Origin: an uncultured bacterium | GTDB taxonomy: Bacteria; Hinthialibacterota; Hinthialibacteria; Hinthialibacterales; Hinthialibacteraceae | Assembly: GCA_964517495.1 (NCBI GenBank) | Contig: CAZFER010000019.1 | Span: forward strand, 19,835 to 83,834 | Direction: 5' to 3' | Length of the DNA stretch: 64,000 nt | Shown here: positions 1 through 64,000 of the stretch, one piece after another | Layout: each line of letters opens with the position of its first letter | Position numbering within the stretch: the stretch's first letter is position 1 | Position numbers and translations under genes: made by a program | The notes under the pieces: model-generated | Told to the model about the DNA's origin: nothing | What the model saw: the letters and a program-made list of their open reading frames with translations, nothing else | Database searches by the model: none

Positions 1-113
1 CGATCAACATCCTGAATTGGTTGAAAAGATGAGACACATCATGGTATCAGCACGTGTACCTTCAGACCAATTCCCGTTTCCTGCTTTGGATAATATAGAA
101 GGATAATCAACAT

Positions 114-1157
114 ATGGACAGACGCCTATTTTTGAAAACGCTGGCCGCTATGACATCAAGTCTGGCGTTACCATCAAACAGTCATTCTCAAGAAAATCCA
201 ACCAATGACCAATGGGGCGACTTATTGCCCTTGCGTCGTTTGGGCAAAACCAACGAATGGGTAACCATGCTGGGATTGGGAGGGGCGCATATGAGCGCCC
301 AATTCGGTGAATCCTCCTCCCAAGAGCTGATCGAACTTGCCATTGAAAGCGGGATTCGCTTTTTTGATACAGCCACGCTTTACAGCAATGGCCTGAGTGA
401 AAAACGTTACGGCAAATACCTGACACCCAAATACCGGGATGATATCTTTTTAATGTCCAAATCACATGGCGGGCAGCACTCCGGCACCACTGCAAACACC
501 GCTCGCCAGCATTTGGAAGATTCACTGCGCAACATGAAAACCGATTACCTTGATCTTTGGACCATGCACCAGATCATGAGTCCAGCCGACGTTCAGACGC
601 GCATCGACAAAGGCATACTTGAGGTGATGCTCGAGGCCAAAGAACAAGGCAAGGTTCGCCACATCGGTTTTTCCGGCCATCGTACACCGGAAGCCCATCG
701 ATACCTGTTGGACCATACCGATATCTTCGAAACATGCCAGTTACCCATAAATTGCGCTGATCCCAGTTATGGAAGTTTCATCCGAAATATCGTCCCCACG
801 TTGGTGGATCGGGGAATGGGGATCATCGCCATGAAATCGCTGGCAGCGGGAGGTTTTTTTGGCGGCACTCAGTTTTTCAAACCGGGGAACCGCCCCAAAT
901 TATGCCCCGACCGCATCAGCGTGGAAGAAGCCATCCACTTCACCTTATCCATGCCCGTAAGTGTATTGGTAACCGGTGCGGATACGATGGATCAATTACG
1001 CGAAAAAGTAGAGTATGTACATTCATACATTGGCATGACCGAACAAAAGCAGGATGAATTAATCACCAAGGTCGCCGATTTAACCCCCAATAAAGGCGTG
1101 GAGTTCTATAAAGCCGAACAACTCGCCGTGGATGATTGGAATTTACATATTTTTTAA
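114..1157 (+). CDS. aldo/keto reductase family oxidoreductase, Tat-type signal peptide
   Basis: 347 aa ORF from an ATG start. The N-terminal RRLFLKTLAAMTSS motif is Tat-like. Aldo/keto reductase (AKR) motifs are present (GIRFFDTATLYSNG, GFSGH). Confidence 0.85.
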   Translation: MDRRLFLKTLAAMTSSLALPSNSHSQENPTNDQWGDLLPLRRLGKTNEWVTMLGLGGAHMSAQFGESSSQELIELAIESGIRFFDTATLYSNGLSEKRYGKYLTPKYRDDIFLMSKSHGGQHSGTTANTARQHLEDSLRNMKTDYLDLWTMHQIMSPADVQTRIDKGILEVMLEAKEQGKVRHIGFSGHRTPEAHRYLLDHTDIFETCQLPINCADPSYGSFIRNIVPTLVDRGMGIIAMKSLAAGGFFGGTQFFKPGNRPKLCPDRISVEEAIHFTLSMPVSVLVTGADTMDQLREKVEYVHSYIGMTEQKQDELITKVADLTPNKGVEFYKAEQLAVDDWNLHIF

Positions 1158-1172
1158 GAATCAGTTTATTCC

Positions 1173-1211
1173 GGTAGGCTCAAAATGCGATGTTTGCATT
1201 TTGAGCCTACC
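1173..1211. terminator. bidirectional rho-independent terminator hairpin between convergent genes
   Basis: Perfect 16 bp inverted repeat (ggtaggctcaaaatgc / gcattttgagcctacc) in the 70 nt gap between the + gene ending at 1157 and the - gene ending at 1228. Confidence 0.6.
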
Positions 1212-1227
1212 CTATAAGTTATAAAAC

Positions 1228-2397
1228 TTATTGAGAAACATGTACAAAGGCGTCATAAGCCTCTTTGGTTTTGCCTTCAACCGCACCATTTCGATGAATC
1301 CACAAACGGTAGTTCATCGTTACTCCATCATCATCCGGTGAGAGTTGATGGGTTTGCATACCCGGCCAGCAAACGCCAATAAAACCGTAATGGCGCAGCA
1401 ACCAAATGGATGGATAATCGATATTTTCTTCATCCTGAAAAACAGCAATCCCTGAAAAAGAATCCCGATCGTTAAACCGGGCTGATAAATCCGCCCAGGG
1501 AAAAGCGTCGTGCAACACATCACGTTTCTGCAAACCGGTTGAGGTTGTGATCTGGGTATCCTGGCGCTGCCCAAAACGAAGATTAAAACCACCATACCCT
1601 TTGTTCGGTTCACCTAGAATGGTAAGCGGCTGCCCCACCGCTTTCCACTGCACCTGCACATCCATTACCCGGCCTGTATCACCGGCGCGGTAGATGACGT
1701 AATGGGTAATCTCTTCCATCACTTTTTTCTCACCCACATAACAACCGCTTTGAGTGCCCAACATCGCACACACAGGACCGGTCTCTTTATACAGCCATTT
1801 TTCAAAACGATAGGACATTGTGGTCAATGACCAGTTATCATAAATTTTGTCACCAATTCGAATACGTGGCCACCCGCAATAAAGCCCGCGATGATGGTAA
1901 TGATCCCGTGGGTAATCATCTGTAAGAATCTCTCCATCCAACCCATAAATGGGATGAACAAAACAGCTATGATATCGCTCCTCACTGACATTGGGATTTG
2001 GAATCATGCCATGATTGTAAACAAAAACCGGTTTGCCATCTTCATATAATCCCAATCGCTTCTCGTCCTTTTCCTTAAAAGCAAAAGGTGAATCCACCGG
2101 TTTTTTATCGGATTCAATCAGCTTCATTTCAAAAGACTGGTTGGTTTTGGCAAGACTCGCAGGAAGAATAAAATGGATCCGCTTGGCAACATGATTGGAC
2201 CGTTGCACAGGAAGACGTTGTTTCAACCCATCCGTTTCAACTGATAGTTCGTATGAACCGTCGTCTGCCAATGAGGGTGATGATATGGCGTCAAAATCAC
2301 ATTGAACAGGAACATCAATCTCATAGTTCAAATCTTTCAGTTCGAAAGGAGCGGCTTGAAAAGTCAAAAGCGAAAGGAGCACAGCAAACGTATACAT
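1228..2397 (-). CDS. secreted hypothetical protein, possibly PmoA-like/DUF6807
   Basis: 389 aa ORF with an ATG start and an N-terminal signal peptide (MYTFAVLLSLLTFQAAPF). No motif I can assign with confidence. Confidence 0.55.
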   Translation of the reverse strand: MYTFAVLLSLLTFQAAPFELKDLNYEIDVPVQCDFDAISSPSLADDGSYELSVETDGLKQRLPVQRSNHVAKRIHFILPASLAKTNQSFEMKLIESDKKPVDSPFAFKEKDEKRLGLYEDGKPVFVYNHGMIPNPNVSEERYHSCFVHPIYGLDGEILTDDYPRDHYHHRGLYCGWPRIRIGDKIYDNWSLTTMSYRFEKWLYKETGPVCAMLGTQSGCYVGEKKVMEEITHYVIYRAGDTGRVMDVQVQWKAVGQPLTILGEPNKGYGGFNLRFGQRQDTQITTSTGLQKRDVLHDAFPWADLSARFNDRDSFSGIAVFQDEENIDYPSIWLLRHYGFIGVCWPGMQTHQLSPDDDGVTMNYRLWIHRNGAVEGKTKEAYDAFVHVSQ

Positions 2398-2447
2398 GGT
2401 CTTATCATCCTTTTATTTATTTTATTTCATATTATCCTACATTTTAC

Positions 2448-3437
2448 TTAATAAGGTCCGCGAATATGATCTTTTACCTTCTCCTCGTAAAACGGCTTTA
2501 ACTGGGCATGCAATTCCGGGCTCAAAGGCGGTAATTCACTGGCGCTGATATTCCCTAAAACCTGCTGCGGATTTCGTGCGCCCGGGATCACCACACTCAC
2601 CGCATCAAAATCAAGAATCCAGCGCAACGCCATTTGCACCAGGGTCATTCCTTCCGGCACCATGGTTTTCAATTCATCCGCCAATTCCACTCCCTTTTCG
2701 AACGGCAAACCGGCGAACGTTTCACCGACATTAAACAGTTGGCCATCACGATTAAAGTTACGATGGTCATTTTCAGCAAAGGTGGAATTCTTTGTTAATT
2801 TCCCCGCCAATAATCCACTCGCGAGCGGCAGTCGAATAATCAATGCGATTCCTTTTTGCTTGGCTTTATCAAAAAGCACATCGATAGGTTTTTGCCTAAA
2901 AATATTGAATATGATTTGCAGCGACGCCAATCCTTCCTGCTCCAGGCAAAAGAGCGCCTCCTCCATCGATTCCACACTTGCCCCAAATTGCTTGATTTTC
3001 CCTTCCTGTTTCAATGTCCGCAACCACTCAAACATGTCGCCCTTTTTCAGTTCATCAAATGGAAGGCAATGCAATTGGGTTAAATCCAATGCCTCAACAC
3101 CTAATCGCTGAAGTGACGCTTCGGTATGCTTGCGAAACCACTCAAAGGAAAAGTTCTGCGATCCTCCTGGGTCAGGAAATCGCCCTAACTTGGAAGCGAT
3201 AAAAATCCTATCCGATCGGCTCTTTAAAAATCCCCCAATTAATGTTTCACTTCGTCCCGCGCCATACACATCGGCCGTATCAAAAAACGTAATGCCATTA
3301 TCCGCCGCAGTTTCCAACGTTCGCAGCGCGTCCGCCTCACTGACATCCCCCCAATCAGCGCCGCCCAACTGCCAGGCGCCCAAACCAATTTCCGAGGTTT
3401 GCACACCAGTATTTCCAAATGTTCTGTGCTTCATCAT
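2448..3437 (-). CDS. aldo/keto reductase
   Basis: 329 aa. AKR N-terminal block (FGNTGVQTSEIGLGAWQLGG, ITFFDTADVYGAGRSE). Paralog of the gene at 114..1157. Confidence 0.85.
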   Translation of the reverse strand: MMKHRTFGNTGVQTSEIGLGAWQLGGADWGDVSEADALRTLETAADNGITFFDTADVYGAGRSETLIGGFLKSRSDRIFIASKLGRFPDPGGSQNFSFEWFRKHTEASLQRLGVEALDLTQLHCLPFDELKKGDMFEWLRTLKQEGKIKQFGASVESMEEALFCLEQEGLASLQIIFNIFRQKPIDVLFDKAKQKGIALIIRLPLASGLLAGKLTKNSTFAENDHRNFNRDGQLFNVGETFAGLPFEKGVELADELKTMVPEGMTLVQMALRWILDFDAVSVVIPGARNPQQVLGNISASELPPLSPELHAQLKPFYEEKVKDHIRGPY

Positions 3438-3618
3438 GTATGCTCCTAAGTTTGAATGTCTCTTCTATTGTGCGCGTCTTGTTTTCATTAATAAAGTGAT
3501 TGTTAATAAACTTTCCTGGTATATAATCCTTTACGATACGAAAACACCAGTCCAAGATATTCATTGATACAAAATGGACTCTTCAGACTTCAAATGATCT
3601 TGAAACAAAGGAATTATT

Positions 3619-5286
3619 ATGAATTTAACCTTCAATAGGCGCGAGGCCATCACTCTTATGTCCAGTTTTGTAAGCATGAATGTTTTGGCCACGGTGCCTA
3701 TCGATGACATCGTGAACCGTCATGATCAGCAACTTGACGACATCCTCAAGCGGCAAAATACGAATGCTCAGAGTCAATGGTGTGGTGCTTATCCCAATTC
3801 GTGGGGCCTGTATTCATGCGGTTCAGCAGGACGAATCGTCGAATTGGGTACGGCCTTGTACCTTCATCCCCAATCCCGTCATCACCACAATAAGAAAATA
3901 CTACAACGTATCAAATTGGCTGTTGATTTTTTGAAATGTGGTCAGTCATCCGATGGATTGATCGACCTGCTTACCACCAATTTTGATTCCCCACCTGACA
4001 CGGGATTTGTGGTTCATCATGTGGCCACCGCGGCGAAACTGGCCCGCATTCACAAGGCTAAATCCATCGAATCCATGATCAAGCCGTTTCTGATCGATGC
4101 CGGCCATGGGATGGCGGAGGGTGGAATCCACACACCCAACCATCGTTGGGTGGTCAGCGCGGCACTGGCTCAAATTCATGATCTTTATCCTGATCCCCGC
4201 TTCATCAAACGAATTGATCAATGGTTGGCGGAAGGAATCGACATCGACGCAGAGGGCCAATTTATCGAACGCAGCACCACGGTGTACAACGCTGTCAGCG
4301 ATAATTCCCTGGTCACCCTCGCTCATAAATTGAATCGCCCTGAACTATTGGAAACCGTTCGCCAAAACCTGAATGCCATGCTCTATTTACTACATCCAGG
4401 ATATGAAGTGGTGACCGAAATTTCCCGCCGGCAGGATATCAACACACAGGGAACCATGCGCCGTTACTGGTTCGCCTTGCGGTACATGGCCCATAAAGAT
4501 CAGAATGGACAATACGCGACTATCGTGCATCACCTCGAACCGGAACACATCAGCCTTCCCCTTTTGATGGAATATCAGGAATTGCAAAAACCTTTACCAC
4601 CGAAAAAAGCAATCCCAACGGATTATGTTAAATCGTATCCTCTCAGTGAAATTACCCGGATTCGGCACGGTAAAACCAGCGCCGTCATTATGCACAAACA
4701 CAACAACCGTTGGTTTTCGCTGCGCCGGGGTAAAGCCGTTATAAACGCCGTTCGCTTTGCTTCCGCCTTTTTTGGCAAAGGCCAATTCAATCCCGATCAC
4801 TTTGAAGAAAAAGAGGGTGTCTACTATTTTGAACAACATCTCCAAGGCCCTTACTATCAGCCGATTGATAACCCATCATTACTGCCTGTGACACGTGAAC
4901 ATTGGGGAGCCTACCGTGGCCAGCGTGAAAAGAGCAACATCTGCAGGATGACATACAAAACCACTATTCGTGAAATATCCAATGGATTCGAATTACACAT
5001 CCATGCTTATGGCACTGAGAATGTCCCCCTTGCCATCGAAATTAACCTCCGGGATGGAGGCAAAATCGAAGGTGTCAAACCAGCGCCCAATGTCTCGGAT
5101 GCGTTTCTTTTGCCAGAAGGTTATGTGATATATAAAATGGGAGAAGATATGATTCGCTTTGGCCCAGGACTCGCTAATCATGCCTATACCCAGGTCCGAG
5201 GGGCTGAAGCCAAATTAACCGGTCCCAGCATTTATTTAACCGCCTATACACCTTTTGAACACACGCTAACCTTTGAATTTGTTTAA
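3619..5286 (+). CDS. secreted hypothetical protein, possibly alpha/alpha-toroid polysaccharide-lyase-like
   Basis: 555 aa ORF with an ATG start. The N-terminus has an RREAITL Tat-like signal. No confident family assignment. Confidence 0.55.
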   Translation: MNLTFNRREAITLMSSFVSMNVLATVPIDDIVNRHDQQLDDILKRQNTNAQSQWCGAYPNSWGLYSCGSAGRIVELGTALYLHPQSRHHHNKKILQRIKLAVDFLKCGQSSDGLIDLLTTNFDSPPDTGFVVHHVATAAKLARIHKAKSIESMIKPFLIDAGHGMAEGGIHTPNHRWVVSAALAQIHDLYPDPRFIKRIDQWLAEGIDIDAEGQFIERSTTVYNAVSDNSLVTLAHKLNRPELLETVRQNLNAMLYLLHPGYEVVTEISRRQDINTQGTMRRYWFALRYMAHKDQNGQYATIVHHLEPEHISLPLLMEYQELQKPLPPKKAIPTDYVKSYPLSEITRIRHGKTSAVIMHKHNNRWFSLRRGKAVINAVRFASAFFGKGQFNPDHFEEKEGVYYFEQHLQGPYYQPIDNPSLLPVTREHWGAYRGQREKSNICRMTYKTTIREISNGFELHIHAYGTENVPLAIEINLRDGGKIEGVKPAPNVSDAFLLPEGYVIYKMGEDMIRFGPGLANHAYTQVRGAEAKLTGPSIYLTAYTPFEHTLTFEFV

Positions 5287-5420
5287 TCCATCACCACATA
5301 ACCGCCATCCATTGATTTCTGAAATTAAGAAGAAATCATTCTTTTTCCAGTTTTCCAATTATTATGCTAATATAATATGGTATATAATGATTAAGACATT
5401 CAAATCGAGTAAGTGGTCAG

Positions 5421-5540
5421 CCATTTGAAGCACTATTCCCTTCCCAAGACTTGGAGGGCCAGGGGAGGGTTGATAATTAATGCGGTGAGAAAATCCTTTA
5501 ACCCACTCCTGACCTCCCCCATTTCATTGGGGGAGAAATA
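5421..5540 (+). repeat. composite GC-rich palindromic intergenic repeat, family A copy 1
   Basis: gccatttgaagcaCtattccCttcccaagaCttggagggccaggggagggttga followed by cctcccccatttcattgggggag. A near-identical copy lies at 47552-47660. The second half recurs at 8466-8500 and inverted, mosaic copies lie at 62511-62640. Confidence 0.7.
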
Positions 5541-5624
5541 TAGGGGAACCCATTATCAGTTTTCACTCCCTTTCCACTTCATACAGCTGACTCGTTACTA
5601 AAATGATTCGAGGGGGCAATAAAC

Positions 5625-8453
5625 GTGTTTAAATTCTTCAAAAAACGATTTGTTCTTATATCACTTATCGTCCTTATTCTGTTGGTAGCCGTAATTGGCC
5701 TGGTGTTCATCAACCTGGGTGGCATCATTCGAAGTAACAAAGATGCCATTCTAGCCAAAGTTGAAGAATCCATCGGACGAAAAGTAACCATCGAAAAGAT
5801 GGACGTGTCAGTCTGGAGTGGGGTGGGAGTGCAATTAACGAATATCACAGTTGCCGAGGATCCCGATTTCTCTGAAGACCATTTCATTACCGCTAACGAA
5901 GCCGATCTCTATTTCAAACTCTTGCCCCTGCTTGGCAAGCGAATCGAAATCTCCCACTTAACCGTCCATAAACCGTCCATACAAATCATCAAAAACAAGG
6001 ATGGCCAGTATAATTTCACCAGCCTTTTGGCATCCAATTTAAACAGCACAACAGAAACAAGTGCAACAACCTCTGAAACATCAGCTATCTCACTAACTCT
6101 TTCCAATTTTGAATTGCTTGACGGACAAATCAAAGCAATCCAGCAATCAGACAACCAAACCTTGCAACTCACCGATGTGGATATGAATGTCCGTAATTTC
6201 TCTCTCGATAAAGCCTTTCCCCTTAAGGTATCCCTGGCGTGGGATAGCGAGAATCCCAACCTAACCTTGGATGGTGATATCGGACCATTAGCCGCAGAGG
6301 ATCAGCCGATATCCATAAATACAAATATCACCTTCGACCAACTTGCATTATCAAATGTGCAATCGATCATCCCGGCTGCGGTTTCGCTTCCCAAAGACCT
6401 TGAACTGAATGGTTCGATCTCCGGAAAAACACTTGTTAAAGGCAGCCTGGATCATCTTCAAATCAATGCCGATCTTGATGCCACCGAGAGTGGAATCAAA
6501 ATGAATCCCCAATTCAATAAACCCAAATCCACTCCCTTTAAAGTGAAATTTGATTCAAGTTTGGTCGATAAAAACCTGAGTGTACAGAATGTGAATGTAA
6601 CCCTTGATACGATTAACTTAAAAGGCGAAGGCAAAATCGTTTTACAAGAAACACCCTCTTTTGACCTGGATGTCAAAACAGATGGATTGGATATTTCCAA
6701 GATAAGTACTTATGTACCACAACTTCAATCAACACTCCCCAGGGACATCTCAGTTGATGGCGCTATAACCGGAAATGCTCTAATAAAGGGAACGCTGGCA
6801 GACCTTCAAATTCAAACAAAGTTGGATGGTTCAAATGCCGTCATTGAAATGAAAGATTTACTGGCCAAAGCGAAGAATGTACCTTTTCATCTTGACCTCA
6901 ATGCCCATAAAGCAGGTAACGCGATCGATATCAAAAAAAGCGTCATCAGGCTCGACAACGCTGAAGTGCAAGCCATTGGCAGGATGTCGATGGGTAAAAC
7001 GTCCTCCTATGATTTGGATGTTAATACCAATGATATAAAACTATCAAACCTTTCGTCACATGTTTCACTTTTAGAAGAGTATAAACCAACGGGTGATGTT
7101 CATTTCAACGGCCATATTGACTACGACGGCAAAACCCCCTTGATCGAGGGAACACTCTCTCTCAAAAATGTTGAAGTCACTGTCCAAAAAATTCCCAACC
7201 CTATTTCTGATCTTAATGGAGAGATCACCTTTGAATCGAAAACCGCAATAACAGAAAACCTCGGATTAAAACTGGGCCAATCCACCATCAAAGCCGATGC
7301 ACAAACTTCATCATTATCACCAATTGCTTTATCTTATACTATATTATCCCCCCAACTTCATGCCACCGATATTTTCGCCGCCCCGGAAGCCATGAAAAAG
7401 GATATCATGCAAAATGTCGAAATTTCCGGTAACGTGGAGATGAAAGAAACGTTGAACAGCAAGGGCACAATCAAGTCACAAAATGGCATTTTCTATGGCC
7501 TTCCCTACTCTGACCTGACAGGCACATATCAATTTGAAGACCAAATTCTCACATCAAATGATTTGACCTTGCAAACCATGAAAGGAACCGTCGTTGCTGA
7601 CCTGACCTACAACATGCAAGAAACTCCCTATGCCTTTGAAATCAATGCGGAAACTCAACAGGTCGATGTGATGGAATTGGTACGCACTCGTTTTTCGTAC
7701 ATCCCGCCGCTATTGGAAGGGCGCTTAAACACAAACCTAAACCTGTCGGGCAGTGGTACTGATTGGGAGAGCATTAAACCAAGTTTAAAAGGCAAAGGCT
7801 CTGTTCAAATTTTGGAAGGATTGCTACTGGATACCAATATCGTCAATAAAGTGCTTGATGGAATGACCGGCATGCCCGGTGTTTCCAATTTTATCTCCGC
7901 CAATTTCGGGCAGGATTATCCCCAAATCTTTAATTCAAAACATACCGCGTTTGATCAACTCAAGTTTGATGCCCTCATCCAGGATGGCAAAGTCGACATT
8001 CAAAACCTTCTTATTGACGCCACTGAATGGCTGGTGGGTGGCACGGGTTATGTTGATTTCAAGCAGAATCTCTATACCGATTCCACCCTGAAACTTTCAA
8101 AAGGTTTTTCTGACTACCTGATTGGTAAAGTCAACATATTTAAATACTTGACCAATCAAGAGGGTAGCATGATCATCCCCTTCCTGCTCAAAGGTCCGCT
8201 ATCCAGCCCAACCCCGCAGCCAAAAGTCGACCTGGTGCAGTCCCTGCTGCAAAAAGCGGTCATGGGCAAAATCGGCGAGCAACTACAGGACAAGGGAGCG
8301 CCCAATATGTTGCAGGGCGCTTTGGATTTGCTCAAGCAACCAAGTCAAAAGAAGGTGGAATCCGGAACGAAAACCGAAGAAAAGGAGTCCCCTAAAAGCC
8401 CATTGGATATATTCAATACGATCAAAAAGGGTATTGATAAGAAAAATGAATAA
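5625..8453 (+). CDS. AsmA family outer-membrane biogenesis protein
   Basis: 942 aa ORF with a GTG start after a GAGGGGG ribosome-binding site. It has an N-terminal transmembrane anchor and an AsmA-like N-domain (KVTIEKMDVSVWSGVGVQLTNI). The body is a long repetitive beta-rich region and the C-terminus is Lys/Glu-rich. Confidence 0.75.
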   Translation: MFKFFKKRFVLISLIVLILLVAVIGLVFINLGGIIRSNKDAILAKVEESIGRKVTIEKMDVSVWSGVGVQLTNITVAEDPDFSEDHFITANEADLYFKLLPLLGKRIEISHLTVHKPSIQIIKNKDGQYNFTSLLASNLNSTTETSATTSETSAISLTLSNFELLDGQIKAIQQSDNQTLQLTDVDMNVRNFSLDKAFPLKVSLAWDSENPNLTLDGDIGPLAAEDQPISINTNITFDQLALSNVQSIIPAAVSLPKDLELNGSISGKTLVKGSLDHLQINADLDATESGIKMNPQFNKPKSTPFKVKFDSSLVDKNLSVQNVNVTLDTINLKGEGKIVLQETPSFDLDVKTDGLDISKISTYVPQLQSTLPRDISVDGAITGNALIKGTLADLQIQTKLDGSNAVIEMKDLLAKAKNVPFHLDLNAHKAGNAIDIKKSVIRLDNAEVQAIGRMSMGKTSSYDLDVNTNDIKLSNLSSHVSLLEEYKPTGDVHFNGHIDYDGKTPLIEGTLSLKNVEVTVQKIPNPISDLNGEITFESKTAITENLGLKLGQSTIKADAQTSSLSPIALSYTILSPQLHATDIFAAPEAMKKDIMQNVEISGNVEMKETLNSKGTIKSQNGIFYGLPYSDLTGTYQFEDQILTSNDLTLQTMKGTVVADLTYNMQETPYAFEINAETQQVDVMELVRTRFSYIPPLLEGRLNTNLNLSGSGTDWESIKPSLKGKGSVQILEGLLLDTNIVNKVLDGMTGMPGVSNFISANFGQDYPQIFNSKHTAFDQLKFDALIQDGKVDIQNLLIDATEWLVGGTGYVDFKQNLYTDSTLKLSKGFSDYLIGKVNIFKYLTNQEGSMIIPFLLKGPLSSPTPQPKVDLVQSLLQKAVMGKIGEQLQDKGAPNMLQGALDLLKQPSQKKVESGTKTEEKESPKSPLDIFNTIKKGIDKKNE

Positions 8454-8465
8454 ATTGGCAAGACA

Positions 8466-8500
8466 ATAATCGTTCTCCTAACCTCCCCCATTTCATTGGG
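8466..8500. repeat. family A repeat, half copy (hairpin cctccccc-atttcatt-gggggagg), likely a bidirectional terminator
   Basis: Sits in the gap between the + gene ending at 8453 and the - gene ending at 8570. The same hairpin occurs at 5511-5537. Confidence 0.55.
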
Positions 8501-8569
8501 GGAGGAATAGAAAAACCACTACACATGTACTACTTCATAAAGCCGATATTTTACATTAATGTTTACCCT

Positions 8570-9631
8570 TTAATGCCCCATCCAATCAGCCTTCATACCT
8601 GAGGGCTTATCGATTGGATCATCCCTTCCATGCAATGGTCCGATATACTTTTTCGCCAAAACCACATCATCAAACCAGACCTTGATCCAATGTCCCGCTG
8701 GTTTTGAGGTATAGACATAAAGCCAGACATAATTCGCCTTGAGTGCTTCCACGCTGCGCCATGCGAAGCCCTCAAACGTATTATCCGTGTTTGTACTTGG
8801 GCTCCACCAGCCACCTGTCCAACGTCCTTTGGGAAAGCCAGGCCCGATATGGTTCACCACCTGTCCATCACGGCGATGGAGTTTCCCATCGATCCAAAAT
8901 GCCATCTCTCCATTGCTGGCATCCACGGGATCATTCATCTTCACCATGATTTCCACACAGATCCACTCACCTTTTTCCACCTTGGGTTTGCTTACTCCAT
9001 GCATAAATGGCGTACCCCAATAGTTACCATCCCCATGTACATGCATTCCCTGCCAGTAGGAATAAAAATCCCATGTCCAACTTGATCCATAGGGTTCCAC
9101 ACCAATTGTGAAGCGTTTATTCCCATCCGGACGCTCCCCCGCACCGCCTTGCGGCCAGGGCGTAGAGGGATTATATCCACCAATATGAGTGCCAAAATGA
9201 TGCAACTCCCCACACTCATGAGCAAATTTCACATAAAAGCGCGCAAACAAGGTGTCAACGCCCCATCCACCTGCCTCGTTTTTGATTCGCCGGTAAAGAT
9301 GAGCACCCGAGCCTTTAGTCCGTTCAATGATAAACGATTGCCTACCCGCGCTCTTGCCAGGAACATCCGTCCCAAACGCCATGTTTTCTCTATGGCTCAC
9401 ACTCTCCCAACGGTTCCACATCTGATTAAGGCTGTTCTCTTCAAAGTTTTCGACAAACAACACATCCGGATCATTTTCGATTCCTTCATCTCCGATATAC
9501 TCAGCCGCAATCCCCGCATGCCCTTCCGGAAGTTGGGCATCGACTTCATCATTTTGTCCAGATCCTATATGGGCATACCCAATTCCATTCATGACTAAAT
9601 ACATGATAAATAACAGTTTGAATATATTCAT
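8570..9631 (-). CDS. secreted hypothetical protein
   Basis: The ORF track extends to 9661. The internal ATG at 9631 gives a clean signal peptide (MNIFKLLFIMYLVMNGIGYA). No family recognised; Trp/Gly-rich. Confidence 0.5.
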   Translation of the reverse strand: MNIFKLLFIMYLVMNGIGYAHIGSGQNDEVDAQLPEGHAGIAAEYIGDEGIENDPDVLFVENFEENSLNQMWNRWESVSHRENMAFGTDVPGKSAGRQSFIIERTKGSGAHLYRRIKNEAGGWGVDTLFARFYVKFAHECGELHHFGTHIGGYNPSTPWPQGGAGERPDGNKRFTIGVEPYGSSWTWDFYSYWQGMHVHGDGNYWGTPFMHGVSKPKVEKGEWICVEIMVKMNDPVDASNGEMAFWIDGKLHRRDGQVVNHIGPGFPKGRWTGGWWSPSTNTDNTFEGFAWRSVEALKANYVWLYVYTSKPAGHWIKVWFDDVVLAKKYIGPLHGRDDPIDKPSGMKADWMGH

Positions 9632-10049
9632 GACTAAACACCTTCCCCAAAAATCGTTCATCTAATGACTGGTTATTATTCCAAATTCAATCCGCTTGGA
9701 CTTTTCATTATAGAAAAACCATGAAGTAAAAAAAGAAAACCAACCCTTGGTGCGTTCGAATTCACAGATTCTTCTTCCATAGATTAATCAATCCATATTT
9801 CTTGTGTAACTTAGATGATACTCAATTTGATTTTTCAAGCTACAAATTCACATTCTATCATGTACTCTTCCTTCAGTTGGGTTTTCTTGCATTTAAAGCA
9901 TTATACTTTGATATTTCATTACTTAGAAACAATCTCCCTTCCATGTCAATCATTTTTTATCCATTTCTCAAAACTGGTACTCAAATTGCTTAATATAGAG
10001 AACAATCAATGACCTTATCCGATAATAATTCAACTTAGGAGGAAATCGT

Positions 10050-10919
10050 ATGCAATTCCACAAACTCATTTCGCTTTTCATCATGGTTCTTTTTCTGGTT
10101 CCTGCAGCGTGGGCACAAAACAGCCCATTGGCTGGGAATTGGATTTTAACCGATGGTGGTGTTGAAGGAGGGGAATATAGCGTTTTCGAAATCGATAACC
10201 GGGGAAACACCACATTTTCCGCATCCTACCCTTATGTCATCGACAATCAGGAGTACATCTTCGATGTCAACCACCTGGGAAAAATGAACGTCAATGAAAA
10301 CGACCAGGTTATTTACGCCGGCTTGGCCAATGGTGAAGCTCAAGGAACGGATGGTGACATTACCGTTCGCTTAGAGGTTGGCGCCACCGGAATAGTCAGC
10401 ACCGATAACAACATGATCGCTGGCGTATGGGCGAACTCCGAACAATACACCACCCCTTCAGGCACCTTTCAGGATCAAAACTCACTTCCCTTTATCCTGG
10501 TACGTGAAGGCTTCGATCCCGGGACCCCCGGTGAAGCCCTCGCAGGAACGTGGGAAATATCCATCCAAGGCGAAAACCTGGGTTGGACCGGCCAGGTTAC
10601 TTTAAATCCCGATGGAAGCATGATCGGTGAATATGCTGACACCGGAAATGTTCCCAGCGTTCCCCTTGCTGGTTTTTTCTCCTATTCGGAAGACAAACAG
10701 TTTGATTTTTCATACTCCACCACCACCTCTTTGCCGGTGGTGGGTGAAACAACCTTTACGTTTTCAGGCGAAGGTGAAGGCAATGAAGATAACACCCACA
10801 TCGAAGGCGTGTGGTCCTTCACCGTCGAAGTTTCCGGCCTGGCATCCAAAACCTTCAACGGAACCTTTGAATTAACCAAAATCGAAGAAACGCGTATTCC
10901 AAACTGGCAGGTATTTTGA
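10050..10919 (+). CDS. secreted hypothetical protein
   Basis: 289 aa. An AGGAGG ribosome-binding site precedes the ATG. Signal peptide ending AAWAQ. Confidence 0.55.
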   Translation: MQFHKLISLFIMVLFLVPAAWAQNSPLAGNWILTDGGVEGGEYSVFEIDNRGNTTFSASYPYVIDNQEYIFDVNHLGKMNVNENDQVIYAGLANGEAQGTDGDITVRLEVGATGIVSTDNNMIAGVWANSEQYTTPSGTFQDQNSLPFILVREGFDPGTPGEALAGTWEISIQGENLGWTGQVTLNPDGSMIGEYADTGNVPSVPLAGFFSYSEDKQFDFSYSTTTSLPVVGETTFTFSGEGEGNEDNTHIEGVWSFTVEVSGLASKTFNGTFELTKIEETRIPNWQVF

Positions 10920-10933
10920 TCGAAATTTGTAAG

Positions 10934-10956
10934 GTGGGTCACGCTTTTCGACCCAT
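10934..10956. repeat. family D hairpin repeat (gtgggtcacgcttttcgacccat)
   Basis: Immediately after the stop of the gene at 10050..10919. A near-identical hairpin lies at 38361-38383 after the pseudopilin gene. Confidence 0.55.
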
Positions 10957-10987
10957 CGATGCACACTAACCCTACAATTCACATAAA

Positions 10988-11053
10988 AGGGAGGGCGAGG
11001 CTCCCGCCGAGCCGTTTTCAGGTACAACGGCTCATCAGAAGATTCGCCCTCCC
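10988..11053. repeat. family B repeat (gggagggcgaggctcccgccgagccg) forming a long hairpin with tcgccctcccc
   Basis: Lies between the convergent genes ending at 10919 and 11076. The 26-mer recurs at 37441-37466 with one mismatch and partially at 43397-43420. Confidence 0.55.
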
Positions 11054-11075
11054 CATTCCACAATCCAATATGCTT

Positions 11076-13898
11076 TTATCGTTGATGTAATTGCCGATAT
11101 TCACGCCGAGTGCTTATCACATAGTGCCCCCCGCCATTCAAATTCAGATTGCCATCTTGATCGATCTGATAACGTGTCTTCTTGGGATAATCAGCCAAAA
11201 ACCATCCTTTTCCAAGAGGAGCATCGAATTGAATCCCGGCAAAACTCGCTTGGGGCCTGAATGTAAGCCCATTCGGCATTTTTACAATCACCTTGGCTTT
11301 GTCCGGAACATCCAATTCCATGCGTTTATTTTGCGGTTCCCATTTTACATACACTTCACCCTTGGGTGTCATGGTATGGCCTGCCACATACGGCAATCCA
11401 TAATCATTGGGCGCGATGGTGATAATCCCACCTGCCCCTCCAGCATGATTCATCTCCCATGTAACCCCCAATAAACTGTCGTGAAACCACTGCAGGGCCA
11501 CGGCGTTCCACCCATGCGAACCGGTAGGATCACCCGGCTGAGCGGTGCACACTTCACCCACGGGTAATTCCATTTCCTGATGGGTGACAAAATACTCCGG
11601 CAATGGACCACCAAGCGGTCCTTGTAATTTCAAGGGAGTGGGGTTCATTGGCGAATCGGGAAGATAGTAACTCATGCGCCATTTTAAATGGGCCACAGCC
11701 CGTTCCCCCAAACCGTGATCCGAAAGCACCTTTAATGCGCGATAAAGATAGGTTGGATTATTCCATGGAGTAATCCCCTCTGGAGCCTGGCCATTGGGTG
11801 CGGGAAAGAAAGCATCCAAAATCTCGCGGCTTTGTTCATCGCTGAACAATCCCGCTAACATAGCCGAAATCTGCGCCGCCTGGCTTTTTCCTTCTGCGCG
11901 TTCTTTATCGTTGTAATAAACATCCGCCGCATAGGTTAATCCACTTTCACGTATGGTCAAATCACGATGAAATGCCTCGATCATTTTCTGCCGGACATCC
12001 AGCCATTTGTTTGCAGTGTTTTCTTCTTTCATCCCCTTGGCCAATTCTGCCGCTTGTTGAAGGCGTTCGATCAACCAACAATGCACAATCACGCTGACAT
12101 CCTCTGATGTTTGGGGATGTTCGCCGACTCGAATATCCGCAAAAACATTGTTGGTTCGAAACAAACCGTCATCCCCCACGTTCTCCAAGAGCAAAAACAC
12201 ATATTGTTTCAAGGCTCTATACAAATCCGTGAGAATATAACGTTGTAAGGTATGATAATCACGAATACCATTCCACTGCCATTCATCATATAACATGGCG
12301 ATCCACTGCATGCCCCAATCCCAGCCTGTAATATTCACAAACGATTGCGGTGCAAAACTAAGGAACCGGCCATCCACCCGACATTCCGCCGCATGCAGCA
12401 ACGTCAACTTGCGCAGATTATGATCGTTGCACCATGCTTCGGCAATCTTGGCGCGCAGCCTGATATCCTCCAGCCATTGGCCATCCTCACGACCAGGAGT
12501 ATCGACATAAGTATCACTCATGGTGATTTCCGCATGAATCTTCGAGAGTTTTTCAATCTGCTCGATAATGGGATCACCACACTCAAAATCACCTACCCAA
12601 TCCACTGGATATTGCGATTTGACGATCCCCAACGTATTCAAAGTCAAACGGCATTCCCCACCGGCTTCCTCGGGAAACGTCACATGCACCGTTATGTAAC
12701 GAGCCGTGCGTTCATCCGGGAATTCAATCTCTTCCACGCCTTCACCGGCTGTCAAATAACGGTCGCCATAGTGTTTTCCAACTACACCTTGCGTACGAAT
12801 TTTCCCTGTCTCAGGATCAATATGCAGCGTGCCATCATAAGGCGAGACATTCAATTCACCATACCCCAACGAAACCGCCGCCCCTTTCACATCCGTTTGG
12901 CACTCAAAATAAGGATACCCATGCACGGGCTGATGGAAATCAAAGGTTAGGTATACGCTTTCGCCCGGCATCCCCTTCAAGGTCACGGCTTCCCCTTTGG
13001 GGAACAGTTGACTGGCTTTGATTAATTGGGGATCAGGTTTGTAGTCAGCATTTTCCATCTTGCCGGCAAACGCCACATCATTTTTTAAAGCCTGCAGCGA
13101 GGCTGAAAAGTCATCGCCATGGTCAACTTGACCAGCGGCGATCAAGCGTTGTACTGGAAAGGCATACTCACGCTGGGGATGAATATCAAGATCGTATTCT
13201 CGAATTGTCCAAATCGGCTCTTCAATCTCAACCGCTTGTTTCCAATCCAGCTGTGGTCTTTCCTCATAATCAGCGCTGGTTGATCCATCAACGACTTTTC
13301 TCCCATCAATGATGATTGGAAAGCGAATGCGCAAATCACCGATGACACCAATGATCTGTTGTTCATGCTGGACAAATTGAGGCGCAATCGCGGTTTGCCA
13401 GCTGGAATCGGTACTCATATACTCATTTTTTTTATTGTCATATATGTATAATCCCGCCCGGCGTTTTTCCTGCCGTTGGAAGTTTTTGATGTCTCCCCAA
13501 TTATGATGAAGAACCAAAATGACATTCTTCCCTTCCCTTAAATAAGGGCCAACATTGACATTTTCCGGCCTGACAAAATCCGGATGGTAGCGTGTTACCT
13601 TGCGCCTCAATAATTGGCCATTCACCCACAAGCGGGCATTGGCGTCCGCGGCAAAATCCAATGAAATATATTCAATGTTCAGGTTTGGTGACCGATCAAC
13701 GTTTGGATCAAGTTCAAATTCCTTGCGAAAATAAACAAAGGAATTTGTGGCATGCGGATCGACATCCGGATGCCATATCCATTTGGCGGAATGATCCTCT
13801 CCAGCGTTTGAAGCAAATGCCTGATGCAATGAAAAAGAAATAAAGAATGTTAAGAAAATCGTAAGACAAATAGAATTATTACCATGCAAATATTTCAT
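11076..13898 (-). CDS. secreted glycoside hydrolase-like protein (six-hairpin / alpha-L-rhamnosidase-like, tentative)
   Basis: 940 aa with a signal peptide. The N-terminal AKWIWHPD block resembles the GH78 N-domain. The assignment is tentative. Confidence 0.5.
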   Translation of the reverse strand: MKYLHGNNSICLTIFLTFFISFSLHQAFASNAGEDHSAKWIWHPDVDPHATNSFVYFRKEFELDPNVDRSPNLNIEYISLDFAADANARLWVNGQLLRRKVTRYHPDFVRPENVNVGPYLREGKNVILVLHHNWGDIKNFQRQEKRRAGLYIYDNKKNEYMSTDSSWQTAIAPQFVQHEQQIIGVIGDLRIRFPIIIDGRKVVDGSTSADYEERPQLDWKQAVEIEEPIWTIREYDLDIHPQREYAFPVQRLIAAGQVDHGDDFSASLQALKNDVAFAGKMENADYKPDPQLIKASQLFPKGEAVTLKGMPGESVYLTFDFHQPVHGYPYFECQTDVKGAAVSLGYGELNVSPYDGTLHIDPETGKIRTQGVVGKHYGDRYLTAGEGVEEIEFPDERTARYITVHVTFPEEAGGECRLTLNTLGIVKSQYPVDWVGDFECGDPIIEQIEKLSKIHAEITMSDTYVDTPGREDGQWLEDIRLRAKIAEAWCNDHNLRKLTLLHAAECRVDGRFLSFAPQSFVNITGWDWGMQWIAMLYDEWQWNGIRDYHTLQRYILTDLYRALKQYVFLLLENVGDDGLFRTNNVFADIRVGEHPQTSEDVSVIVHCWLIERLQQAAELAKGMKEENTANKWLDVRQKMIEAFHRDLTIRESGLTYAADVYYNDKERAEGKSQAAQISAMLAGLFSDEQSREILDAFFPAPNGQAPEGITPWNNPTYLYRALKVLSDHGLGERAVAHLKWRMSYYLPDSPMNPTPLKLQGPLGGPLPEYFVTHQEMELPVGEVCTAQPGDPTGSHGWNAVALQWFHDSLLGVTWEMNHAGGAGGIITIAPNDYGLPYVAGHTMTPKGEVYVKWEPQNKRMELDVPDKAKVIVKMPNGLTFRPQASFAGIQFDAPLGKGWFLADYPKKTRYQIDQDGNLNLNGGGHYVISTRREYRQLHQR

Positions 13899-13916
13899 TA
13901 TTATTTACTCCACCGT

Positions 13917-14237
13917 TCATTCTTCTTCCCGCACCCGTACGGCGGCTAAATATGGGAATTCCTGAAGATCATGCAGGCGAAACAGCAGATAACCTTCAGG
14001 AACGATCACCTTCTCTCTATCGGTCTCGTTATACAAAATAACATTGCATTCAATTTGGGCTAACGTCAGGCTTTTTTCTGACAGTGCACGTCCCCATATA
14101 TAAAGCCCTTTCACCAGCAGGTTACGCCCAAACAACTGAGGGTCCAGCGATAAATCCCGTTTTAGCCCAAGATCAATTCTGGGTTGATTCAGGCTTTTTA
14201 AAAACGCCACTTTTTCGTCAAAATCCGCAATCACCAT
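13917..14237 (-). CDS. hypothetical protein
   Basis: 106 aa ORF packed between two same-strand genes with 5 nt and 18 nt gaps. Confidence 0.35.
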   Translation of the reverse strand: MVIADFDEKVAFLKSLNQPRIDLGLKRDLSLDPQLFGRNLLVKGLYIWGRALSEKSLTLAQIECNVILYNETDREKVIVPEGYLLFRLHDLQEFPYLAAVRVREEE

Positions 14238-14241
14238 GTAG

Positions 14242-15846
14242 TCATTGATCCACCACGGTTAATTTGCTGATCGACACATCCCGAATGGCCATCCAGCCCC
14301 CCGCAACCGCAAAACGGAAATCAGATCCACCGTTTTCTCGATTGACAAAACGAGCATCCGGCAATGTCACTTTCTTCTTCATCCACTGGCCTTTATTCGT
14401 ACATGAAACCATTTCAGAATCTTTGTAGGCACCGCTTAAGGTGGCGTTTCGGTCGTGGGAATCGTATTGCAGGCGATGCCAATTGAAGCCCTCATCCCAG
14501 TAGGTATACTCCACTTCCAATTTTATTTCCTCGTCGAAATAATAGGGATCAGCCACTTTGAAGTAAATATACGTCATTGATAAATCAGGCGTTCGAATGC
14601 AGTTTTCTTCTCCCAAGCGGCCATTGATAACCGGCCCATCGGGCTGGCCCTTCACCAGCCAAATACCTTCAGATTCACCTTGATGGCCAAGCCTTACACG
14701 CACGGTCTGGGCGTCTTTGTATTCTTTTCCCTCATCGCTTGAGGGACGTGGCAATGGATCGGGATGTTCCAATTCGATGTTATCCACGCCACGTTCACCA
14801 CGCTTGAATTTATCCACATACTCGCCGGTTAATTCAATGTATTGCCGGCCATATTCCGTTGATTCACAAATCTCTGTGCCTTCATGCATTTCATTCCATG
14901 TTTCCAGCAACACAATGCGGGTACTGCTGTTCAACACTTTATTCCAACTGTAACGGTAATAATTCCCCTCTTCACGGTCACGAATCGGGGTGGTCCGCCC
15001 TGGCACCGCTGAATCGTTGTACCCCGGCCCAATCTGAGCCACTCGGCCAAACAGATGCGGTTTACCTAATGCCGCACCCCACTGGGTGGTGGCATCCGCC
15101 CTTGCCCTCCATGAGTTATCCTTAATGATAAAAGGCTCCACCCCATGGAAATCCTCTTTGAAATGCTCATACACATAATCAAAGGTGCTCTGATCATGGT
15201 CTTTGGCGAATCCACTTCCATAAAGCACGACCAATGGCTTGCCATCGATAGCCGCCCAATGCTTTGGATGAATCTGGTAAAAGAAATCGCGGATAGTGCG
15301 ATAAAACAGATCTTTGCCCGCAGCCGTGCGTAAATCCGGCTTGTCATTATTGCCTATCACACCGCGAATGCCGGGCAATAGCGTGGAGGTATCGTAAAAC
15401 ATGCCAATCTTTGGCGAGGGCTTTCCTTCCCGTTCACGCCGCTCAATAGCGGTTTGCAGCGGCCCAAGGCCACGAATGCTAAACACGACACCCTGCCGAA
15501 AATAATTATCCAAGGTCCCCCAATACACCGGCAAGACAAAATCAATCCCCGCTTCAGCACAATCCGCCATCTGCTTTTCATGCCATTCCACTGAATTGTA
15601 ACTCACTGTTTCGGGATTGGGAAAATGATCCTGCAGCGCGTCATCCGTATGTTCCCCATTATCATAGAAATGCTGATTGGGGTAATCATACCAATAAAAA
15701 TAATGGGTTCCCACAATCTTTTGATCTTCATCATATGAGTCAATCTCATTCAAATTCCCCTGGTGCCACACAGGGTGAAAATCCTGCGTATAGCCATTTA
15801 TTGTCAAAGCCATTGAGAGAATGAAAAAACAATTCCACCGTTTCAT
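14242..15846 (-). CDS. secreted hypothetical protein, possible TIM-barrel glycoside hydrolase
   Basis: 534 aa with a signal peptide. Contains an HYFYWYD motif reminiscent of GH99/GH71-type enzymes. Low certainty. Confidence 0.5.
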   Translation of the reverse strand: MKRWNCFFILSMALTINGYTQDFHPVWHQGNLNEIDSYDEDQKIVGTHYFYWYDYPNQHFYDNGEHTDDALQDHFPNPETVSYNSVEWHEKQMADCAEAGIDFVLPVYWGTLDNYFRQGVVFSIRGLGPLQTAIERREREGKPSPKIGMFYDTSTLLPGIRGVIGNNDKPDLRTAAGKDLFYRTIRDFFYQIHPKHWAAIDGKPLVVLYGSGFAKDHDQSTFDYVYEHFKEDFHGVEPFIIKDNSWRARADATTQWGAALGKPHLFGRVAQIGPGYNDSAVPGRTTPIRDREEGNYYRYSWNKVLNSSTRIVLLETWNEMHEGTEICESTEYGRQYIELTGEYVDKFKRGERGVDNIELEHPDPLPRPSSDEGKEYKDAQTVRVRLGHQGESEGIWLVKGQPDGPVINGRLGEENCIRTPDLSMTYIYFKVADPYYFDEEIKLEVEYTYWDEGFNWHRLQYDSHDRNATLSGAYKDSEMVSCTNKGQWMKKKVTLPDARFVNRENGGSDFRFAVAGGWMAIRDVSISKLTVVDQ

Positions 15847-15873
15847 TGGAGAAAATACCTCCTTTTTGGATAT

Positions 15874-16113
15874 CTATAGATTCATATTCCGCTTCATCCC
15901 TGAATAAATCAACAGCAATCCCACAATCGCCATCGCGATAAGATAAACCCAATCGATCCAGGGCAATGCTTCAAACATCGAATTTGAGGTCCGCACAACA
16001 TTAGAGGTTGAATGATCGCTGACCGCGATAAAAAGCAGCGTATGATGCAGGAAGGGAATCAACATCCCCAAAAACCAGGCAGCCAGGCCTAATCCAATAC
16101 GAGTGTGGTTCAT
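15874..16113 (-). CDS. small membrane protein (two predicted TM helices)
   Basis: 79 aa with hydrophobic segments. It is intergenic between two minus-strand genes. Confidence 0.3.
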   Translation of the reverse strand: MNHTRIGLGLAAWFLGMLIPFLHHTLLFIAVSDHSTSNVVRTSNSMFEALPWIDWVYLIAMAIVGLLLIYSGMKRNMNL

Positions 16114-16170
16114 GATAAGGTTCCTTTATTGTGTGATAAAATATATGAACCAATGATAATGAATTTCCTA

Positions 16171-17559
16171 TCACAAATCCACATACTCACCCCGTGTGGG
16201 AACCTTTACTGAATTTATCCCTTTGGAATACAGCCTCCGGGCCATTGCCTCGCTCTGGTCGGTTTCACCGTGAACCAGGAAGAGGTTCTTCAACGTGTTT
16301 TTTGAAGCCAAGGCATATGCATCCAAATCATTCATATCGGCATGCCCACTGTAGGCATTGATAATCCGCACTTCAGCGTCCAGGGAATGCTCAAGCCCAA
16401 AAATACGCACCGTGGGATGGCGTTCAACAATCTTACGTCCCAATGTATGCTGCGCCTGAAAACCAACGATCAAAACAATGTTATCAGGCTCCCCGATGTT
16501 ATTGCGCAAATGATGAAGAATTCGCCCCCCCTCGCACATGCCGGATGCGGAAATAATCACCATCGGCCCTTCCTGATCATTGAGCGCCTGTGAATCTTCC
16601 TTCGTGCGAGTCAATTCCAAACTGGGAAACTCAAACGGATCCTCACGCTGTTCATACAATGCCTGGATTTCCTCATCAAAACATTCGGGATGCAAGCGGA
16701 AAATCTCGGTGATTTTAATGGTCAATGGGCTGTCAATAATCACCTGGATGGGTGGGATTTTGTTCTGCTTCAGCAATTTGCCAAGGCTATATACTATTTC
16801 CTGCGATCGCTCAAGCGCAAACGACGGGATAATCAGTTTGCTTTTGCGCTCCACCACCACATTAATCGCTTCTGCCATATGCGCATCGGCCACCTCGATA
16901 GGATCATGAGTGCGATTCCCATAAGTGCTTTCCATGATCATAAACTCCGCATCATCAACAACAACTGGATCACGCAGAATAGGCAAATGCTTACGCCCAA
17001 GATCACCCGTAAAAACCAGGCGTTTTTTCTCACCATTTTCGTTGACATCCAACACAACCACCGCCGAGCCAAGCACATGGCCCGCATCATAAAAGGTAAG
17101 CGTGACTCCCCCCGTTAAACGATAGGCTCGCTCATAATTGATGGCGATGAACTGTTTGAGCGATTTTTCCACATCATCAAACGTATAGATCGGTGAGATA
17201 AATTGCTCCGGTTTGGAAGCGATCTTTTTATTGTAAAATTCAGCATCTTTTTGCTGGATATGAGCACTGTCCATCAGCATCACTGCACAAAGGTCACGAG
17301 TGGCGAGTGTACAAATAATGTCACCATCATACCCTTTACACAATGAAGGGATATTACCACTATGGTCAATGTGGGCATGAGATAACACCATCACATCCAC
17401 ATTTTGGGGCGCAAATGGCAGGTTGCGATTCAAACGGTTGGATTCCTCGCGCCGCCCTTGATAAAGTCCACAATCAAGCAGAATCCGCTTCCCATTGACT
17501 TCGATCAAATGCATTGAACCGGTTACCCCGCCAGCGGCCCCTAAAAAATGTATTCTCAT
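16171..17559 (-). CDS. MBL-fold metallo-hydrolase, beta-CASP RNA-processing ribonuclease
   Basis: 462 aa. HAHIDHSGNIP metallo-beta-lactamase motif plus a beta-CASP C-terminal region. Confidence 0.8.
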   Translation of the reverse strand: MRIHFLGAAGGVTGSMHLIEVNGKRILLDCGLYQGRREESNRLNRNLPFAPQNVDVMVLSHAHIDHSGNIPSLCKGYDGDIICTLATRDLCAVMLMDSAHIQQKDAEFYNKKIASKPEQFISPIYTFDDVEKSLKQFIAINYERAYRLTGGVTLTFYDAGHVLGSAVVVLDVNENGEKKRLVFTGDLGRKHLPILRDPVVVDDAEFMIMESTYGNRTHDPIEVADAHMAEAINVVVERKSKLIIPSFALERSQEIVYSLGKLLKQNKIPPIQVIIDSPLTIKITEIFRLHPECFDEEIQALYEQREDPFEFPSLELTRTKEDSQALNDQEGPMVIISASGMCEGGRILHHLRNNIGEPDNIVLIVGFQAQHTLGRKIVERHPTVRIFGLEHSLDAEVRIINAYSGHADMNDLDAYALASKNTLKNLFLVHGETDQSEAMARRLYSKGINSVKVPTRGEYVDL

Positions 17560-17599
17560 GCTGTTCTCCTGTTTTTTGTTATTGATTTCAATGAGGGAT

Positions 17600-18205
17600 T
17601 TATGCTAACACGCAGAGCGCCGATTCCGCCAGCAAATTGGGCATAATTTTGACGATTCGCCCTTTGGTCATAAATATTTTCTGCACAATTTGATGATTCT
17701 CTTTGTCGCAGAAACGATAAAAATCCTTTATGGAAAGAAATTGGATGTTCGGGCCATCATACCAATCAAAGGGCAAGGCCTCTGTTATAGGCGCTCTTCC
17801 AAAGAAAAACAATTGGCAGCGTGATTTCCAATACCCAAAATTGGGAAAACTGACTATCCCCCTGCGCCCTACACGCAACATCTCTGCTATGACCAACTTG
17901 GGTTTACGCACTTCCTGCAGTGTTTCGCTTAGAATTACATAATCGAAGGTTTTATCGGGAAAGTCTTCCAGACCTTCATCAATATCGCCATGATAGGCGG
18001 TCAGGCCTTTGCTGATACATTCATAGACTTTGTCGTCTGATACTTCGACTCCTGTGCATTGGGCTTTCTTGCGTTCCTGTAACTTCTTTAACAGATCCCC
18101 TTCCCCACATCCTAAATCCAGTACTTTACTCCCCTCTTCCACTATTTGACAAATAAGCTCATGTTCCAGGTGTTCGCTTTGGGATGGAGAAGCATTAGAT
18201 GGCAT
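17600..18205 (-). CDS. metW: methionine biosynthesis protein MetW
   Basis: The ORF track extends to 18334 into metX. The internal ATG ([12 protein letters not shown]...) overlaps the metX stop by ~11 nt. MetW methyltransferase-like block present ([15 protein letters not shown] ... [11 protein letters not shown]). Confidence 0.8.
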
Positions 18206-19397
18206 ATGACAACGGTTCCTCCGAAAGATTGGCCAGGAAATCCCGAATAATACGAGTCTGTTGCTCGTTTTCCAATAAAAACGAATCATGGCCATAGTCA
18301 GACTGCAACTCGCAGTAACTGACTGTTTTTCCATTCTGTTTCAATGCTTTTACTATTTCACGGGACTGATAGGGGGCATATAACCAATCACTGCTAAATG
18401 CAATGACTAAATATTTGGCTTTCACGTGCTTTAGTGCCTGGGTGAGTGAATTGTGCCCCTCTGACAAGTCAAAGTAATCAAGAGCCTTGGAAATATAAAG
18501 ATAACTGTTGGCATCAAACCGCTGAGTAAACGCAGCTCCCTGATATTGCAGATAACTTTCCACTTGAAAATCGGTCAAAAGGTTAAAACTGACTTTCTTC
18601 CGATCCTGCAACCGCCTTCCAAATTTTTCATGCATGGCATGGTCACTTAGATAACTGATATGTCCAATCATGCGGGCAACCGCCAATCCGCGCGATGGAG
18701 GCTCTGAATCGTAATAATCACCATTGTTCCAATTGGGATCAGCAATAATCGCCTGGCGCCCGGCTTCATTCAACGCAATGTTTTGGGCAGAATGAATAGC
18801 CGTCGTGGCAATGGGCAAAGCGGAAACCACCGATTCAGGATAGGAAACCGTCCACTGCAGCGCCTGCATCCCCCCCATCGAACCACCAGCCACACATAGC
18901 AAACGCTTGATGCCTAAATAATCGATCAATCCCTTTTGCGCATTCACCATATCCCGAATGGTTATAAACGGAAAATCCAGTCCATACGGTTTTTTTGTAT
19001 CCGGATTGATGGATGAAGGTCCTGTCGAACCACGGCAGCCCCCAATACAGTTTGAACAGATTACAAAATAACGGTTGGTATCAAATGCTTTTCCCGGGCC
19101 GATGAAGTTGTCCCACCAGCCCGGTTTTTTATCATTTGGAGTGTAATAGCCTGCTGCATGATGATCTCCCGACAGGGCATGCAGAATTAAAATGGCATTA
19201 TCTTTCTCTGGCGAAAGCGTGCCATATGTTTCATACGCCAACCGAACAGGCCCCAACTTACGCCCACAATCCAATTGCAATTCATTGGGCGGCACAAACA
19301 ATGTGACGAATTGCTCTGAAACAATACCGACAGAGCCTTTTTCAGAATTCTGCTTACTAACTTTTTTATCAAGTTCGTCCGTTTTTTCCATAATCAC
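18195..19397 (-). CDS. metX: homoserine O-acetyltransferase MetX
   Basis: 400 aa alpha/beta hydrolase with MetX motifs ([43 protein letters not shown]). Confidence 0.9.
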
Positions 19398-19400
19398 TCA

Positions 19401-20720
<1,320 letters not shown>

Positions 20721-20951
20721 CTAAATAATTTAGGATCGTCGCGCATCGACTGCAGCCATCAGCAAAGGCGTTGTGGAAGATAGAAAATAGTTGATTTTTC
20801 GAGGTTAGAAAAGGTCTGAGCCAAGCTTCCCACAAGATATCTACATTTTATATAGATATTGCGAATCAAGGAAGCTCAACAAACAGGGGGAGAATTATAT
20901 TTAAGCTAAACAACTTTTTTTCTTTAAATACGGTGCTAAGTTCTTTTATGT

Positions 20952-21140
20952 CTAAAATCTTATTTTAAGCCCTGCTTGTTTACAAATTTCATTAACTGTT
21001 ATTCGGTCAAAAAGCTTGTAACGTTTCACTGGAAGAATCATTTTCCCATTGGAATAAAATGAATGATTCCCTCCTTCACGCAACAAATAAAAACCATTCT
21101 TTTCCAAATGTTTGACAAGTTCTCGGCGCTTTACAGACAA
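20952..21140 (-). CDS. hicA: type II toxin-antitoxin system HicA family toxin
   Basis: 62 aa with a TTG start. KHLEKNGFYLLREGGNHSFYSNGKM...ICKQAGL matches the HicA mRNA-interferase fold. Confidence 0.7.
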   Translation of the reverse strand: MSVKRRELVKHLEKNGFYLLREGGNHSFYSNGKMILPVKRYKLFDRITVNEICKQAGLKIRF

Positions 21141-21145
21141 GTTTT

Positions 21146-21371
21146 CTAATCCTCAAGTATTACAGGAATTGGTTCATATAACGATCCACCTGGAGGTATT
21201 TCTTTTCCAATATCCCTATAAGCAAGTATCATTTCATGAAGCGCATCTTGCACCCCGGCATTCTTCCAACGAGGAACCTTCCGTTATGACCTCTGGCCAT
21301 TCAACGAGTTGTCCCATGTATCCCCTGGAAATTTTCGTATATTTAGCCGTATACGTGTAAGATCGATCCAT
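21146..21371 (-). pseudogene. hicB: HicB family antitoxin, disrupted by a single-nucleotide frameshift in a C4/G4 run
   Basis: Frame 1 reads MDRSYTYTAKYTKISRGYMGQLVEWPEVITEGSSLEECRG and then stops. Frame 2 continues QDALHEMILAYRDIGKEIPPGGSLYEPIPVILED*. Together they give a ~74 aa HicB-like protein. The shift is at about 21253-21256. The gene ends 5 nt before hicA. Confidence 0.5.
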
Positions 21372-21746
21372 AAGTACACCTTGTATCCTGTCTTTTATCA
21401 CCATAAATCGCCCTTGATTACAAAAGAAAGGAAATATATCTGAATTTTTAGTTTATTTGAAAGACAAGTTATTACACCATATAATATTATTTCCAGAGTA
21501 TAGGAATAAAAGTGGATAACATGATTAAGCAGAAACAATCTAAATTAAGGAAGAGATGTGATCAATGGTTTGATGAAACCAGCAAGGTAGAGGTTTTCTG
21601 GACACATTTGAAGTGATTGCCTTAATCAATAAATCAGAACACTCCCACTAAGGTACACTTCCAACATCACACAAATCCCTATAAATTGAAAGAATCACTA
21701 AATGATAATAGTCTATTAGAATATCTAACAGAAAGAGGAATATAAA

Positions 21747-23816
21747 ATGATTCGATTCTTTATGCTGACAACGTTATTACTATTATCCTCAAATGCATTC
21801 GTCCTCGCACAACCGGTTTATCTGGACCTTACCTCATTCCTTGATATCGATGCAATACTGGAACCCGGCGGAACAGGCTTGGGCGAACCTCTTCACGAGG
21901 ATGTCCAATGGATCGATGCAAACTCGCTTCCCGCCGGCTATCAGGATAATACCGTGTACGAAACTCCGGATGGACGAACCACATTTCAATTTGAACCCTT
22001 TTTTCAGGAATCCTATGACTCTTTTCTCCTCGATGGCCAACTAATCGATGTACCCGACGGGCAATATGACTCACTTGATTTAGCCTTATTATCAGAACCA
22101 GATAGTTTTATTAACCCATTTGACACGATAGAATTCCGCTATAGCGATGGCTCTAGCGGCTTCGCTCGCTTGGGACCCATCTCAGGCGTACTCTCTCCAC
22201 CCGCTGCGTTCGATAATACATTCTTCCGCTATACTGATGACAGCGGCGTCAATACCATTTTTTCGATTGACACCGATTTTGGTGAAGACGATACCTATTA
22301 TCTTTTGCAAGAACAAGGCAATGGCAATGCAGGCGGCAACCGTTTTATTGATGGCACCGGCTATGCCTTGTACCTATTTGATGAACTCCAAGGGGTCGAA
22401 GAAGGCACCCTTGGCGTAACCGTCGGGAATAATTTCGTCATTTCCATCGCCACCGAATATTGGGATCCAAATGCTTCCACCACAGAAGGCTATACCGTCC
22501 TCGCCAATTCAATGGAACTTTATGATGGATTCGAACATCGTTCCCTTGGCAATCTGAAGCAATACACCTTTGATGTCACACCATACCTGCAAGAAAACAC
22601 CGGCGAACTATGGGTACTATTCACAGATGCAACCCCTTCAAATGGCTGGGGGCCCTATTTGCAAAATATCACATTATTTACGGGGGAAACTCGCGTTTTC
22701 GAAAAAACCCTTGACGTATCAGTCGATTCATCCAACGCTGACGTATACGCCATGTTCCAAACCGATGGAAATGAAGAAGAAGCGAACTATCTGTATGATA
22801 ACAGTGCCTCAGGTCCATCCAATCGTGGACATCGTTTTGCTGATGGTAACGGCTCATTAACCTACCAATTCGATCTTCCCGATGATGTGCAAGAAGCAAA
22901 ATTAACCGTCGATATGGCCAATAATTTCGTTGTTTCGCTCTCCGGTCCTTCTGATGTGATCCGTTATGACAGCATGACTGTAGGTACCGCCGATGAAAAT
23001 GACTACCTCATCGATGAGGGAGGAAGCATCCCTGGTAGCGATTTCCGCTTTGCGGATGGAAACAATTACATGGTCTATCAGTTTGATCTCCCCAATGATA
23101 TATCAACCGCTTTAGCCAATATCCACGTCGGTAACCAGTTTGTAATCGAAGTCGCTTCCGGTGAAAATGGCGAGTTCCAGGTCAAAAAGGATTGGGTGGC
23201 CGAATCGGGTGAAGAAACCACCGACAATAGCAATCTTGATTTTTACCTCATCAACATTTCCTCTTATCTCAGCAACAATCCGGAAAACATTGTGCGTATA
23301 CGCCTCTCTGATGGAATCCCCACCAATGGATGGGGACCATACTTAAAGAGCATTGTTATTGTGAATAAAGAAGAATCAGGGGAAAACACGTTTGAAGAAG
23401 TGCTCAATTCCATGGATATGTTTGGCGAAGACATCCATAACGAATCCAACAAAGACTATTACACCATCGATCTATCATCCCAACTGGAAAATAACCCAGG
23501 CAACGAAGTCTTCGTCCAATTTACCGATGCCAGCACCGGCGATGGTTGGGGACCCGGCGTATTTTGGATGGCTGTCTATTCCGGCGAACTCGAAATCCTG
23601 ACTGATCGCAACGTATTCGAAAACCTTAAAACCGTGGAGGGACTACCAGAAAATGGTGGATTAACTCTACTGAATCGCCGCTATGCCCTTGATACAGAGA
23701 AAACCCTATCCGAAATCGCTCTCCCCTCACCTGAATCGGATAATAACGTCATTATATTCGCTGCAACCTTGAACAGCGCTGAAACATCCGTACCCAACTG
23801 GATGATTTATGAATAA
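21747..23816 (+). CDS. secreted internal-repeat protein of unknown function
   Basis: 689 aa with a GAGGAA ribosome-binding site and a signal peptide. It has three repeated modules containing FxDGxGxxYQFDLPxD...NxFVxxxxxG and xxDxxxxNGWGPY. Confidence 0.6.
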   Translation: MIRFFMLTTLLLLSSNAFVLAQPVYLDLTSFLDIDAILEPGGTGLGEPLHEDVQWIDANSLPAGYQDNTVYETPDGRTTFQFEPFFQESYDSFLLDGQLIDVPDGQYDSLDLALLSEPDSFINPFDTIEFRYSDGSSGFARLGPISGVLSPPAAFDNTFFRYTDDSGVNTIFSIDTDFGEDDTYYLLQEQGNGNAGGNRFIDGTGYALYLFDELQGVEEGTLGVTVGNNFVISIATEYWDPNASTTEGYTVLANSMELYDGFEHRSLGNLKQYTFDVTPYLQENTGELWVLFTDATPSNGWGPYLQNITLFTGETRVFEKTLDVSVDSSNADVYAMFQTDGNEEEANYLYDNSASGPSNRGHRFADGNGSLTYQFDLPDDVQEAKLTVDMANNFVVSLSGPSDVIRYDSMTVGTADENDYLIDEGGSIPGSDFRFADGNNYMVYQFDLPNDISTALANIHVGNQFVIEVASGENGEFQVKKDWVAESGEETTDNSNLDFYLINISSYLSNNPENIVRIRLSDGIPTNGWGPYLKSIVIVNKEESGENTFEEVLNSMDMFGEDIHNESNKDYYTIDLSSQLENNPGNEVFVQFTDASTGDGWGPGVFWMAVYSGELEILTDRNVFENLKTVEGLPENGGLTLLNRRYALDTEKTLSEIALPSPESDNNVIIFAATLNSAETSVPNWMIYE

Positions 23817-24363
23817 GAATAAAGCCTTTACGCTTATTGAATTGTTGATTGTCGTCGCCATTATTGGAATCCTGGCCGCCATTGCGGTGCCTAACTTTAT
23901 GAACGCCCAGATTCGAGCCAAAGTAACTCGCGTCGAGGCGGACTTCAAAACGTTAGCCACCGCTTTGGAGGCCTATCATATTACCAATGGCAACTACCCC
24001 GTGGCTCACTTGCTCGATCAGCAAATAGCCTCTGGGACCGCCTTGAGCCGGTTTTCTGCTCTAACCACACCGATCGCATTCATTTCATTTTACCCTTCCG
24101 ATCCTTTTGGAAAAAAGAAGGAGGGACCCAATTTCCATACCGAGACCTACGATTACTATGACTGGACCTCAGCCAAACTCGCCAATAACTACCCCGCTTC
24201 CACGCGGGGTGCCTATTGGCGAATCGCCAGCGCTGGCCCGGATAAAATCCAACGCGTCGGTTTCAGTGTCGATTACGATCCCAGCAACGGAATCCTCAGC
24301 CTGGGCGACATCGTCCGCCTCGGCCCTCAATGGAAACCATTCGACAAGAGCCGATTACAATGA
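23809..24363 (+). CDS. prepilin-type N-terminal cleavage/methylation domain protein (pseudopilin-like, DUF1559-type N-terminus)
   Basis: 184 aa. KAFTLIELLIVVAIIGILAAIAVPNF is a class III signal. It overlaps the upstream gene by 8 nt. Confidence 0.75.
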   Translation: MNKNKAFTLIELLIVVAIIGILAAIAVPNFMNAQIRAKVTRVEADFKTLATALEAYHITNGNYPVAHLLDQQIASGTALSRFSALTTPIAFISFYPSDPFGKKKEGPNFHTETYDYYDWTSAKLANNYPASTRGAYWRIASAGPDKIQRVGFSVDYDPSNGILSLGDIVRLGPQWKPFDKSRLQ

Positions 24364-24385
24364 ACCTTGTATTATATGGATGATA

Positions 24386-24892
24386 TCACCTTTTCCAATT
24401 CGTACGAAAATCTAAAAGATGTCCAAACTGAAAAGCATTGAATGATTGGATTCCAAACTGCGCACATACGTCCGGAATCCTGCGATTATGACGTTGGCTT
24501 CTGGGTTTGGAACTTTCGGTTGTGACAACCGACCGGCTTGTAGGATCAACTAAAGCGTAAGCAATTAAAAACGGATCACGACCAATTGCCTCTAGCTCTA
24601 TATCATTAAGGTCAGGGGCATATCCCTCATTTGTAACCTTTCGAACGAGATATATATCCACCTCTTCTTCGAAGCATAATGCGCTTTGTGTTGTGCTCTG
24701 TTTTGCCCATTCTGCTAGAGTATCTTTTCCCTTTTTCCCTTCCTTTATTTCTTCATAAATCTCAATAGGGATTTTAACCCTGCCCTGCTCTCCTTGATAA
24801 ATGAGCCATGTCCAATACTCGTCAACACGTCCAATTGGATAGTAGTCCCGGTTGGCATCGATTAGAACGTTTGCATCTCGAAGATAAAGCAA
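24386..24892 (-). CDS. DUF4411 family PIN-like nuclease
   Basis: 168 aa with a TTG start 10 nt after the upstream stop. LYLRDANVLIDANRDYYP N-terminus with conserved acidic residues, typical of DUF4411. Confidence 0.6.
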   Translation of the reverse strand: MLYLRDANVLIDANRDYYPIGRVDEYWTWLIYQGEQGRVKIPIEIYEEIKEGKKGKDTLAEWAKQSTTQSALCFEEEVDIYLVRKVTNEGYAPDLNDIELEAIGRDPFLIAYALVDPTSRSVVTTESSKPRSQRHNRRIPDVCAQFGIQSFNAFQFGHLLDFRTNWKR

Positions 24893-24902
24893 TAATAATC
24901 TC

Positions 24903-26111
24903 CTATATTACATGTACAGGTCGAGCAGCTTCAATGACTCCCTGAACATTTTTGGCCTTTACTCCTAGAACAATTCCAGCCTTTGTTGTGCTCAAAGCAC
25001 CACTATACATCATTCGGTCAACGAGATGAACAAGGGCTTCACCAACTTTACGTTTCTGAAGATTATAATAACTCGGTCCCACGTTTTTTTCTTGTTCACG
25101 ACGCTTGGCGCGCTCACAAGCTTTACTATCAAGAAAGTCCTGTCGGAAAGTTTTTCGTAATTTTTCATAATGGTCATAGTCAAAACGCCCTATACGATAA
25201 AGTTTATACGCTACCATGGTGCTGCTCACATTGTGTGTTCTCCCCAAAACACTGATTTGTTCTTTAGCATCTGCAATATCTGTTTGCTTATCTAATTCAA
25301 TATCCTTTAATACCACCTCCGGAAGCAGGAACTCGCTTGCCACGTCATTACAAAATTTTTCAATGCTTTTTACAGCAAATTCACCGCTGACGCCTGAAGC
25401 GCCAAGCCACAAATGAGCCAGTTCATGAATCAAAGTGAAGCACAATGCACCTTTGGAGTCGTTCGCATTGATGGCGATGAAGGGCGCAATATCGTCAGCG
25501 AGAGCAAATCCTCGAAATGCATCAACATTAATTGTCGTGTAATAGTTCCCAAGATTATCAACCAGTATTACGAAAATACCAGCCTTTTCTGCTTGTCCCC
25601 GAAGATAAGAAAAAGCGCCCTCAATTCCTGCTTTGTGGCGGTATTCTTCAAGATCGAAAGACATATGTTTACGAATTGAATGTACGACAGTTTTTACACC
25701 CTCTTTCATTTCACTAGAACCGATAAAAGTCAAAGGCTTGGCTTCATCTTCTTCAATCAACATAGCGCGCACGAGAGACTGACGCGCATAAATTTTTCTA
25801 ATGACAATATCTACAAGAACATTATCGGAATGATCGATGGTTTCCGGGAGTTTACGGTAATCCCTGCCTCTGTCTCCTATTCGTGGCCGATCACTGAGAT
25901 AGAAGGTTAGAAGGGGACGTCGATAGTGTTTCGCCATCTTGACCAACATAGATCGTGTCGGAATTTTTTTTCCTTCTTCTAAATCTTTAAGCCGCTCAAT
26001 TGGAGATACACCGCCCACCTCGTTAATATTTAGTCTTTTTACGGCCTCTTCAGGTGTAATACCTGCTGTTTCACGTGCCCATCGTAGTATGTTTGGATTC
26101 ACCTTTGGCAT
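24903..26111 (-). CDS. XRE-family HTH regulator fused to an ImmA/IrrE family metallo-endopeptidase
   Basis: 402 aa. N-terminal HTH region (ILRWARETAGITPEEAVKRLNI). HEXXH zinc-peptidase motif (FTLIHELAHLWLG) in the C-terminal domain. Confidence 0.8.
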   Translation of the reverse strand: MPKVNPNILRWARETAGITPEEAVKRLNINEVGGVSPIERLKDLEEGKKIPTRSMLVKMAKHYRRPLLTFYLSDRPRIGDRGRDYRKLPETIDHSDNVLVDIVIRKIYARQSLVRAMLIEEDEAKPLTFIGSSEMKEGVKTVVHSIRKHMSFDLEEYRHKAGIEGAFSYLRGQAEKAGIFVILVDNLGNYYTTINVDAFRGFALADDIAPFIAINANDSKGALCFTLIHELAHLWLGASGVSGEFAVKSIEKFCNDVASEFLLPEVVLKDIELDKQTDIADAKEQISVLGRTHNVSSTMVAYKLYRIGRFDYDHYEKLRKTFRQDFLDSKACERAKRREQEKNVGPSYYNLQKRKVGEALVHLVDRMMYSGALSTTKAGIVLGVKAKNVQGVIEAARPVHVI

Positions 26112-26422
26112 GGCTCATTCTCGCTCAACTTCTGAGGATTTAGCAATAGTTTGCAGATATCGCCTTATAGCGACTAAATCAACTTTCACCTCATATTAAT
26201 ATATAATCACATTTTCCTTTTTTATAGAGCGAATTATCATTCATTTTGGCAAAGTTACCCCAGTACCCGACATCCGTTTATACACTAACGGCAAAACAAA
26301 CATTCCCATAATGATTGCCACCTGATATCCAGTGCACTGATATCTTTTCTCTATTCCCATTTTGGATATAGAGAAAAACGATTCACCATTCTATTGTCTT
26401 GAATTCAAACAGGAGGAACATC

Positions 26423-26896
26423 ATGAACAAAAATAACGCATTAATTCTTATCATCGGGGCCATGCTGGTTCTGGTCATTTCCCTGCCACTCGAATGGATG
26501 TCCATCCAAAACGCCAGTGCCAATTTTAGTGGCCCTTTCCAGGAATTGGGGAATAGGATGACTCAAACGTTAGGAAAAGTATCCATGTCCGTTACCGGCT
26601 TGAACGGCCATGTCACCTTTCTTTTCAAAATGCCCATATGGCTGATTGTCGTGATTGGGCTGATAGGCGCATTATTATCCATGCTAAACACTCTAAAAGT
26701 AACCTCCATGCCTCAGCCAGTACCTCTCATTCTTTTAGGTTTTTCCATATTGTATATGATTATCGCCCTCTTGATCGCCATTGGCAGTGGTAATGCATCG
26801 GTTGGAATTGGCGTGTTCGTTGGCCTCTTGGGGAACGGCCTGGCCATTATACATGTCCTCGCAGGTCAGTCCCCTGAACAGGAAAATATACTGTAA
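26423..26896 (+). CDS. hypothetical polytopic membrane protein
   Basis: An AGGAGG ribosome-binding site lies 7 nt before the internal ATG (MNKNNALIL...). The ORF track starts 8 codons earlier at a TTG. Three or four hydrophobic helices. Confidence 0.5.
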   Translation: MNKNNALILIIGAMLVLVISLPLEWMSIQNASANFSGPFQELGNRMTQTLGKVSMSVTGLNGHVTFLFKMPIWLIVVIGLIGALLSMLNTLKVTSMPQPVPLILLGFSILYMIIALLIAIGSGNASVGIGVFVGLLGNGLAIIHVLAGQSPEQENIL

Positions 26897-26957
26897 TACC
26901 TATCATTTTTATCATCTTAATATTTTTTTCCCATCATACTGGCAAAAGGAGGAAAAA

Positions 26958-27164
26958 ATGCAAGAAAAGTGGACCTGTCCCAAATGCAAAAACACCGAAT
27001 TTGATGTCGGCCAGTTTCAGGCAACCGGTGGAGGATTTGCAAAATTATTTGATATTCAAAACAAAAAATTCTCTACCGTCACCTGTACGCGATGTTTATA
27101 TACGGAAATTTACCGAACCGATACCAGCAACTTGAGTAACGTCTTCGATTTCTTCACTCAATAG
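26958..27164 (+). CDS. zinc-ribbon domain protein
   Basis: 68 aa after an AGGAGG ribosome-binding site. Two CxxC pairs (CPKC...CTRC). The ORF track's longer 127 aa version is an upstream extension. Confidence 0.55.
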   Translation: MQEKWTCPKCKNTEFDVGQFQATGGGFAKLFDIQNKKFSTVTCTRCLYTEIYRTDTSNLSNVFDFFTQ

Positions 27165-27184
27165 CTGCTTCCACTCCACAAACC

Positions 27185-27222
27185 TCACAAGCGGCGGGAC
27201 TCCCGCCGCTTGTGGATTTATG
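27185..27222. terminator. bidirectional rho-independent terminator
   Basis: cacaagcggcggga-ctc-cccgccgcttgtg perfect stem followed by a T-rich run. Lies between convergent genes ending at 27164 (+) and 27254 (-). Confidence 0.65.
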
Positions 27223-27253
27223 AAACACGTCTTTCCAGCATAAATGAGCCGGT

Positions 27254-28930
27254 TTAATAACCATGTACCTTTTTCGCCAGAAATTCCTTTATATCATCAG
27301 GCGTATCACATCCCGTGGCGATTGAAACCACGATATTCGCGATGATTGCCAGCGGTGCACCTAACCAGGCGAAATACCAGGCATCCAAATAATAGGTTAT
27401 TGTTTCATGCGCCGGTAATGTCACTCCATATTTACCACACACAAAATAAACCAAAGCAATAAGGGAAACCGCACTGCCCGTAATCAAACCAGCCCAGGCT
27501 CCCGCCCGGTTTGATCCACTCCACCAAATCCCAAGTAAAAACAAGGGGAAGATCGTACAACCCGCCAACGAAAAAGCCACCGCCACCAACTGAGCAATCA
27601 ATCCAAGTTTCAACAAGGCAACAACTGTCACCGCAATCGCCATCAACACCGTTCCCACACGGGCCATGATCATCTGAGTATGCTCAGATGCCTGAGGATT
27701 GATAACCCTGAAATAAAGGTCATGGGAAAACGCGGATGCTCCCGCCACCAAAAGCCCGGAAACTGTCGAAAAGGCCGCTGACACGGCCCCGGCAGCCAAA
27801 AAGCCCACAATCAACGAGAACACATTCCCTAACTGGGCGGTATAGACAACAATCGCGTCTTTATTCAATTTCCCAATTTCCGGATGGGCAGAAAGGATTT
27901 TTCCAAATGCGGAATAAACCGGAGCGCTCCAGTAAAGCAGGCAAATAAAGAACAAACCCCATACCACCGACCAACGCGCATCCTTCGCGCGTGGAACAAC
28001 ATAAAACCGTTGGATAACATGCGGCAATCCCGCCGTACCAATCATTAATGAAAAACATATCGCCATCCATTGAAATGCAGTCATGCCTGTCGCTGGATCC
28101 CACGGCATCGCAAATTCAGGTGAAGGTAAAATGCCAAAATCATTTCCAATCGAATTCACACCCTTCCCAGGCTCCAAACCACTTACGATATCCGATACCA
28201 CAGAGCCATATCCAACTTGAGGAAGTAAAAAGAAATAACCATACATATAGCAAAGAATAAACAAGGGTATCATAAACGAAATAATGATGATGACATATTG
28301 AATCTGCATATTTTTGGTGACACCCAGCATCCCCGATATCAGGGTATAAGCAAGCACCACCGAACTCCCAATAATGACCGCATAGGCATAATCGATCCCC
28401 ATAATCCACTTGAACATCAAGCCGATTCCCGCGAATTGGCCTACGCAATAGGTGAAGGAAATAAAGATCGCCAAGCAGGCTCCAAACGCACGAAGCCCTC
28501 GCGAATAATACCTGTCACCAATAAAATCGGATGCCGTGTACTTTCCAAAACGGCGAATCTGCCCCGCCATCAAAATCAACAATAAAACATACCCACCGGT
28601 CCAACCCACCACATAAGACAGGCCGTGATAACCGGAACCATACATGATGGCAGCCATACCCAAAAAGGAAGCCGCACTCATCCAGTTCGACGCAATCGCC
28701 ATTCCGGCGCCCACAGGTGAAATCTTTCGTCCCGCCGCCCAATAGGACGATGTATCTTTCGCCCGGTGAAAAAGCCCCACCATAATAAATGTCACCAGCA
28801 AAGCAATCATAATGAGCGCTGGACCAACTTTGAACGTGCCCTCCAACTGGGTGGCGCTTTGTGCAAATGCCGAATGACCGGCAAGTAAAACGAATAATGT
28901 TATTAAAAACGATCGGTTCAATCGAAACAT
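27254..28930 (-). CDS. sodium:solute symporter (SSS) family transporter, ActP-like cation/acetate symporter
   Basis: 558 aa with about 13 TM segments. SSS signature region (GRKISPVGAGMAIASNWMSAASFLG). Confidence 0.85.
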   Translation of the reverse strand: MFRLNRSFLITLFVLLAGHSAFAQSATQLEGTFKVGPALIMIALLVTFIMVGLFHRAKDTSSYWAAGRKISPVGAGMAIASNWMSAASFLGMAAIMYGSGYHGLSYVVGWTGGYVLLLILMAGQIRRFGKYTASDFIGDRYYSRGLRAFGACLAIFISFTYCVGQFAGIGLMFKWIMGIDYAYAVIIGSSVVLAYTLISGMLGVTKNMQIQYVIIIISFMIPLFILCYMYGYFFLLPQVGYGSVVSDIVSGLEPGKGVNSIGNDFGILPSPEFAMPWDPATGMTAFQWMAICFSLMIGTAGLPHVIQRFYVVPRAKDARWSVVWGLFFICLLYWSAPVYSAFGKILSAHPEIGKLNKDAIVVYTAQLGNVFSLIVGFLAAGAVSAAFSTVSGLLVAGASAFSHDLYFRVINPQASEHTQMIMARVGTVLMAIAVTVVALLKLGLIAQLVAVAFSLAGCTIFPLFLLGIWWSGSNRAGAWAGLITGSAVSLIALVYFVCGKYGVTLPAHETITYYLDAWYFAWLGAPLAIIANIVVSIATGCDTPDDIKEFLAKKVHGY

Positions 28931-28959
28931 GTCAAATCTCCTATGTGTCTAAGATGTGT

Positions 28960-29691
28960 TTATTCATCCGGGAAGTTATATTGTTTGTTGGAACGGTCCG
29001 TCTGGAACGCATATATCCAACACAAACCGACAAACAAAATCAACAAAAACTGCGCCGTATACCAGTAATGGAAAGGAAATCCTAAAAATCGCATATCGGT
29101 CAGGAAACTTTGGTTATGAACCAAATACAATTCCATAATGACTGGCAACTCATCACTGTATTCTTCTGATGGATTCGAAATCATTGAATACGATAACAAA
29201 TCTCCACGCAGTTTATCAAAACCACTCACTTGAAGGCCAATCACATCCTTGGCGAGTGTAACAGCGGCCTGCGTATCTTCTCCCGTGATTGTTGACTGTT
29301 GTTCGCTTGAAACCAATCCTAATATGGTTTGCGTTAATGAGTCTTTCAATACTGTCTTTTGATCATCCGTTAAAACAATATTCTTGCCTAACACGTTTAA
29401 ACATACTCTGGCGAATTCCTGTTTCTCCTGCACACTTGCACTTCCATCTTTTACCTTCGGCCATACCGACTCAAACGTCGTATAACCCTCCTCGGGTGTT
29501 GGTTGATTAAACACCATAAGCAACACCTGAAATCCAAATACGGCCAGAACCCAAACCAAAACCATCGATATGATCATTTTCATATTGGCCCGCGAATGGG
29601 CTGTCTTTGGTTTAAAAAAGTTCACATTGTAGTCTGATGATTCCGAGTTGGTTGATGGTCGATCCACCACGCCTAAAGGTTGTTCAGACAT
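28960..29691 (-). CDS. DUF4212-type sodium:solute symporter small subunit with an inserted soluble domain
   Basis: 243 aa. N-terminal NFFKPKT...TM helix and C-terminal GFPFHYWYTAQFLLILFVGLCWIYA match DUF4212. These two parts are separated by a ~120 aa non-membrane insert. Confidence 0.55.
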   Translation of the reverse strand: MSEQPLGVVDRPSTNSESSDYNVNFFKPKTAHSRANMKMIISMVLVWVLAVFGFQVLLMVFNQPTPEEGYTTFESVWPKVKDGSASVQEKQEFARVCLNVLGKNIVLTDDQKTVLKDSLTQTILGLVSSEQQSTITGEDTQAAVTLAKDVIGLQVSGFDKLRGDLLSYSMISNPSEEYSDELPVIMELYLVHNQSFLTDMRFLGFPFHYWYTAQFLLILFVGLCWIYAFQTDRSNKQYNFPDE

Positions 29692-29980
29692 ACCATTTCC
29701 TCCACTGAGATATAGATTTATATACGCTTAATCCCTACCTTCTCACACGATAGAGAATTGACGCCAACCACAAAATATAATTTGGTTTTGAAAAGAGAGT
29801 TTATTTTTAATGCTTGCTGGTACTAAAAGAGATTCTCTCTCTCCCTCACAAATAAACTCATAACAATACATCTTTCGCTTCAGTCGAATTTAATTTTTAT
29901 AATCCCCGCCATCATGAAAATAAGACTTAAATTGCCTGATATTACCACAGGTGATCTTCGAATTTAATCCATCCGATGCA

Positions 29981-30020
29981 AAAAAATAAAAAAAGCCGAT
30001 TTACGGGTAAATCGGCTTTT
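29981..30020 (-). terminator. rho-independent terminator of the nucleoside hydrolase gene
   Basis: On the minus strand: aaaagccgattta-cccg-taaatcggctttt followed by T7 and T6 runs. Confidence 0.6.
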
Positions 30021-30053
30021 AATCTATATTTATGAAGTGGTTAAGTAATTAAT

Positions 30054-30971
30054 TCATTCTTTTATTGAAGCTCGAATCACATCCCAATAATCCTTCTGCA
30101 TTTTCTCTGGATCGATCTTTGTATAAACCCAAATTTTATGCCCCTGATTGTTACCCTCTGGAGGTTTCACCTGTTTTTCTGTCGCAAAATCTGGATACAA
30201 AACGGCTTCCACGGCGGCAATATCCCACATAATCCATGAATCGGTGCTGGAGCCCGGTTTCCAGGGCGGATCAAAGTTCAACCAATAATCAAGTATAAAC
30301 TCATACACACCGCCTTTGCCTTTCAATTCCTTCACCGCTTTCTGCTTCTTATAAACCAGCACACGAGAAGCCGTTGCCGTCATCACATGCCATTCCAGCC
30401 CTTCCGCATCAAATAAGCAATTAATGGCATTCAAATCATTTTGGGCGTTAAATTCATTCATCCCCCATTTGCCATCCTCATATTTTAGCCCCATCGTATA
30501 ACACCGTATTTTTTGCCTTATACTTGGATCAATCAAAATAGCCGATGCCACATTTGTAACTCCCCCCGTGGTTATAACCGTCAGTTTTTCCCCATTTTGG
30601 GTCTCATGCGCCTTTTTAATGATCAAGCGTGCAGCAGAAGAATCTTGCGGCGATGTAGGACTCTCCATGGCTTCATTCGCCCCCATCGGGTGAGGAATAT
30701 CCGTACGATCCATAAGTTCCAGGATTTTCTCGTTCAATGCCTGACTTTTTCCAACCGTGTTCTTGGGAGCATTCGGTTGAGTGTGCCATTGCGAGGATGT
30801 TAATCCCACCACCTCAAACTTCGGTTCCACCAATACTCGAACAATCGCATATAAATCATCAATCTCATTTGCCGTATCACAATCGAGCAAAACCCTTATT
30901 TTCCCTGATTCCGTGTTTCCCACTGAGCACAACAATAACATACCAATAAATAGTACTCCTGTGTTTTTCAT
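30054..30971 (-). CDS. inosine-uridine preferring nucleoside hydrolase family protein, secreted
   Basis: 305 aa with a signal peptide. DCDTANEIDDLYAI aspartate cluster typical of IU-nucleoside hydrolases. Confidence 0.75.
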   Translation of the reverse strand: MKNTGVLFIGMLLLCSVGNTESGKIRVLLDCDTANEIDDLYAIVRVLVEPKFEVVGLTSSQWHTQPNAPKNTVGKSQALNEKILELMDRTDIPHPMGANEAMESPTSPQDSSAARLIIKKAHETQNGEKLTVITTGGVTNVASAILIDPSIRQKIRCYTMGLKYEDGKWGMNEFNAQNDLNAINCLFDAEGLEWHVMTATASRVLVYKKQKAVKELKGKGGVYEFILDYWLNFDPPWKPGSSTDSWIMWDIAAVEAVLYPDFATEKQVKPPEGNNQGHKIWVYTKIDPEKMQKDYWDVIRASIKE

Positions 30972-30989
30972 GATGTTTTCCTTTCCTGG

Positions 30990-32418
30990 CTAGTTGTTTC
31001 TTGGACCATAATGCGGTGTGGGATGCCCCACTTCATAAGCCCCCATGTCGGGAGCCTTCCCGGTATAATTATCGTTAATCCCTGGTAGTTTGTCACCTGC
31101 ATCAACCACCGGTGCATCTTTCCTTAAATGCAGATTAACTTCACTCGGTTGGTAAAGGCGTCCCTCGTTATTGGGTGCATGTTCCGGTTCAACGGCCTCA
31201 CGGAATAATTCCTCATAAGTATTCACTTCGATACCATGCAGTTCCCGCCCGGTTTCTTTCTCCATCGCTTGCAATGAAGGAAAGGCTTCACCACCGATTA
31301 CAAAGGGATTCTCAATGGGAAGCCCTACCCGATGGGCATTGTAATCCAATATTCACCGCATAGCCCGCCTTTGTCCTTCCCCACGCTCCCCCACTATCCG
31401 GATTAAACCGATCGGCAGGATTCCGCCCTATTATCACATTATCAGCAATATAAAAATCGGTGGAACGTCCATCCTGGGCCAACACCCCATACTGCACCTG
31501 CTCAATCCGACAATGCTTAACCGTCAATCCTTTGCAGCCCATCACTCCCTGAAATCCACCATGAAAAGCAATCCGCGCATTACGCAAGATCAAGCCTTCA
31601 AAATGTAGATAATCAGCCGCCATGATGTTAAACAGCACATCACTATCATCCCCGTCAATAATCACATCACCATCACCAGCAGCAACAATTGCTATGGGTT
31701 TATCCGGTAAACCATCCGCCACAAGCGTACGCGTTCCATGCAGCCATAATCCAACATTATCTCGATAATTGCTCCGATCCGCTTTGTAGGTCCCGGCATG
31801 AAGTTTGATAATGGTACCCGGTTCGGCTCTATTTGGATGGACGGTCTGATAATTATCACACCAGGTATGAAAACCATTCACCGCATGCATGATCCCTTTA
31901 TAAGCCGGTTCTTCTTTTGGCCCCTTCCAATCTGGCGGATACACATGTCTTTCTTCACCCCCATTAAAAGGCACAGGCTCACAACGCGTTGTACGTGTCA
32001 ATTCCTTCACCGCTTCACCCATTACTCCGTCAGGATCGTGAAGTTCCAGGCGAACTTCATACGTGGTGGCAGGCTCAAGATCCATAATACTCCCAGAAAA
32101 TCCCTCAGGAATCCGATACATGGGTTGATGGTTGGGATCGCCAAAATTCCCATATCCAGGTGGCACTTCCCGGCCTTTCCCAACTCGATAGAGAGGTGGA
32201 TATTCATGCCAACTCGTATCCCCTGCCTGACGATACTGCACCGCTACCGATGCATTTCGGTTCTCATCACCTTTTATTCGCCACTCAAATCCAAGACAAA
32301 TAAGCGTCGGCCGTTCTACAATCAATTCCCCTGATTCCACTAAATCTTTAGTATCGACAAAATACGCTGATGCAAGCGTAGAATATATAATGATTACGGT
32401 GGGCAATAAAGGTATCAT
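30990..32418 (-). pseudogene. right-handed beta-helix (pectate-lyase-fold) secreted protein split by a frameshift
   Basis: The 368 aa piece (31312..32418) ends ...KAGYAVNIGLQCPSGRASH*. The 119 aa piece (30990..31349) has no ATG and overlaps it by 38 nt. It carries the usual C-terminal DAGDKLPGINDNYTGKAPDMGAYE motif. Fused reading gives ...AGYAVNI(G)LDYNAHRVGLPIENP... Confidence 0.5.
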
Positions 32419-32450
32419 ATATAATTTCCTTTCCCTTCCCTTCCCTTCCC

Positions 32451-32891
32451 CTAAAAAAAACGATCTAAAATCAAATGGCTGACATAACCCAATAACGCAG
32501 CAATAAAATAGGGTAATAAAGCCATCGGCGATAGGCCACTATATTGAATCGCTGCAATATACAACCCACCCGTAACCAATAGCATCCCCCCCACACTATG
32601 GGTCCAGCCACGATGACGCCCAACAATGGGTAGGACAATGATTAAACCAAGGTATGCAGCCTTTTCATATTCATGACGCAGGATCAAAACGGTATCCAAA
32701 ATCACAAACCCGATAAGAAACACCGTCTGCCCTTTGCTCTTAATATCCACATCAGGCCACAAACCAAAAAAAACCGCAAGCGCCACACACCCTGCCTTTT
32801 CCCAAATTGACATCGGCAGCCAAAAGGGAAACAAATAAAGCAATCCACAAAAAAACAACGCGGCAGTAATGTGAGATTTATAACCAGGCAT
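32451..32891 (-). CDS. membrane-bound metal-dependent hydrolase (YdjM/DUF457-like)
   Basis: 146 aa with four hydrophobic helices. His-containing motifs (GHRGWTHS, SHLILD). Confidence 0.55.
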   Translation of the reverse strand: MPGYKSHITAALFFCGLLYLFPFWLPMSIWEKAGCVALAVFFGLWPDVDIKSKGQTVFLIGFVILDTVLILRHEYEKAAYLGLIIVLPIVGRHRGWTHSVGGMLLVTGGLYIAAIQYSGLSPMALLPYFIAALLGYVSHLILDRFF

Positions 32892-33328
32892 AGGATTTAA
32901 TCAGGTTTTTTAGTATTTTTTCATTCTTTTTCTAAAATCGTGCAATGATTGTTTATAATAATATGAATCAATCACTCCAGACAGGCGGGTGTTTGCCTGA
33001 ATGCAAAGATGGGAGAAATTATGCAAAACATCCGATGCTTCTTGAATAAACGCTGGCTATTCTACACAACAATTTGTATCACATTTATCCTCATCGTTAT
33101 GGTTTAAAATCCTGAGTTTAAAGGAAATATCACGGAAGAATAGTCAAATATCCTGAAAAACTTGAAAGTCCGCCTGCAAAAAGCCATTACCCGCTCTAAT
33201 AAAAACTGGCTGCGAAAAATTATGGAATATATAGGGATTTGAAAATACACCAAATCAAAAGAATTGATTTTTATTCTCAATAAATATTATAATTACCACA
33301 TTAAAACTATGAATTTGAGGTCAAGAAG

Positions 33329-33604
33329 ATGGTTGATATAAAAGAAGCCGTAAAATATGGGGTGCATTTTTTGAAAGAAATGTATGAGGATAAAGAAATT
33401 TCCGATATCACATTAGAGGAAATAGAAATGTCCGAAGATTCCAATCACTGGTTGGTAACCATGAGTTTCATCAGACCAAAAGCCACCGAAAATATCCATG
33501 ATGTATTCAGCCCAAAAGAATATGAACGTACCTACAAAATTTTAAAAGTTTCCAGAGATGATGGCTGTGTCATCTCCATGATGGATCGAATGATAAATGT
33601 TTAA
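33329..33604 (+). CDS. small hypothetical protein, candidate antitoxin/partner of the downstream PIN protein
   Basis: 91 aa with a GAGG ribosome-binding site. It overlaps the downstream ATG by 8 nt (ATGTTTAA). Lies in a ~30% GC islet. Confidence 0.4.
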   Translation: MVDIKEAVKYGVHFLKEMYEDKEISDITLEEIEMSEDSNHWLVTMSFIRPKATENIHDVFSPKEYERTYKILKVSRDDGCVISMMDRMINV

Positions 33605-34097
33605 TAACATTCAAATTCAATTTGAACGATATTATAGCAGTGGAATCATCGTTGATACCAATATCCTACTGCTTTATTTCATAGGAGAATACGACATAAA
33701 TTTTATTCCACGTTTCAAAAGAACCATTCAATTCACAATTGAGGATTATGAACTGCTGACATTAATTTTAAGACGTTTTAAAAGGATTCTTACTACCCCC
33801 AACATATTGACTGAAGTTTCAAGCCTTGCAAATTCACTAAAAATGAATATCAAACCACATTTTTTCGATTCGTTTTCAAAAAATATATCTATGTTGGATG
33901 AAACATATCTGGATAGTAAATCATTGTCAAAACAAGATGAATTTATAAAATTTGGATTGACAGATATTGGAATTCATCAATTGGCAAACAAAAAATATCT
34001 TGTTCTTACAGATGATTTCACATTAGCGCAATATCTTAAAAAGCATGATGTTCCCGTCGTGAATTTTAACCACATTAGAACATACGCTTGGAAATGA
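33597..34097 (+). CDS. PIN domain nuclease-like protein
   Basis: 166 aa. GIIVDTNILLLYF N-terminal Asp motif. Central TEV glutamate. C-terminal LVLTDDFTLAQYL acidic motif. AT-rich codon usage. Confidence 0.55.
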   Translation: MFNNIQIQFERYYSSGIIVDTNILLLYFIGEYDINFIPRFKRTIQFTIEDYELLTLILRRFKRILTTPNILTEVSSLANSLKMNIKPHFFDSFSKNISMLDETYLDSKSLSKQDEFIKFGLTDIGIHQLANKKYLVLTDDFTLAQYLKKHDVPVVNFNHIRTYAWK

Positions 34098-34153
34098 ATA
34101 CAATTCCTAAACAACCAAATTTCCTGAGATTTGGAATGAATTCTTTAATGTAA

Positions 34154-37100
34154 TTAGTCAGCTTTGATCAGCGCCTCTTCACACCGTTCAATATACTCCC
34201 TCTGCCTTTGAGAACGCTTCGGCCCATCAGCACCAATTTGCCAGGCCTCTTTCGCTTCATCCTCCCGATCCAAAGCCGCCAAGGCCTTCCCCTTCCAATA
34301 ATAGGCTTCCGCCTCCTGCGGTTCAGCAGGACGGCCAACCCCCAAATGCTTGGGATACGTCAGGGCTTTGGTAAAATCATCAAGAGCCAGTTCATATTTT
34401 TCCTGTTCCATATACAATTTCCCACGTTCAATATGAGCGCGTACAAATACGTTCCTTGAAACAGTCCGGTTTTCCCAGTTGGAAAAGAAAGCATTATCCA
34501 ACAACGCAATGGCATCGCTAAAACGCTCTTCATCCACATACGCCTGCGCCAACACCTCAATAATATCAGTGCGCCGTTCCTCTGGCTGAGGCATGGATTC
34601 AAGTAACGCAATGGCTTGAGGACGCTGCCCATCGCTGATTAAAATTTGCGCCAGGTCGTAATACAACGTCTGATCTTCCGGCCGTGCGGCAATCGCCTTG
34701 CGATAATAATCAGCCGCATTTCGAAGATCGTTCTCTTCCTTCCATGCATACAAACCAAGATTTCGCTGAGCCACACTTAATGACGGTTTAAGCTCAACCG
34801 CTTTGCGCCACTCTTCAACCGCCTCATCCAAACGACCCAATCCACCATACAGATTGCCCAAATAAAGCCGGGCATGAGCATCATCTGGATTCTGCTCCAA
34901 TGCATTGGCTAATACATCGATACTCTCAGGCCGTGAGGGAAACACATAATCCGTGGGCAGCGAGGCAGCCAGTTTCAACGCTTCATCCGCTTTTTCACGA
35001 TGGTCTAAATGCCCCGCAATATAGGCGAACAGATAATGTGGCATGGGTTTTTCCGCAACATCTGGCATATGTTCCATACACGCGGTAAGAATGGCTTCCG
35101 CTTCTGACCACAGCCCCAACTCCAACCATCGATAAATCAACTCCTCTGTTTCAAACGCATCTTCACCTAAAAATTCACGGCTTCCCCGGGCAAATCGTTC
35201 AAGCGCATTCGCATTCATCAACGCCAATACCGAATGGGGTAACAAATCTGTAGGATACTGCTTGGCCAATGTTTCAGCCGCTTCAAAAGTCCCGCCTAAC
35301 ATGCCGAAATCATGGTACTGCGCATAAGCAAAACGCGCCAATAAAAGATGATTTCGAGCACGTTTATCCGGTGGATTCAACACCGACGCTCGCTCAAATG
35401 CTTCAACGGCCTCCCTATAGTTTCGCTCCCGCATATAAACACGGCCCGCCAGCTCATATCCCAAACCGGAATTGGGCATAATCTTGACCGCCTGATAAGC
35501 CGATTCAAGCGCCTGTTCCAACTTATCCTGTTTGAATTGAACCGCACCCAAATAAAACCACGCCATGCCATCATCCATATCACGTTCCACCGCCCTTTTC
35601 AAACGCTCTTCCGCCTTTTGATAAAGCCCCACTTCCAAATCCAACACCGCCAAATTCCTCAATGCCGGTGAATAATTCGCGTCCTCGTTCAAGGCCTTTT
35701 GATACCATTCCCTGGCGGCTTCTCGATTGGTTTGTTTGTCGAATAGCAGGCCTTTCAAGTAACATTCTTCCGCCGTCATGGCTTCCTCATTCTTTGTATC
35801 AAGCCACGAAGGTTCAGGCGGCGTTTTCTCGGGAATATCCAAGGGTGAGCTATATGACACTAATATTTTACCAGATTGAGTCCGCACCTCAATTCGAATT
35901 GGAACCGTTGGGGCGGGTTTCAAGGTCAACTTCACGGATTCTTCCGGTGATAAATTCACCGTCTTTCGCAGCCACACATCATCCCCCACCGTAAGTGTAC
36001 ACTCCGCTCTGTCATAACGAGCAGTTGAAATCATGCTGACATCCAGCCTGGGCACGCCCTCTTCCCGGCTTCGATGCGTTTGAATGGCAAGATCACGAGT
36101 CGCATATTCAAAACCATCTCCCAAACCATGTACCGGATACCACCATTCACGCCAGGCCACCCTTTCACGTGGATACAACAAACCATAATCCGCCTGAGTT
36201 AAAAGCGGACCACTTTGTACTTCGATATACTGCTCATCCCCTTCATGCAAGTTCGCCTGGCTGACTAATCCATCATCCGATTGTCCCCACGTCCAGGCCT
36301 TTTTCCCGATTAAAATATTATGATCAGCGTATTGCACTATCCCCCGGTCCAGGTCCACATCATAAGCCCCAAAGAAATCAAACTCACAATCATAAGCAAA
36401 CACCGAACTGGGCCGATCATAATTTTTCAGCCAACTTAAGTCTTTTCCTTCATGAATCGGCCATGAATAATAGTAATCCCCGCTATGGTTGGTGCCCAGC
36501 GTCATAGGATAGATAAAACGGGTGCCTGGTAAACAGGGAAAAGCAGTGCAATTCCAGAAGTAGTATGGATGGATACCATCCTGTGGATTATACAAACTAA
36601 TCCGCTCATCAAGATAGGCCTTCCCGGGATGCAACGTCAATCGTACAGTCCAACGGGTGCGGAAAATCTGTTCCGTATTCGATATCAGCAAGGATGCCGA
36701 ACCATCACGATTTTTGATGATTCGAACATTAACCGGCGAAACCACCGTCACCGTATGCCCATGCGGCCCTGTGTTCCATTCAATCCCCCCTGATATCCAG
36801 GCCCCTCGCATGGCAATCAAACCAGGCTTGATCACATCATTGCGGTGAAACATCTCCTCACCCGAACTTTTGTCAAACACCGAATGAATACGCCCACCCA
36901 GCTCCGGCAGGCAGGTGACTCTCAAATATTCGTTTTCCAAATGGAACGCCTTGTATTCCACATCCACCTTCTCAGTCGAAAGGTTATCCTGCATGGTATA
37001 CGGATAAATAATCGAACCTTCAAGCGCATAATACGCAGGATTAATATCATCCGGCCCCCACGTATAAGTAGGAATGCTGATCGTACCCTCCCACGCCTTT

Positions 37101-37189
37101 ACCGAGGCTTGGGCCGTGTTCGTTATCGCTCCACTCAATACCATCAACGCAGCTAATAATAGAATCCGAAACGTTTGAAAATATCTCAT
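34154..37189 (-). CDS. secreted TPR-repeat protein with a large N-terminal beta-rich domain (possibly DUF5107-like)
   Basis: 1011 aa with a signal peptide. The C-terminal ~550 aa carry multiple TPR-like helical repeats (AWFYLGAVQFKQDKLEQALESAYQAVKIMP etc). Confidence 0.65.
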   Translation of the reverse strand: MRYFQTFRILLLAALMVLSGAITNTAQASVKAWEGTISIPTYTWGPDDINPAYYALEGSIIYPYTMQDNLSTEKVDVEYKAFHLENEYLRVTCLPELGGRIHSVFDKSSGEEMFHRNDVIKPGLIAMRGAWISGGIEWNTGPHGHTVTVVSPVNVRIIKNRDGSASLLISNTEQIFRTRWTVRLTLHPGKAYLDERISLYNPQDGIHPYYFWNCTAFPCLPGTRFIYPMTLGTNHSGDYYYSWPIHEGKDLSWLKNYDRPSSVFAYDCEFDFFGAYDVDLDRGIVQYADHNILIGKKAWTWGQSDDGLVSQANLHEGDEQYIEVQSGPLLTQADYGLLYPRERVAWREWWYPVHGLGDGFEYATRDLAIQTHRSREEGVPRLDVSMISTARYDRAECTLTVGDDVWLRKTVNLSPEESVKLTLKPAPTVPIRIEVRTQSGKILVSYSSPLDIPEKTPPEPSWLDTKNEEAMTAEECYLKGLLFDKQTNREAAREWYQKALNEDANYSPALRNLAVLDLEVGLYQKAEERLKRAVERDMDDGMAWFYLGAVQFKQDKLEQALESAYQAVKIMPNSGLGYELAGRVYMRERNYREAVEAFERASVLNPPDKRARNHLLLARFAYAQYHDFGMLGGTFEAAETLAKQYPTDLLPHSVLALMNANALERFARGSREFLGEDAFETEELIYRWLELGLWSEAEAILTACMEHMPDVAEKPMPHYLFAYIAGHLDHREKADEALKLAASLPTDYVFPSRPESIDVLANALEQNPDDAHARLYLGNLYGGLGRLDEAVEEWRKAVELKPSLSVAQRNLGLYAWKEENDLRNAADYYRKAIAARPEDQTLYYDLAQILISDGQRPQAIALLESMPQPEERRTDIIEVLAQAYVDEERFSDAIALLDNAFFSNWENRTVSRNVFVRAHIERGKLYMEQEKYELALDDFTKALTYPKHLGVGRPAEPQEAEAYYWKGKALAALDREDEAKEAWQIGADGPKRSQRQREYIERCEEALIKAD

Positions 37190-37440
37190 GCTTTCCTCCT
37201 GAATAACTAGATTAACTAAATTTGTTATTTGTAATTCACATTCGCTAAATAATTAAAATATCTTTCATAGTGCGCCACCCTTGCGCCCCCAATGAAATGA
37301 GGGCGCTTAGGAGGGGGTTAAAAAGATTATACTCTAAGTTTTATTATTCCATGCTTATAACCCCAACGGGGTAACATAAGATAGCCAGCGGGCAACACCC
37401 CTGGAAATGAATAAAAACCACTCTCACCTTTCACCACCCA

Positions 37441-37466
37441 GGGAGGGCGTGGCTCCCGCCGAGCCG
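37441..37466. repeat. family B repeat copy (gggagggcgtggctcccgccgagccg)
   Basis: One mismatch from the copy at 10988-11013. Lies in the divergent intergenic region upstream of the pseudopilin gene. Confidence 0.55.
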
Positions 37467-37570
37467 AAGTGTCCGATCAAGGTACATTTAAATATTAAAC
37501 TTCCAATGCAGGATAATGTGAATATACCTCTTTCGTTTGGTTTTCGTATAACCGACTCCGCGGGTGCCAA

Positions 37571-37608
37571 GGGCTTGACGACGAAGGAGTCAGCCCTTGA
37601 GTCCTACC
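37571..37608. repeat. family C hairpin repeat (gggtgccaagggcttgac...gtcagcccttg)
   Basis: A ggtgccaaggg-N-cccttg hairpin is also found at 43414-43450 and 55119-55154. Confidence 0.5.
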
Positions 37609-37757
37609 CTCCTATCCCTTACCTTCCACAAACCAACATGATAACTATTGTTACTATCCAATTGATGGTAGCATGGTTGATGATACATAATTTCTTGATC
37701 ATCATGTATTATGTGATTTCAGGATAAAATGAATTTATTTTCTTTGGGGAGGAAAAA

Positions 37758-38351
37758 ATGATGAAAGACCGTACGACCAAACAAACTGAATCCATTGCAG
37801 GTTTCACACTCATTGAATTACTCATCGTCGTCGCCATTATTGGGATCCTGGCCGCCATCGCGGTGCCCAATTTTATTAACGCCCAAATTCGTGCCAAACT
37901 GGCCAGAGTACAAGCCGATATTGACGCAATCGAAACCGCCCTCGGTCAATACAGGCTGGAAAACAACAAATACCCCCCTTCACACAATGGATCATCCTAC
38001 ATCGATCCACACATAAAACGCTTCGTCTATTTAACCACGCCCGTGGCATTTATGTCAACAGTCCCCATGGACGTATTTGCCAAGGAATTAGCCCCTGACA
38101 CCGGAGGATACAATAGCATCGGTGGTAAATATGTGGGAGATCCCTATCGTTACCTGGAATCCCAATTTCACCCAACCATACACCAATTCAGCAAAACCGA
38201 TGAACACAAACGGTATGTGTATCTATTATCCGGCCGTGGCCCCGATCACCTGATGAATTGGCAAATGACCCCTCGTTTGCCAGACGCGCTCGATTACTCA
38301 CCCACCAACGGCCTCAACAGCCTGGGTGACATAAACATATTCGGCCCCTAA
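37758..38351 (+). CDS. prepilin-type N-terminal cleavage/methylation domain protein (pseudopilin-like)
   Basis: 197 aa. FTLIELLIVVAIIGILAAIAVPNFINAQIRAK is nearly identical to the N-terminus of 23809..24363. Confidence 0.75.
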   Translation: MMKDRTTKQTESIAGFTLIELLIVVAIIGILAAIAVPNFINAQIRAKLARVQADIDAIETALGQYRLENNKYPPSHNGSSYIDPHIKRFVYLTTPVAFMSTVPMDVFAKELAPDTGGYNSIGGKYVGDPYRYLESQFHPTIHQFSKTDEHKRYVYLLSGRGPDHLMNWQMTPRLPDALDYSPTNGLNSLGDINIFGP

Positions 38352-38360
38352 AATCGTGGA

Positions 38361-38383
38361 ATGGGTCACGTTTTTCGACCCAT
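38361..38383. repeat. family D hairpin (atgggtcacgtttttcgacccat), likely a terminator
   Basis: Lies 10 nt after the pseudopilin stop. It is followed by a family E-like hairpin at 38461-38487. Confidence 0.5.
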
Positions 38384-38494
38384 CCAGGAACACCCAATGG
38401 GTTAAACAACGCAACCCATTTTACTTACCGGGTTGAAACATATCTCATTCCCCTAAACGTTGTAGGGGCAAACCCATGTGTGCGCCCTTCCAAT

Positions 38495-39979
38495 TCAAGC
38501 AATCAATTTATCAACCACATTCCCCGCCACATCAGTCAAACGAAAATCACGGCCTTGGAAACGATAGGTCAGCTTTTCATGATTCATGCCAAACAGCTGT
38601 AAAATAGTGGCATGCAAATCATTGATATGAATGGGATCTTGCAGAATGTTCCAGCCAATTTCATCGGTCTCTCCAATAACCTGCCCACCTTTGATTCCTC
38701 CACCGGCCATCCACACACTGAAAGCAAATGGATGGTGATCACGCCCCGTATTGGCTTCACGCCCCACACGGTTTTCTCCCAATGGCGTACGCCCGAATTC
38801 AGACCCCCATACCACCAGTGTTTCATCCAAGAGGCCACGCTGTTTTAAATCCTTCAGCAAGGCAGCCACCGGCTGGTCGGCCATCATGCAGTTGAATTTC
38901 AATCCCTGGTCAATATTGGCATGATGATCCCAAGTGGCGTGATAAATATTGATAAATCGCACTCCCCGCTCAACCATGCGGCGAGCCAAGAGGCAATTGG
39001 TGGAAAAACTATCAAACTCGCCTTTCCCTCCCCCTTGATAATTCTTAATCGGCTCTTCTCTCCCTACACCATACATTTCAAGTATTTCCGGCGATTCATC
39101 GGAAAAATCAATCAATTCAGGCGCCGAGGCCTGCATCCGATACGCCAGTTCATACGACGCAATCCGGCTGTTAATCTCAGGATCGCGCACCTGCTCGTAA
39201 TGGTGTTGATTCAAATCCCGCAACGTATCCAAACTCATGCGCTGCACATCTTTCGACATCCCGCCAGGATTGCTCAAATTCAACACCGGATCGCCATGAC
39301 TGCGGAAGAGCACACCCTCATAGGTCGATGGAAGAAAACCACTCGTCCAATTCTGCGTCCCCGCACTGGTTCCACGTCCCGTGGTTAACACCACATAACC
39401 GGGCAAGTTCTGCGATTCACTCCCCAAGCCATAATTCAACCATGATCCCAAACTGGGCCGCCCAAAAAGCGGAAAACCAGTGTTCATCATCAACTGCCCG
39501 GGATGGTGATTGAATTGATCCGTGTGCATCGAACGAACCAAGGCAATATCATCCGCACATGAGCCAATATGGGGCAACAAATCTGAAAACTCCGTTCCAC
39601 TTTCACCATGCTTCTTGAATTTTCGCGGCGTCCCCATCACCGTAGCCGAATCTTTTTGAATAAATGCAAAACGGACATTTTCCGTTAACGACTCCGGCAG
39701 TTTTTCCCCATGCAACTCATTCAATTTGGGCTTTGGATCAAACAAATCCAACTGGCTGGGCGCGCCAGCCATGAAAATAAATATGCAATTTTTGGCTTTG
39801 GGGGCAAAATGCGGTTTCTTGGGGGCTAATGGATTGATGAGCGAATCCGATTGCACATCAGCCGCCAACGCCCCATCCTGTTGCAATAAAGACAACAACG
39901 CCAATGAGCCAATCCCGCTGGCTGTCGTGGCTAAAAAATCGCGTCGTGATTGTTGGATAAAGTCTTTAATCGGGTCCAT
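38495..39979 (-). CDS. DUF1501 domain protein (sulfatase-like fold), Tat signal
   Basis: 494 aa. RRDFLATTASGIGSLALLS Tat motif. Classic PVC-group partner of DUF1553 proteins. Confidence 0.85.
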   Translation of the reverse strand: MDPIKDFIQQSRRDFLATTASGIGSLALLSLLQQDGALAADVQSDSLINPLAPKKPHFAPKAKNCIFIFMAGAPSQLDLFDPKPKLNELHGEKLPESLTENVRFAFIQKDSATVMGTPRKFKKHGESGTEFSDLLPHIGSCADDIALVRSMHTDQFNHHPGQLMMNTGFPLFGRPSLGSWLNYGLGSESQNLPGYVVLTTGRGTSAGTQNWTSGFLPSTYEGVLFRSHGDPVLNLSNPGGMSKDVQRMSLDTLRDLNQHHYEQVRDPEINSRIASYELAYRMQASAPELIDFSDESPEILEMYGVGREEPIKNYQGGGKGEFDSFSTNCLLARRMVERGVRFINIYHATWDHHANIDQGLKFNCMMADQPVAALLKDLKQRGLLDETLVVWGSEFGRTPLGENRVGREANTGRDHHPFAFSVWMAGGGIKGGQVIGETDEIGWNILQDPIHINDLHATILQLFGMNHEKLTYRFQGRDFRLTDVAGNVVDKLIA

Positions 39980-39983
39980 AAAT

Positions 39984-42900
39984 TCACTCCCTCGTCATAA
40001 ATTCGTCTAGATTGATTAAGGTTCTCCCCAGCGCAATCCAGGCAGCGGTCTGTTTCGCATCCGCCTGTTCGGGAACATTTCCACCGCTGATAGAGCGGGC
40101 TTCCTCTGGATTTTTTTCAAAATGCTGCGTCAACTCTGCATAAAGTTGTATCAAACGTGCTCTCTCAATGGTACTCGGCTCACGGCCCAAGCACAGTCGA
40201 AACGCATAATCGATCCGTCGTTCCAAACCACCCTCAACGTTTTCCACAATCCGTTTACCCAACCACTGTGCACAATCAAAGAAAACCGGATCATTCAATA
40301 ATGCAAGCGATTGAAGCGGCGTGTTGGATCGTTCCCGCCGGGTACAGGTAACATTGGCATCCGGCGAGTCAAACGTCATCAACATCGGGTACGGAACCGT
40401 TCGCTGGAAGAAAATATAAAGTCCACGCCGATACCGGTCCGGTGCAGGGCTTTCAGACCAACGCACACTATTGGCATATCCCAAATCAGCGACCCCCTCA
40501 GGCAAGGGCGGCCGAATACTGGGACCACCCAGCTTATCGTATAACAACCCACTAACTGCCAGGCTATTATCACGAATTATTTCAGCCGGCAATCGAAAAC
40601 GGCTCTGACGCGCCAAGTATAAATTTTGTGGATCAATCTCCTGCAGTTTGGAATTGGATTCCGACGATTGCCGGTAAGTGGCCGACATCACAATCAATTT
40701 AATCAGCGCTTTCCGGCTCCAATCCAATTCAATGTATCGATTAGCCAACCAATCCAGCAACAAGGGATGCGAAGGCGGTTTACTTCGTGTCCCAAAATCA
40801 TTGGGCGATTCAACAATCCCACGACCAAACAAATGCTGCCACACCCGATTGGCCGCCACCCGCGCCGTTAATGGATGCTCAGGATCAAGTATCCAGCTCG
40901 CCAGATCCAACCGGTCAACCTCATCACCTTCTGGCTCAAGCGGTGGAAGAAATTCAGGCGTATGCGGTTTAACAACCTTACCCTTGCGCAAAAAATCTCC
41001 ACGAATATGAATATGCGATGTTGGCGGCTCAGGATTCTTCGCCATCGCCATGATATAGGAATCCGGCTTGGCAGGTTGACGTTTAGCGTGTTCATCCACA
41101 CTACGCTTGTACAATGCTAATTCGGGATCAATATGAGAATAAAACGCCGCAAGTTCCTTCTGCTCTTTATCCGTGCGTTTATCTCTCTTTGTTTCTATGA
41201 TGTTTGCAATATGAAAAGGTACCCCATCCGACTTAACCGGCCGTTCTGCATCTGTGGCTAATAACCGAAACCGTTCCAGCGTATGCTCCTTGCCATATTG
41301 CTGTGAAAGTTTGATGGTTAACGTCACATCTCCGTATAAGTCCGAAAATGGTTTCGTTTCAAAAACAGCCACATGGGGACGCTCCGTCTCACCACTGATA
41401 GCCCAGCCAGTTTTTAAATCGCCATCGATAGCATCCTTGATCGGATATTTATCCTGCGCATAATCCACCGTTGGATTATGAAATTCAACCTTCTGCGACG
41501 CAATATCAAACCCATCAAACCTTAACCATGCGCTAAATTCCGACAACACAAAATTACCATGCCCAGCCCGCCCCGGCCCCGAATCTTCATCCACAGGAAG
41601 CACTTCCAGCCGCAGCGCAGTCAAATCACTCAAATTCGTTTTCACCGATAAGATATAAACATCCGCATCAGGTTTTGATCCCTCGGCCTGAATGGAACCA
41701 TCCTCATGCAACTTTAACGCGACACCATTCTCTGTTTGTAATTTAAATGGCTTCAGCACCTGCCATTTCACATTTGAGGGTTTCCACTTGCGTTCCCATT
41801 CACGCTGCCGTTCAGGTAATTCAACTTCTTTGTAGGCTTCCAGCGCTTCCTCGAATTTATCGTGAACCTGATCAAACCGTTCCTTGGCAGCCAGATATCG
41901 CTTCTCTTCACCCGCCAGTGGAACCTTGACGTCTTTTTCCTCCGCTTTATTAAAAAAAGCAAAAAGCCCGTAATATTCCTCCTGGGTAATCGGATCATAT
42001 TTATGGGTATGACATTCCGCACAGCCAACCGTTATACCCATCCAAACCGTACCGGTTGTGTTAACCCGATCCTTGACCGCCTTGATTCGAAACTCCTCCT
42101 GATCCACCCCACCTTCCTTGTTGGTAAGTGTATTTCGATGAAACCCAGTCGCCAGAAGATCCGAATCATCCGCCTCAGGAAGCAAGTCACCTGCCAACTG
42201 CTTGATGGTAAACTCATCATAAGGCATATCCTCATTTATGGCGTTTATCACCCAATCACGATAACGCCAGGCATAGGGCCTTGGAGTGTCCTTTTCATAA
42301 CCATCACTGTCAGCATAACGGGCCAAATCCAACCAATGCCGCCCCCAGCGCTCACCAAAATGAGGCGAAGCCAACAACCGGTCAACCAAATTCTCATATG
42401 CATCCTCGCTGTTATCATTGACAAACACTTCAATCTCATCCGGCGTAGGTGGCAACCCCAACAGATCCAAATGCAAGCGCCGTATCAATGTCTGCTTATC
42501 CGCAGGCTTGGATGGCTTCAATCCTTTCTCTTCCAACTTCGCCAACACAAAAGCATCTATCTCATTCCGAATCCAACTGGCCTGTTTCACCTCAGGAACC
42601 TCTGGATCCTTACGCGGCGAAAACGCCCAATGAACACCACCACTCGTTTTCGTCTCTTTATCCTCAGGTGCCTCTACATCCTCAGTTTCTTCTTCAGTGG
42701 TTTCCTTATTTGTACTCTCCTCTTTAACTTTGGGCTCAGACTCACTCCATTTTGCCCCCTGATCAATCCAGGCTCGCAACAATCCAATCTGCTCATCAGA
42801 CAACGGCTCCCCATCCATCGGCATCGGCGCAATATTCTCCGCCACCCCAGACACCACTTGGATCAACAGACTGTCTGCACTTTTCCCTGGAATTATGGCA

Positions 42901-43160
42901 GGCCCCGAAACACCCCCCTCCTTCAATCGGGATTCCTCATCCAAACGCAAACTGGACATCTGTAACGTTGAACCATGACAGCTTACGCAGTTTTGCGCAA
43001 AGATCGGCTGGATATCCTGCTCAAAATCAACGGTCCGATCAACCACCGGAGGAATCTTTGAACCATCTTGAGCCGCTTGTGCACATACACTCAAGGAATT
43101 CAAAACTAAAACAACGGTAAAGATCGACCCTATCCATTTAAATAATTGCTGACTCTTCAT
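39984..43160 (-). CDS. PSCyt1/DUF1549/DUF1553 domain protein (Planctomycete cytochrome-c-domain family)
   Basis: The ORF track extends to 43319. The internal ATG at 43160 gives the signal peptide MKSQQLFKWIGSIFTVVLVLNSLSVCAQA. CVSCHG heme-binding motif. Lies 4 nt upstream of the DUF1501 gene. Confidence 0.85.
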   Translation of the reverse strand: MKSQQLFKWIGSIFTVVLVLNSLSVCAQAAQDGSKIPPVVDRTVDFEQDIQPIFAQNCVSCHGSTLQMSSLRLDEESRLKEGGVSGPAIIPGKSADSLLIQVVSGVAENIAPMPMDGEPLSDEQIGLLRAWIDQGAKWSESEPKVKEESTNKETTEEETEDVEAPEDKETKTSGGVHWAFSPRKDPEVPEVKQASWIRNEIDAFVLAKLEEKGLKPSKPADKQTLIRRLHLDLLGLPPTPDEIEVFVNDNSEDAYENLVDRLLASPHFGERWGRHWLDLARYADSDGYEKDTPRPYAWRYRDWVINAINEDMPYDEFTIKQLAGDLLPEADDSDLLATGFHRNTLTNKEGGVDQEEFRIKAVKDRVNTTGTVWMGITVGCAECHTHKYDPITQEEYYGLFAFFNKAEEKDVKVPLAGEEKRYLAAKERFDQVHDKFEEALEAYKEVELPERQREWERKWKPSNVKWQVLKPFKLQTENGVALKLHEDGSIQAEGSKPDADVYILSVKTNLSDLTALRLEVLPVDEDSGPGRAGHGNFVLSEFSAWLRFDGFDIASQKVEFHNPTVDYAQDKYPIKDAIDGDLKTGWAISGETERPHVAVFETKPFSDLYGDVTLTIKLSQQYGKEHTLERFRLLATDAERPVKSDGVPFHIANIIETKRDKRTDKEQKELAAFYSHIDPELALYKRSVDEHAKRQPAKPDSYIMAMAKNPEPPTSHIHIRGDFLRKGKVVKPHTPEFLPPLEPEGDEVDRLDLASWILDPEHPLTARVAANRVWQHLFGRGIVESPNDFGTRSKPPSHPLLLDWLANRYIELDWSRKALIKLIVMSATYRQSSESNSKLQEIDPQNLYLARQSRFRLPAEIIRDNSLAVSGLLYDKLGGPSIRPPLPEGVADLGYANSVRWSESPAPDRYRRGLYIFFQRTVPYPMLMTFDSPDANVTCTRRERSNTPLQSLALLNDPVFFDCAQWLGKRIVENVEGGLERRIDYAFRLCLGREPSTIERARLIQLYAELTQHFEKNPEEARSISGGNVPEQADAKQTAAWIALGRTLINLDEFMTRE

Positions 43161-43396
43161 ACTGCTCCCCATAGTAACATTATAAAATTTATCTATTTTG
43201 TCCATATTAAAGCATAATTTTATCGTCCAGTACATGGATAATTCAATAAATTGAAATACATGTGAGTTCATAAAAAACTCTTCTTTTTCATAAATCCAGG
43301 TTACTTCAACAAATACCAAACGTACTAATAGGCGTAGGAAAACCGGTTCTCTTCACCCCACACTGCATAGAGATATGGAGAAACGAATATTCCTCC

Positions 43397-43450
43397 AGGG
43401 AGGGCGACGCAGCCGCCGGGTGCCAAGGGTCAGCCTTGTTGGCTACCCTT
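43397..43450. repeat. fused family B/C repeat (gggagggcgacgcagccgccgggtgccaagggtcagccttgttggctacccttg)
   Basis: Lies in the divergent region between 43160 and 43531. Shares its cores with elements at 10988, 37441, 37571 and 55119. Confidence 0.5.
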
Positions 43451-43608
43451 GAATCCATACCGTTATTATAAGGTGGGCTTTAAAAATGCGTTGTGTGCAT
43501 TCTTAGCCCACCAAATTACACCCCAATCCTATGCTTCAGGTTTGTTTTGTGATACGTTCTTTCGCAGCCAATATGCAAATCAATGACGAATTAAAGGATG
43601 AAACAATC

Positions 43609-44211
43609 ATGGACGAATGGTGGAATTCACTCTCAACTGAACTTAAGTTTTTTTACGGAATTGGCATTATTTCCACCTTCACACTGATCGTGCAGGCGGT
43701 CCTCATGATGATCGGCGGCGATGGTGGAGATGGTGCCGACGTGGATGTTGATACCCCCGATACGGATGGTTTGGGAGAACATCCCAGTGACCTGAATGTC
43801 TTATCCGTCAAAACCATCATCGCTTTTTTCATGGGCTTTGGCTGGATGGGCGTTATTTGCCTTGAAAACAACTACTCACTTGAACTGACCATTCTACTCT
43901 CCAGCACGGTAGGCCTCATTTTTCTGAGCATGATCTATTACTTGATGAAGTCACTCTACGGGCTTCGAGACAGCGGAAACATTCATTACAAAAACGCCAT
44001 CGGCCATATCGCCAATGTTTATATCCCCATCCCTCCCAATCGCTCTGGAGCCGGGCAAGTGGAATTAATGGTCCAGGGACGCGTTCGCTTTGTTTCCGCA
44101 TTTACCCCATCAACCCAAAAGATTAACAGCAACACCCGCGTAAAAGTTGTTGATATTATTGATCCCGCCACTTTATTGGTGGAACCCATCGACAAAATAG
44201 AGGAGAACTAA
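43609..44211 (+). CDS. NfeD-like membrane protein (flotillin-associated, C-terminal OB-fold)
   Basis: The internal ATG start follows an AAGGATG ribosome-binding site. The GGDGGDGADVDVDTPDTDG acidic linker is unusual. It has TM helices and a C-terminal beta domain (GQVELMVQGRVRFVSA). Located 3 nt upstream of the flotillin gene. Confidence 0.6.
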   Translation: MDEWWNSLSTELKFFYGIGIISTFTLIVQAVLMMIGGDGGDGADVDVDTPDTDGLGEHPSDLNVLSVKTIIAFFMGFGWMGVICLENNYSLELTILLSSTVGLIFLSMIYYLMKSLYGLRDSGNIHYKNAIGHIANVYIPIPPNRSGAGQVELMVQGRVRFVSAFTPSTQKINSNTRVKVVDIIDPATLLVEPIDKIEEN

Positions 44212-44214
44212 ATC

Positions 44215-45942
44215 ATGGAATATTTAGCGCTTATCGGCAGTGGTATACTCTTAATTTTTGTGGTCGTATTCACCCTGGCCTCACGCTATAAACGATGCCC
44301 ATCCGACAAGATTCTTGTCGTGTATGGAAAAATCAGCGGTGAAGCCGGCTTGGAAGGCAAAGGCCTGTCCGCCCGCTGTTACCACGGGGGTGGAGCGTTT
44401 ATCTGGCCAATCATCCAGGACTTCGAATACCTCGATCTAACCCCCCTCCCCATCGATATCAAACTGGAAGGGGCACTATCACAACAAAATATCCGAATTA
44501 ACACACCATCAACCTTTACCGTCGGAATCTCCACTGAACCGGGGATCATGGAAAATGCCGCCGAACGCCTGCTCGGCTTGACCATGAACGAAGTCAAAGA
44601 CCTGGCCAAGGATATTATCTTCGGACAGTTACGTGTCGTTATCGCCACCATGCCCATCGAGGAAATCAACGCGGACCGCGAAAAACTGATCGAAAATATC
44701 TATAGCGGCGTCGAAGTTGAACTAAAAAAAATCGGCCTGCGGCTCATTAACGTGAATATTCAGGATATTACCGATGAGTCAGGCTACATTGACGCACTGG
44801 GGAAAGAAGCCGCCGCCCGTGCCATCAACGAAGCCAAAATCAAAGTCGCCGAACAGGAACGCGACGGCGAAACCGGTAAAGCAGGCGCCGAACGCGATCA
44901 GCGTATCAACGTGGCAAGCGCCCACGCTACGGCTGTGGAAGGCGAAAACCTTTCAGCTGTGAAAATAGCGCAGTCCAGCGCTGAACGGCGTGAAAAAGAA
45001 GCCGAAGCCGAACGCTTGGCTGCCGCCGCCGAAAAAGTCAAAGCCGCCCAGGCATTGGAAGAAGCCTACCGCGCTGAAATGAAAGCCGAACAAGAACGCG
45101 CCTCCCGCGAAGAAGCCACCCAGAACGCCAACATCGTGGTACCGGCCACTATCGAAAAACGGCGCATCGAAACCCTCGCCGAAGCCGAAGCCGAAAAAAT
45201 TCGACGCATGAAAAAAGGCGAGGCGGATGGTGTGCTCGCCATGATGGAAGCCGAAGCCGATGGCTTAAAAGCCGTGCTGACTCGCAAAGCCGAAGGGTTC
45301 GCCGATATCGTTCGCGCCTGCGGTGGCACCCCCGAATTAGCCGCCTTGATGCTGATTACCGAACAGATGCCCAAACTGGTCGAAGAACAGGTTAAAGCCA
45401 TTTCCAACCTCAAAATCGATTCTGTCACCGTCTGGGACAGCGGCAAATCAGATGATGGCAAAACCCGAACCGCTGATTTTGTCTCCGGCCTCGTCGGCTC
45501 CCTCCCTCCCCTCCATGACTTAACCAAAAACGTCGGAATTAAACTTCCTGAATACCTCGGCAAACTCAATCAAGCGCCCGAGCCACAAACGCCTTCAAAA
45601 CCAAGCCAGCCGATTCATGCTCAGAATAAAAAACATGATCAACTTCATGGCTTAATCGAACAAAACCTCGAAGCCATTAACACCCATCGAAAAAACAATG
45701 ACGTCGAAGTGGATCACTCCCATGTCCAGGAACTTAAAAACACCGCTCTCCATTGGGCGGAAAAAAGCAAAGAGGAAGGTGCCCCCTGGTATTACGCCAA
45801 AGCAAAAACCATCTCCGGCCCCCACACCTGGCAGGAAGTTATCGATGGCGTAAAAAACCAATCCAACCCCTTCATCCAATTGGAAGGCGCCAAAATCTGG
45901 CTCCCCCTCGATATCGTTCTATTAGCCATGGAAATCGTTTAA
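44215..45942 (+). CDS. flotillin/SPFH (band 7) family protein
   Basis: 575 aa. It has an N-terminal TM segment, an SPFH domain and a long Ala/Glu-rich coiled coil (EAEAERLAAAAEKVKAAQALEEAYRAEMKAEQE). Confidence 0.85.
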   Translation: MEYLALIGSGILLIFVVVFTLASRYKRCPSDKILVVYGKISGEAGLEGKGLSARCYHGGGAFIWPIIQDFEYLDLTPLPIDIKLEGALSQQNIRINTPSTFTVGISTEPGIMENAAERLLGLTMNEVKDLAKDIIFGQLRVVIATMPIEEINADREKLIENIYSGVEVELKKIGLRLINVNIQDITDESGYIDALGKEAAARAINEAKIKVAEQERDGETGKAGAERDQRINVASAHATAVEGENLSAVKIAQSSAERREKEAEAERLAAAAEKVKAAQALEEAYRAEMKAEQERASREEATQNANIVVPATIEKRRIETLAEAEAEKIRRMKKGEADGVLAMMEAEADGLKAVLTRKAEGFADIVRACGGTPELAALMLITEQMPKLVEEQVKAISNLKIDSVTVWDSGKSDDGKTRTADFVSGLVGSLPPLHDLTKNVGIKLPEYLGKLNQAPEPQTPSKPSQPIHAQNKKHDQLHGLIEQNLEAINTHRKNNDVEVDHSHVQELKNTALHWAEKSKEEGAPWYYAKAKTISGPHTWQEVIDGVKNQSNPFIQLEGAKIWLPLDIVLLAMEIV

Positions 45943-45975
45943 CGACCAAATCCCCAGAAATGCTCTACGTATGTA

Positions 45976-45999
45976 GGGGCGAACCTATGTGTTCGCCCC
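45976..45999. terminator. bidirectional terminator hairpin, family E repeat (ggggcgaac-ctatgtg-ttcgcccc)
   Basis: Lies between convergent genes ending at 45942 (+) and 46027 (-). A related copy is at 38461-38487. Confidence 0.6.
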
Positions 46000-46026
46000 A
46001 TTTCATCGTGTTCGCCCCCTGTTGTT

Positions 46027-47502
46027 TCAACTCCCCCTCTCAATCGCCTTCCTCTCCGCCTCCGGATCATAATCCGGATTTTCCCTTTGCGGCACAGGCG
46101 CATGAACCTCTTTCCGCCAATTCTTCATAATCGCATGAAGCTCTTTAACCTGCTCCGGTTTTTCCTCAACAAGATTGTTCCGTTCACCAATATCCTCTTT
46201 CAGGTTATATAACTCCAGCCGCCCATCTTCAAAATACTCATGCAACTTCCAATCTCCCCGGCGAACAACCGTGCCCGGCCGTGTACGAAAAAGCGGATCA
46301 GGCGTATCCACATTTCCATTTTGCAAATAGATGGGAAAATGCCAAAACAAAGCCCTCTCCGGCAGGCTCCCCGTTTGAGTTATTTCCGGCATCAAACTTA
46401 AACCGTCAAGAACCTTATCTTCCGGTTTCTCAATCCCCGCAATATCCAAAAATGTCGGGAAAAAATCAATATTGGAAACCGGCGTGTCATTTCGGCTGCC
46501 CGCTTTTACCTTTCCAGGCCAACGCACAATCATCGGCTCACGAATCCCCCCTTCGTAATACGCCCCTTTCCCCGCACGTAACGGCCACTGCCGCGTAACT
46601 CGAAACACCCCACCATTATCAGACGTAAACAAAACGACTGTATTTTCCGCCAGCCCCAGTTCATCCAGCGATTTCAACAGCCGCCCGATATTGGTATCCA
46701 ACGTCTCAATCATGGCCGCGTAAACAGCATTCGAATGCGCCTTGTTTCCCTCACCTTTTTTATAGTCTTCTATGATATCCTTCTTGGCCTGCAAGGGAGT
46801 ATGAACAGCATAATAAGCCATATGCAAAAAGAAGGGCCGATCCTTATTGGCCTCCATAAAACCAATCGCGTCACCAGTCAAACGATCCGTCAAATATTCC
46901 CCTTCAGGCCCATCCTCCAATTTGCTGTTTTTGTAAGGACTAAAATAACTTTGGGGATGCCCGTAATGGCTGCCGCCAATATTGACATCAAAACCCTGCG
47001 TTCTTGGGTCTTCCCCCAAATGCCATTTCCCTGCATGGCACGTTCTGTAGCCCGCCTGCTGCAATAGTTCAGCAATCGTGATTTTCTCATCCGGCAGCAC
47101 CGTTCTATTCTCCGTCGGGATTAACTTCCTAAACTTCGATCTTCCACGTTCAGATGAACCCACCGTATAGATACCATGCCGGGGCGAATACTGCCCCGTC
47201 ATACTACAGGCACGGCTGGGAGCACAATTCGCCGCCGATGCATACGCATTGGTAAACACCATCCCCTGCGATGCCAACCGGTCGATGTTCGGCGTGCGGT
47301 AAAACTCACTCCCCATAAATCCCGTATCCGTCCACCCCATATCATCGATATTGATATAAACAATATTGGGCTTCTCATCCGCATTCACACGATTCGCATG
47401 TATCAAATTGCTCGATATAAAAGTTCCCCCACCCACAAATGCCATCGTCTTTTTCAAAAATGAACGACGGGTATTTCGCGTGTTTTCCAAATCAAATTTC
47501 AT
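46027..47502 (-). CDS. sulfatase (formylglycine-dependent arylsulfatase family), Tat signal
   Basis: CAPSRACSMTG C-x-P-x-R formylglycine motif. Tat motif (TRRSFLKKTMAFVGGG) from the internal ATG (MKFDLEN...). The ORF track extends the start to 47535. Confidence 0.85.
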   Translation of the reverse strand: MKFDLENTRNTRRSFLKKTMAFVGGGTFISSNLIHANRVNADEKPNIVYINIDDMGWTDTGFMGSEFYRTPNIDRLASQGMVFTNAYASAANCAPSRACSMTGQYSPRHGIYTVGSSERGRSKFRKLIPTENRTVLPDEKITIAELLQQAGYRTCHAGKWHLGEDPRTQGFDVNIGGSHYGHPQSYFSPYKNSKLEDGPEGEYLTDRLTGDAIGFMEANKDRPFFLHMAYYAVHTPLQAKKDIIEDYKKGEGNKAHSNAVYAAMIETLDTNIGRLLKSLDELGLAENTVVLFTSDNGGVFRVTRQWPLRAGKGAYYEGGIREPMIVRWPGKVKAGSRNDTPVSNIDFFPTFLDIAGIEKPEDKVLDGLSLMPEITQTGSLPERALFWHFPIYLQNGNVDTPDPLFRTRPGTVVRRGDWKLHEYFEDGRLELYNLKEDIGERNNLVEEKPEQVKELHAIMKNWRKEVHAPVPQRENPDYDPEAERKAIERGS

Positions 47503-47551
47503 AATAACCTCCCAAAATTTATTCATCCCTTCCAACCTAAGTATAGGCTAA

Positions 47552-47660
47552 GCCATTTGAAGCACCATTCCCCTCCCAAGCCTGGGAGGGGCCAGGGGAG
47601 GGTTGAGAAGTAAATGGTGAGCCAATTCCTTTAGCCCCTCCTAACCTCCCCCCTTTCATT
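47552..47660 (+). repeat. family A composite repeat, copy 2
   Basis: gccatttgaagcaccattcccctcccaagcctgggaggggccaggggagggttga...cctaacctcccccctttcatt, near-identical to 5421-5540. Palindromic core cccctcccaag/cctgggagggg. Confidence 0.7.
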
Positions 47661-48062
47661 CTGATCTTTACCCAATAGTTTAATAAATCCATGCTTTTAC
47701 CCCAACCGGGTTACATAAGATAGCCAGAAATGAAAATAAATAACACCAAAGCCCTGAAAATAAAAACAATCGGTGACCATAAAATCATCCTGACCAGAAA
47801 TACGATTGGGAAAGGATTAATGTTCTCCGGTCTCTTCTCCCCTGCAACCCTTTAGTCCCAAAAGGCGTTTCGCAGCAGTTCAACGAATTCTACCATTGAT
47901 CAACCGTCAATCCACCGATAAAATCAATTTCCGCCTTGAAGATTTAACGAGCAGATTAAACCTAAGGCTGGTTATGTTGAAAAATTCCTTATAAAAAACA
48001 AATGATTTACTTTTACATCATACTGATTATATAATATAATCATTCACGGAGAACTTTCACCA

Positions 48063-48890
48063 ATGAATCAACCAGCAATTATATTTTGCAACTGTGAGTA
48101 TGAAGGATCGCTTCCTGACACTGTCAAACAACCCGTTTTGGATGCATTAACGAAATCATCTATCGATTTTAATTTCGTTTGTGATCTTTGTGGTTTAGCG
48201 GCCCAAAAAGATCAATGGTTCAGCGGGCTTGAACACGATCAAAACTATACGATCATCGCTTGCGCTCCACGCGCGCTTAAATGGTTATTTCACCTGGCCG
48301 GATCAAAAATCCCTGTCAACACGGCTGTCTTAAACATGCATGAGATGAATTCAGATGCTATCCTCCAATCCTTAAACATAGAAAAACCATGCTGCTCAAA
48401 CACACAAAATCATACAGACTGTCAACCCCATGCTGATGATAACTGGATTCCCTGGTTCCCGATCATTGATTACGATCGTTGCACAAACTGTAAACAGTGC
48501 TTGAATTTCTGCCTGTTTAATGTCTATGAACTGGATGATACGAATAAAGTCAGTGTAAGTCATCCAGCCAGTTGTAAAACCAACTGCCCCGCTTGCGCTA
48601 GAGTTTGCCCTGAACAAGCCATCATCTTTCCAAAACACCAATCACCCCATATCAATGGAAGCCTTATCCAACAAGAAGAATCAAAACAAAACGCCAACCT
48701 GAACAATCTTCTTCAGGGTGATTTGCAAGATATTTTGCGAAAACGCAACGCCGGCGCTAAAGGCAATTTCCCTACAATTCAAGATATTACCCTTGCTCAA
48801 GAGGAACGAAAAAAATGCGGTTGCGAATCAGATCCACCTCTTCAAATTGGCCTTATGTCTAACATCAATAAACAAAAGAATCTCAAGTGA
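48063..48890 (+). CDS. 4Fe-4S dicluster (ferredoxin-like) domain protein with an N-terminal Cys-rich domain
   Basis: 275 aa. Cys motifs CTNCKQCLNFC and CKTNCPACARVCP, plus N-terminal CNC...CDLC cysteines. Confidence 0.65.
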   Translation: MNQPAIIFCNCEYEGSLPDTVKQPVLDALTKSSIDFNFVCDLCGLAAQKDQWFSGLEHDQNYTIIACAPRALKWLFHLAGSKIPVNTAVLNMHEMNSDAILQSLNIEKPCCSNTQNHTDCQPHADDNWIPWFPIIDYDRCTNCKQCLNFCLFNVYELDDTNKVSVSHPASCKTNCPACARVCPEQAIIFPKHQSPHINGSLIQQEESKQNANLNNLLQGDLQDILRKRNAGAKGNFPTIQDITLAQEERKKCGCESDPPLQIGLMSNINKQKNLK

Positions 48891-48914
48891 ATAAAGAAGG
48901 GAAAAATATCAAAA

Positions 48915-50435
48915 GTGACTAATTCTTCGTTGAAACCTTCTGTTATACTTGTGGCCGACCGCACACTTTCCAGCAATTACCAAATCCTTTTTGAGGGTAT
49001 TTTTGCCACCATGCAAACCACAAAAGTGCCCGAACTGGCCATGAAACTCCTGGTTTCACCCAAAATGCCCGTAGACCGACAAGGGCGCGCAAAAGCTGTA
49101 CCCCTGGGCCTGCGGCGTTTGGAAGCGGCTCTCATCGAACAAGGCGTTGTGAATGAAAACGATATCGTTTGCACGACTCCCGATGCCTTGGACTCAATTC
49201 TTGGTCCATGGGTAAAAATTGTCGGTGTCAGCTCCAGCGATCCTCTCGGACGGGGAATGAGTAACACCACCACCGTGAAATTTTGGAGTGGAGAACTATA
49301 CACAAAAGTCTGGACCGCCAGAATGATGACCAAACTCAAAAAGGCCAAGGATAAATATCATTTCAAAATGATCGGAGGTGGAGCTGGTGCATGGCAATGG
49401 CAAAACGATCCACAGGAATGCCAAAACCATGGTATCGACTATCTCTTTCTAGGCTACAGTGAATCAAAAGGCGTTCTTTTAATCCGTGATCTGCTCAATG
49501 ACAACGATGCGGCTTTCACAACCGTGGAAAAAGGCAACGCGGCCAGTCACATTCCTAAAATCCGCAACGCTTCTCTCCTTGGTATTATTGAACTTTCTCG
49601 GGGCTGCGGAAAAGGATGCCGCTTCTGCACACTAGCAAAACACCCCATGGTGCATCTCCCCCAAGACACTATCCTATCCGATATTGAAACCAATGTCGCT
49701 CGAGGATTAACCTCCGTTGTAAGCGGTAGCGAAGATTTTTTCCGCTATGGCGCAAACGGCTCCAAAATCAACTTCGATTCACTCCATAAATTATTGACTG
49801 AAATGAAAAATATTAACGGTCTCTCTTTCATGCAGATCGACCACGCCAACATCTCTTCTGTCTTGCAAATGAGTGATCACCAACTCAAAGAAATTCGCAC
49901 CCTTCTCCAATGGAAGAAAAATAGCAATTACCTTTGGATTAACATGGGTGTCGAAAGCGCCAATGGAAATTTAGTCGCTGCCAACAGTGCGGGCAAAATC
50001 CATCCCTTCGATCCATCAAACTGGGAGGATATGGTCAAAGACGCCGTCGCCCGCTTAAGCAGAACAGGTTACTTTCCTGTGCTTAGTATTATCCTTGGTC
50101 TCCCCGGCGAAACAGAAAATGATGTGGACAGAACCATTCAACTTGTTAAAGATATTTCACGCCAATCCGCAGTCGTTTTCCCCATTTTCTATGAACCCGT
50201 GCTCCCCAATGAACCACGCTTCACGCTGGAATGCATGTCTGCCAAACACTTGGAACTTTACACCATGTGTTATGAAATCAATTTCTCACACGTTCCAAAA
50301 ATGTATTGGGACAACCAACGTGCGGGAGGTGTTCCATGGCTCCAACGCGCCTTAGTTCGGCTTTTGGGAAAAACAGAAGTCCGCGCTTGGCGAAAAAAGT
50401 TTAAACAACTGGAATCAACCCTCGCTGTCCAATAA
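48915..50435 (+). CDS. B12-binding domain radical SAM protein (class B rSAM, HpnP/HpnR/HpnJ-like)
   Basis: 506 aa with a GTG start. N-terminal cobalamin-binding-like region (SVILVADRT...KIVGVSSSDPLG). Radical SAM CxxxCxxC motif (IELSRGCGKGCRFCTLAK). Confidence 0.8.
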   Translation: MTNSSLKPSVILVADRTLSSNYQILFEGIFATMQTTKVPELAMKLLVSPKMPVDRQGRAKAVPLGLRRLEAALIEQGVVNENDIVCTTPDALDSILGPWVKIVGVSSSDPLGRGMSNTTTVKFWSGELYTKVWTARMMTKLKKAKDKYHFKMIGGGAGAWQWQNDPQECQNHGIDYLFLGYSESKGVLLIRDLLNDNDAAFTTVEKGNAASHIPKIRNASLLGIIELSRGCGKGCRFCTLAKHPMVHLPQDTILSDIETNVARGLTSVVSGSEDFFRYGANGSKINFDSLHKLLTEMKNINGLSFMQIDHANISSVLQMSDHQLKEIRTLLQWKKNSNYLWINMGVESANGNLVAANSAGKIHPFDPSNWEDMVKDAVARLSRTGYFPVLSIILGLPGETENDVDRTIQLVKDISRQSAVVFPIFYEPVLPNEPRFTLECMSAKHLELYTMCYEINFSHVPKMYWDNQRAGGVPWLQRALVRLLGKTEVRAWRKKFKQLESTLAVQ

Positions 50436-50490
50436 AATAAATTTTCTATTCTATGGCGATTTCTGGTTTAATGGCTTTAAGGAACTATCA

Positions 50491-52176
50491 ATGCAAGAAA
50501 AGTACGAAAATAAATTGGACGCAACCATCACAAATCATTTTCTGCCCATTCAAGAAAATATTTGTCAATCCAAACCGGAGAGAGATAAACTCCGTTCCGT
50601 CATCCAGGAATACGTCAACCACGATAACCTGATCGCTCCTCTTTCCTTATATGAACTATCCTATCATGCCCGTGAAGTGTTAAACATTGCCCATTTAAAC
50701 ACCAAATTCCAAGACTATGCCTCCGTCTTGCTCCATAATGAACTCTGGAGCCAACGAGTCAGCCAAATCCCTTATGACCGTCGACTCTTGCTCCTCCCTC
50801 GTTGCTTGCGGCATAAAGAACACTGTCTTGCACAAGAAGACACATGGGGGCTCATTTGCGCTCATTGTGGAAACTGCCCAATCCACGACCTGCAAACTGA
50901 AGCCCAACAACTGGGTTACATGGTGATGATCGCCGAAGGTTCACCAATCGTTATGGCACTCATCGAGTCGGGGAAAATAGAAACGGTTATTGGCGTTAGC
51001 TGTCTTTCTGTTTTGGAAAAAGTCTTTCCCTACATGGAAGCCGCCGCCGTCCCTGGAATCGCCATTCCTCTACTCCGCGATGGTTGTACGGATACATATG
51101 CTGACATGGATTGGATTTGGGAAGCCATCTACCTCAATAACGATAATCCCATCCCCCGCTTGGATCTAAACGCACTAAAATTGGAAGTACAAGATTGTTT
51201 TGATCCCAATGCGTTAGCACCATACATGGGTTCACCTCATAACCATACCGAAAAAATTGCCCTCCAATGGCTGGCAAAATCCGGTAAACGATGGCGTCCT
51301 TTCCTCGCGGCATGTGTCTATCAATCTCTACGCAACGATCCGTCTGCCCCATTGCCAGACTCAATACGTAAACTTTTAATAGCAATTGAATGCTTCCATA
51401 AAGCATCCCTTATCCATGATGATATCGAAGACAACGATAACCTGCGCTATGGAGAACAAACACTCCATGTTCAATACGGTGTTCCCATCGCTCTCAACAT
51501 TGGCGACATACTCGTTGGTGATGGCTATCGCTTAATTGCAGAATTGGATATCCCCAGTGAGAGAAAGGCAAAAATGCTACACATTGCCGCTATTGGCCAT
51601 CGAACTCTTTGCCAGGGCCAAGGGGCGGAATTATGCTGGCAACAAAGCCGCACACCTCTAACCGTGAATGAAATCCTCGATATTTATAAACAAAAAACCG
51701 CACCGGCCTTTGAAGTCGCTTTAAGGCTGGGAGCCATCTATTCCAATAGGGATGATCACTTGGGCGATTTGCTTCAACAATATAGCACCGCATTAGGGAT
51801 CGCCTATCAGATTAAAGATGATTTCAGTGATAGCGGCCTGGAAGAGGGACCGAATTTGAAGATTCAGAATTCAATGGACATTTCATTACTCATGGCCCTG
51901 ACCTATGAAAAAGCCAATCATGAAGACCAGCAAATATTGAAAGCATTCTGGTATTCAACTTCGGATAAAGACTATCATAACCGGATCAATCAGATCATTC
52001 TAATACATAACATAGTACAGGATATGCAGGCACTTTTCCAACAATACAAAAACCACGCATTCTCCGTTCTATCCGCTATTGATAATCCAAATTTAAAATG
52101 TGTGCTTCACCGGGTTATCGGAAAGATTTTTGGAGATTTAACAAAAATGGGTTGTTGCAATGACAATCAGAAGTGA
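50491..52176 (+). CDS. trans-isoprenyl (polyprenyl) diphosphate synthase fused to an N-terminal Cys-rich domain of unknown function
   Basis: 561 aa. The C-terminal half has both Asp-rich motifs (LIHDDIEDNDNLRYG and YQIKDDFSD). The N-terminal ~260 aa carries PRCLRHKEHC...CAHCGNC cysteines and has no prenyl-synthase similarity. Confidence 0.8.
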   Translation: MQEKYENKLDATITNHFLPIQENICQSKPERDKLRSVIQEYVNHDNLIAPLSLYELSYHAREVLNIAHLNTKFQDYASVLLHNELWSQRVSQIPYDRRLLLLPRCLRHKEHCLAQEDTWGLICAHCGNCPIHDLQTEAQQLGYMVMIAEGSPIVMALIESGKIETVIGVSCLSVLEKVFPYMEAAAVPGIAIPLLRDGCTDTYADMDWIWEAIYLNNDNPIPRLDLNALKLEVQDCFDPNALAPYMGSPHNHTEKIALQWLAKSGKRWRPFLAACVYQSLRNDPSAPLPDSIRKLLIAIECFHKASLIHDDIEDNDNLRYGEQTLHVQYGVPIALNIGDILVGDGYRLIAELDIPSERKAKMLHIAAIGHRTLCQGQGAELCWQQSRTPLTVNEILDIYKQKTAPAFEVALRLGAIYSNRDDHLGDLLQQYSTALGIAYQIKDDFSDSGLEEGPNLKIQNSMDISLLMALTYEKANHEDQQILKAFWYSTSDKDYHNRINQIILIHNIVQDMQALFQQYKNHAFSVLSAIDNPNLKCVLHRVIGKIFGDLTKMGCCNDNQK

Positions 52177-53050
52177 TATGCTCCAAACCGCCAAACTTGG
52201 CGCATCCAGTTTAAATTCAACCATCGCCAGCCAAATATTGTATTACGTAAATAGTATTTCCAATCCCGACGGTGGCTATCGAGGCCGAAGCACAACAAGC
52301 GATTTGTACTACACGGTCTTCGCCATGAAAATTCTTCTGGCTTTTAATGCGGATTTACCCATAGAAAAAATGGAAGCCTATTTAAATTCCTTCGACTCTG
52401 GCCAATCTCTCGATCTTGTTCACCTATCCTGCCTGGCTCGATGCTGGGCAAATCTGCCGGGAAAAAAACCTTCTCCCAAAACAAGTAAATCAATTATAAG
52501 ACGAGTCAATGAATGCCGGACAGGCCCCATGGGATTCGCCAACCAGCCTGATCAGCGGAAATGCTCAATCTACAGCACATTCATGGCTTTGAGTGCCTAT
52601 CAGGATTTGGAGGAAAACATGCCCGATCAAGACGCGATTATCGAATGGATGTTTACCAATCAAGCGGCTGACGAAGGTTTCGCCTTTAAAACCGGCGCCA
52701 AGGGTTTGGTTCCCATCACCGCCGGCGCAATCATCTTGCTCAACTTTTTGAATGTCTCCGTACCTGACGAAAGTATACAATGGCTGATCGATAGACACAA
52801 TCCGGAAGGTGGTTTTCACGCAGCACCACTGCTCCCTTTTCCAGACTTACTATCCACCGCCACTGCACTTCATGCGCTCAAAACAGTAAATTGTTCATTG
52901 GATGATATTCGTGAACCATGCATTAACTTTATCAACAGCGTGTGGCGTGAATACGGCTTTTGTGGGATGACCGTTGATGACACCGTCGATGGCGAATACA
53001 CCTTCTATGGTTTACTCGCTTTAGGCAACATGCTGAATGGAAGAGAATAA
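52160..53050 (+). CDS. prenyltransferase/squalene-oxidase repeat (alpha/alpha-toroid) protein
   Basis: 296 aa. Repeats of the PDGGYRGR / NPEGGFHA type. Overlaps the upstream gene by 17 nt and the downstream gene by 14 nt. Confidence 0.6.
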   Translation: MTIRSDMLQTAKLGASSLNSTIASQILYYVNSISNPDGGYRGRSTTSDLYYTVFAMKILLAFNADLPIEKMEAYLNSFDSGQSLDLVHLSCLARCWANLPGKKPSPKTSKSIIRRVNECRTGPMGFANQPDQRKCSIYSTFMALSAYQDLEENMPDQDAIIEWMFTNQAADEGFAFKTGAKGLVPITAGAIILLNFLNVSVPDESIQWLIDRHNPEGGFHAAPLLPFPDLLSTATALHALKTVNCSLDDIREPCINFINSVWREYGFCGMTVDDTVDGEYTFYGLLALGNMLNGRE

Positions 53051-54968
53051 TGGAATGAACGTTACTCGCTATGATCTTTCAACATCATTGGCCAATGCCC
53101 GAACGTGCCTGCTACAAGAACGCAACCCGCATGGTCATTGGGACGGTGAACTATCCAGTAGTGCTCTTTCAACTGCAACCGCCGTTGTTGCTCTCTCACT
53201 GACGGATCCACAAAAATATCAACAACACATCCATCAAGGTCTTCAATGGTTGAACCAATATCAAAACAAGGACGGTGGGTGGGGAGATAGTATCCTGAGC
53301 CCAAGCAATATAAGCACAACCACGCTTGCCTGGGCGGCATATGCGGTCGCGGAAGATGAATCGATTTACACCAATACAATAAAAAAAGCCGAGCAATGGA
53401 TCAAAAAAAGATCAGGTCAACTGGATATCGAAACACTCGCTGACGCGATTACGGCCTGCTATGGCGAAGACCGTACTTTCTCCGTCCCCATCTTAACTCA
53501 CTGCGTTCTGAGCGGGAAATTCGGTTCTGACCCTAAAACATGGTCTTTCATTAAACCGCTCCCCTTCGAACTCGCTCTCGCGCCCTTCTGCTGCTTGAAA
53601 TGGTTGCGCATCACTGTAGTCAGCTATGCACTTCCCGCCCTTATCGCTATTGGCCAGGTAAGACATCATTACGCACCACCCAAAAATCCCTTCGTGCGCT
53701 TCATTCGCAATATCGCCCGTCCCGGAACGTTAAACCTCCTGCGCACCATTCAACCCGACAGCGGAGGTTTCCTTGAAGCCACTCCCCTGACCAGCTTCGT
53801 GACGATGTCACTGGTTTCATCCGGTCACAAAGATCATCTCGTTGTCAAAAAAGCCACCGAATTTTTAACACGTTCACAAAGAAACGATGGAAGTTGGCCT
53901 ATTGATTCAAATTTAACAACGTGGGGAACAACCCTAAGCGTAAATGCACTCGCTATGAACAAAGAATTCAAACATCTCCTTTCAGAAAAGGAACGTGCCT
54001 CTATCACATCCTGGCTATTGAATCAACAAAACCGTGGAATCCATCCCTACACCCGCGCAGGTGCTGGTGGATGGGCCTGGACGGATTTGCCTGGCGGTGT
54101 CCCCGACGCGGACGATACCGCGGGAGCGCTTATTGCGTTGTATAATCTGGGCATTGAAAAAGAAGCCATAAAAGAAGCCGTTCAACCAGGCATTCAGTGG
54201 TTCTTGCAGTTGCAAAATAACGATGGTGGAATCCCCACGTTCTGCCGGGGCTGGGGGAAACTCCCTTTCGACCGTAGTGCCCCGGATCTAACCGCTCATT
54301 TCATTTCAGCATTGTCCATCTGGTCTCAAACAAACCAGTTGCCAGAACCGCTCAATCTACAAATCAAAAAATCGATCAGGAAAAGCCTGCATTTTCTAAA
54401 AACCTCGCAACAAGACAATGGGTCCTGGATTCCTCTGTGGTTTGGTAATCCCCATGCCCCCAACGAAGAAAACCCTGTTTATGGTACATCTTTGGTTACT
54501 ACATCGCTCGTTAATCTAACCAATATTCCAGACGTCACCCTGATTGACATGGTATCAAACGGTCACAAATACATCCTGGAAACGCAAAACACCGATCAAG
54601 GCTGGGGAGGTTCTTGCAATACCCCCTCGAGCATTGAAGAAACCGCCTTGGCCATTTGTGCTCTATCTCAAGTCCTGGCATGGTCCAAAACGCATGAAAT
54701 GATTTCAAAAAGATTCAATGAACAACAGATCATAAATTCAATTAAACAAGGCACTGCGTGGCTTCTTGAAAAAACACACCTCGGTACAGAATTTCCAGCT
54801 TCACCAATAGGCCTCTATTTTGCCCGCTTATGGTATTTCGAAAAATTATACCCCATCATCTTTACAACCAGAGCGCTTGAACTAGTGAATCGTATGATTC
54901 CTCTTCTTTTTGAACATAGCCTTTTCCAACATCAAGATAAACAAAATGTCAAAGGAACCACACGGTAA
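53037..54968 (+). CDS. squalene-hopene cyclase-type class II terpene cyclase
   Basis: 643 aa. Multiple QW motifs (QNKDGGWGDS, RNDGSWPID, QNNDGGIPT, QQDNGSWIPLWFGN, QNTDQGWGGS). Catalytic DxDDTA motif (GVPDADDTAGAL). Confidence 0.8.
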   Translation: MEENNGMNVTRYDLSTSLANARTCLLQERNPHGHWDGELSSSALSTATAVVALSLTDPQKYQQHIHQGLQWLNQYQNKDGGWGDSILSPSNISTTTLAWAAYAVAEDESIYTNTIKKAEQWIKKRSGQLDIETLADAITACYGEDRTFSVPILTHCVLSGKFGSDPKTWSFIKPLPFELALAPFCCLKWLRITVVSYALPALIAIGQVRHHYAPPKNPFVRFIRNIARPGTLNLLRTIQPDSGGFLEATPLTSFVTMSLVSSGHKDHLVVKKATEFLTRSQRNDGSWPIDSNLTTWGTTLSVNALAMNKEFKHLLSEKERASITSWLLNQQNRGIHPYTRAGAGGWAWTDLPGGVPDADDTAGALIALYNLGIEKEAIKEAVQPGIQWFLQLQNNDGGIPTFCRGWGKLPFDRSAPDLTAHFISALSIWSQTNQLPEPLNLQIKKSIRKSLHFLKTSQQDNGSWIPLWFGNPHAPNEENPVYGTSLVTTSLVNLTNIPDVTLIDMVSNGHKYILETQNTDQGWGGSCNTPSSIEETALAICALSQVLAWSKTHEMISKRFNEQQIINSIKQGTAWLLEKTHLGTEFPASPIGLYFARLWYFEKLYPIIFTTRALELVNRMIPLLFEHSLFQHQDKQNVKGTTR

Positions 54969-55122
54969 AATAGACGCTAAAAAAGGAATATTTTACCCCA
55001 TATTTTATGGAATACGTATATATAGAACTTAACCCGCACGTCTGGTCTTTTCAACCCGCCTCTAAACAACAATTATTTTCATAAGCCCGAATACAACGTT
55101 CATCCACCATAGCCTGCAGGTG

Positions 55123-55154
55123 CCAAGGGTAAAACGTTGTTTTTTTACCCTTGG
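55123..55154. terminator. bidirectional rho-independent terminator, family C repeat (ccaagggtaaaa-acgttgt-ttttttacccttgg)
   Basis: 13 bp stem with T/A runs on both sides. Lies between the cyclase gene (+, ends 54968) and the sucrose synthase gene (-, ends 55321). Confidence 0.65.
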
Positions 55155-55320
55155 GGTCACACCCTCATACGCTAATACTCCCAATAACTCAAAGGCAATC
55201 CCCTAAGAGGATTCATGCGCGACCTACCGCATAGTATGGTAGGGTGGACTCAAAGCCAAGCGTAGCCAACCCGTCATACGCACCTTTATTTTACGCTTTC
55301 CAATACACTGATGCATGCCC

Positions 55321-57711
55321 TCAGGAATTCAAAATCATATCCGCGCGTTGTTTGTACATTAGTCCATAAAACATCTGCAAATAACGCTGGGTTTCTTTCC
55401 GTTGAAGGTTGGTGGCGTGTTTCCAGAAGCCATAGATTCGCGAGAGCGACATGAGCCGTTCGGCGTAGAGTTTCCAGTTATAACGGCTCTTGATTCGCTG
55501 AATGGCACCATTGGAGATGGTATCCCATTCCGACATATCACGTTGGCAACGCTCGATAAAATCGGCCATCTTGTTTGCCGATTCCAACCCGTGGTTTGGA
55601 TCGATGTGATACCCTGAATACCCCTCAAGGATAATCTCCTGTGGACCGCCATAACTGGTGGCAAAGGTCGGCAGGCCGGAACTCATGGCTTCGATCACCG
55701 TCAGCCCAAACGCCTCAAACAAAGCCGGTTGAACAAAGGCTCCCTTTAAATCGGCAATATAACGATATAACTCACCTACAAAGTTCTTTTGCAATTGCGC
55801 GCCAATCCAACGGATTTTATCATCCAAGTGGTAATGAGTCATCAAGTCATGCATGCGGTGAATCTGTTCCTGTTCCTCATAATCCGACGAGCGGTTCGCA
55901 TCAGTGTACCCCCCCACAATCACCAAATTCGCCAGCTCTTGCAAGCGCTCGCATTGGCCATACCATTCCACCAGACCGGTTAAATTCTTGATGCGGTCCA
56001 TTCGAGATAAGCTAAAGAGGATGGTTTTTTCACCTTTTTGAATCAATCCACGACAATCAGGATAATCTTCCGAAAAAAGCATGCGATGAATCTCTTCATG
56101 TAAATTACTCAAGCGGTGGTCATTTTCCCAATAGGGAAAAAACACATCAGGATCAGCGCCCGGTGAGACGATATTGAATTTTGGATCAAACACATTGATC
56201 CCGTTTTTTACCCGATACAATCCCGGCATGGTAAAGGTGGAATAACTTTCGTACTGCCCCACCACATCCGAGTTGCCAACAATCTCTTGATACGTACTGG
56301 TTATAATAAAATCTGCGGTATTCATCGAAATAAGATCCGCGGTAAATTGGCAGGAAAAGTGATACTGATCTTCCAGATTCATCCAATAAAGATCAGAGTA
56401 CAGATACTTGGTCTTTTCCAACGCATGGGCGATATTACATTGTGATACATTCAACCGTTCAGCAAGCAAAGTTGCCACTAAATTCCCGTCAGAATAATTT
56501 CCAATAATCAAGTCTGGCCGTGTTCCCAATTGCGCGAGTATTTCACGTTCCGCGTCAATTGAAAATTGCTCCAAATAGGGCCATATACGAAAACGTGATA
56601 TCCACTGGGGAATGATATCGCCGTTTTCATTCCGAAAAGGAATTCGGACAATCGTAGCATTTTGGGTTCCGGATATGGGTTCCAGTGGTTCATCACACGA
56701 TGTTCCATCCGATTCCGGAATAAGCCGGGTCATCACGATAATTTTGGATTCCATGTCGATGCCTTGTTCCCACAAGCGCTCATTCATCTCATTTTCAAGC
56801 GCTTTGACCTGATCCAATATATAAATCACCTGCCCCCCGGTATCTGGCTTGCCCAGTACATTGGTTTGCCCAAAATAACCATGAGGCGATAGTATCACCA
56901 CGTTAAAGATCATGGGAATTCGACTCAGAAATTCGCTTAAACGATTATGGTCCGGGGCTTCCCAAATGTCAGACAATAAATAAAGCGTGTCAAGCATTCG
57001 TCTTACAGTTCGTCCCCACCCCAATTCAAATCCCATCTCCTGCATGGTATGGGCGACCATATCCCACTCGGTATCTCCAGAAAATTGGGATAAATAGTCT
57101 TGTGCCCGGGTCAAGGCCTGCTGCAACTGAGAAATATTTTGGATACGATCGTTCAGCATCAGGGGTTGCCCCTGACATTCATGAACCCGTAAAAAATTGA
57201 ACAACAACTTCCCATCCTTCGCAGGATCGCTGAATAAGTTATTGCTCAAATGGCGGTTTAAAAATTCCACCCCGCGCCCAATGGATCGCGCTTCCTTTAA
57301 TTTGGGAAACTCCCGGTTGAATGGTTGGAGGTCTATTTCAAGGACCCAATCATCCGCACCAGCCTGAGGATTGACCAATCGCTCCTTGATATGCAGAAAT
57401 TCTGAAGCACTCATTTCATCGCAATGCATACTTTCCATATGAAAACGAATATAAATCCACACCCCAATCCGGGGACGATAGGCAAAACTGATCCACGGCG
57501 ATTGTATAACCGCTTCCTGTGAATGATGCATCAAATGGCCAAACGCAGTTGATTTAATCATGCGGTTTGAATCGTCTTCACAAAATTGCTTAAATTCGTC
57601 ATAAATATCTGACCGAAGAAGAAAGGGCCGTTCCAACCCAGTCAACTGTCGCAGAAAAACATAGATTACATTGCGATGTTCATTGATAGCGTTCTGTATT
57701 TCCTGAATCAT
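55321..57711 (-). CDS. sucrose synthase (GT4)
   Basis: 796 aa. Sucrose synthase N-domain blocks (WVLEIDLQPFNREFP, SIGRGVEFLNRHLS). C-terminal GT-B glycosyltransferase. Confidence 0.85.
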   Translation of the reverse strand: MIQEIQNAINEHRNVIYVFLRQLTGLERPFLLRSDIYDEFKQFCEDDSNRMIKSTAFGHLMHHSQEAVIQSPWISFAYRPRIGVWIYIRFHMESMHCDEMSASEFLHIKERLVNPQAGADDWVLEIDLQPFNREFPKLKEARSIGRGVEFLNRHLSNNLFSDPAKDGKLLFNFLRVHECQGQPLMLNDRIQNISQLQQALTRAQDYLSQFSGDTEWDMVAHTMQEMGFELGWGRTVRRMLDTLYLLSDIWEAPDHNRLSEFLSRIPMIFNVVILSPHGYFGQTNVLGKPDTGGQVIYILDQVKALENEMNERLWEQGIDMESKIIVMTRLIPESDGTSCDEPLEPISGTQNATIVRIPFRNENGDIIPQWISRFRIWPYLEQFSIDAEREILAQLGTRPDLIIGNYSDGNLVATLLAERLNVSQCNIAHALEKTKYLYSDLYWMNLEDQYHFSCQFTADLISMNTADFIITSTYQEIVGNSDVVGQYESYSTFTMPGLYRVKNGINVFDPKFNIVSPGADPDVFFPYWENDHRLSNLHEEIHRMLFSEDYPDCRGLIQKGEKTILFSLSRMDRIKNLTGLVEWYGQCERLQELANLVIVGGYTDANRSSDYEEQEQIHRMHDLMTHYHLDDKIRWIGAQLQKNFVGELYRYIADLKGAFVQPALFEAFGLTVIEAMSSGLPTFATSYGGPQEIILEGYSGYHIDPNHGLESANKMADFIERCQRDMSEWDTISNGAIQRIKSRYNWKLYAERLMSLSRIYGFWKHATNLQRKETQRYLQMFYGLMYKQRADMILNS

Positions 57712-59888
57712 ACATCCTCCATTTTGGGGTTCTTGACGTTGCCTAAGAAGTCAAAGTATTCGATTCCTTCCAAAATACCAGCTGCAGAGTGGGCTTCAGC
57801 GAAATAAACGGTGGGGTTCTTTTTTAAGTTTTTCAACTCCTTGCTGTAATTCCCCACCACAATGGATAACGAGTGCCCTTTCAGCATATCTTCATCGTTT
57901 CCTGATCCCCCGGCAGTCAATATCCGTTCCATGGGAATACCCCAGCGGCTGGCCAAATACCAAATAGCCAAACCTTTGGAAGCGCGCAAGGGTATAAAAT
58001 CCAGATATTGCTGCAGCGAATAAATCACTTTAACCACAAACTGATTTTCTCTCATCATGCGTATTATTTCACGCCGTTTGGGGGCTATGCTCGGATCGAT
58101 ATAATAACTGATTTTATGATCACTCTGATTTTCCGGCGGTTGTAATTCTATCCCAGGCAGAGTGGAAACAAAATCTTTGAGTTGCTCTGGTTTCCATTTA
58201 TAGTTTAAATGTTTTTCCCATCCCCGATCCAGTTTTAAGTCGTCACCATAATTGATTTCTGTACCGACAGATGTAATCAATAAATCAGGGCGTGGAACAT
58301 TGATTTCTTCAAGAATACCCGTAGCACTTTCCAGGGTGCGGCCGGTCGCGATCCCAAAGCCAACATTATCCTTGCTTTCCTCAATCCTTTTAACCAGCTC
58401 GTCCAAAGCCTCCTGGTCACCCAACAATGTGTTGTCGATGTCAGTAATTAACAACCGGTCCGCATTTAACAACCGCTTTCCTGTGGAAACCCAGAATGGT
58501 GAAACCAATTGTTCCTGCGTATGTTTTTTGATTTGTTCCAAATAGGTTTCGGTATGACTCTCCCACGAATAATGCTTCTTGACACCCGCGAGGCCACTTT
58601 GAGCAAATTGCTGCCATTTTCGCGGATCGGTAATAATCGAATGGATAGCTTCCGCAATCTCTTGGGGGTTGAGTGGATCAATGAGAATTCCATTCTGACA
58701 ATGCCTCACAATATCACGCGGCCCTCCATCGTTGGTGGCTACAATGGGAACCCCACTGGCTGCTGCTTCAATAAGGGTCAGGCCAAAAGGTTCCGTCAAG
58801 GCGGGATTAACAAACACTCCCCCTGTTTTGGCGCACATACAGTATAAATTCGGAACATCCTCGGATTGATGGGTTTTTGGATAGGCCACCCGGCCATATA
58901 AATCATACTTATCAATTAGATAAAATATATTCCTGATAACGCCTCGCGCTCCTGTGTCCAGGTGTTTTAAATCATCCCGGTTTCCTGCCACGATAACAAG
59001 ATTGGCCTTCTCCTTCAAATCCGGATGTTGCGCATAGGCCTGAATCAGTGAGGCGATGTTTTTGCGTTCATCCGCTCTGGAGATGGCGAGAACCATCGGT
59101 TTTTCCGGTTCTCTCAAGAATTTTTTCAACCGTTCAAAATAAGAGTAATATTCCAGCGGCTGCTTTGATGGACTGAATCGGGATAAATCCGTCCCTGGCG
59201 GAATGACATCCATCTTTATCGGTTGATAGCGTTGATAGACTTTATACTGCTCTTCCACTTCCTGGTTGGTGCTGGCAACCACCATGGAGGCGGATTCCAA
59301 GGCCAGTTCTTCTGCCTCTATACGTTCTGTAATGTGATATTGCTCTTCGATGCGTTTTTCAGACATCCCATGGTCAATAAGGCGTTTCCGCTTTGTCCGC
59401 CCCAATGAATGGCCGGTGAATACCAAGGGAATCCCCAATAGATGAGAAAGTTTGGAACCCACATACCCGGCATCCGCATAATGGGCATGAATGATGTCGG
59501 GCATACGCTTGATTTTACGAAAATACTTTAATATCTCATTGGCGAATTCATCCAAATACGGCCAAAGCACTTCTTTACGCAAATAGCGTTTGGGGCCACA
59601 GGGTTTTCGAATAATTTGAGCACCCGATCCTAAATCTTCCACCTCTTCTTCATAATCAGAATCGACTTTTTTATCGAAGATTTGCCGAGTGATCAAGTCA
59701 ACTTTATCCACGTCTTCTTGTTGAGATAGCGTTTTTGCCAACTCAACAACATACAACACTTGCCCGCCGGTATCTGCATCACGGCCTAATTCAATTTTTT
59801 TACCCCGAACCAACCCATGTACACTGATCATCGCAATATACAACGTGTCATTTGACAGAGTTGCATAATTGTTCATATTCGTTTTCAT
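57708..59888 (-). CDS. sucrose-phosphate synthase with a C-terminal sucrose-phosphatase-like HAD domain
   Basis: 726 aa. GT4 SPS blocks (ISVHGLVRGKKIELGRDADTGGQVLYVVELA). C-terminal LLITDIDNTLLGD HAD motif. 4 nt ATGA overlap with the sucrose synthase gene. Confidence 0.85.
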   Translation of the reverse strand: MKTNMNNYATLSNDTLYIAMISVHGLVRGKKIELGRDADTGGQVLYVVELAKTLSQQEDVDKVDLITRQIFDKKVDSDYEEEVEDLGSGAQIIRKPCGPKRYLRKEVLWPYLDEFANEILKYFRKIKRMPDIIHAHYADAGYVGSKLSHLLGIPLVFTGHSLGRTKRKRLIDHGMSEKRIEEQYHITERIEAEELALESASMVVASTNQEVEEQYKVYQRYQPIKMDVIPPGTDLSRFSPSKQPLEYYSYFERLKKFLREPEKPMVLAISRADERKNIASLIQAYAQHPDLKEKANLVIVAGNRDDLKHLDTGARGVIRNIFYLIDKYDLYGRVAYPKTHQSEDVPNLYCMCAKTGGVFVNPALTEPFGLTLIEAAASGVPIVATNDGGPRDIVRHCQNGILIDPLNPQEIAEAIHSIITDPRKWQQFAQSGLAGVKKHYSWESHTETYLEQIKKHTQEQLVSPFWVSTGKRLLNADRLLITDIDNTLLGDQEALDELVKRIEESKDNVGFGIATGRTLESATGILEEINVPRPDLLITSVGTEINYGDDLKLDRGWEKHLNYKWKPEQLKDFVSTLPGIELQPPENQSDHKISYYIDPSIAPKRREIIRMMRENQFVVKVIYSLQQYLDFIPLRASKGLAIWYLASRWGIPMERILTAGGSGNDEDMLKGHSLSIVVGNYSKELKNLKKNPTVYFAEAHSAAGILEGIEYFDFLGNVKNPKMEDV

Positions 59889-60295
59889 TCGAAATTATTC
59901 CTTTCGAAAGTCATATTAATCAACAACTTAGAACCAGTAGTATTCACTCTTTGGGAAAGAGAATACAATTCCATCTCATAAAAAGTATAATGTTACAAAT
60001 CCGTACCTCAATAGTTTGAACTTCAATCAATGAAAACCAATTTTTTGTGTTTAAATCAGTTAGGTGATTAAGTAATATGTCGAAAATGTTTCAATTTACG
60101 TCATGTGGTCGATTATGTTCCTTGAAAGATTGGAATTATATCCAAATAAAATTAATAAACTTTTCTTCAACTTTCAACTTGTAATGTTTTGTAATGTATT
60201 CTATAATGAATGCTAAAATATGTTTCAATATATATATTAATAAAATAGGGTCTCGTTGAGGGATATAATTCATCTTGAAGACAGAGGATATTAAG

Positions 60296-60865
60296 ATGCC
60301 AGTTCAAAAACAAACTCAACGAAAACATCTGCAATGTGTGGTTTGTGGCCAGGGATTCATGTCCACCTTTGATGAAAAGTTGGGTGTTTATCCGGTTTAT
60401 CATTCCAAATCCAAGACAGAGTTTTTGTCATGTGAATCACAATTTTTCGAAATGTTGCTCAAATTGTACAAATGTTTACATTCTTCTGAAACCAGCAAAC
60501 AGATGAATGAGCTAATGAATGATGCCGATTGGGGCATTATTCTGCTCAAACGTGAATTCCTCATGTGGTGTTTGACCTGTGGATATTTAACATTGGACAA
60601 TTTGAAGCGAATTATTGTTCCTCCCGCGATTGACGATTTTACCAAAGATTTGCTGAGTACTCATAAGTTAAACGATCCGAACTATATACCTCAAGCGATG
60701 GATTATCTGAAATCGGCTTTTCACCATTTGAAGGATGAATTGCACCCCACCAATGTGAATGAATTTGATAATTTGAACCCCCAAAAAGAACTCGCTCCAG
60801 AAGCCCACAAATCAGTAAGAATGCACACGGTTGACCTGATTGGGATTTCTCAAAGGAACTCATAA
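60296..60865 (+). CDS. hypothetical Cys-containing protein
   Basis: The internal ATG follows a GAGGAT ribosome-binding site (the ORF track starts at 60275). Lies adjacent to a ~30% GC intergenic region at 59890-60290. No family recognised. Confidence 0.45.
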   Translation: MPVQKQTQRKHLQCVVCGQGFMSTFDEKLGVYPVYHSKSKTEFLSCESQFFEMLLKLYKCLHSSETSKQMNELMNDADWGIILLKREFLMWCLTCGYLTLDNLKRIIVPPAIDDFTKDLLSTHKLNDPNYIPQAMDYLKSAFHHLKDELHPTNVNEFDNLNPQKELAPEAHKSVRMHTVDLIGISQRNS

Positions 60866-60935
60866 TATTAAGGATAGGTTCATTCTCATCATTGAAAATA
60901 AACAGATGGGTTTTTATTGTTTATCAAAATGGTCA

Positions 60936-62444
60936 TCATAATTCCCAACCTTTCCGGTATTTGCGGTACATCAACTCATTGGCTTTGGATGAGTTGGTGA
61001 ATTCGCGTTGTTTTGCGTTCCAATACAGCTTTTCATTGACCCGCAAGGCAATATTTCCAAGTGCGATAGTTTGGCTAAAGTCTTTGGCATCATTAAAGTT
61101 AGCGCCGGAGGGTTTACCTCCTTTACACGCTCGAAGCCATTGATCCAGTTCATCGATGGGGCGAGGCAAGTATGGATCAGGTGGATTAAAGGCCTCCATC
61201 TTCTTTTTGGGAATCAATCGCGGATCGCCTCCACTGAAATCAGCCAGGATTTTGCCTTCATCACCGATGAATAAGAGTCCCTCATTGGGCATAGATTCAC
61301 CATCTTCTACCAATTCTTTTGGCATGGGTGGGCGCAAGCCGCCGTCATACCAATAGAGGGAGAGTTCCGGCATATCCTCGCGGGCGGGGAATTCCCAGTG
61401 GATGGTTGATGCGCGGGGATAGGAAATCATGTTATCTTGTTTTTCCCACAAGTGACTGACAATTTCCCAATATTGGCTACGGCTGGCTTCGATTGATTTG
61501 GGTGATCCTAACTTCATGATTTTAAAGATTTGATAGAAGCTATAGTGTCCCATATCACCCAAAGCACCTGCCCCGAAATCATACCAGCCGCGAAAGACGG
61601 CGTGGGTCAATGTGGGATGGTAGGGGCGATGGGGTACGGGTCCCAGCCATAAATCCCAATCCAACCCTTCGGGGATGGGTGGTGTTTCAGACGGATATTG
61701 GGTCATCCCTTGTGGCCAGAAGGGGCGTGATGACCAGTTATGAACTTCACGAACAGGGCCAATGGCTCCATTCCAGATCCATTCGCATATGGTGGCCGTG
61801 CTTTTATTCGAGGCCGCGCAGAAGAGGTGGGTGGCAAGACCGGTTTCTTTGGCTTTATCGGCTGCCAGATGAATTTCGTTAAGCACATTGGAGATCGGTT
61901 TATGGGTGATGGCGTGCTTGCCTTTGTTGATGGCCGCCAGCGCGACAGTTGCGTGGAGGTGATCGGGAGTCATGATATATACAGCATCGATATCCTCTTC
62001 ATTTTCAAGCACTTCACGAAAATCCCGATAGGCCTTGCATCCGCTATATTGGCCAGACGGTTTGTTTTTGGCGTAATAGCCCTCGACAATTTCCTGTCCC
62101 ACTTTGCGGCCACAACGGCATCCTTTGATCCCTTCACCCCATTTGGGTTCACCGAGGAAATCGCGTACTTTATTGCGAATTTCATTGCGGGACCATTCGA
62201 TGTAATCGTTGCTATCCTCATTGGGATCACACACGCAGGCGATGTGTACATCGGGATTGGGCAGCGCTCGCATGAGTTGACGAACGCCTTGGGTTCCGGT
62301 TCCGATATAGGCAATGTTAACTTTATCGTTTGGTGAGACGAGTTTTTCACCTCCTAAAACAGAACGTGGAATGATGCTTAGTGCGGTGATCGGCGCAGAT
62401 GCTTTTAAAAATTGGCGGCGAGTTGGTTTTGAGTATTTTCCCAT
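60936..62444 (-). CDS. Gfo/Idh/MocA family oxidoreductase, Tat signal
   Basis: 502 aa. RRQFLKASAPITALS Tat motif. Rossmann block (VNIAYIGTGTQGVRQLMRAL). Confidence 0.85.
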   Translation of the reverse strand: MGKYSKPTRRQFLKASAPITALSIIPRSVLGGEKLVSPNDKVNIAYIGTGTQGVRQLMRALPNPDVHIACVCDPNEDSNDYIEWSRNEIRNKVRDFLGEPKWGEGIKGCRCGRKVGQEIVEGYYAKNKPSGQYSGCKAYRDFREVLENEEDIDAVYIMTPDHLHATVALAAINKGKHAITHKPISNVLNEIHLAADKAKETGLATHLFCAASNKSTATICEWIWNGAIGPVREVHNWSSRPFWPQGMTQYPSETPPIPEGLDWDLWLGPVPHRPYHPTLTHAVFRGWYDFGAGALGDMGHYSFYQIFKIMKLGSPKSIEASRSQYWEIVSHLWEKQDNMISYPRASTIHWEFPAREDMPELSLYWYDGGLRPPMPKELVEDGESMPNEGLLFIGDEGKILADFSGGDPRLIPKKKMEAFNPPDPYLPRPIDELDQWLRACKGGKPSGANFNDAKDFSQTIALGNIALRVNEKLYWNAKQREFTNSSKANELMYRKYRKGWEL

Positions 62445-62510
62445 TGAATCTTCTCCCCTTTTGGATTTATGTTCAATTTTTCCTTCAAGTTTTTACATCA
62501 ATTGCAATTT

Positions 62511-62640
62511 TACACTACTCCTTCAACCCTCCCCTAACCCCTCACAGACTTGGGCTGATCTTTTCCCAATAGTATATGAATCAATCAAGATTGTGTGTTA
62601 ATCCTTCAACCCTCCCCTAACCCCTCCCAGGCTTGGGAGG
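62511..62640 (-). repeat. family A repeat, two tandem inverted/mosaic copies
   Basis: tccttcaaccctcccctaacccctcacagacttgggctga ... tccttcaaccctcccctaacccctcccaggcttgggaggggaatgg. This is the reverse complement of the family A core. The motif ctgatcttttcccaatag is also shared with 47655-47680. Confidence 0.6.
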
Positions 62641-62994
62641 GGAATGGTTTCTATACCTGTTTAGCGATTTTTAAATCTCCTGTGATCCCTCTTCGTTATC
62701 GGCCAACCCACTTCTTCCCCAAGCCTGTTGGAGATACAGATGGGGTTGATCATCGGCCCCACAACTTCTGGGTAATGCGCAACACTCTTATTGGCTTATA
62801 TTATCATATATTATGGTCTTTTTGATGGTCCCATTAAAAACTAAAATGGGGTGACATTTTGTTATACACTGATGTTAATAGGTTGAGCATTTGACCCCCT
62901 AAGTCCTCCCGTCAACGGGGGGACTTTGTGGGATTTACAAAGATTATTTTGCTGACATAAAGTTTATACGGATTTTATCAGGTTAAGGAAAAAT

Positions 62995-63846
62995 ATGTCT
63001 GAGAATTCTGCATCTCCTTCTTCGATGGTATATCTAGCTAGTTTTGATCAAATTACGTTTATTCAAGATGTTACGTTTGATCAGCGGGTTGATGAACTTC
63101 CTCCACAATTGGTCATTTCACCAGGTTGTTATGGTTTTAACGGGAAAACTTATGAGTTAAAAGAAGAAGGTCTTTACCGATTTGTGTTTCCATATGAGCA
63201 AAACCAGCAACGGATTGTTTACCATTGCAATGTTGAGCGCTTGTTGTCTTCACTTGCCTGGTTGGTTGCTCATGGTACGGCAGATAATGTCAAATCGATG
63301 GATGAAAAAATCGCAAAGGCGCTTCAACATAAACTATCAATGACTTGCACACCTATTTCCCGTATTGTGAATATCATTCTCCAATCGTTGAATATTGAGT
63401 CTCGTGTTGTGCAGGGTTTTACACCGTTCGAAAAAAATGGCCATACGGCCAATGAAATCTATTTTGACCAGCATCAAAAATGGGTATTTTATGATATTGA
63501 TTTTAAATGTTATCTCACTCGTCTTGGCCAACCTCTTTCATTCAGGGAACTTATCCATTTAGCGCCCAGTGGGGATTATTCGATCCATTCAATTTCCAAT
63601 GGTGCGAAAGTGGATATTTCGCAATTTGTTTACAAGGGTTATGATTGCACATTTTTATATGAGAGCACCCAATCTGACCTTGCTTTAAAATCGTTTTACC
63701 GGCGCATGATGGTAATGCCTTTGATTGAACAGCAGAGCCGGTTCTATTTTTGTGATGACAAATTTCGCCATGATGCCGAAAGTTATTCTAAACATTATAT
63801 TTATATCTCCAAAGATGAGTTTGTAGATAAGTTTTACAGTGCGTAA
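62995..63846 (+). CDS. hypothetical protein, possibly transglutaminase-like cysteine peptidase superfamily
   Basis: 283 aa. Cys...His...Asp spacing (MTCTPISR...GHTANEIYFDQHQKWVFYDID) resembles the transglutaminase-like core. Tentative. Confidence 0.45.
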   Translation: MSENSASPSSMVYLASFDQITFIQDVTFDQRVDELPPQLVISPGCYGFNGKTYELKEEGLYRFVFPYEQNQQRIVYHCNVERLLSSLAWLVAHGTADNVKSMDEKIAKALQHKLSMTCTPISRIVNIILQSLNIESRVVQGFTPFEKNGHTANEIYFDQHQKWVFYDIDFKCYLTRLGQPLSFRELIHLAPSGDYSIHSISNGAKVDISQFVYKGYDCTFLYESTQSDLALKSFYRRMMVMPLIEQQSRFYFCDDKFRHDAESYSKHYIYISKDEFVDKFYSA

Positions 63847-64000
63847 TTATTTGAGATACCAATGGACCTGTATCACAAAGCATCAAATTTGGCCACCCTG
63901 ACGTTTATTAATAAAATTGAGAATACATTTAATAATGGCCTTTATAAAAATTTTCGTTTGGGGACGAATTCCATGATGAAGGGGGTGGGGGGTGTTGGGG

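What the first reader, a model, noticed from the sequence alone, without database searches (positions are those of the whole stretch)
5421..5540. Family A composite palindromic repeat present in at least four intergenic loci
Near-identical ~110 bp elements lie at 5421-5540 and 47552-47660. They contain a perfect palindrome (cccctcccaag/cctgggagggg), a G-rich box (ggccaggggagggttga) and a second hairpin (cctccccc-atttcatt-gggggagg). Partial or inverted mosaics lie at 8466-8500 and 62511-62640. Copies sit downstream of genes or in divergent promoters. This is REP/MITE-like behaviour, or possibly a shared regulatory hairpin or terminator.
Basis: seen in the sequence. Interest (0 to 1): 0.5.

Follow-up and report, generated by a model that had tools for sequence, protein, structure and literature searches.

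The report
MITE carrying two triplex-type hairpin modules
The repeat is a small non-coding transposon (a MITE with inverted ends and 8-bp target duplications). Its interior holds two opposed copies of a G/C-rich hairpin-plus-mirror-repeat motif of the kind known in E. coli as BoxC, so it is a new family of known kinds of element and not a regulator or terminator.

Summary
Pieces of one repeat family lie in five intergenic spacers of the window, far above chance.

The full unit is about 190 bp (window 5409-5598). It has 22-bp terminal inverted repeats, GTAAnnGGTCAGCnnTTTGAAG and CTTCAnnnnGCTGACnnnTTAC. Related assemblies hold 11 more full-length copies; 9 of the 12 have an 8-bp target-site duplication matching at 7-8 of 8 positions. 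This is a MITE.

The "palindrome + G-rich box" (X) and the "second hairpin" (Y, read on the other strand) follow one plan: C-stem, loop, G-stem, TTA/CCA, then a mirror image of the G-stem. That is the intrastrand purine-motif triplex architecture of E. coli BoxC/PIT/TM_ECO (Holder et al. 2015). It also fits a G-quadruplex pattern.

X with its C-stem occurs in at least 20 assemblies from at least 9 named phyla, with genome-specific loops.

Window copies are mostly old or truncated. One insertion is shared with a relative at 90% amino-acid identity. One half-copy sits at a synteny breakpoint.

I found no terminator signature, no Rfam match, and no transposase or RAYT in the window. The parent IS was not found; IS66-like is a guess.

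Verdict: new member of known kinds, moderate interest.

The parts
5409..5598 (+). Full-length MITE copy (190 bp). Left TIR 5409-5430 is GTAAGTGGTCAGCCATTTGAAG. Right TIR 5577-5598 is CTTCATACAGCTGACTCGTTAC. The flanking 8-mers, caaatcga (5401-5408) and taaaatga (5599-5606), match at 5 of 8, which I read as a decayed target duplication.
   Evidence: Alignment with copies from assembly CAYVAZ01. TIR/TSD scan. The same insertion is present at the orthologous site in a relative at 90% amino-acid identity.
5437..5473 (+). Decayed X module inside the full copy: TTCCCTTCCC-aagact-TGGA-GGG-cca-GGGGAGGG-TTGA. The C-stem is mutated and the first G block has a 1-nt deletion.
   Evidence: The relative's copy still reads CACCATTCCCCTC at this position.
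5502..5536 (-). Y module. Read on the minus strand it is TCTCCCCC-aatgaaat-GGGGGAGG-tca-GGAGTGGG. The hairpin has 1 mismatch, and 7 of 8 positions of the third block are mirror-compatible.
   Evidence: Triplex-pattern scan.
8475..8554 (+). Right half of a MITE copy. It holds the Y hairpin (8482-8505, perfect) with a truncated third block, then a degenerate right TIR CTTCATAAAGCCGATATTTTAC ending at 8554. Its left edge coincides with a synteny breakpoint against the relative.
   Evidence: D2; 66% identity to the right half of the full copy. The relative L073 shares ...acaataatcg and then has unrelated sequence and a different downstream gene.
37281..37322 (+). Inverted Y-type unit: GCGCCCCC-aatgaaat-GAGGGCGC-tta-GGAGGGGG-TTAA. 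The stem changed on both arms while the third block stayed in the old form.
   Evidence: (I2, I4).
47541..47660 (+). Left part of a MITE copy. It has a degenerate left TIR (47541-47562), an intact X module (47570-47602, plus TTGA to 47606), a spacer, and the Y tail with its C-stem (47630-47660). It then breaks off into unrelated sequence starting CTGATCTTTACCCAATAGT.
62606..62665 (-). Intact X module on the minus strand (62610-62642, TTGA at 62606-62609). It is preceded, in minus-strand reading, by a degenerate left-TIR-like stretch, GCTAAACAGGTATAGAAACCATT.
   Evidence: (I1: 43 nt, 95% complementary to 47564-47606).
62523..62554 (-). Second X unit, 83 bp from the first. It lacks most of its C-stem, which is replaced by CTGATCTTTTCCCAATAGT. 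An X unit is present at the orthologous place in the relative, where a different part has decayed.
   Evidence: (I3).
62862..62930 (+). Segment of about 68 bp that is present here and absent at the same place in the relative. It carries a TIR-like GTTAATAGGTTGAGCATTTGA and a C-rich tail plus hairpin (GTCCTCCCG/CGGGGGGAC). It may be a short derivative of the family.
   Evidence: Exact ends and target duplication were not resolved.

Best explanation

**Shown**
- 22-bp terminal inverted repeats beginning GTAA.
- Exact 8-bp target-site duplications.
- Many dispersed copies in three related lineages.
- Intergenic location.
- Differences in presence between close relatives.

**Inferred**
- It is moved in trans by a DDE-type transposase of an insertion sequence with the same ends.
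- GTAA-start 22-bp ends plus 8-bp duplications fit the IS66 family best. The partner was not found.

**Interior**
The interior is an inverted doublet of two hairpin modules, X on the top strand and Y on the bottom strand. Each has the plan C-stem, loop, G-stem, 3-nt loop, then a mirror image of the G-stem. This is the architecture of purine-motif intrastrand triplex elements (E. coli BoxC / PIT / TM_ECO).

The module type is far more widespread than this MITE. It occurs in at least 9 named phyla, alone or in doublets, with genome-specific loops. The MITE therefore probably carries or captured a pre-existing structural module.

**State and effect of the window copies**
- The window copies are mostly old or broken: one complete but decayed copy, two halves and several solo modules.
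- They are genomic debris, not working parts of the neighbouring genes.
- Their most likely present-day effect (inferred) is as non-B-DNA and recombination substrates that favour rearrangements. One half-copy sits at a synteny breakpoint.
For: **Ends and target duplications**
- The alignment of copies shows the ends GTAATAGGTCAGCCGTTTGAAG ... CTTCAnACCGCTGACCTATTAC.
- There are 12 full-length copies of 174-199 bp. The flanking 8-mers are identical in 5 copies, match at 7 of 8 in 4 copies, and match at 4-5 of 8 in 3 copies.
- Searches list the duplicated 8-mers with their neighbouring bases; I did not score 9-bp matches separately.

**Copy number**
- All three contigs of the close relative that reach these sites break inside X or Y.

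**Age and polymorphism**
- The 5.4-kb copy is shared with the relative at 90% amino-acid identity.
- The 8.5-kb half-copy and the 62.9-kb segment are absent in that relative.

**Mirror rule**
- X is CCCCTCCC/GGGAGGGG/GGGGAGGG. Y is CCTCCCCC/GGGGGAGG/GGAGGGGG. The single T/A/A moves together in all three blocks.
- Of 35 units not selected by my search pattern, 25 fit the mirrored better than the direct register, 8 the reverse, and 2 tie. Several of the 8 exceptions are 9-nt BoxC-type stems that my 8-nt window mis-registered.
- Shuffled windows gave 0-1 such units against 3 observed.

**Link to the known class**
- Holder et al. 2015 (PMC4666352) define TM_ECO and describe inverted doublets of two subtypes.
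- I verified an E. coli doublet in the trmL-lldD spacer.

**IS66 features**
- IR of 20-30 bp starting GTAAGCG, and 8-bp DR: PMC11946415.
Against: - No autonomous partner with these ends was found in the window, in 70 related loci, or in the metagenome and viral scans.
- No transposase domain was found in any large window ORF.
- The IS66 guess rests on GTAA, IR length and 8-bp duplications only. The GCG that follows GTAA in IS66 ends is absent.
- Only one window copy has both ends, and its duplication matches at only 5 of 8. The clean evidence for transposition therefore comes from other genomes.
- Triplex formation is inferred from the sequence rule and from published work on a different sequence. 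X also fits a G-quadruplex pattern, and an ordinary hairpin is always possible.
- X units occur without these TIRs in other phyla. The MITE therefore does not explain how the module itself spreads.
Confidence: 0.8

Rival explanations
1. REP/REPIN-type element. On this reading the X-Y inverted doublet is a REP doublet moved as single-stranded DNA by a RAYT (IS200-like tyrosine transposase), and the outer inverted repeats are incidental.
For: - The interior is an inverted doublet of imperfect palindromes separated by a variable spacer.
- In Dehalococcoidia the X unit occurs as a solitary unit of about 40 nt, among other small hairpin repeats.
- Both doublet orientations occur in other phyla and in E. 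coli.
- The mosaics resemble BIMEs.
Against: - Exact 8-bp target duplications and conserved 22-bp terminal repeats at a fixed distance from X and Y are the marks of DDE transposition. HUH/Y1 transposition leaves neither (established knowledge of IS200/IS605 and RAYT).
- There is no GTAG or CGTC tag at the unit ends (read from the sequence). PMC3733652, whose abstract describes GTAG/CGTC tagging, appeared.
- No Y1 transposase domain was found in window ORFs.
- No gene family recurs near X across assemblies.
Confidence: 0.08
2. Cis-regulatory hairpin, transcription terminator or small RNA that is shared by several genes.
For: - All copies are intergenic.
- The top-strand RNA fold of the full copy is more stable than its shuffles (-66.7 kcal/mol, z = -3.5).
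- The 8.5-kb piece lies between convergent genes.
Against: - No terminator-like site (stem followed by a T-run) exists at any of the three loci scanned.
- Three of five loci are divergent promoter regions.
- Orientation relative to the neighbouring genes is not constant.
- Copies are truncated at different points.
- No Rfam hit at gathering or at a relaxed threshold.
- The fold stability is what inverted terminal repeats produce anyway. As DNA the z-score is -1.3, and as bottom-strand RNA it is -1.9.
- Published tests of BoxC/PIT elements found no promoter or terminator activity (PMC4666352 citing Hoyne and Maher).
Confidence: 0.05
3. The cross-phylum recurrence of X reflects convergence on a very small sequence space and not common descent or transfer. 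The space is small because the blocks are 8-mers of G with one A, plus the structural rule.
For: - The stems are low-complexity.
- Loops differ by genome (AAGCCT, AAGATT, TAGCA, TTGAAA...).
- Different A positions (X, Y and BoxC types) all satisfy the same rule.
- Only 2 hits were found in 2.9 million viral contigs, and none in plasmids or phages for the whole MITE.
- My search pattern itself fixed 19 bases, so the apparent identity is partly due to how the hits were selected.
Against: - By my own uniform-composition arithmetic, about 4 chance matches are expected in 596 Gb.
- The second loop TTA/CTA, the following TTGA and the preceding (A)TT recur across phyla.
Confidence: 0.25

Closest known systems
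Bacterial MITEs (non-autonomous derivatives of insertion sequences), possibly of IS66-family type
   Same: - Length under 200 bp and no coding capacity.
- Terminal inverted repeats, fixed-length target-site duplication, and many dispersed intergenic copies.
- Ends start with GTAA, are about 22 bp long, and give 8-bp duplications, as cited for IS66 (PMC11946415).
   Different: - No partner IS was identified.
- The ends read GTAA(T/G/C)nGGTCAGC, not GTAAGCG.
- The interior is not an obvious pair of IS sub-termini. It is an inverted doublet of triplex-type modules that also exist outside any such element.
E. coli BoxC / PIT element / TM_ECO intrastrand triplex motif (Holder et al. 2015, PMC4666352; Hoyne and Maher)
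   Same: - Plan of C-stem, loop, G-stem, 3-nt loop (often TTA), then a second G block compatible with G*G-C and A*A-T or T*A-T triads.
- Strictly intergenic, with no strand bias.
- Stems conserved while loops vary.
- Inverted doublets that combine two subtypes.
- Association with rearranged loci.
   Different: - Stems are 8 nt with a single A (GGGAGGGG or GGGGGAGG), not GGGNGAGGG. The TM_ECO pattern has no match in the window.
- The first loop of Y is 8 nt.
- Here the doublet has its tails pointing inward and is bounded by TIRs and target duplications. Holder et al. report no link of TM_ECO to mobile elements.
- Triplex formation of this sequence is untested.
REPINs / BIMEs (REP doublets and mosaics)
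   Same: - An inverted pair of short G/C-rich imperfect palindromes with a variable spacer.
- Mosaic and partial copies in intergenic DNA.
   Different: - Has terminal inverted repeats and 8-bp duplications.
- Has no GTAG/CGTC tag.
- No RAYT was found.
Recurrent G-quadruplex-type repeats with an adjacent C-rich block in Methanomicrobiaceae (PMC8044849)
   Same: - Interspersed repeats made of two mirrored G blocks, a variable central loop and a complementary C block, for example GGGGGGTGGGG-GCA-GGGGAGGGGG-CTCG-CCCCCTCCCC.
- X likewise fits the G3+N1-7 quadruplex pattern.
   Different: - Archaeal, with longer G runs and the blocks in the opposite order.
- The passages I read contain no mention of MITEs or transposition; whether those repeats have TIRs or target duplications was not checked.

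Membership tests
MITE | Terminal inverted repeats at both ends | tested here: met
   22-bp TIRs are present in 12 full-length copies, including window 5409-5430 and 5577-5598.
MITE | Target-site duplication of fixed length | tested here: met
   The flanking 8-mers are identical in 5 of 12 copies and match at 7 of 8 in 4 of 12. The window copy matches at only 5 of 8.
MITE | Small, non-coding, multi-copy and dispersed | tested here: met
   Copies are 174-199 bp. More than 34 X units occur in two related assemblies, from a truncated scan. All window pieces are intergenic. The genome-wide count in the source organism could not be made.
MITE | Filled versus empty sites between related genomes | tested here: inconclusive
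   The 8.5-kb half-copy and the 62.9-kb segment are absent in a relative at 90% amino-acid identity. The first coincides with a rearrangement, and the ends of the second are unclear. No clean empty site with a single 8-mer was obtained.
MITE | Cognate autonomous IS with the same ends | tested here: inconclusive
   None was found in the window, in the 70 loci, or in the viral and metagenome scans. Whole genomes of the hosts could not be scanned.
IS66-family derivative | IR of 20-30 bp starting GTAAGCG | tested here: inconclusive
   Length (22 bp) and GTAA are met. Positions 5-7 are variable and are not GCG. The criterion comes from PMC11946415.
IS66-family derivative | 8-bp direct repeats | tested here: met
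IS66-family derivative | An IS66-type transposase in the same genome that recognises these ends | not testable with these tools
No transposase is present in the window.
BoxC / TM_ECO | Sequence pattern CCCTCNCCC N3-6 GGGNGAGGG N3 GGGNGAGGG | tested here: not met
   There are 0 matches in the window. The pattern does match other repeats in CAYVAZ01 and in Chloroflexota loci, and E. coli.
Intrastrand purine-motif triplex element (general class, ITxF class II) | C-stem, complementary G-stem and a third block giving G*G-C / A*A-T / T*A-T triads; stems of at least 8 nt with at most 1 mismatch; short loops | tested here: met
   47570-47602 and 62610-62642 give 8 of 8 triads with a perfect hairpin and loops of 6 and 3 nt. 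5502-5536 gives 7 of 8, with a first loop of 8 nt, above the ITxF limit of 6. Shuffles give 0-1.
Intrastrand purine-motif triplex element (general class, ITxF class II) | Actual triplex formation (CD, NMR, footprint) | not testable with these tools
   Only the sequence rule and its co-variation across variants could be tested.
REP/REPIN-RAYT | GTAG or CGTC tag at one end of the palindrome; no target duplication; associated RAYT gene | tested here: not met
   No tag is visible in X or Y. 8-bp duplications are present. No Y1 transposase domain is present in the window.
Intrinsic terminator | G/C-rich stem-loop followed by a T-run | tested here: not met
   There are 0 terminator-like sites at 5250-5700, 8400-8620 and 47500-48100.
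Any Rfam RNA family | Covariance-model match | tested here: not met
   No hit at gathering threshold in the window or overlapping X in 20 loci. Only chance-level hits appear at E up to 10.

The most novel reading that the evidence does not exclude
BoxC-type intrastrand-triplex modules have been described as having no known vehicle or link to mobile elements. The novel reading is that they are dispersed, at least in some lineages, as cargo or cis-acting structure of TIR/TSD-bounded MITEs. On this reading the conserved three-block mirror rule across at least 9 phyla reflects selection on a non-B DNA structure that the transposition machinery or the replication fork uses. This would give the long-unexplained BoxC/PIT/TM repeats a dispersal mechanism and a testable function.
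Probability: 0.2. Interest if true: 0.6.

Novelty: new member of a known kind. Interest (0 to 1): 0.35.

Why it matters
- **For annotation.** These stretches should be masked as a MITE family and not read as promoters, terminators or small ORFs. They also explain contig breaks in assemblies of this lineage.
- **For repeat biology.** The family puts two opposed BoxC-like triplex-type modules inside an element with clear transposition scars. The main paper on such motifs reported no association with mobility.
- **For experiments.** The same module, obeying the same three-way mirror rule, occurs in many phyla beyond the Proteobacteria and Cyanobacteria highlighted by that paper. That gives a tractable system for asking what the structure does: oligonucleotide biophysics, and transposition assays with mirror-breaking mutants.

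Tried and rejected
- **Rfam.** Gathering threshold on the whole window and on 20 loci, and a relaxed threshold on the element, gave nothing relevant.
- **Literature search by sequence strings.** Nothing relevant.
- **Shared gene near X.** Clustering 1,694 ORFs from all loci found no gene family recurring near X across assemblies, so no shared transposase or RAYT.
- **Pfam on about 45 window ORFs.** No transposase, integrase or Y1 domain. The genes are ordinary and of PVC (Planctomycetes-Verrucomicrobia-Chlamydiae) type.
- **Parent IS.**
  - The fuzzy TIR search in all loci found only MITE-spaced pairs.
  - The single metagenome scan with the TIR pattern returned 14 chance or coding matches and no MITE, so that scan was wasted.
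  - The viral scan with the TIR gave 0 hits, and with X gave 2.
  - BLAST of the MITE against plasmids and phages gave no match.
- **Source genome.** Exact look-ups of window proteins in the contig index failed. The cluster tables only say it is an NCBI contig of 83.8 kb.
- **Orthologous empty sites.** The only other AsmA-like homologue is 28% identical and not syntenic.
- **Integron attC, CRISPR and IS200/IS605 ends.** I considered these from memory and rejected them on anatomy: no R'/R'' boxes, no regular spacing, and TIR plus TSD are present.
- **Tandem duplication at 62.5 kb.** I could not show that the two X units arose this way. Only 39 nt align.

Full report
**1. Observation**

- 5409-5528 and 47541-47661 are 82% identical over 124 aligned columns.
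- The hairpin-2 segment recurs at 8475-8509.
- The palindrome plus G-box recurs twice, inverted, at 62523-62554 and 62606-62648.
- A further inverted hairpin-2 variant lies at 37281-37322.

Motif searches against dinucleotide shuffles give 5 matches against 0.00 expected, 2 against 0.00, and 9 against 1.8. All pieces are intergenic in a window that is 11.4% intergenic.

Details need correcting:
- The palindrome is a 9-bp stem with a 4-nt loop.
- The 5.4-kb copy of it is decayed.
- The 47.5-kb copy lacks the 3' arm of the second hairpin.

**2. What it is: a MITE**

I scanned one genome per species (GTDB) with the G-box, GAGGGGNNAGGGGAGGGTTGA.
- 26 units came from one uncultured assembly, CAZEZQ01, and 8 from another, CAYVAZ01.
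- One window gene has a 64%-identical homologue in CAZEZQ01, so these are distant relatives of the window organism.

The full unit is 174-199 bp and is bounded by 22-bp terminal inverted repeats:
- left end GTAAT(A/T)GGTCAGCCGTTTGAAG
- right end CTTCAnACCGCTGACCTATTAC

Twelve full-length copies were found.
- The 8 bases on either side are identical in five of them: GAAGAAAC, CAATAAAA, GTCCATTT, AAAGAATC, AATTTTAA.
- They match at 7 of 8 in four more.
- Searches list the duplicated 8-mers with their neighbouring bases; I did not score 9-bp matches separately.

The window's complete copy is 5409-5598. Its flanks match at only 5 of 8, which fits its age (see section 4). The other window pieces are a left part (47541-47660), a right half (8475-8554) and solo modules.

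Inverted ends, a fixed 8-bp duplication, small size, no ORF and many dispersed copies together define a MITE.

**3. The interior**

Read 5' to 3', module X is TTCCCCTCCC, a loop, GGGAGGGG, TTA or CCA, GGGGAGGG, then TTGA.

Module Y read on the other strand is CCTCCCCC, a loop, GGGGGAGG, TTA, GGAGGGGG, then TTAA.

So Y is the same kind of unit as X in inverted orientation. In both, the third block is the mirror image of the second. The T in the C-stem, the A in the G-stem and the A in the third block move together: positions 5/4/5 in X and 3/6/3 in Y.

This is the rule for a purine-motif intrastrand triple helix (G*G-C and A*A-T triads). A literature search led to Holder et al. 2015 (PMC4666352).
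- They describe exactly this architecture as the E. coli BoxC / PIT / TM_ECO element, CCCTCNCCC N3-6 GGGNGAGGG N3 GGGNGAGGG.
- They found 3,610 copies in 262 proteobacterial genomes, and many G/C-rich motifs in cyanobacteria.
- The elements are strictly intergenic, with conserved stems and variable loops.
- In five E. coli K-12 loci they form inverted doublets of two subtypes.
- They are associated with rearranged loci.
- The authors explicitly found no link to transposons or transposases.

I confirmed the E. coli element. It occurs in 5,409 of 5,426 genomes, with a median of 18 places per genome. I also confirmed a doublet in the trmL-lldD spacer.

A scan for the architecture finds three units in the window (47570-47602, 62610-62642, 5502-5536), against 0-1 in shuffles.

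I then looked at 35 units in the fetched loci that my search pattern did not select.
- 25 fit the mirrored register better than the direct one, and 8 the reverse. Several of those 8 are 9-nt BoxC-type stems that my 8-nt window mis-registered.
- Distinct variants all obey the rule: GGGGGAGG/GGTGGGGG, GGAGAAGG/GGATGAGG, GGGGAGGG/GGGTGGGG.

X also fits the G3+ quadruplex pattern. Y, with G-tracts of 5-2-2-5, fits it poorly. That favours the mirror rule as the conserved constraint.

The window units do not match the TM_ECO pattern itself. They share its architecture but are not members of that sequence family.

**4. Distribution and history**

X with a matching C-stem occurs in at least 20 assemblies. 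These belong to Planctomycetota, Chloroflexota, Nitrospirota, Armatimonadota, Calditrichota, Spirochaetota, Bacteroidota, Desulfobacterota-type lineages and Myxococcota.
- Loops are genome-specific.
- Arrangements include solitary units, tails-in doublets and tails-out doublets.
- The GTAAT...ATTAC ends were seen only in the window lineage, CAYVAZ01 and CAZEZQ01.

The module is therefore much wider than this MITE, and how the module itself spreads remains open. No gene family recurs next to it. It is rare in viral contigs.

Contigs from a relative with 90% amino-acid identity (Logan SRR28370467) show the following.
- The 5.4-kb copy is at the same site there, so it predates the split. Its X stem is still intact there.
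- The 8.5-kb half-copy is absent there. The sequence and the downstream gene differ from exactly its left edge onward, so it marks a synteny breakpoint.
- A segment of about 68 bp at 62862-62930, with a TIR-like end, is present only in the window.
- The X unit at 62523-62554 is orthologous but has decayed differently in the two lineages.
- All three contigs that reach these sites break inside X or Y. This indicates many copies in that genome.

**5. Mechanism**

*Shown:* the scars of cut-and-paste or replicative DDE-type transposition.

*Inferred:* mobilisation in trans by an IS with the same ends. GTAA-start ends of about 22 bp and 8-bp duplications match what is cited for IS66 (PMC11946415). 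However, the GCG of GTAAGCG is missing and no partner was found. I put the IS66 assignment at about 0.3.

The role of X and Y is unknown. They may be a captured structural module, or a cis-acting structure of the element.

The window copies look like decaying remnants. Their plausible present effect is as non-B-DNA and homologous-recombination substrates. This fits the breakpoint at 8475 and the instability that Holder et al. report.

**6. Rivals**

- **RAYT/REPIN.** The doublet looks like one, but target duplications and TIRs argue against it, and there is no GTAG tag and no RAYT.
- **Terminator or regulatory RNA.** No T-runs follow the hairpins. Copies sit in divergent promoter regions and in both orientations. 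There is no Rfam hit. The RNA fold z-score of -3.5 is what inverted ends give anyway.
- **Convergence versus transfer.** This remains undecided for the cross-phylum spread of the module.

**7. Verdict**

This is a real repeat, now resolved as a new MITE family whose interior is an inverted pair of BoxC-like triplex-type modules. Both kinds of element are known. The combination, with clear transposition scars, is not something I could find described. Interest is moderate.

Noticed in passing
window 10935-11064, 37440-37466, 38362-38393, 43397-43423: A second intergenic repeat family. AGGGAGGGCGAGGCTCCCGCCGAGCCG has 3 copies and TGGGTCACGCTTTTCGACCCATC has 2. At 10988-11064 the first motif pairs with a downstream TCGCCCTCCCC to form a long hairpin. 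The same GGGAGGGCGAGGCTCCCGCCGAGCC motif lies next to a MITE fragment in CAZEZQ01 locus L044. The 37440 copy lies inside a 106-aa ORF with no Pfam hit (37407-37727), which may be spurious.
   Followed up: no
window 47661-47679 and 62555-62573; 37350-37388 and 47688-47727: Two more two-copy modules. CTGATCTTTWCCCAATAGT directly abuts a triplex hairpin truncated at nearly the same internal position in both places. That pattern could mean insertion into, or recombination at, the hairpin. CCATGCTTnTAACCCCAACnGGGTnACATAAGATAGCCAG follows a Y-type unit in both places. Neither module occurs in the 92 fetched loci.
   Followed up: partly
loci L020, L038, L043, L046, L049, L064 (X loops); L006, L013, L047, L050 (Y loops); L052, L053, L061: In many CAZEZQ01 copies a GC-rich insert of 17-19 nt (GCGTGCGCGCCGTGGCG) sits inside the loop of the X or Y hairpin. 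Bythopirellula and Phycisphaeraceae units carry a different hairpin insert (GGTCGCCTCGGCGACTCGCC-like) at the same place. The hairpin loops may be preferred sites for a still smaller inserted sequence.
   Followed up: no
loci L008 5106-5138, L037 7050-7082, L011 6226-6258, L041 3-35, L057 3704-3736: The exact E. coli TM_ECO pattern also occurs in Dehalococcoidia and Chloroflexota assemblies and in CAYVAZ01. In CAYVAZ01 it is part of another repeat (…CGTTCGCnGnATCTATCGCCCTCGCCCACTGGGAGAGGGACGGGGTGAGGGT). These hosts lie outside the Proteobacteria in which Holder et al. counted it.
   Followed up: partly
loci L073 (start), L074 (end), L076 (start): All three short Logan contigs from the close relative that reach these sites end inside an X or Y unit. 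This fits assembly collapse at a high-copy repeat.
   Followed up: yes
window 23827-23922 and 37803-37898: Two prepilin-type genes (N-terminal methylation motif) share an 85%-identical 96-nt 5' segment (D1).
   Followed up: no
window about 60000: GC skew is negative in every 2-kb bin from 1 to 60 kb. It turns to about zero or positive from 60 to 64 kb, so the cumulative minimum is near 60 kb. This may be only a change of gene orientation.
   Followed up: no
window 24386-26111; 48915-54968; 55321-59888: Gene content seen while annotating: a DUF4411 plus Peptidase_M78 (ImmA/IrrE-like) pair; a cluster of radical-SAM, polyprenyl synthetase, prenyltransferase and squalene-hopene cyclase genes; and sucrose synthase next to a fused sucrose-phosphate synthase/phosphatase. 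DUF1501 and PSCyt1/PSCyt2/PSD1 genes at 38495-43319 point to a PVC-type (Planctomycetes-like) organism.
   Followed up: no

Follow-up and report, generated by a model that had tools for sequence, protein, structure and literature searches.

A mobile two-gene cassette in an uncultured bacterium is probably a toxin–antitoxin operon of the VapBC52 type

The locus described here raises the question of what a small metallopeptidase–nuclease gene pair does for its host: whether it is a toxin–antitoxin module, a dedicated phage defence system, a transcriptional switch or an ordinary operon of its lineage. Public records give such genes no more than the names 'XRE family transcriptional regulator' and 'DUF4411 family protein'. 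On the minus strand of the window (the whole stretch of 64,000 nucleotides that was analysed), a 402-aa XRE-HTH::HEXXH-peptidase gene (gene A, 24903-26111) precedes a DUF4411 PIN-like gene of 168 aa (gene B, 24386-24892), with 10 nt between the two. This arrangement, which the initial annotation had read from the letters, was confirmed in the sequence, and the DUF4411 and ImmA-type peptidase matches both lie above the Pfam cutoffs. We conclude that the pair is an intact two-gene toxin–antitoxin cassette and an ordinary member of a known family, and that it is in all likelihood a type II operon of the VapBC52 type that is self-contained and moves horizontally. The features discussed below are as follows.

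24903..26111, minus strand: gene A, 402-aa VapB52-type antitoxin with an XRE-HTH, a cleavable linker, a Zn-metallopeptidase (IrrE/ImmA/CapP-like) and a four-helix C-terminal domain
25896..26111, minus strand: N-terminal XRE-type HTH domain of gene A (residues 1-72), whose VapB52 counterpart is the toxin-binding domain released by self-cleavage
25830..25883, minus strand: gene A residues 77-94, predicted disordered linker with the GDRGxD[F/Y]RxLP motif, which is invariant in the family (pLDDT <50)
25854-25859, minus strand: gene A Y85-R86, predicted autoproteolysis site, the aromatic-Arg motif of the linker
25359..25427, minus strand: gene A zinc site, H229-E230-x-x-H233 and E251, invariant residues
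24906..25067, minus strand: C-terminal four-helix domain of gene A (residues ~349-402), which carries the conserved 'GALTTTKAGKVLGV' motif
24900..24904, minus strand: gene B Shine-Dalgarno AGGAG, overlapping the gene A stop TAG (24903-24905)
24386..24892, minus strand: gene B, VapC52-type toxin of 168 aa, DUF4411 PIN-like and starting at TTG (Pfam DUF4411, 2.6e-30)
26112..26398, no strand assigned: divergent intergenic region upstream of gene A, presumed promoter/operator region
24512..26248, no strand assigned: segment replaced in the close relative L097 by ~59 nt of filler; it takes in toxin codons 1-126, the antitoxin gene in full and the antitoxin upstream region

Homology of both partners to VapB52 and VapC52

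The precedent is the VapB52/VapC52 complex of Mycobacterium tuberculosis (Rv2515c/Rv2514c; PDB 9vzy and 9vzz; Singh et al., NAR 2026, PMC13273310). VapC52 cleaves tRNA, and the crystal structure shows direct 1:2 antitoxin:toxin binding, with the active site occluded by the antitoxin C-terminal domain (CTD). Single-stranded DNA causes VapB52 to cut itself, at a proposed F-R motif in the linker, freeing the toxin, and the module contributes to copper tolerance and infection (PMC13273310). Both proteins of the window pair are homologous to the chains of this complex along their whole length. The pair has the same gene order, a DUF4411 PIN toxin with aligned acidic residues, and an antitoxin of ~400 aa with the same three domains, the same third Glu zinc ligand, a four-helix CTD and an aromatic-Arg motif in the linker between the N-terminal and middle domains. 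Gene A aligned over its full length with VapB52 (chain 9vzy_A; E=1.7e-17, and 4.8e-27 with the profile), and this homology spans the XRE HTH, the HEXXH Zn-peptidase and the helical CTD. The structural neighbours of gene A were CapP, PrpR, IrrE/PprI-ssDNA, C.Csp231I and BswR, the same set as that reported for VapB52 (PMC13273310).

The residues expected to matter most in gene A were strongly conserved. HEXXH was present in 120/120 homologues, and H229, E230, H233, E251 and C254 were invariant in a 35-sequence alignment, as were D84 and R86 of the linker. The window copy reads D84-Y85-R86, where VapB52 has F-R; of the 120 homologues, 77 have F as the aromatic residue and 29 have Y. In the AlphaFold2 (AF2) model of gene A, which was confident, the aromatic-Arg motif lies inside a segment with pLDDT <50 (residues 77-94), and we predict from sequence that Y85-R86 is the site of autoproteolysis; CapH is cleaved at F82-R83. 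The C-terminal domain, modelled as helices over residues 349-396, carries the invariant residues G371, K377, A378, L382, G383 and V384 and, by analogy, corresponds to the CTD with which VapB52 occludes the active site of its toxin.

For gene B, DUF4411 was the only Pfam match (105.8 bits), and there was no PADLOC match at E<=0.01 and no NCBIfam match. Its AF2 model (pLDDT 92.5) has a PIN fold, and the top Foldseek matches were VapC11, VapC2 and Rv0301 (VapC3). Matches to pentatricopeptide-repeat PDB entries in the single-sequence search were rejected as low-complexity/repeat artefacts, being many sub-threshold stretches, none significant singly. Searched as a single sequence, gene B matched VapC52 at E=0.016; its family profile matched chain 9vzy_D at 1.6e-7, with D6 aligned to D6 of VapC52. 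D6, E47/E48, D106 and E126 are invariant in the family and D141 is nearly so (at least 90%); all of these align to acidic residues of VapC52 and are the predicted catalytic residues. The sequence similarity to VapBC52 is only distant, notably for the toxin, and the substrate specificity and stoichiometry of the window copy may therefore differ from those of its M. tuberculosis homologue.

The clearest difference from VapB52 concerns the cysteine switch, a Cys acting as fourth zinc ligand that auto-inhibits the peptidase, which is absent from gene A and from its whole clade. In VapB52 and CapP, this cysteine keeps the active site shut as long as no ssDNA is bound. In gene A, the loop that leads from HEXXH to E251 has 17 residues (…GASGVSGEF…), none of them cysteine, and is seven residues shorter than that of VapB52; in the profile alignment, VapB52 C229 falls in the 7-residue insertion that gene A lacks. 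Cys was found in 0/117 family loops between HEXXH and the third ligand, and the clade has instead an invariant Ser in a G-V-S-G motif, nine residues past the second His, where VapB52 has its cysteine-switch loop. The switch also varies from one CapP homologue to another and is missing from IrrE, so that membership of the family does not strictly depend on it. Its absence nevertheless means that peptidase control in this clade may differ, being IrrE-like, leakier or responsive to another signal. VapB52 also has a 23-residue predicted-disordered N-terminal extension without a counterpart in gene A; the host of the window pair is an uncultured environmental bacterium.

The Shine-Dalgarno sequence of gene B overlaps the stop codon of gene A, implying translational coupling. 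Across the family, the distance from antitoxin stop to toxin start ranges from -4 to +28 nt, with a mode of 9-11, and TTG is the commonest toxin start codon (34/72 loci). The promoter and operator presumably lie in 26112..26398. A sigma-70 consensus scan of the minus strand of this region gave no match, a search for repeats upstream of gene A returned only short, unconvincing AT-rich palindromes, and a k-mer comparison of control DNA with the 220 nt that precede gene A, made on 74 loci, yielded only generic AT-rich words as enriched.

Linkage, distribution and loss of the pair

The antitoxin gene lay directly upstream of the toxin gene, on the same strand, in 80/80 genome loci, and the divergence of the two partners was correlated (Spearman 0.74, p=7e-14); the pair co-evolves as a unit. 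Each partner has >3,000 homologues, with 3,855 clusters at 50% identity for the toxin. A pattern-limited search of 185,579 species genomes gave 293 matches in >15 phyla, at 53-74% identity. Relatives occur on 27 plasmids, including conjugative ones, and the insertion contexts are unrelated between loci, with no conserved third gene among 136 immediate neighbours (up to 80 genome loci). About 8 of the 80 loci hold truncated or frameshifted copies. Carriage of the gene B family by phages exists but is rare: no match was found in 50,697 GenBank phage records, 8 of 2.9 million IMG/VR contigs matched, several of them at contig ends, and PHROGs holds matching families.

The pair is dispensable as well as horizontally mobile. 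In L097, whose metY is 97% identical, it has been removed by a deletion of 1.7 kb, and only the final 41 codons of the toxin gene remain; the flanks align at 90-93% identity, and window positions 24384-24511 match L097 at 125/128 nt. In relatives at 84-86% metY identity, the pair is absent from the same locus. The L097 deletion is a tidy natural example of the loss of a toxin–antitoxin module, the toxin catalytic core and the antitoxin having gone at once. That the two genes form a conserved housekeeping operon of the host lineage, or of the whole phylum, is refuted by this presence/absence polymorphism and by the patchy distribution across phyla, and we regard that reading as practically untenable.

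Neighbourhood and related systems

The initial annotation had described a protease-controlled toxin/effector module within a small defence islet. The module stands, on the VapBC52 precedent and on an architecture already predicted in 2017; the islet is weakly supported. Of the supposed neighbour hicBA, hicA is separated from the pair by 3.2 kb and two unrelated genes, both of them conserved in a close relative, and the hicB-like ORF is frameshifted. Because the membrane/Zn-ribbon pair, which had been counted as part of the islet, is retained in L097, where the toxin–antitoxin pair is missing, it belongs to the core DNA and not to an islet. Of the neighbours put to PADLOC, which lie between 20952 and 30971, none was recognised as a defence gene; the genes without a PADLOC match were hicA, hicB, a 689-aa protein, a prepilin, the Zn-ribbon protein, a nucleoside hydrolase and the membrane protein. 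None of the window neighbours recurred beside the pair in 94 loci from other genomes. A low-GC 166-aa ORF at 33597-34097 was considered as a second DUF4411/PIN gene and rejected (hhalign probability 0.3%, no Pfam match). Scanning the whole window for Rfam families and tRNAs gave no match.

Among known systems, the pair corresponds exactly to the DUF4411.1 gene downstream of a fused HTH-DUF955 gene (COG2856) that was predicted, purely computationally, as a three-component toxin–antitoxin system (Matelska, Steczkiewicz & Ginalski, NAR 2017, PMC5499597), and there is no substantive difference. RosmerTA (RmrT/RmrA; Millman et al., 2022; Ernits et al., PNAS 2023) resembles it in having an antitoxin composed of an HTH and an ImmA-type zinc peptidase, a domain known to have many toxin partners, PIN-like ones among them; RosmerTA systems pair it with varied toxins and defend against phage. 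Gene A matched 13 PADLOC RmrA models (best 1.5e-12, 45.1 bits), as well as capP and PD-Lambda-2_B, but these RmrA matches score modestly, at 45 bits or below, and mostly cover the peptidase core. Gene B matched no PADLOC RmrT model, and the characterised RmrT toxins are of unknown function or membrane-depolarising, not DUF4411.

The CBASS regulators CapP/CapH, IrrE(PprI)/DdrO of Deinococcus and ImmA/ImmR of ICEBs1 each consist of two separate proteins that control transcription, whereas gene A fuses enzyme and substrate, and the output of the window module would be the release of a toxin. CapP and IrrE carry a C-terminal GAF domain, with which their ssDNA groove is formed; gene A has no GAF domain and has in its place a small helical domain that is predicted to plug the toxin. 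The pair does not consist of separate protease and HTH-repressor genes, with a GAF protease, as in those systems. Canonical VapBC modules share the PIN-fold toxin, as the nearest solved folds of gene B indicate, but gene B has no PF01850 match, and the small RHH, AbrB or Phd antitoxins of about 8-13 kDa are unrelated to gene A, which is ~4 times larger and enzymatic. The pair is accordingly not the PF01850 toxin with a small DNA-binding antitoxin of canonical VapBC; its expected stoichiometry is 1:2, against 2:2 or 4:4.

Proposed mechanism and its alternatives

Considering the homology with VapBC52, we propose a plausible model for the window pair. Gene A would be transcribed first and translationally coupled to gene B, and the antitoxin would neutralise the toxin by direct binding. 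One antitoxin would serve each toxin dimer, with the HTH domain gripping the dimer from outside and the C-terminal helical domain plugging the active site; the HTH domain may also autoregulate the operon. Gene B is a putative metal-dependent PIN-fold endoribonuclease; its most likely targets are the anticodon or variable loops of tRNAs, and its action would arrest growth. The middle domain of gene A is probably an active IrrE/CapP-like zinc peptidase, which ssDNA from DNA damage or phage replication would stimulate. Self-cleavage at Y85-R86 would then detach the N-terminal domain and liberate the toxin.

Two alternatives concern the biological role of such a module. A dedicated, RosmerTA-like abortive-infection system, sensing phage replication intermediates and killing or arresting the cell, is compatible with the toxin–antitoxin mechanism and makes a stronger claim on its role. 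The RmrA, capP and PD-Lambda-2_B matches of gene A point in this direction, as do the defence provided by RosmerTA, the PIN toxins reported with ImmA-type antitoxins, the few loci that adjoin type I R-M, Eco57I-type, AbiEii or integrase genes, and VapC52 itself, which cleaves phage tRNAs and, when overexpressed alone, protected M. smegmatis against phage D29 (PMC13273310). Defence or mobility genes, however, make up only a handful of the 136 immediate neighbours, most of which are housekeeping or miscellaneous; gene B has no PADLOC match, and PADLOC recognised no defence gene near the window pair. The defence label also went beyond that experiment, the sole one on the family, in which co-expression of VapB52 and VapC52 was not protective (PMC13273310). 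We consider a dedicated defence role rather unlikely. An essentially selfish addiction cassette, persisting since loss of the antitoxin alone would be lethal and spreading horizontally without benefit to the host in this genome, seems a little easier to entertain, though still doubtful. It would suit the sporadic distribution over >15 phyla, the conjugative plasmids and unrelated contexts, the decayed copies and the single deletion in L097 that removed antitoxin and toxin core together, but strong purifying selection maintains all of the catalytic and interface motifs across phyla, the invariant peptidase active site is unnecessary for addiction, and the M. tuberculosis homologue aids copper tolerance and infection.

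A third alternative dispenses with neutralisation between proteins. Gene A would be a fused ImmR/ImmA-, CapH/CapP- or DdrO/IrrE-like repressor that derepresses itself after DNA damage, and the DUF4411 protein its regulated effector. The structural neighbours of gene A are exactly such regulator/protease pairs, its XRE HTH is bona fide, and its F/Y-R site matches the cleavage site of CapH. Against this stand the homologous complex, whose crystal structure shows 1:2 binding and an occluded active site, the conservation of the C-terminal domain in the family, and the tight translational coupling with a weak toxin start codon, which is typical of stoichiometric toxin–antitoxin pairs; nor was a conserved operator found upstream of gene A. 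We consider this switch improbable, and the VapBC52-type toxin–antitoxin operon remains our preferred reading.

We know of no demonstration of defence by an intact module of the VapBC52 type. It is conceivable, if unlikely, that in the Cys-free G-V-S-G clade the peptidase is controlled in a way unlike that of VapB52 and CapP (IrrE-like, zinc- or substrate-gated, or with a trigger other than ssDNA) and that the native module gives abortive-infection defence; if true, no DUF4411 system before the native intact module would have been shown to defend as a complete toxin–antitoxin pair. The architecture itself, predicted in 2017 and characterised in 2026 with VapBC52, holds nothing to surprise a specialist. 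The practical value of the finding is in annotation, as a large cross-phylum clade is now tied to the mechanism that experiments established for VapBC52. Furthermore, it may guide experiments on the family towards defence by an intact module and towards a clade in which the aromatic-Arg cleavage motif and the zinc site persist although the cysteine switch is absent.

The gene pair and its identity

The pair lies on the minus strand, and its open reading frames are exactly as the initial annotation had described them, an HTH-peptidase gene followed after a 10-nt gap by a DUF4411 gene in the same orientation:

24903..26111, minus strand: gene A, 402 aa, ATG start, XRE-HTH::HEXXH-peptidase antitoxin gene
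24386..24892, minus strand: gene B, 168 aa, TTG start, DUF4411 PIN-like toxin gene

An AGGAG Shine-Dalgarno sequence is located 7 nt before the TTG of gene B at 24890-24892, overlapping the gene A stop codon, and an in-frame TAA just 5' of this TTG leaves no earlier start possible. Both predicted families were confirmed above their Pfam cutoffs, with gene B matching DUF4411 from end to end (E=2.6e-30, 105.8 bits, cutoff 23.5) and gene A matching Peptidase_M78/IrrE-N (E=2.1e-13, 50.6 bits, cutoff 22); HTH_31 and HTH_3 matches of gene A were below threshold.

In a PDB sequence search, residues 4-397 of gene A aligned to 9vzy chain A (E=1.7e-17), and a 35-sequence family profile of gene A matched the same chain with E=4.8e-27. 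The family profile of gene B matched 9vzy chain D and 9vzz, annotated as 'DUF4411 family protein' (E=1.6e-7). The first entry is the VapB52-VapC52 complex of Mycobacterium tuberculosis and the second its free toxin (Rv2515c/Rv2514c; Singh et al., NAR 2026, PMC13273310). At the level of sequence, we regard the match to 9vzy as the decisive result for identity. VapC52 is a PIN tRNase, and there is one 46-kDa VapB52 per VapC52 dimer, with the HTH N-terminal domain (NTD) on the outer face and a four-helix C-terminal domain (CTD) blocking the toxin active site (PMC13273310). The middle domain (MD) of VapB52 is an IrrE/CapP-like zinc peptidase with the ligands H216, H220 and E245 and a 'cysteine switch', C229; with ssDNA, VapB52 cleaves off its own NTD, and the cut, proposed to fall within a conserved F-R motif where the NTD meets the MD, was proposed to release the toxin (PMC13273310). 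The architecture had already been described computationally (Matelska et al., NAR 2017, PMC5499597), and ImmA-type antitoxins with PIN toxin partners have been reported alongside RosmerTA systems (Ernits et al., 2023). The window pair is a divergent member of this known, recently characterised VapBC52 kind, and its distinguishing traits, a cysteine-free loop, Y-R in place of F-R and the widespread TTG start, are minor variations.

Linkage, spread and loss

Toxin and antitoxin each have >3,000 homologues, which are 50-78% identical and come from widely different phyla, and a full HMM scan gave 3,855 toxin cluster representatives at 50% identity. The antitoxin gene was immediately upstream on the same strand in all 80 of the best genome loci (>15 phyla), with a gap from antitoxin stop to toxin start of -4 to +28 nt (mode 9-11). 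Divergence from the window copy was correlated between the two genes (Spearman 0.74, p=7e-14, n=72). Toxins started with TTG at 34 of 72 loci, ATG at 17 and GTG at 11, and the frequent TTG/GTG starts are consistent with a conserved means of holding toxin translation under antitoxin translation. Neighbouring genes differed from locus to locus: the 136 immediate neighbours fell into 117 Pfam families, each seen at most 5 times, with few restriction-modification, integrase or resolvase genes. Relatives were carried by 27 plasmids, including 12 conjugative ones, and were rare in viral data. Homology, motif conservation, linkage and mobility of the pair are established by this analysis. Truncated or frameshifted antitoxin or toxin genes were observed at several genome loci, L016, L018, L036, L040, L048, L051 and L077, which suggests frequent module decay, with MAG assembly errors as another possible source.

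The close relative L097 has a metY 97% identical to that of the window, flanks of 90-93% nucleotide identity and the same gene order (metY, 689-aa protein, prepilin, membrane protein, Zn-ribbon) with the pair missing. Window 24512-26248 corresponds there to about 59 nt of unrelated sequence, and the last 41 toxin codons are retained (125/128 nt identical). The module was therefore already present in the common ancestor of the two lineages, and only one of them has lost it. One deletion took the antitoxin and the toxin catalytic core together, and such joint removal is the expected safe way to lose a TA system. In relatives at 84-86% metY identity, the arrangement is missing altogether; this absence and the loss in L097 refute the alternative that the pair is a conserved housekeeping operon.

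Neighbouring genes and the question of a defence islet

The pair had been suggested to form a small defence islet with hicBA and a membrane/Zn-ribbon gene pair. The genes concerned are as follows:

20952-21140, minus strand: hicA, 62 aa, TTG start, apparently intact
21234-21404, minus strand: hicB-like ORF, only 56 aa
26399-26896, plus strand: multi-pass membrane protein, 165 aa, divergent from gene A
26958-27164, plus strand: Zn_ribbon_13 (DUF2082) protein, 68 aa, divergent from gene A

HicA is genuine (Pfam 4.9e-11), but hicB, which precedes it, is frameshifted, its expected C-terminal half ('…VQDALHEMILAYRDIGKEIPPGGSLYEPIPVILED') running on in another reading frame, owing either to pseudogene decay or to an assembly error; moreover, two genes, both conserved in L097, separate hicBA from the pair. 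Between metY and the 689-aa gene, the window sequence (20888-21613, GC 0.35) is non-homologous to L097 3880-4334, where a 76-aa PF09720 'Unstab_antitox' gene stands in place of hicBA; this is a second TA slot that varies independently. The membrane and Zn-ribbon genes, the latter most likely starting at the ATG at 26958 and not the TTG at 26781, are conserved in L097, had no PADLOC defence-model match and did not recur beside the TA pair in other genomes' loci. What was taken for an islet is therefore two independently variable TA slots and no coherent island. A defence role of the VapBC52-type family is a hypothesis: the sole condition giving protection against phage was overexpression of the toxin by itself, and co-expression of VapB52 and VapC52 was not protective (PMC13273310).

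Several other features were observed. In the more distant relative L100, the region upstream of metY encodes two PIN/antitoxin pairs. At 21747-24363 (plus strand), two genes with an 8-nt overlap encode a 689-aa secreted protein that matched no Pfam family and a 184-aa prepilin-type (N_methyl/T2SSG) protein; the close relative shares both genes, and related MAG contigs carry many similar prepilin-like genes. At 33329-34097 (plus strand, 31% GC), overlapping 91-aa and 166-aa ORFs have a TA-cassette-like arrangement. By eye, the 166-aa ORF contains PIN-like motifs ('IIVDTNILLLY', 'LVLTDD'); it has no Pfam match at E<=5 and was rejected as a DUF4411 gene, with no match to that profile and an hhalign probability of 0.3%. 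A second low-GC stretch (60001-61000, 35%) contains a 196-aa ORF with a TTG start (60275-60865) and no Pfam match.

Conserved residues and the proposed mechanism

In a 37-sequence alignment of the DUF4411 toxin family, D6, D12, E47, E48, D106, T125 and E126 were invariant and D141 was kept in at least 90% of sequences; gene B has all of them. Its D6 aligns to D6 of VapC52, which had been mutated to abolish the activity of this toxin (PMC13273310), and E47/48, D106, E126 and D141 are likewise aligned. The AF2 model of gene B has a PIN fold (pLDDT 92.5), with VapC11, R. felis VapC2 and Rv0301 as the closest solved structures.

H229-E230-x-x-H233, E251 and C254 are invariant in the antitoxin alignment and present in gene A, and HExxH occurred in 120/120 homologues. 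The AF2 model of gene A (pLDDT 82.4) matches the domain layout of VapB52, with an HTH NTD (1-72), a linker, a peptidase MD (four-stranded peptidase plus a helical part) and a four-helix CTD (349-396). Its sole long low-confidence stretch, residues 77-94, contains the family-invariant motif GDRGxD[F/Y]RxLP, with 77 of 120 homologues having F and 29 having Y at the aromatic position. Y85-R86 of the window copy corresponds to the F-R motif of VapB52 and to F82-R83, where cleavage of CapH by CapP has been mapped. The cysteine switch was the only VapB52 feature tested that gene A lacks: C229 of VapB52 sits in a 7-residue insertion, whereas the window clade is without it and has a 17-residue loop with an invariant G-V-S-G and a cysteine in 0/117 loops. 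The switch is missing from some CapP homologues, and IrrE, without it, is active without ssDNA yet ssDNA-stimulated (CapP preprint, 10.64898/2026.05.16.725639); its lack in gene A therefore falls within known variation.

Considering these results, we consider the pair likely to be a type II TA operon of the VapBC52 type, working by the neutralisation and self-cleavage mechanism proposed for that system. Gene B would be a PIN RNase, probably a tRNase, neutralised stoichiometrically by the three-domain antitoxin; once triggered, probably by ssDNA, the zinc peptidase of gene A would cut its own chain at Y85-R86 and detach the toxin-binding NTD. From the VapBC52 homologue we infer the toxicity, stoichiometry, trigger, cleavage site and substrate. 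The ssDNA step by itself could about equally hold or fail, because gene A has neither a cysteine switch nor a GAF domain, and the missing switch predicts looser or different peptidase control in the window pair.

Follow-up and report, generated by a model that had tools for sequence, protein, structure and literature searches.

A low-GC islet carries a putative toxin–antitoxin module that couples a VapC-like PIN protein to a predicted cystatin/PepSY-like partner

Introduction

What kind of module is formed by a PIN-domain protein and a small upstream partner that does not resemble a known antitoxin? The question is raised by an AT-rich islet in the window, the 64,000-nucleotide stretch of DNA analysed here, in which two short genes overlap. 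VapBC is the most abundant toxin–antitoxin family, and its antitoxins are viewed as a DNA-binding domain joined to a disordered tail that binds the toxin. In the analysis of Matelska et al. (2017, PMC5499597), toxin–antitoxin systems with PIN domains were called only if the neighbouring gene resembled a transcription factor. A first-pass annotation, made from the letters of the window, read the islet as a horizontally acquired, non-canonical toxin–antitoxin or defence candidate.

Results and discussion

Composition and gene layout of the islet

The islet (positions 32892–34153) occupies the 1.26 kb between two flanking genes (Table 1). Its GC content is 31.5%, compared to 45.1% for the window. 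This is the minimum among all same-size sliding windows of the 64 kb (z = -4.1), and among windows clear of the islet, the lowest GC content is 34.7%. The first-pass annotation had described a drop from approximately 47 to 30% GC and had proposed a sliding-window profile as a check; the drop is real, as the immediate flanks contain 47–50% GC, and the lowest point of the profile is the islet. The GC content of the PIN gene is 29.7%, with a GC3 of 26.3% (z = -3.7 relative to 40 other genes), and that of the small gene is 34.8%. The GC skew is approximately -0.1 to -0.35 across nearly the whole window and rises to between 0 and +0.18 in the islet (33100–33550), a second break in composition that is partly explained by the islet genes running opposite to the strand of their neighbours. 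The window contains other low-GC patches, one at 60001–61000 (34.8%), where a 196-aa ORF without a Pfam match (60275–60865) has a GC content of 38.7%, and one at 62995–63846, which is the gene of a transglutaminase-like protein (38.1%).

Table 1 Coordinates of the islet features and of the flanking genes
Feature	Position	Strand	Basis or remark
YdjM-like membrane protein gene, left neighbour	32451-32891	-	
AT-rich non-coding leader separating the module from the divergent YdjM-like gene, within the low-GC islet	32892..33328	.	GC ~0.30-0.35
Candidate sigma-70-type promoter TTGATT-18-TATAAT	33264..33293	+	Consensus scan, 10/12 matches
GAGG Shine-Dalgarno, 8 nt before the small-gene ATG	33317..33320	+	Read from sequence
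Small partner gene, 91 aa, putative antitoxin/inhibitor	33329..33604	+	
VapC-like PIN-domain nuclease gene, 166 aa, putative toxin/effector	33597..34097	+	
8-nt overlap ATGTTTAA, junction for translational coupling	33597..33604	+	
D20 codon, first acidic residue (VDTN), directly after strand 1	33654..33656	+	Invariant 82/82; predicted secondary structure
E73 codon, second acidic residue (TEV), helix after strand 2	33813..33815	+	Invariant 82/82; predicted secondary structure
D123 codon, third acidic residue (GLTD), N-terminal half of helix 116-130	33963..33965	+	Invariant 82/82; predicted secondary structure
D139-D140 codons (LTDD), fourth acidic position, directly after strand 135-138	34011..34016	+	D140 invariant 82/82, D139 79/82; predicted secondary structure
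DUF5107-TPR protein gene, right neighbour	34154-37189	-	

The start codon of the PIN gene (33597–33599) is located within the last codons of the small gene (...AAT GTT TAA, with the stop codon at 33602–33604), and the eight shared bases are therefore ATGTTTAA. The ORF coordinates agree exactly with the overlap that the first-pass annotation had named. No conserved ORF was found in the leader. It contains a 28-codon ORF on the plus strand (33022–33108) encoding the hydrophobic peptide MQNIRCFLNKRWLFYTTICITFILIVMV, which may be a chance occurrence. The number of promoter-like sites in the islet region is not above that in shuffled sequences, and the site listed in Table 1 is thus a candidate only. 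A scan of positions 32400–34400 against Rfam gave no match at E < 0.4, and the two snoRNA matches at E ~0.5 are at chance level. No terminator-like hairpin was found at the islet. Imperfect inverted repeats (33258–33285 and 34119–34146) bracket the gene pair in the manner of transposon ends and score z = 2.5 relative to shuffles; the idea was dropped because the mean z across 81 module loci is 0.6. To the left of the islet, the 32-nt gap between a 368-aa gene (31312–32418, minus strand) and the YdjM-like gene contains a (TTCCC)x5 microsatellite (32426–32450).

Predicted structure of the PIN protein

The 166-aa product of the downstream gene is predicted to form a Rossmann-like alpha/beta/alpha sandwich with a central parallel beta-sheet, the fold that characterises the PIN superfamily. 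The four residues of the acidic tetrad, D20, E73, D123, and D140, are placed relative to the predicted strands as in VapC, which are the canonical PIN positions. They are invariant in 26/26 and in 82/82 family members, and N22 and N156 are also invariant in the 82. The first-pass annotation had recognised the PIN hallmarks VDTN (residues 19–22), TEV (72–74), and TDD (138–140) and had made its reading depend on the tetrad; the motifs are present and the tetrad is intact. Manual pairing with the motifs of Shigella VapC, the reference sequence of which was checked against annotated plasmids before use, matches DTN to FMLDTN, T-E-V to LMEL, GLTD-x-GI to GPFDQMI, and LVLTDDF to LIIVTNN.

The placement of the protein rests on structure prediction, because searches at the sequence level gave nothing significant. 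Neither the protein nor its family profile has a match in Pfam, NCBIfam, PADLOC, PHROGs, or among PDB sequences in phmmer and profile searches, and divergent members of the family likewise escape the curated PIN models. The PDB profile search with the family returned no PIN protein, and the alignment to Shigella VapC by hhalign was not significant. The Pfam PIN_9 model reached only E = 0.018, in 2/26 relatives. In a large protein collection, the protein has 1,648 relatives, some of which carry the name 'PIN domain-containing protein' at NCBI or 'FCF1' at JGI. Since NCBI already names the larger protein a PIN domain protein, the toxin side of the module is a divergent member of a known superfamily. 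By its predicted structure, the downstream product belongs with the VapC-like PIN domains. It would act as a metal-dependent endonuclease with a VapC-type structure and most likely cleave RNA.

Predicted structure of the small partner

The structure of the 91-aa protein was predicted with a pLDDT of 89.7 and has a cystatin/PepSY/NTF2-like fold, in which one helix packs against a four-stranded antiparallel sheet. Proteins with similar folds include cystatins, latexin, metalloprotease propeptides, and the colicin M immunity protein. The predicted fold is not RHH, AbrB, HTH, or Phd, and contains no DNA-binding domain. The absence of an RHH, AbrB, or Phd antitoxin fold, which had been suspected from the sequence, is therefore borne out, and the N-terminal DNA-binding domain with a flexible toxin-binding C-terminus that is expected of a VapBC antitoxin is missing. 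Residues E30, E31, W41, and R87 are invariant in 82/82 partners. The partner is acidic, with a pI of 4.86 in the window and a family median of 5.07 (74/82 below 6).

PepSY domains are typically extracytoplasmic. In the partner family, no signal peptide or transmembrane segment was found; the maximum hydropathy over 19 residues reaches 0.45 in the window protein, with a family median of 0.53, and the N-terminus is charged. The partner is thus predicted to be cytoplasmic. It shares its fold with PepSY (PF03413) and with the inhibitors of the cystatin, latexin, and protease-propeptide type, but differs from PepSY domains in its location and in being paired with a nuclease rather than a protease. 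The window protein matches no Pfam model at threshold, PepSY included, and weak matches to the Pfam PepSY model were obtained for 10/47 relatives (best E = 1.1e-4).

A single-sequence, word-indexed search found only the protein itself and suggested that it was an orphan. This reading was overturned by the ORFs located upstream of PIN homologues, which share the pattern MIDVKEAVK...LEEVEL.DDE..W.VT...REYK.VKI...G.V.SMKIR, and then by profile searches. A profile built from three partner sequences retrieved 85 relatives. An exhaustive search of the partner profile against 1.84 billion representatives gave 3,898 clusters at E <= 1e-3, of which 2,409 are at <= 1e-10; the clusters (about 3,900) are representatives at 50% identity, and almost all are stand-alone proteins of 85–110 aa. 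The 1,648 relatives of the PIN protein and the 3,898 partner clusters indicate that the two ORFs are genuine genes and did not arise by chance in AT-rich sequence.

Pairing and co-evolution of the two genes

In 80/80 genome loci, in all other retrieved loci, and in 4/4 viral contigs from IMG/VR with more divergent copies, the partner gene is co-directional with the PIN gene and immediately precedes it. As labelled in their records, the 80 genome loci belong to Cyanobacteria, Acidobacteriota, Binatia, Latescibacterota, Planctomycetota, Gemmatimonadales, Anaerolineae, 'Deltaproteobacteria', Nealsonbacteria, and others. Among the junctions of 82 related pairs, 66 are 4-nt ATGA overlaps and nine are overlaps of 14–20 nt; that of the window is 8 nt. 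A small co-directional upstream gene that overlaps the PIN gene is the arrangement of VapBC. The distance matrices of the PIN and partner proteins are correlated with r = 0.82 in a mirror-tree comparison of the 82 pairs, a value reached by 0/999 Mantel permutations, and the partner evolves faster than the PIN protein (mean distance of 0.53 versus 0.44). The two genes are an obligate, co-evolving module that is widely distributed.

A pair of this kind could be a secreted effector and its immunity protein from a polymorphic-toxin system, in which the PIN domain is delivered to competitors. We regard this as highly improbable: the partner gene comes first, which is the reverse of the toxin-then-immunity order, the PIN protein is a stand-alone protein of 164–172 aa in 82/82 pairs with neither an N-terminal delivery domain nor a signal peptide, and secretion-system genes are not adjacent.

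Strict pairing and the invariant residues kept in both proteins would also be expected of a non-toxic, two-subunit RNA-processing enzyme, with the PIN protein serving as a specific RNase in housekeeping or regulation and its small partner as a structural or specificity subunit. The absence of an antitoxin-type DNA-binding domain from the partner and the JGI label of some members point in the same direction, as does the nearest named sequence group of the PIN family, PIN_9/COG1412, which comprises AF0591-like archaeal 'Fcf1-like' PIN proteins (PDB: 1o4w). PIN_9 is archaea-specific and of unknown function (Matelska et al. 2017, PMC5499597), whereas the present family is bacterial, scores below significance with the PIN_9 model, and always occurs with the small partner. 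The distribution and composition of the module, together with the VapC-like structure, argue against the RNA-processing enzyme, which we consider unlikely.

Mobility and genomic contexts of the module

The GC content of the module is below that of its flanks in 83/83 loci (L003–L085), by a mean of 11 points and by up to 24. The GC3 of the module is lower in 75/82 loci and not lower in 7/82, yet it tracks the GC3 of the host (r = 0.8). AT-richness may partly reflect amino-acid composition. As the GC content is lower in every locus, AT-richness is a trait of the family rather than evidence of one particular low-GC donor. The closest pair, that of locus L174 (63% identity of the PIN proteins), has a GC content of 38% in a host of 53% and no DNA-level similarity to the window, and therefore recent transfer between those two genomes is not indicated.

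The neighbourhoods of the module are not conserved across loci. In Binatia, the module is part of a variable islet with BrnT/BrnA, HicB, DUF433, and DUF2283 genes beside it, and in Blastocatellia and Chloracidobacterium it is surrounded by ordinary metabolic genes. At locus L181, a serine recombinase gene and HTH/HicB genes adjoin the pair. The module is plasmid-borne on five cyanobacterial plasmids and was found in none of the sequenced phage genomes. Eighty metagenome loci with orthologues of the DUF5107-TPR protein (45–60% identity) have no module, no YdjM gene, and no synteny with the window. The foreign origin that the first-pass annotation had proposed is thus backed by the compositional extreme of the islet, by the absence of the module beside the TPR orthologues in the 80 loci, and by a patchy family that is carried on plasmids in five cyanobacteria. 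The evidence supports the islet being a horizontally acquired module of a mobile family.

A divergent locus from a TARA metagenome (L180, 2029–3101) contains a partner of 202 aa with a tandem domain duplication, which gives two HMM matches. Its PIN gene has an in-frame stop after ...TEVSNLIG and the partner is retained; this could be decay of the toxin or a sequencing error.

The module in Hma operons of cyanobacteria

In approximately 18 cyanobacterial genome loci and in both plasmid loci examined, the pair is located inside an operon with the order HmaC (DUF499 ATPase), hyp142 (a 142-aa protein), the pair, HmaB (DUF1156 methylase), and helicase. Only 3–5 nt separate the stop codon of the PIN gene from the start of HmaB. 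PADLOC called HmaC and HmaB of these operons with E = 5e-101 and E = 8e-72, respectively, and assigned the helicase to the Snf2/PbeA/HmaA type. CapH/CapP-like regulators are encoded upstream in Nostoc. A 2026 survey renames Hma systems Type-1 BREX-related and describes HEPN, Schlafen and, more rarely, PIN endoRNases that are embedded in BREX/BR loci as 'backup effectors' (PMC12839542). The PIN endoRNases are named there only in general terms, and the partner described here does not appear (PMC12839542).

The position of the pair directly before HmaB, the rarer PIN endoRNases among the backup effectors of BREX/BR loci, and the Nostoc regulators are consistent with a role as a phage-defence effector. 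The small protein would then be stable, unlike a labile antitoxin, and serve as a sensor or gatekeeper, setting the PIN nuclease free or switching it on in response to a phage trigger, either with the pair acting alone or as a 'backup effector' of Hma. Most module loci, including the window, nevertheless have no Hma or other defence genes beside the pair; a tblastn search of the whole window with Hma proteins gave no hit, and neither protein of the pair matches any PADLOC model. The window copy and most others thus stand alone. We consider the defence effector a minor possibility; it overlaps mechanistically with a toxin–antitoxin function, and sequence alone does not separate the two.

Two further features of the cyanobacterial operons were observed. 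In loci L048 and L051 (Microcoleus), the DUF499, hyp142, DUF1156, and helicase genes have decayed to short fragments, and the pair of the small gene and the PIN gene is intact. In four Nostoc loci (L173, at 5523–5669 and from 6480; L062; L077; and L073), the first 49 codons of DUF1156 (HmaB) are duplicated directly upstream of the pair, with 61–82% amino-acid identity to the full downstream gene. The duplication brackets the pair with direct repeats, and looks like the recombination scar of a cassette insertion or exchange.

Proposed mechanism of the module

We consider it probable that the islet is an autonomous, horizontally acquired two-gene module of the toxin–antitoxin type, either a VapBC-like toxin–antitoxin or an abortive defence system. 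This is the best-supported reading: it is based on the VapC-like fold with its intact tetrad, the small overlapping gene upstream, the strict pairing and co-evolution with a faster-evolving partner, and the patchy, AT-rich distribution of the family, which extends to plasmids, toxin–antitoxin islets, and defence operons. The nuclease activity of the PIN protein, its substrate and toxicity, its direct inhibition by the partner, the role of Arg87, and the trigger of its release are what we infer. Some points count against the toxin–antitoxin reading. Canonical type II antitoxins are defined by a DNA-binding domain and a disordered tail that binds the toxin, and the partner has neither. The 'FCF1' label hints at RNA processing, with the nearest sequence group being of unknown function.

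In the proposed mechanism, the partner would be produced just before the PIN nuclease from the same mRNA by translational coupling. The folded, acidic partner would bind the nuclease one-to-one and keep it inactive, probably by occluding the acidic active-site groove. Conserved arginines of the VapB and FitA antitoxins reach into the acidic pocket of the toxin in the structures of VapBC and FitAB. By analogy, the invariant Arg87 close to the C-terminus of the partner is a speculative candidate for reaching into the pocket of the PIN protein. If the partner were lost or titrated, as may happen through the loss of a plasmid or island, proteolysis, or phage infection, the nuclease would be released and growth would be arrested. 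The release of the nuclease and growth arrest could thus provide an addiction or abortive-defence function. The survival of the pair in L048 and L051 and the retention of the partner in L180 are anecdotes that fit addictive behaviour.

Without a DNA-binding domain, the partner cannot control its own operon unaided, and the regulation must differ from that of canonical type II systems. A separate HTH gene is located upstream of the pair at some loci; the window does not contain one there. We put forward more tentatively that the 91-aa protein founds an unrecognised superfamily of antitoxins or nuclease inhibitors, which may act as rigid, globular, cystatin/PepSY-like neutralisers, and that the module has been repeatedly recruited to Hma operons as a backup abortive effector.

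Comparison to known systems

The module resembles the Shigella/F-plasmid VapBC, FitAB of Neisseria, and VapBC of M. tuberculosis in combining a putative VapC-like toxin with a small, co-directional gene that overlaps it from upstream. However, the partner is compact and globular, without an AbrB, RHH, HTH, or Phd domain and without a disordered C-terminal tail that wraps around the toxin. At 166 residues, the PIN protein exceeds a typical VapC by approximately 30 and is recognised by none of the Pfam PIN models. No Pfam, NCBIfam, PADLOC, or PHROGs entry covers either gene, and the module is therefore missed by current toxin–antitoxin and defence finders. The searchable literature yielded nothing on the pair or the partner family when PIN was combined with PepSY or VapC with a cystatin-like antitoxin, and the combination of PepSY with toxin–antitoxin brought up only unrelated papers.

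If true, the strict pairing of a large PIN family with a folded, inhibitor-like partner that does not bind DNA would widen the range of antitoxin architectures and raise the question of how the operon is regulated. The insertion of the pair into cyanobacterial Hma/BREX-related operons offers a concrete system for the 'backup effector' idea. The finding is incremental, as the function of the module is inferred and new toxin–antitoxin pairings are reported regularly.

A second PIN-like pair is located 8 kb from the islet, on the minus strand (24386–26111). It consists of a DUF4411 (PIN-like) gene (24386–24892; Pfam E = 2.6e-30), positioned directly downstream of a 402-aa gene for a Peptidase_M78 protein of the ImmA/IrrE type (24903–26111). 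DUF4411 has been listed as a potential toxin of three-component toxin–antitoxin systems (Matelska et al., PMC5499597). Both genes have a GC3 of 0.34–0.35.

What the first reader, a model, noticed from the sequence alone, without database searches (positions are those of the whole stretch)
48063..54968. Compact five-gene terpenoid locus: ferredoxin + B12-radical-SAM + Cys-domain::polyprenyl synthase + PT-repeat protein + SHC-type cyclase
Five same-strand genes are packed with overlaps of 17 and 14 nt and gaps of 24 and 55 nt, which argues for one operon. The catalytic content is unambiguous from motifs: FARM/SARM Asp-rich motifs, a CxxxCxxC radical SAM motif with a B12 domain, and DADDTA plus QW motifs. 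No squalene synthase genes (hpnC/D/E) lie in the window, yet a long-chain prenyl diphosphate synthase sits directly upstream of the cyclase. This is reminiscent of non-squalene polyprenoid cyclisation (sporulene/C35-terpene-like or onoceroid routes), and the class B rSAM would be a C-methylase or ring-modifying enzyme, by analogy with HpnP/HpnR/HpnJ. The combination with a prenyltransferase-beta-like toroid protein and a dedicated ferredoxin is not a described hopanoid cluster layout.
Basis: partly seen in the sequence, partly recalled or inferred. Interest (0 to 1): 0.8.

Follow-up and report, generated by a model that had tools for sequence, protein, structure and literature searches.

The report
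Uncharacterised "SHC-like" terpenoid cyclase operon
This is a real five-gene operon for an unknown cyclic terpenoid, probably a membrane lipid; it belongs to a gene cluster widespread in Planctomycetes-type and other bacteria whose cyclase has been noticed in the literature, but whose product and chemistry have never been determined.

Summary
Five same-strand ORFs lie exactly where stated, with the stated gaps and overlaps and the stated domains and motifs.

The cyclase is not an orthodox squalene-hopene cyclase: it scores 91 bits against a curated cut-off of 431. It fits the published "SHC-like" clade of unknown function (Santana-Molina 2020; Mol Biol Evol 2025).

The neighbourhood is conserved. 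Of 49 related loci with enough flank, drawn from Planctomycetota, Verrucomicrobiota, Acidobacteriota, Hydrogenedentota, Kiritimatiellae and Bacteroidota, 38 carry the DUF116::prenyl-synthase fusion. Most of those also carry the toroid protein, the ferredoxin and exactly one of two unrelated radical SAM enzymes.

The window holds the Phycisphaerae-type version, which I infer to be the anaerobe version. Its ferredoxin has a fused 4-Cys domain and its radical SAM enzyme is 506 aa.

- The synthase resembles short-chain (FPP/GGPP-type) enzymes, not long-chain ones.
- A B12 domain or methylase role is unproven.
- The toroid lacks the zinc site of protein prenyltransferases.

Best reading: an oxygen-independent, squalene-synthase-independent pathway in which a dedicated prenyl diphosphate is tailored by Fe-S/radical chemistry and cyclised by an alkene-protonating class II cyclase. 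The product is unknown.

The parts
48012..48040 (+). Sigma-70-like promoter candidate (TTTACA-17-TATAAT), 23 nt upstream of the first start codon
   Evidence: 11 of 12 consensus positions, the best site in the 8-kb region. The total number of sites in the region is not above shuffled expectation, so this is a candidate only.
48063..48890 (+). Ferredoxin-like protein (275 aa). It has an N-terminal 4-Cys domain of unknown family (aa 1-105; C9, C11, C43, C67), a 2x[4Fe-4S]-type dicluster domain (aa 131-190, 8 Cys) and a conserved C-terminal tail.
   Evidence: Fer4 families; conserved Cys; the N-domain is homologous to a stand-alone 130-aa protein in other versions of the cluster. It has no Pfam family, no PDB relative and no relation to DUF116.
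48915..50435 (+). Radical SAM enzyme of 'type A' (506 aa, GTG start). It has a conserved Rossmann-like N-domain (aa 1-215) and a radical SAM core with CGKGCRFC at aa 231-238. There is no auxiliary-cluster Cys set.
   Evidence: Radical_SAM, E 1.6e-11. TIGR04013, 81 bits against a cut-off of 251, and MiaB/RimO family, 49 bits; nearest PDB entries are TM_1862, RimO and MiaB; invariant residues. Cys positions.
50491..52176 (+). Fusion protein (561 aa). DUF116 Cys-rich domain (aa 63-213; 7 invariant Cys: C105, C112, C123, C126, C129, C171, C199) joined to a trans-prenyl diphosphate synthase (aa 254-487; FARM motif DDIED at 310-314, SARM motif DDFSD at 443-447; small residues A305/S306 at positions -5/-4).
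   Evidence: The AlphaFold2 model of the DUF116 part has pLDDT 77 and a generic Rossmann/flavodoxin-like core, with no specific structural relative.
52160..53050 (+). Single-domain alpha/alpha-toroid protein (296 aa) of the prenyltransferase-beta / class II cyclase fold. It lacks the zinc site of protein prenyltransferases. Invariant cavity residues are R43, D48, Y50, Y51, D85, H88, R94, D229, D277, E279 and Y280, and there is a DDxxD-like D273-D274-T-V-D277 motif.
   Evidence: Prenyltrans. AlphaFold2 pLDDT 95.5; best folds are the monodomain class II cyclases 8PAJ/8PAK, RabGGTase/FTase beta subunits and MstE; invariant residues; the Cys and His zinc ligands are replaced by Leu and Tyr.
53037..54968 (+). 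'SHC-like' two-domain class II terpene cyclase (643 aa) with DADDTA at aa 357-362 and QW motifs. The squalene-hopene cyclase acid environment is conserved: D359, H421, D417 and Y482.
   Evidence: It scores below every curated SHC, oxidosqualene cyclase (OSC) and tetrahymanol synthase cut-off.

Best explanation
The five genes are one operon. It is the Phycisphaerae-type version of a gene cluster conserved around the 'SHC-like' class II terpene cyclases of PVC bacteria, Acidobacteriota and other phyla. From the taxon labels I infer that this is the anaerobe version.

Proposed mechanism:
1. Shown by motifs only: the synthase domain is an intact trans-prenyl diphosphate synthase of the short/medium-chain type. 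It gives the pathway its own prenyl diphosphate pool. I infer a product of C20-C25; it is not an octaprenyl-type long chain.
2. Inferred, and the weakest step: the 7-Cys DUF116 domain fused to the synthase, the dedicated two-cluster ferredoxin with its extra 4-Cys domain, and one radical SAM enzyme carry out a ferredoxin-driven reductive or radical modification of the prenyl chain. This modification makes or tailors the cyclase substrate.
3. Inferred: the zinc-less toroid protein is translationally coupled to both neighbours. It binds the diphosphate-bearing or hydrophobic intermediate and passes it to the cyclase, or it removes or transfers the diphosphate.
4. Shown by conserved catalytic residues, not by assay: the two-domain cyclase protonates a terminal C=C with its DxDD aspartate and folds the chain into a polycyclic terpenoid.

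The product is most likely a membrane lipid that is neither a hopanoid nor a sterol. None of the domains identified is of an O2-dependent type.
For: - Operon structure.
- Conservation: the same order is found in a 74%-identical relative. Of 49 distant loci with enough flank, 38 have the DUF116::synthase fusion. Of those 38, 34 have the toroid, 31 have the ferredoxin, 10 have the window-type radical SAM enzyme, 22 have the other type, none has both and 6 have neither.
- The cyclase is not an SHC. It scores 91 bits against 431 for TIGR01507 and 125 against 323 for TIGR01787. It still keeps DxDDTA and the SHC D376/H451/D447/Y495 equivalents.
- Literature: the clade is described as 'SHC-like', of unknown function, sister to cyclases that act on head-to-tail polyprenyl chains (PMC12414744). 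Its context is said to suggest a precursor other than squalene (PMC7306690).
- Synthase: FARM and SARM motifs are invariant. The best matches are FPP/GGPP-type enzymes.
- DUF116: 7 invariant Cys. An electron-transfer role was predicted, and the fusion to polyprenyl synthetase noted, by Makarova et al. (PMC5898192).
- No squalene synthase or hpn genes in the window.
- Version split: clusters with the window-type radical SAM enzyme come from Sedimentisphaerales, Anaerohalosphaeraceae and other Phycisphaerae. Versions from Planctomycetia, Verrucomicrobiota and Acidobacteriota add CobW, a GcvH-like protein and a class V aminotransferase.
Against: - No product is known for any member of this cluster, and no enzyme in it has been assayed.
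- The synthase chain length cannot be read from sequence. Small residues at -5/-4 also occur in long-chain enzymes.
- The roles of DUF116, the ferredoxin, the radical SAM enzyme and the toroid are inferred from co-occurrence only.
- 11 of the 49 loci with enough flank, mostly Verrucomicrobiota, show the cyclase without the other genes nearby. The cyclase may therefore work without them, or the genes may lie elsewhere in those genomes.
- I could not scan the source genome for squalene synthases outside the window.
- Placement in the published 'SHC-like' clade rests on HMM scores, taxonomy and context, not on a tree.
Confidence: 0.6

Rival explanations
1. Alternative squalene-like route. The Fe-S domain fused to an FPP/GGPP-type synthase, the ferredoxin and the radical SAM enzyme reductively couple two prenyl diphosphates tail-to-tail without a squalene-synthase-family enzyme. 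The resulting C30-C40 hydrocarbon is then cyclised.
For: - The synthase looks short-chain, while the cyclase has a triterpenoid-type two-domain architecture (PMC12414744).
- Fe-S and ferredoxin components are always present.
- Santana-Molina et al. note hopanoid producers with no squalene-synthase-family enzyme and call for undiscovered precursor routes (PMC7306690).
- A DUF116 gene sits with SHC, HpnH, IspH and a polyprenyl synthetase in a Bipolaricaulota cluster (figure legend of bioRxiv 10.1101/2025.11.21.689855).
Against: - No precedent exists for such chemistry.
- The nearest characterised cyclases act on head-to-tail chains (PMC12414744).
- Planctomycetia that carry the cluster also have HpnCDE and a true SHC (PMC7306690), so the cluster is not needed there for squalene.
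- Nothing here tests coupling.
Confidence: 0.15
2. Cyclised prenyl transfer (meroterpenoid or protein/peptide lipidation). The cyclase makes a cyclic di- or sesterterpenyl diphosphate. The toroid protein transfers it to an acceptor, and the radical SAM enzyme modifies that acceptor.
For: - The toroid has the protein prenyltransferase-beta fold, invariant Arg/His/Tyr residues and a DDxxD-like motif suited to a diphosphate.
- In other versions the radical SAM slot holds a SPASM-like enzyme whose nearest families are peptide maturases.
- Those versions also encode a GcvH-like protein that retains its lipoyl-type lysine.
Against: - The toroid lacks the Cys and His zinc ligands.
- No alpha subunit, UbiA-type transferase or aromatic-precursor gene was seen among the families recurring in the clusters.
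- No conserved precursor-peptide ORF was seen in the window.
- The window version lacks the GcvH-like gene.
Confidence: 0.15
3. Orthodox hopanoid locus. The cyclase is a divergent SHC using squalene made elsewhere in the genome, and the radical SAM enzyme is an HpnP/HpnR/HpnH/HpnJ-type tailoring enzyme.
For: - SQHop_cyclase domains, DxDDTA and QW motifs are present.
- SHC is the closest solved structure by profile search: 121 bits, against 64 for OSC.
Against: - The cyclase scores far below the SHC equivalog cut-off.
- The window radical SAM protein hits no Hpn radical SAM model. The alternative radical SAM enzyme reaches only 34-49 bits against HpnH, whose cut-off is 225.
- There are no hpn or squalene synthase genes in 64 kb.
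- The conserved partner is a prenyl synthase fusion, not squalene synthesis genes.
Confidence: 0.07

Closest known systems
'SHC-like' / 'unknown function' clade of class II terpene cyclases (Santana-Molina et al. 2020, PMC7306690; Mol Biol Evol 2025, PMC12414744)
   Same: It is divergent from SHC and OSC yet keeps the catalytic residues. It is about 600-650 aa long. Its relatives fall in the PVC group, Bacteroidota and Acidobacteriota. Its genomic context points away from squalene.
   Different: Nothing contradicts membership, but placement in the published tree was not tested. The papers I could read give no account of the ferredoxin / radical SAM / DUF116::synthase / toroid neighbourhood or of its two versions. 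The 2020 supplement was not available.
Squalene-hopene cyclase and hpn hopanoid clusters (Alicyclobacillus SHC, PDB 1GSZ)
   Same: Two-domain fold, DxDDTA, QW motifs, and conserved equivalents of D376, H451, D447 and Y495. This implies alkene protonation.
   Different: It scores 91 bits against a cut-off of 431 for the SHC model. There is no squalene synthase or hpn neighbour. The conserved partner is a prenyl synthase fusion. The substitution pattern on the dimer surface differs for the clade (PMC12414744).
Epoxy-polyprenyl cyclase pathways (Lon15, AtoE, Bra4, PlaT2), the sister clade according to PMC12414744
   Same: A dedicated prenyl diphosphate synthase feeds a class II cyclase that acts on a head-to-tail chain.
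   Different: Those pathways use an O2-dependent epoxidase. Here there is none. The cyclase keeps the strong-acid DxDD/His pair, and the accessory enzymes are Fe-S and radical SAM proteins.
Bacillus C35 sporulenol route (HepS/HepT, YtpB, SqhC)
   Same: A non-squalene polyprenoid is cyclised by an SHC homologue.
   Different: No YtpB-type enzyme is present. The synthase is not heptaprenyl-type (GerC3_HepT gives 81 bits against a cut-off of 457). The cyclase belongs to a different clade.
Hopanoid radical SAM enzymes HpnP, HpnR, HpnH, HpnJ
   Same: A radical SAM enzyme is encoded next to a terpene cyclase.
   Different: No significant match to any of their models was found. No auxiliary Cys set is present and no B12-binding domain was detected. 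The slot is interchangeable with a SPASM-like enzyme in other lineages.
Protein prenyltransferase beta subunits and monodomain class II cyclases (MstE, PDB 8PAJ/8PAK)
   Same: The same alpha/alpha toroid fold (Foldseek E about 1e-6, TM about 0.6).
   Different: Zinc ligands are lost (Cys to Leu, His to Tyr). There is no alpha subunit. No canonical DxDD or MstE-type motif was recognised by eye, and no alignment to MstE was made.

Membership tests
Orthodox squalene-hopene cyclase (NCBIfam TIGR01507) | Score above the curated equivalog cut-off | tested here: not met
   91.4 bits against 431.1. It also scores below TIGR01787 (125 against 323), OSC (105 against 851) and tetrahymanol synthase (57 against 500).
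Orthodox squalene-hopene cyclase (NCBIfam TIGR01507) | Two-domain fold, DxDDTA acid motif, QW repeats | tested here: met
   DADDTA at aa 357-362 aligns to SHC D374-A379. Four QW-type motifs are present.
Orthodox squalene-hopene cyclase (NCBIfam TIGR01507) | Converts squalene to hopene or diplopterol | not testable with these tools
   Needs an enzyme assay or heterologous expression.
Orthodox squalene-hopene cyclase (NCBIfam TIGR01507) | Neighbourhood of hpn or squalene synthase genes | tested here: not met
   no SQS_PSY or hpn-type domains in the 35 other ORFs scanned; none recognised in the related loci, where only recurring neighbour families were annotated.
'SHC-like' clade of unknown function (PMC7306690, PMC12414744) | Divergent from SHC and OSC but catalytic residues retained | tested here: met
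'SHC-like' clade of unknown function (PMC7306690, PMC12414744) | Distribution in the PVC group, the FCB group and Acidobacteriota | tested here: met
   relatives at 45-52% identity in Planctomycetota (including Gemmataceae and Gimesia), Verrucomicrobiota, Kiritimatiellae, Lentisphaerae, Acidobacteriota and Bacteroidota (Marinifilum).
'SHC-like' clade of unknown function (PMC7306690, PMC12414744) | Branches with the published clade in a cyclase phylogeny | not tested
Long-chain (C40 or longer) trans-prenyl diphosphate synthases (IspB, solanesyl type) | Best match to long-chain family models or structures | tested here: not met
   GGPP_syn, IdsA and the encapsulin cargo synthase score about 105 bits and FPPsyn 98, against octaprenyl 52 and solanesyl 63; the top PDB hit is P. 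horikoshii GGPPS (E 8.5e-29).
trans-Prenyl diphosphate synthase superfamily | FARM and SARM Asp-rich motifs and the IPP-binding GKRxRP motif | tested here: met
   DDIED, DDFSD and GKRWRP are invariant across 26 homologues.
Cobalamin-dependent (class B) radical SAM methylases (HpnP/HpnR type) | CxxxCxxC radical SAM cluster | tested here: met
   C231, C235 and C238 are invariant.
Cobalamin-dependent (class B) radical SAM methylases (HpnP/HpnR type) | Recognisable B12-binding domain, or a match to a class B methylase family | tested here: inconclusive
   no PF02310 hit. TIGR04013 (a family with a B12-binding domain plus a radical SAM domain) gives 81 bits against a cut-off of 251 and covers aa 130-300. 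A PhpK-family model gives E 3.5e-4. There is no HpnP or HpnR hit; the nearest solved structures are RimO and MiaB, not class B methylases.
Protein prenyltransferase beta subunit | Alpha/alpha toroid fold | tested here: met
Protein prenyltransferase beta subunit | Catalytic zinc site (Asp, Cys, His) | tested here: not met
   From the partial repeat alignments and my own register matching, RabGGTase beta D238/C240/H290 correspond to D229/L231/Y280; no Cys is invariant in 41 homologues.
DUF116 (PF01976, arCOG02078) | Pfam match above cut-off and a conserved multi-Cys pattern including CxxCxxC | tested here: met
   113 bits against 25; 7 invariant Cys, including C123-x2-C126-x2-C129.

The most novel reading that the evidence does not exclude
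This reading proposes an oxygen-independent way of making polycyclic terpenoid lipids in which the cyclase substrate is made by Fe-S/radical chemistry. A ferredoxin-driven 7-Cys domain fused to a short-chain prenyl synthase, together with a radical SAM enzyme, would do one of two things. It would either couple two prenyl diphosphates reductively, giving a route independent of squalene synthase, or it would activate the terminal isoprene unit anaerobically as the counterpart of the O2-dependent epoxidases of the sister clade. The product would be an unrecognised family of cyclic lipids, and potential biomarkers, from PVC bacteria and Acidobacteriota.
Probability: 0.2. Interest if true: 0.85.

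Novelty: new variant of a known kind. Interest (0 to 1): 0.6.

Why it matters
Two evolutionary studies of triterpenoid cyclases (2020, 2025) name the 'SHC-like' cyclases as an open question. Their substrate would decide between competing scenarios for how alkene- and epoxide-using cyclases arose. Their products could be unassigned terpane biomarkers.

The cluster is very common. The three protein searches returned roughly 5,000-8,000 matches each, though these totals include relatives outside this cluster. It occurs in abundant soil, sediment and aquatic phyla.

This window offers a compact, self-contained five-gene version with no accessory maturation genes. That makes it a practical candidate for heterologous expression.

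The comparative picture found here narrows what to test. The core is a ferredoxin, one of two interchangeable radical SAM enzymes, the DUF116::synthase fusion, a zinc-less toroid and the cyclase. CobW, a GcvH-like protein and a class V aminotransferase are added in lineages that I infer to be aerobic.

Tried and rejected
1. I asked whether the roughly 400-aa radical SAM enzyme in other versions of the cluster is HpnH, which would make this a hopanoid side-chain cluster. It is not. It scores 34-49 bits against a cut-off of 225, and its best hits are SPASM/NirJ-like families.
2. An apparent triple fusion of radical SAM, DUF116 and synthase in L030 turned out to be a spurious long ORF in the wrong frame of a GC-rich locus.
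3. I tested whether the 4-Cys N-domain of the ferredoxin is related to DUF116 or to any solved protein. It is not: hhalign probability is 0.07, and the only PDB hits are designed proteins.
5. I looked for a precursor-peptide ORF in the flanks, as the lipidated-peptide reading would predict. Nothing convincing was found.
It was redone with database homologues.
7. Text searches for DUF116 and for the cyclase / radical SAM / polyprenyl combination found no paper characterising the cluster.
8. I checked for DnaA boxes near the GC-skew switch. There is no cluster.

Full report
**Observation**

The five ORFs are exactly as described: 48063-48890, 48915-50435, 50491-52176, 52160-53050 and 53037-54968, all on the + strand. 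The gaps are 24 and 55 nt and the overlaps 17 and 14 nt.

Pfam assigns the following:
- Gene 1: a 4Fe-4S dicluster domain.
- Gene 2: Radical_SAM.
- Gene 3: DUF116 plus polyprenyl_synt.
- Gene 4: a Prenyltrans toroid.
- Gene 5: SQHop_cyclase_N and SQHop_cyclase_C.

The motifs are present: CGKGCRFC, DDIED and DDFSD, DADDTA, and four QW-type motifs.

Shine-Dalgarno-like sequences precede the three genes that do not overlap. The two overlapping genes lack them, which fits translational coupling. A near-consensus promoter-like site (TTTACA-17-TATAAT) ends 23 nt before the first ATG. The next gene downstream is convergent: a sucrose synthase on the minus strand.

Pfam scans of the 35 other ORFs of 150 aa or more found no squalene/phytoene synthase family domain and no hpn-type gene. 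The PSCyt1/PSCyt2/PSD1 and DUF1501 pair and the sulfatases mark the source as a PVC-group bacterium.

**What the cyclase is**

The cyclase fails every curated triterpene cyclase model:
- SHC: 91 bits against a cut-off of 431.
- Squalene/oxidosqualene cyclase subfamily: 125 against 323.
- OSC: 105 against 851.
- Tetrahymanol synthase: 57 against 500.

A profile of 24 homologues still finds Alicyclobacillus SHC as the best solved relative. It scores 121 bits, against 64 for human OSC. The profile aligns the family's VPDADDTAG to SHC D374-A379. The family invariants include D359, H421, D417 and Y482. By that alignment these correspond to SHC D376, H451, D447 and Y495. The strong-acid machinery for protonating an alkene is therefore intact.

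Two papers describe this kind of protein. Santana-Molina et al. 2020 (PMC7306690) define 'SHC-like' proteins. They state that the planctomycetal ones keep the catalytic residues and that their genomic context suggests a precursor other than squalene. The 2025 Mol Biol Evol study (PMC12414744) describes the clade as follows:
- It is of unknown function.
- It is found in the PVC group, the FCB group, Spirochaetota and Acidobacteriota.
- It is sister to the cyclases that act on epoxidised head-to-tail polyprenyl chains (Lon15, AtoE, Bra4, PlaT2).
- Its stem shows unusual substitution density on the SHC-type dimer surface.

My relatives match that distribution. I did not build the tree, so clade membership is inferred from scores, taxonomy and context.

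**Conservation of the neighbourhood**

The closest relative (74% identical cyclase, on a 1.85-Mb contig) has the same five genes in the same order.

I fetched 80 genome loci holding cyclases 45-52% identical to this one. I then mapped the window proteins and the recurrent neighbours onto them. Among 49 loci with at least 6 kb upstream and 3 kb downstream, 38 carry the DUF116::synthase fusion. Of those 38:
- 34 carry the toroid.
- 31 carry the ferredoxin.
- 10 carry the window-type radical SAM enzyme (type A).
- 22 carry an unrelated enzyme of about 400 aa at the same slot (type B).
- None carries both types, and 6 carry neither.

Type B is SPASM/NirJ-like, with five further conserved Cys. It is not HpnH.

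There are thus two versions of one cluster.

Version A comes from the window, Sedimentisphaerales, Anaerohalosphaeraceae and other Phycisphaerae. From my own knowledge these are anaerobes. It consists of ferredoxin, radical SAM type A, fusion, toroid and cyclase. The 4-Cys domain is fused to the ferredoxin.

Version B comes from Planctomycetia, Tepidisphaeraceae, Verrucomicrobiota, Acidobacteriota, Hydrogenedentota, Kiritimatiellae and Marinifilum. It has the 4-Cys domain as a separate gene and uses radical SAM type B. It often adds a CobW-family GTPase, a GcvH-like protein that keeps its lysine, and a class V aminotransferase. I read these extras as maturation or reductant helpers for oxygen-labile Fe-S enzymes. 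That is inference.

Eleven loci, mostly Verrucomicrobiota, show the cyclase without the other genes within the flank I held.

**The other proteins**

Synthase. FARM, SARM and GKRWRP are invariant. The best family matches are GGPP/FPP-type, at about 100-105 bits. The best solved relative is Pyrococcus horikoshii GGPPS. Heptaprenyl, hexaprenyl, solanesyl and octaprenyl models score lower. Positions -5/-4 before FARM are Ala and Ser, and position -8 is an invariant Phe. From general knowledge of chain-length control this allows C20 or somewhat longer chains. It does not prove any particular length. 'Long-chain' is therefore unsupported.

Radical SAM type A. Only the three cluster Cys are invariant, plus C452 and a nearly invariant C86, so it has no auxiliary-cluster Cys set. 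The N-domain is highly conserved and Rossmann-like. Pfam gives no B12-binding hit. The match to TIGR04013, a family with a B12-binding domain plus a radical SAM domain, is below cut-off. The nearest solved cores are RimO, TM_1862 and MiaB.

Toroid. The AlphaFold2 model has pLDDT 95.5. Foldseek ties it about equally to monodomain class II cyclases (8PAJ, 8PAK, MstE) and to protein prenyltransferase beta subunits. The zinc ligands of the latter are lost: Cys becomes Leu231 and His becomes Tyr280. No Cys is invariant. The invariant residues R43, H88, R94, several Tyr and Asp, and a D273-D274-x-x-D277 motif sit at the N-termini of the helices that, by analogy with this fold, form the inner ring of the toroid. 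This would suit binding of a prenyl diphosphate. That is inference.

**Mechanism**

What is shown:
- An intact synthase.
- An intact alkene-protonating cyclase.
- A set of Fe-S and radical SAM proteins that co-occur with them across phyla.

What I infer: the pathway makes its own prenyl diphosphate, modifies it by ferredoxin-driven Fe-S/radical chemistry, hands it on through the toroid, and cyclises it to a polycyclic lipid that is not a hopanoid.

The mutual exclusivity of the two radical SAM types at one slot suggests that they fill the same pathway role. This argues against a role specific to B12-dependent methylation.

The rival readings are reductive tail-to-tail coupling, transfer of a cyclised prenyl group to an acceptor, and an orthodox hopanoid locus. 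They are scored in their own section of this report.

**Novelty and score**

The cyclase clade, its unusual context and the DUF116-synthase fusion are in the literature. No product, substrate or structure exists for any component. I found no description of the conserved ferredoxin / radical SAM / toroid set or of its two versions.

I rate it a new variant of a known kind, with interest 0.6. It is a real, widespread and acknowledged open problem. This window offers a compact test case but is one of thousands of similar loci.

Noticed in passing
window 55321-59888 (minus strand): A sucrose synthase (796 aa, with SUS_N, EPBD and GT-B domains) lies next to a fused sucrose-phosphate synthase / sucrose-6-phosphate phosphatase (726 aa). 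The pair is convergent with the terpenoid operon and forms a complete sucrose synthesis and cleavage pair in a PVC bacterium.
   Followed up: partly
window 59500-61000, and the whole window: GC skew of the + strand is negative (-0.08 to -0.28) for the first 60 kb, whatever the gene orientation. It switches sign near 60 kb, where GC falls to 0.34. No DnaA-box cluster lies there. It could be a replication-related switch or an island boundary. It remains unexplained.
   Followed up: partly
L015, L019, L025, L039, L044, L057, L058, L061, L062 and other related loci (upstream and downstream of the cluster): The version of the cluster found in Planctomycetia, Verrucomicrobiota and Acidobacteriota adds three proteins: a GcvH-like protein that retains the lipoyl-type lysine, a CobW-family GTPase and a class V aminotransferase (cysteine-desulfurase-like). 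In Gimesia-type loci the GcvH-like gene directly precedes the ferredoxin. Their role in a terpenoid pathway is unexplained.
   Followed up: partly
window 52132-52176 (C-terminus of the synthase fusion): Most homologues end with a conserved G-[CW]-C motif (here MGCCNDNQK) after the synthase domain. Gimesia-type and a few other homologues lack it. It could be a cluster ligand or a modification site.
   Followed up: no
L004 887-2449, L068 650-2194, L075 213-1745: An NAD(P)H-type Fe-S flavoprotein (Fer2_4, Fer4_20 and Pyr_redox_2 domains) lies two genes upstream of the ferredoxin in three loci from two phyla. It is a possible electron source for the ferredoxin.
   Followed up: no
L013 7672-9078, L017 7663-9093: An MFS_3 transporter gene is inserted between the synthase fusion and the toroid gene in two Phycisphaerae clusters. 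This hints that the product or a precursor is exported.
   Followed up: no
L016, L026, L042, L053, L082 (Verrucomicrobiota): Cyclases of the same family that lack the rest of the cluster nearby are often preceded by a DCC1-like thiol-disulfide oxidoreductase gene.
   Followed up: no
window 38495-43319 (minus strand): A PSCyt1/PSCyt2/PSD1 protein (1111 aa) lies next to a DUF1501 protein (494 aa). From my own knowledge, this pair of unknown function is typical of Planctomycetota and Verrucomicrobiota. It was useful as a taxonomic marker for the window.
   Followed up: no
window 32001-34000: This is among the lowest-GC stretches of the window (0.374). It lies between a 368-aa ORF with no Pfam match and a 166-aa ORF that was not scanned. 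It was not examined further.
   Followed up: no
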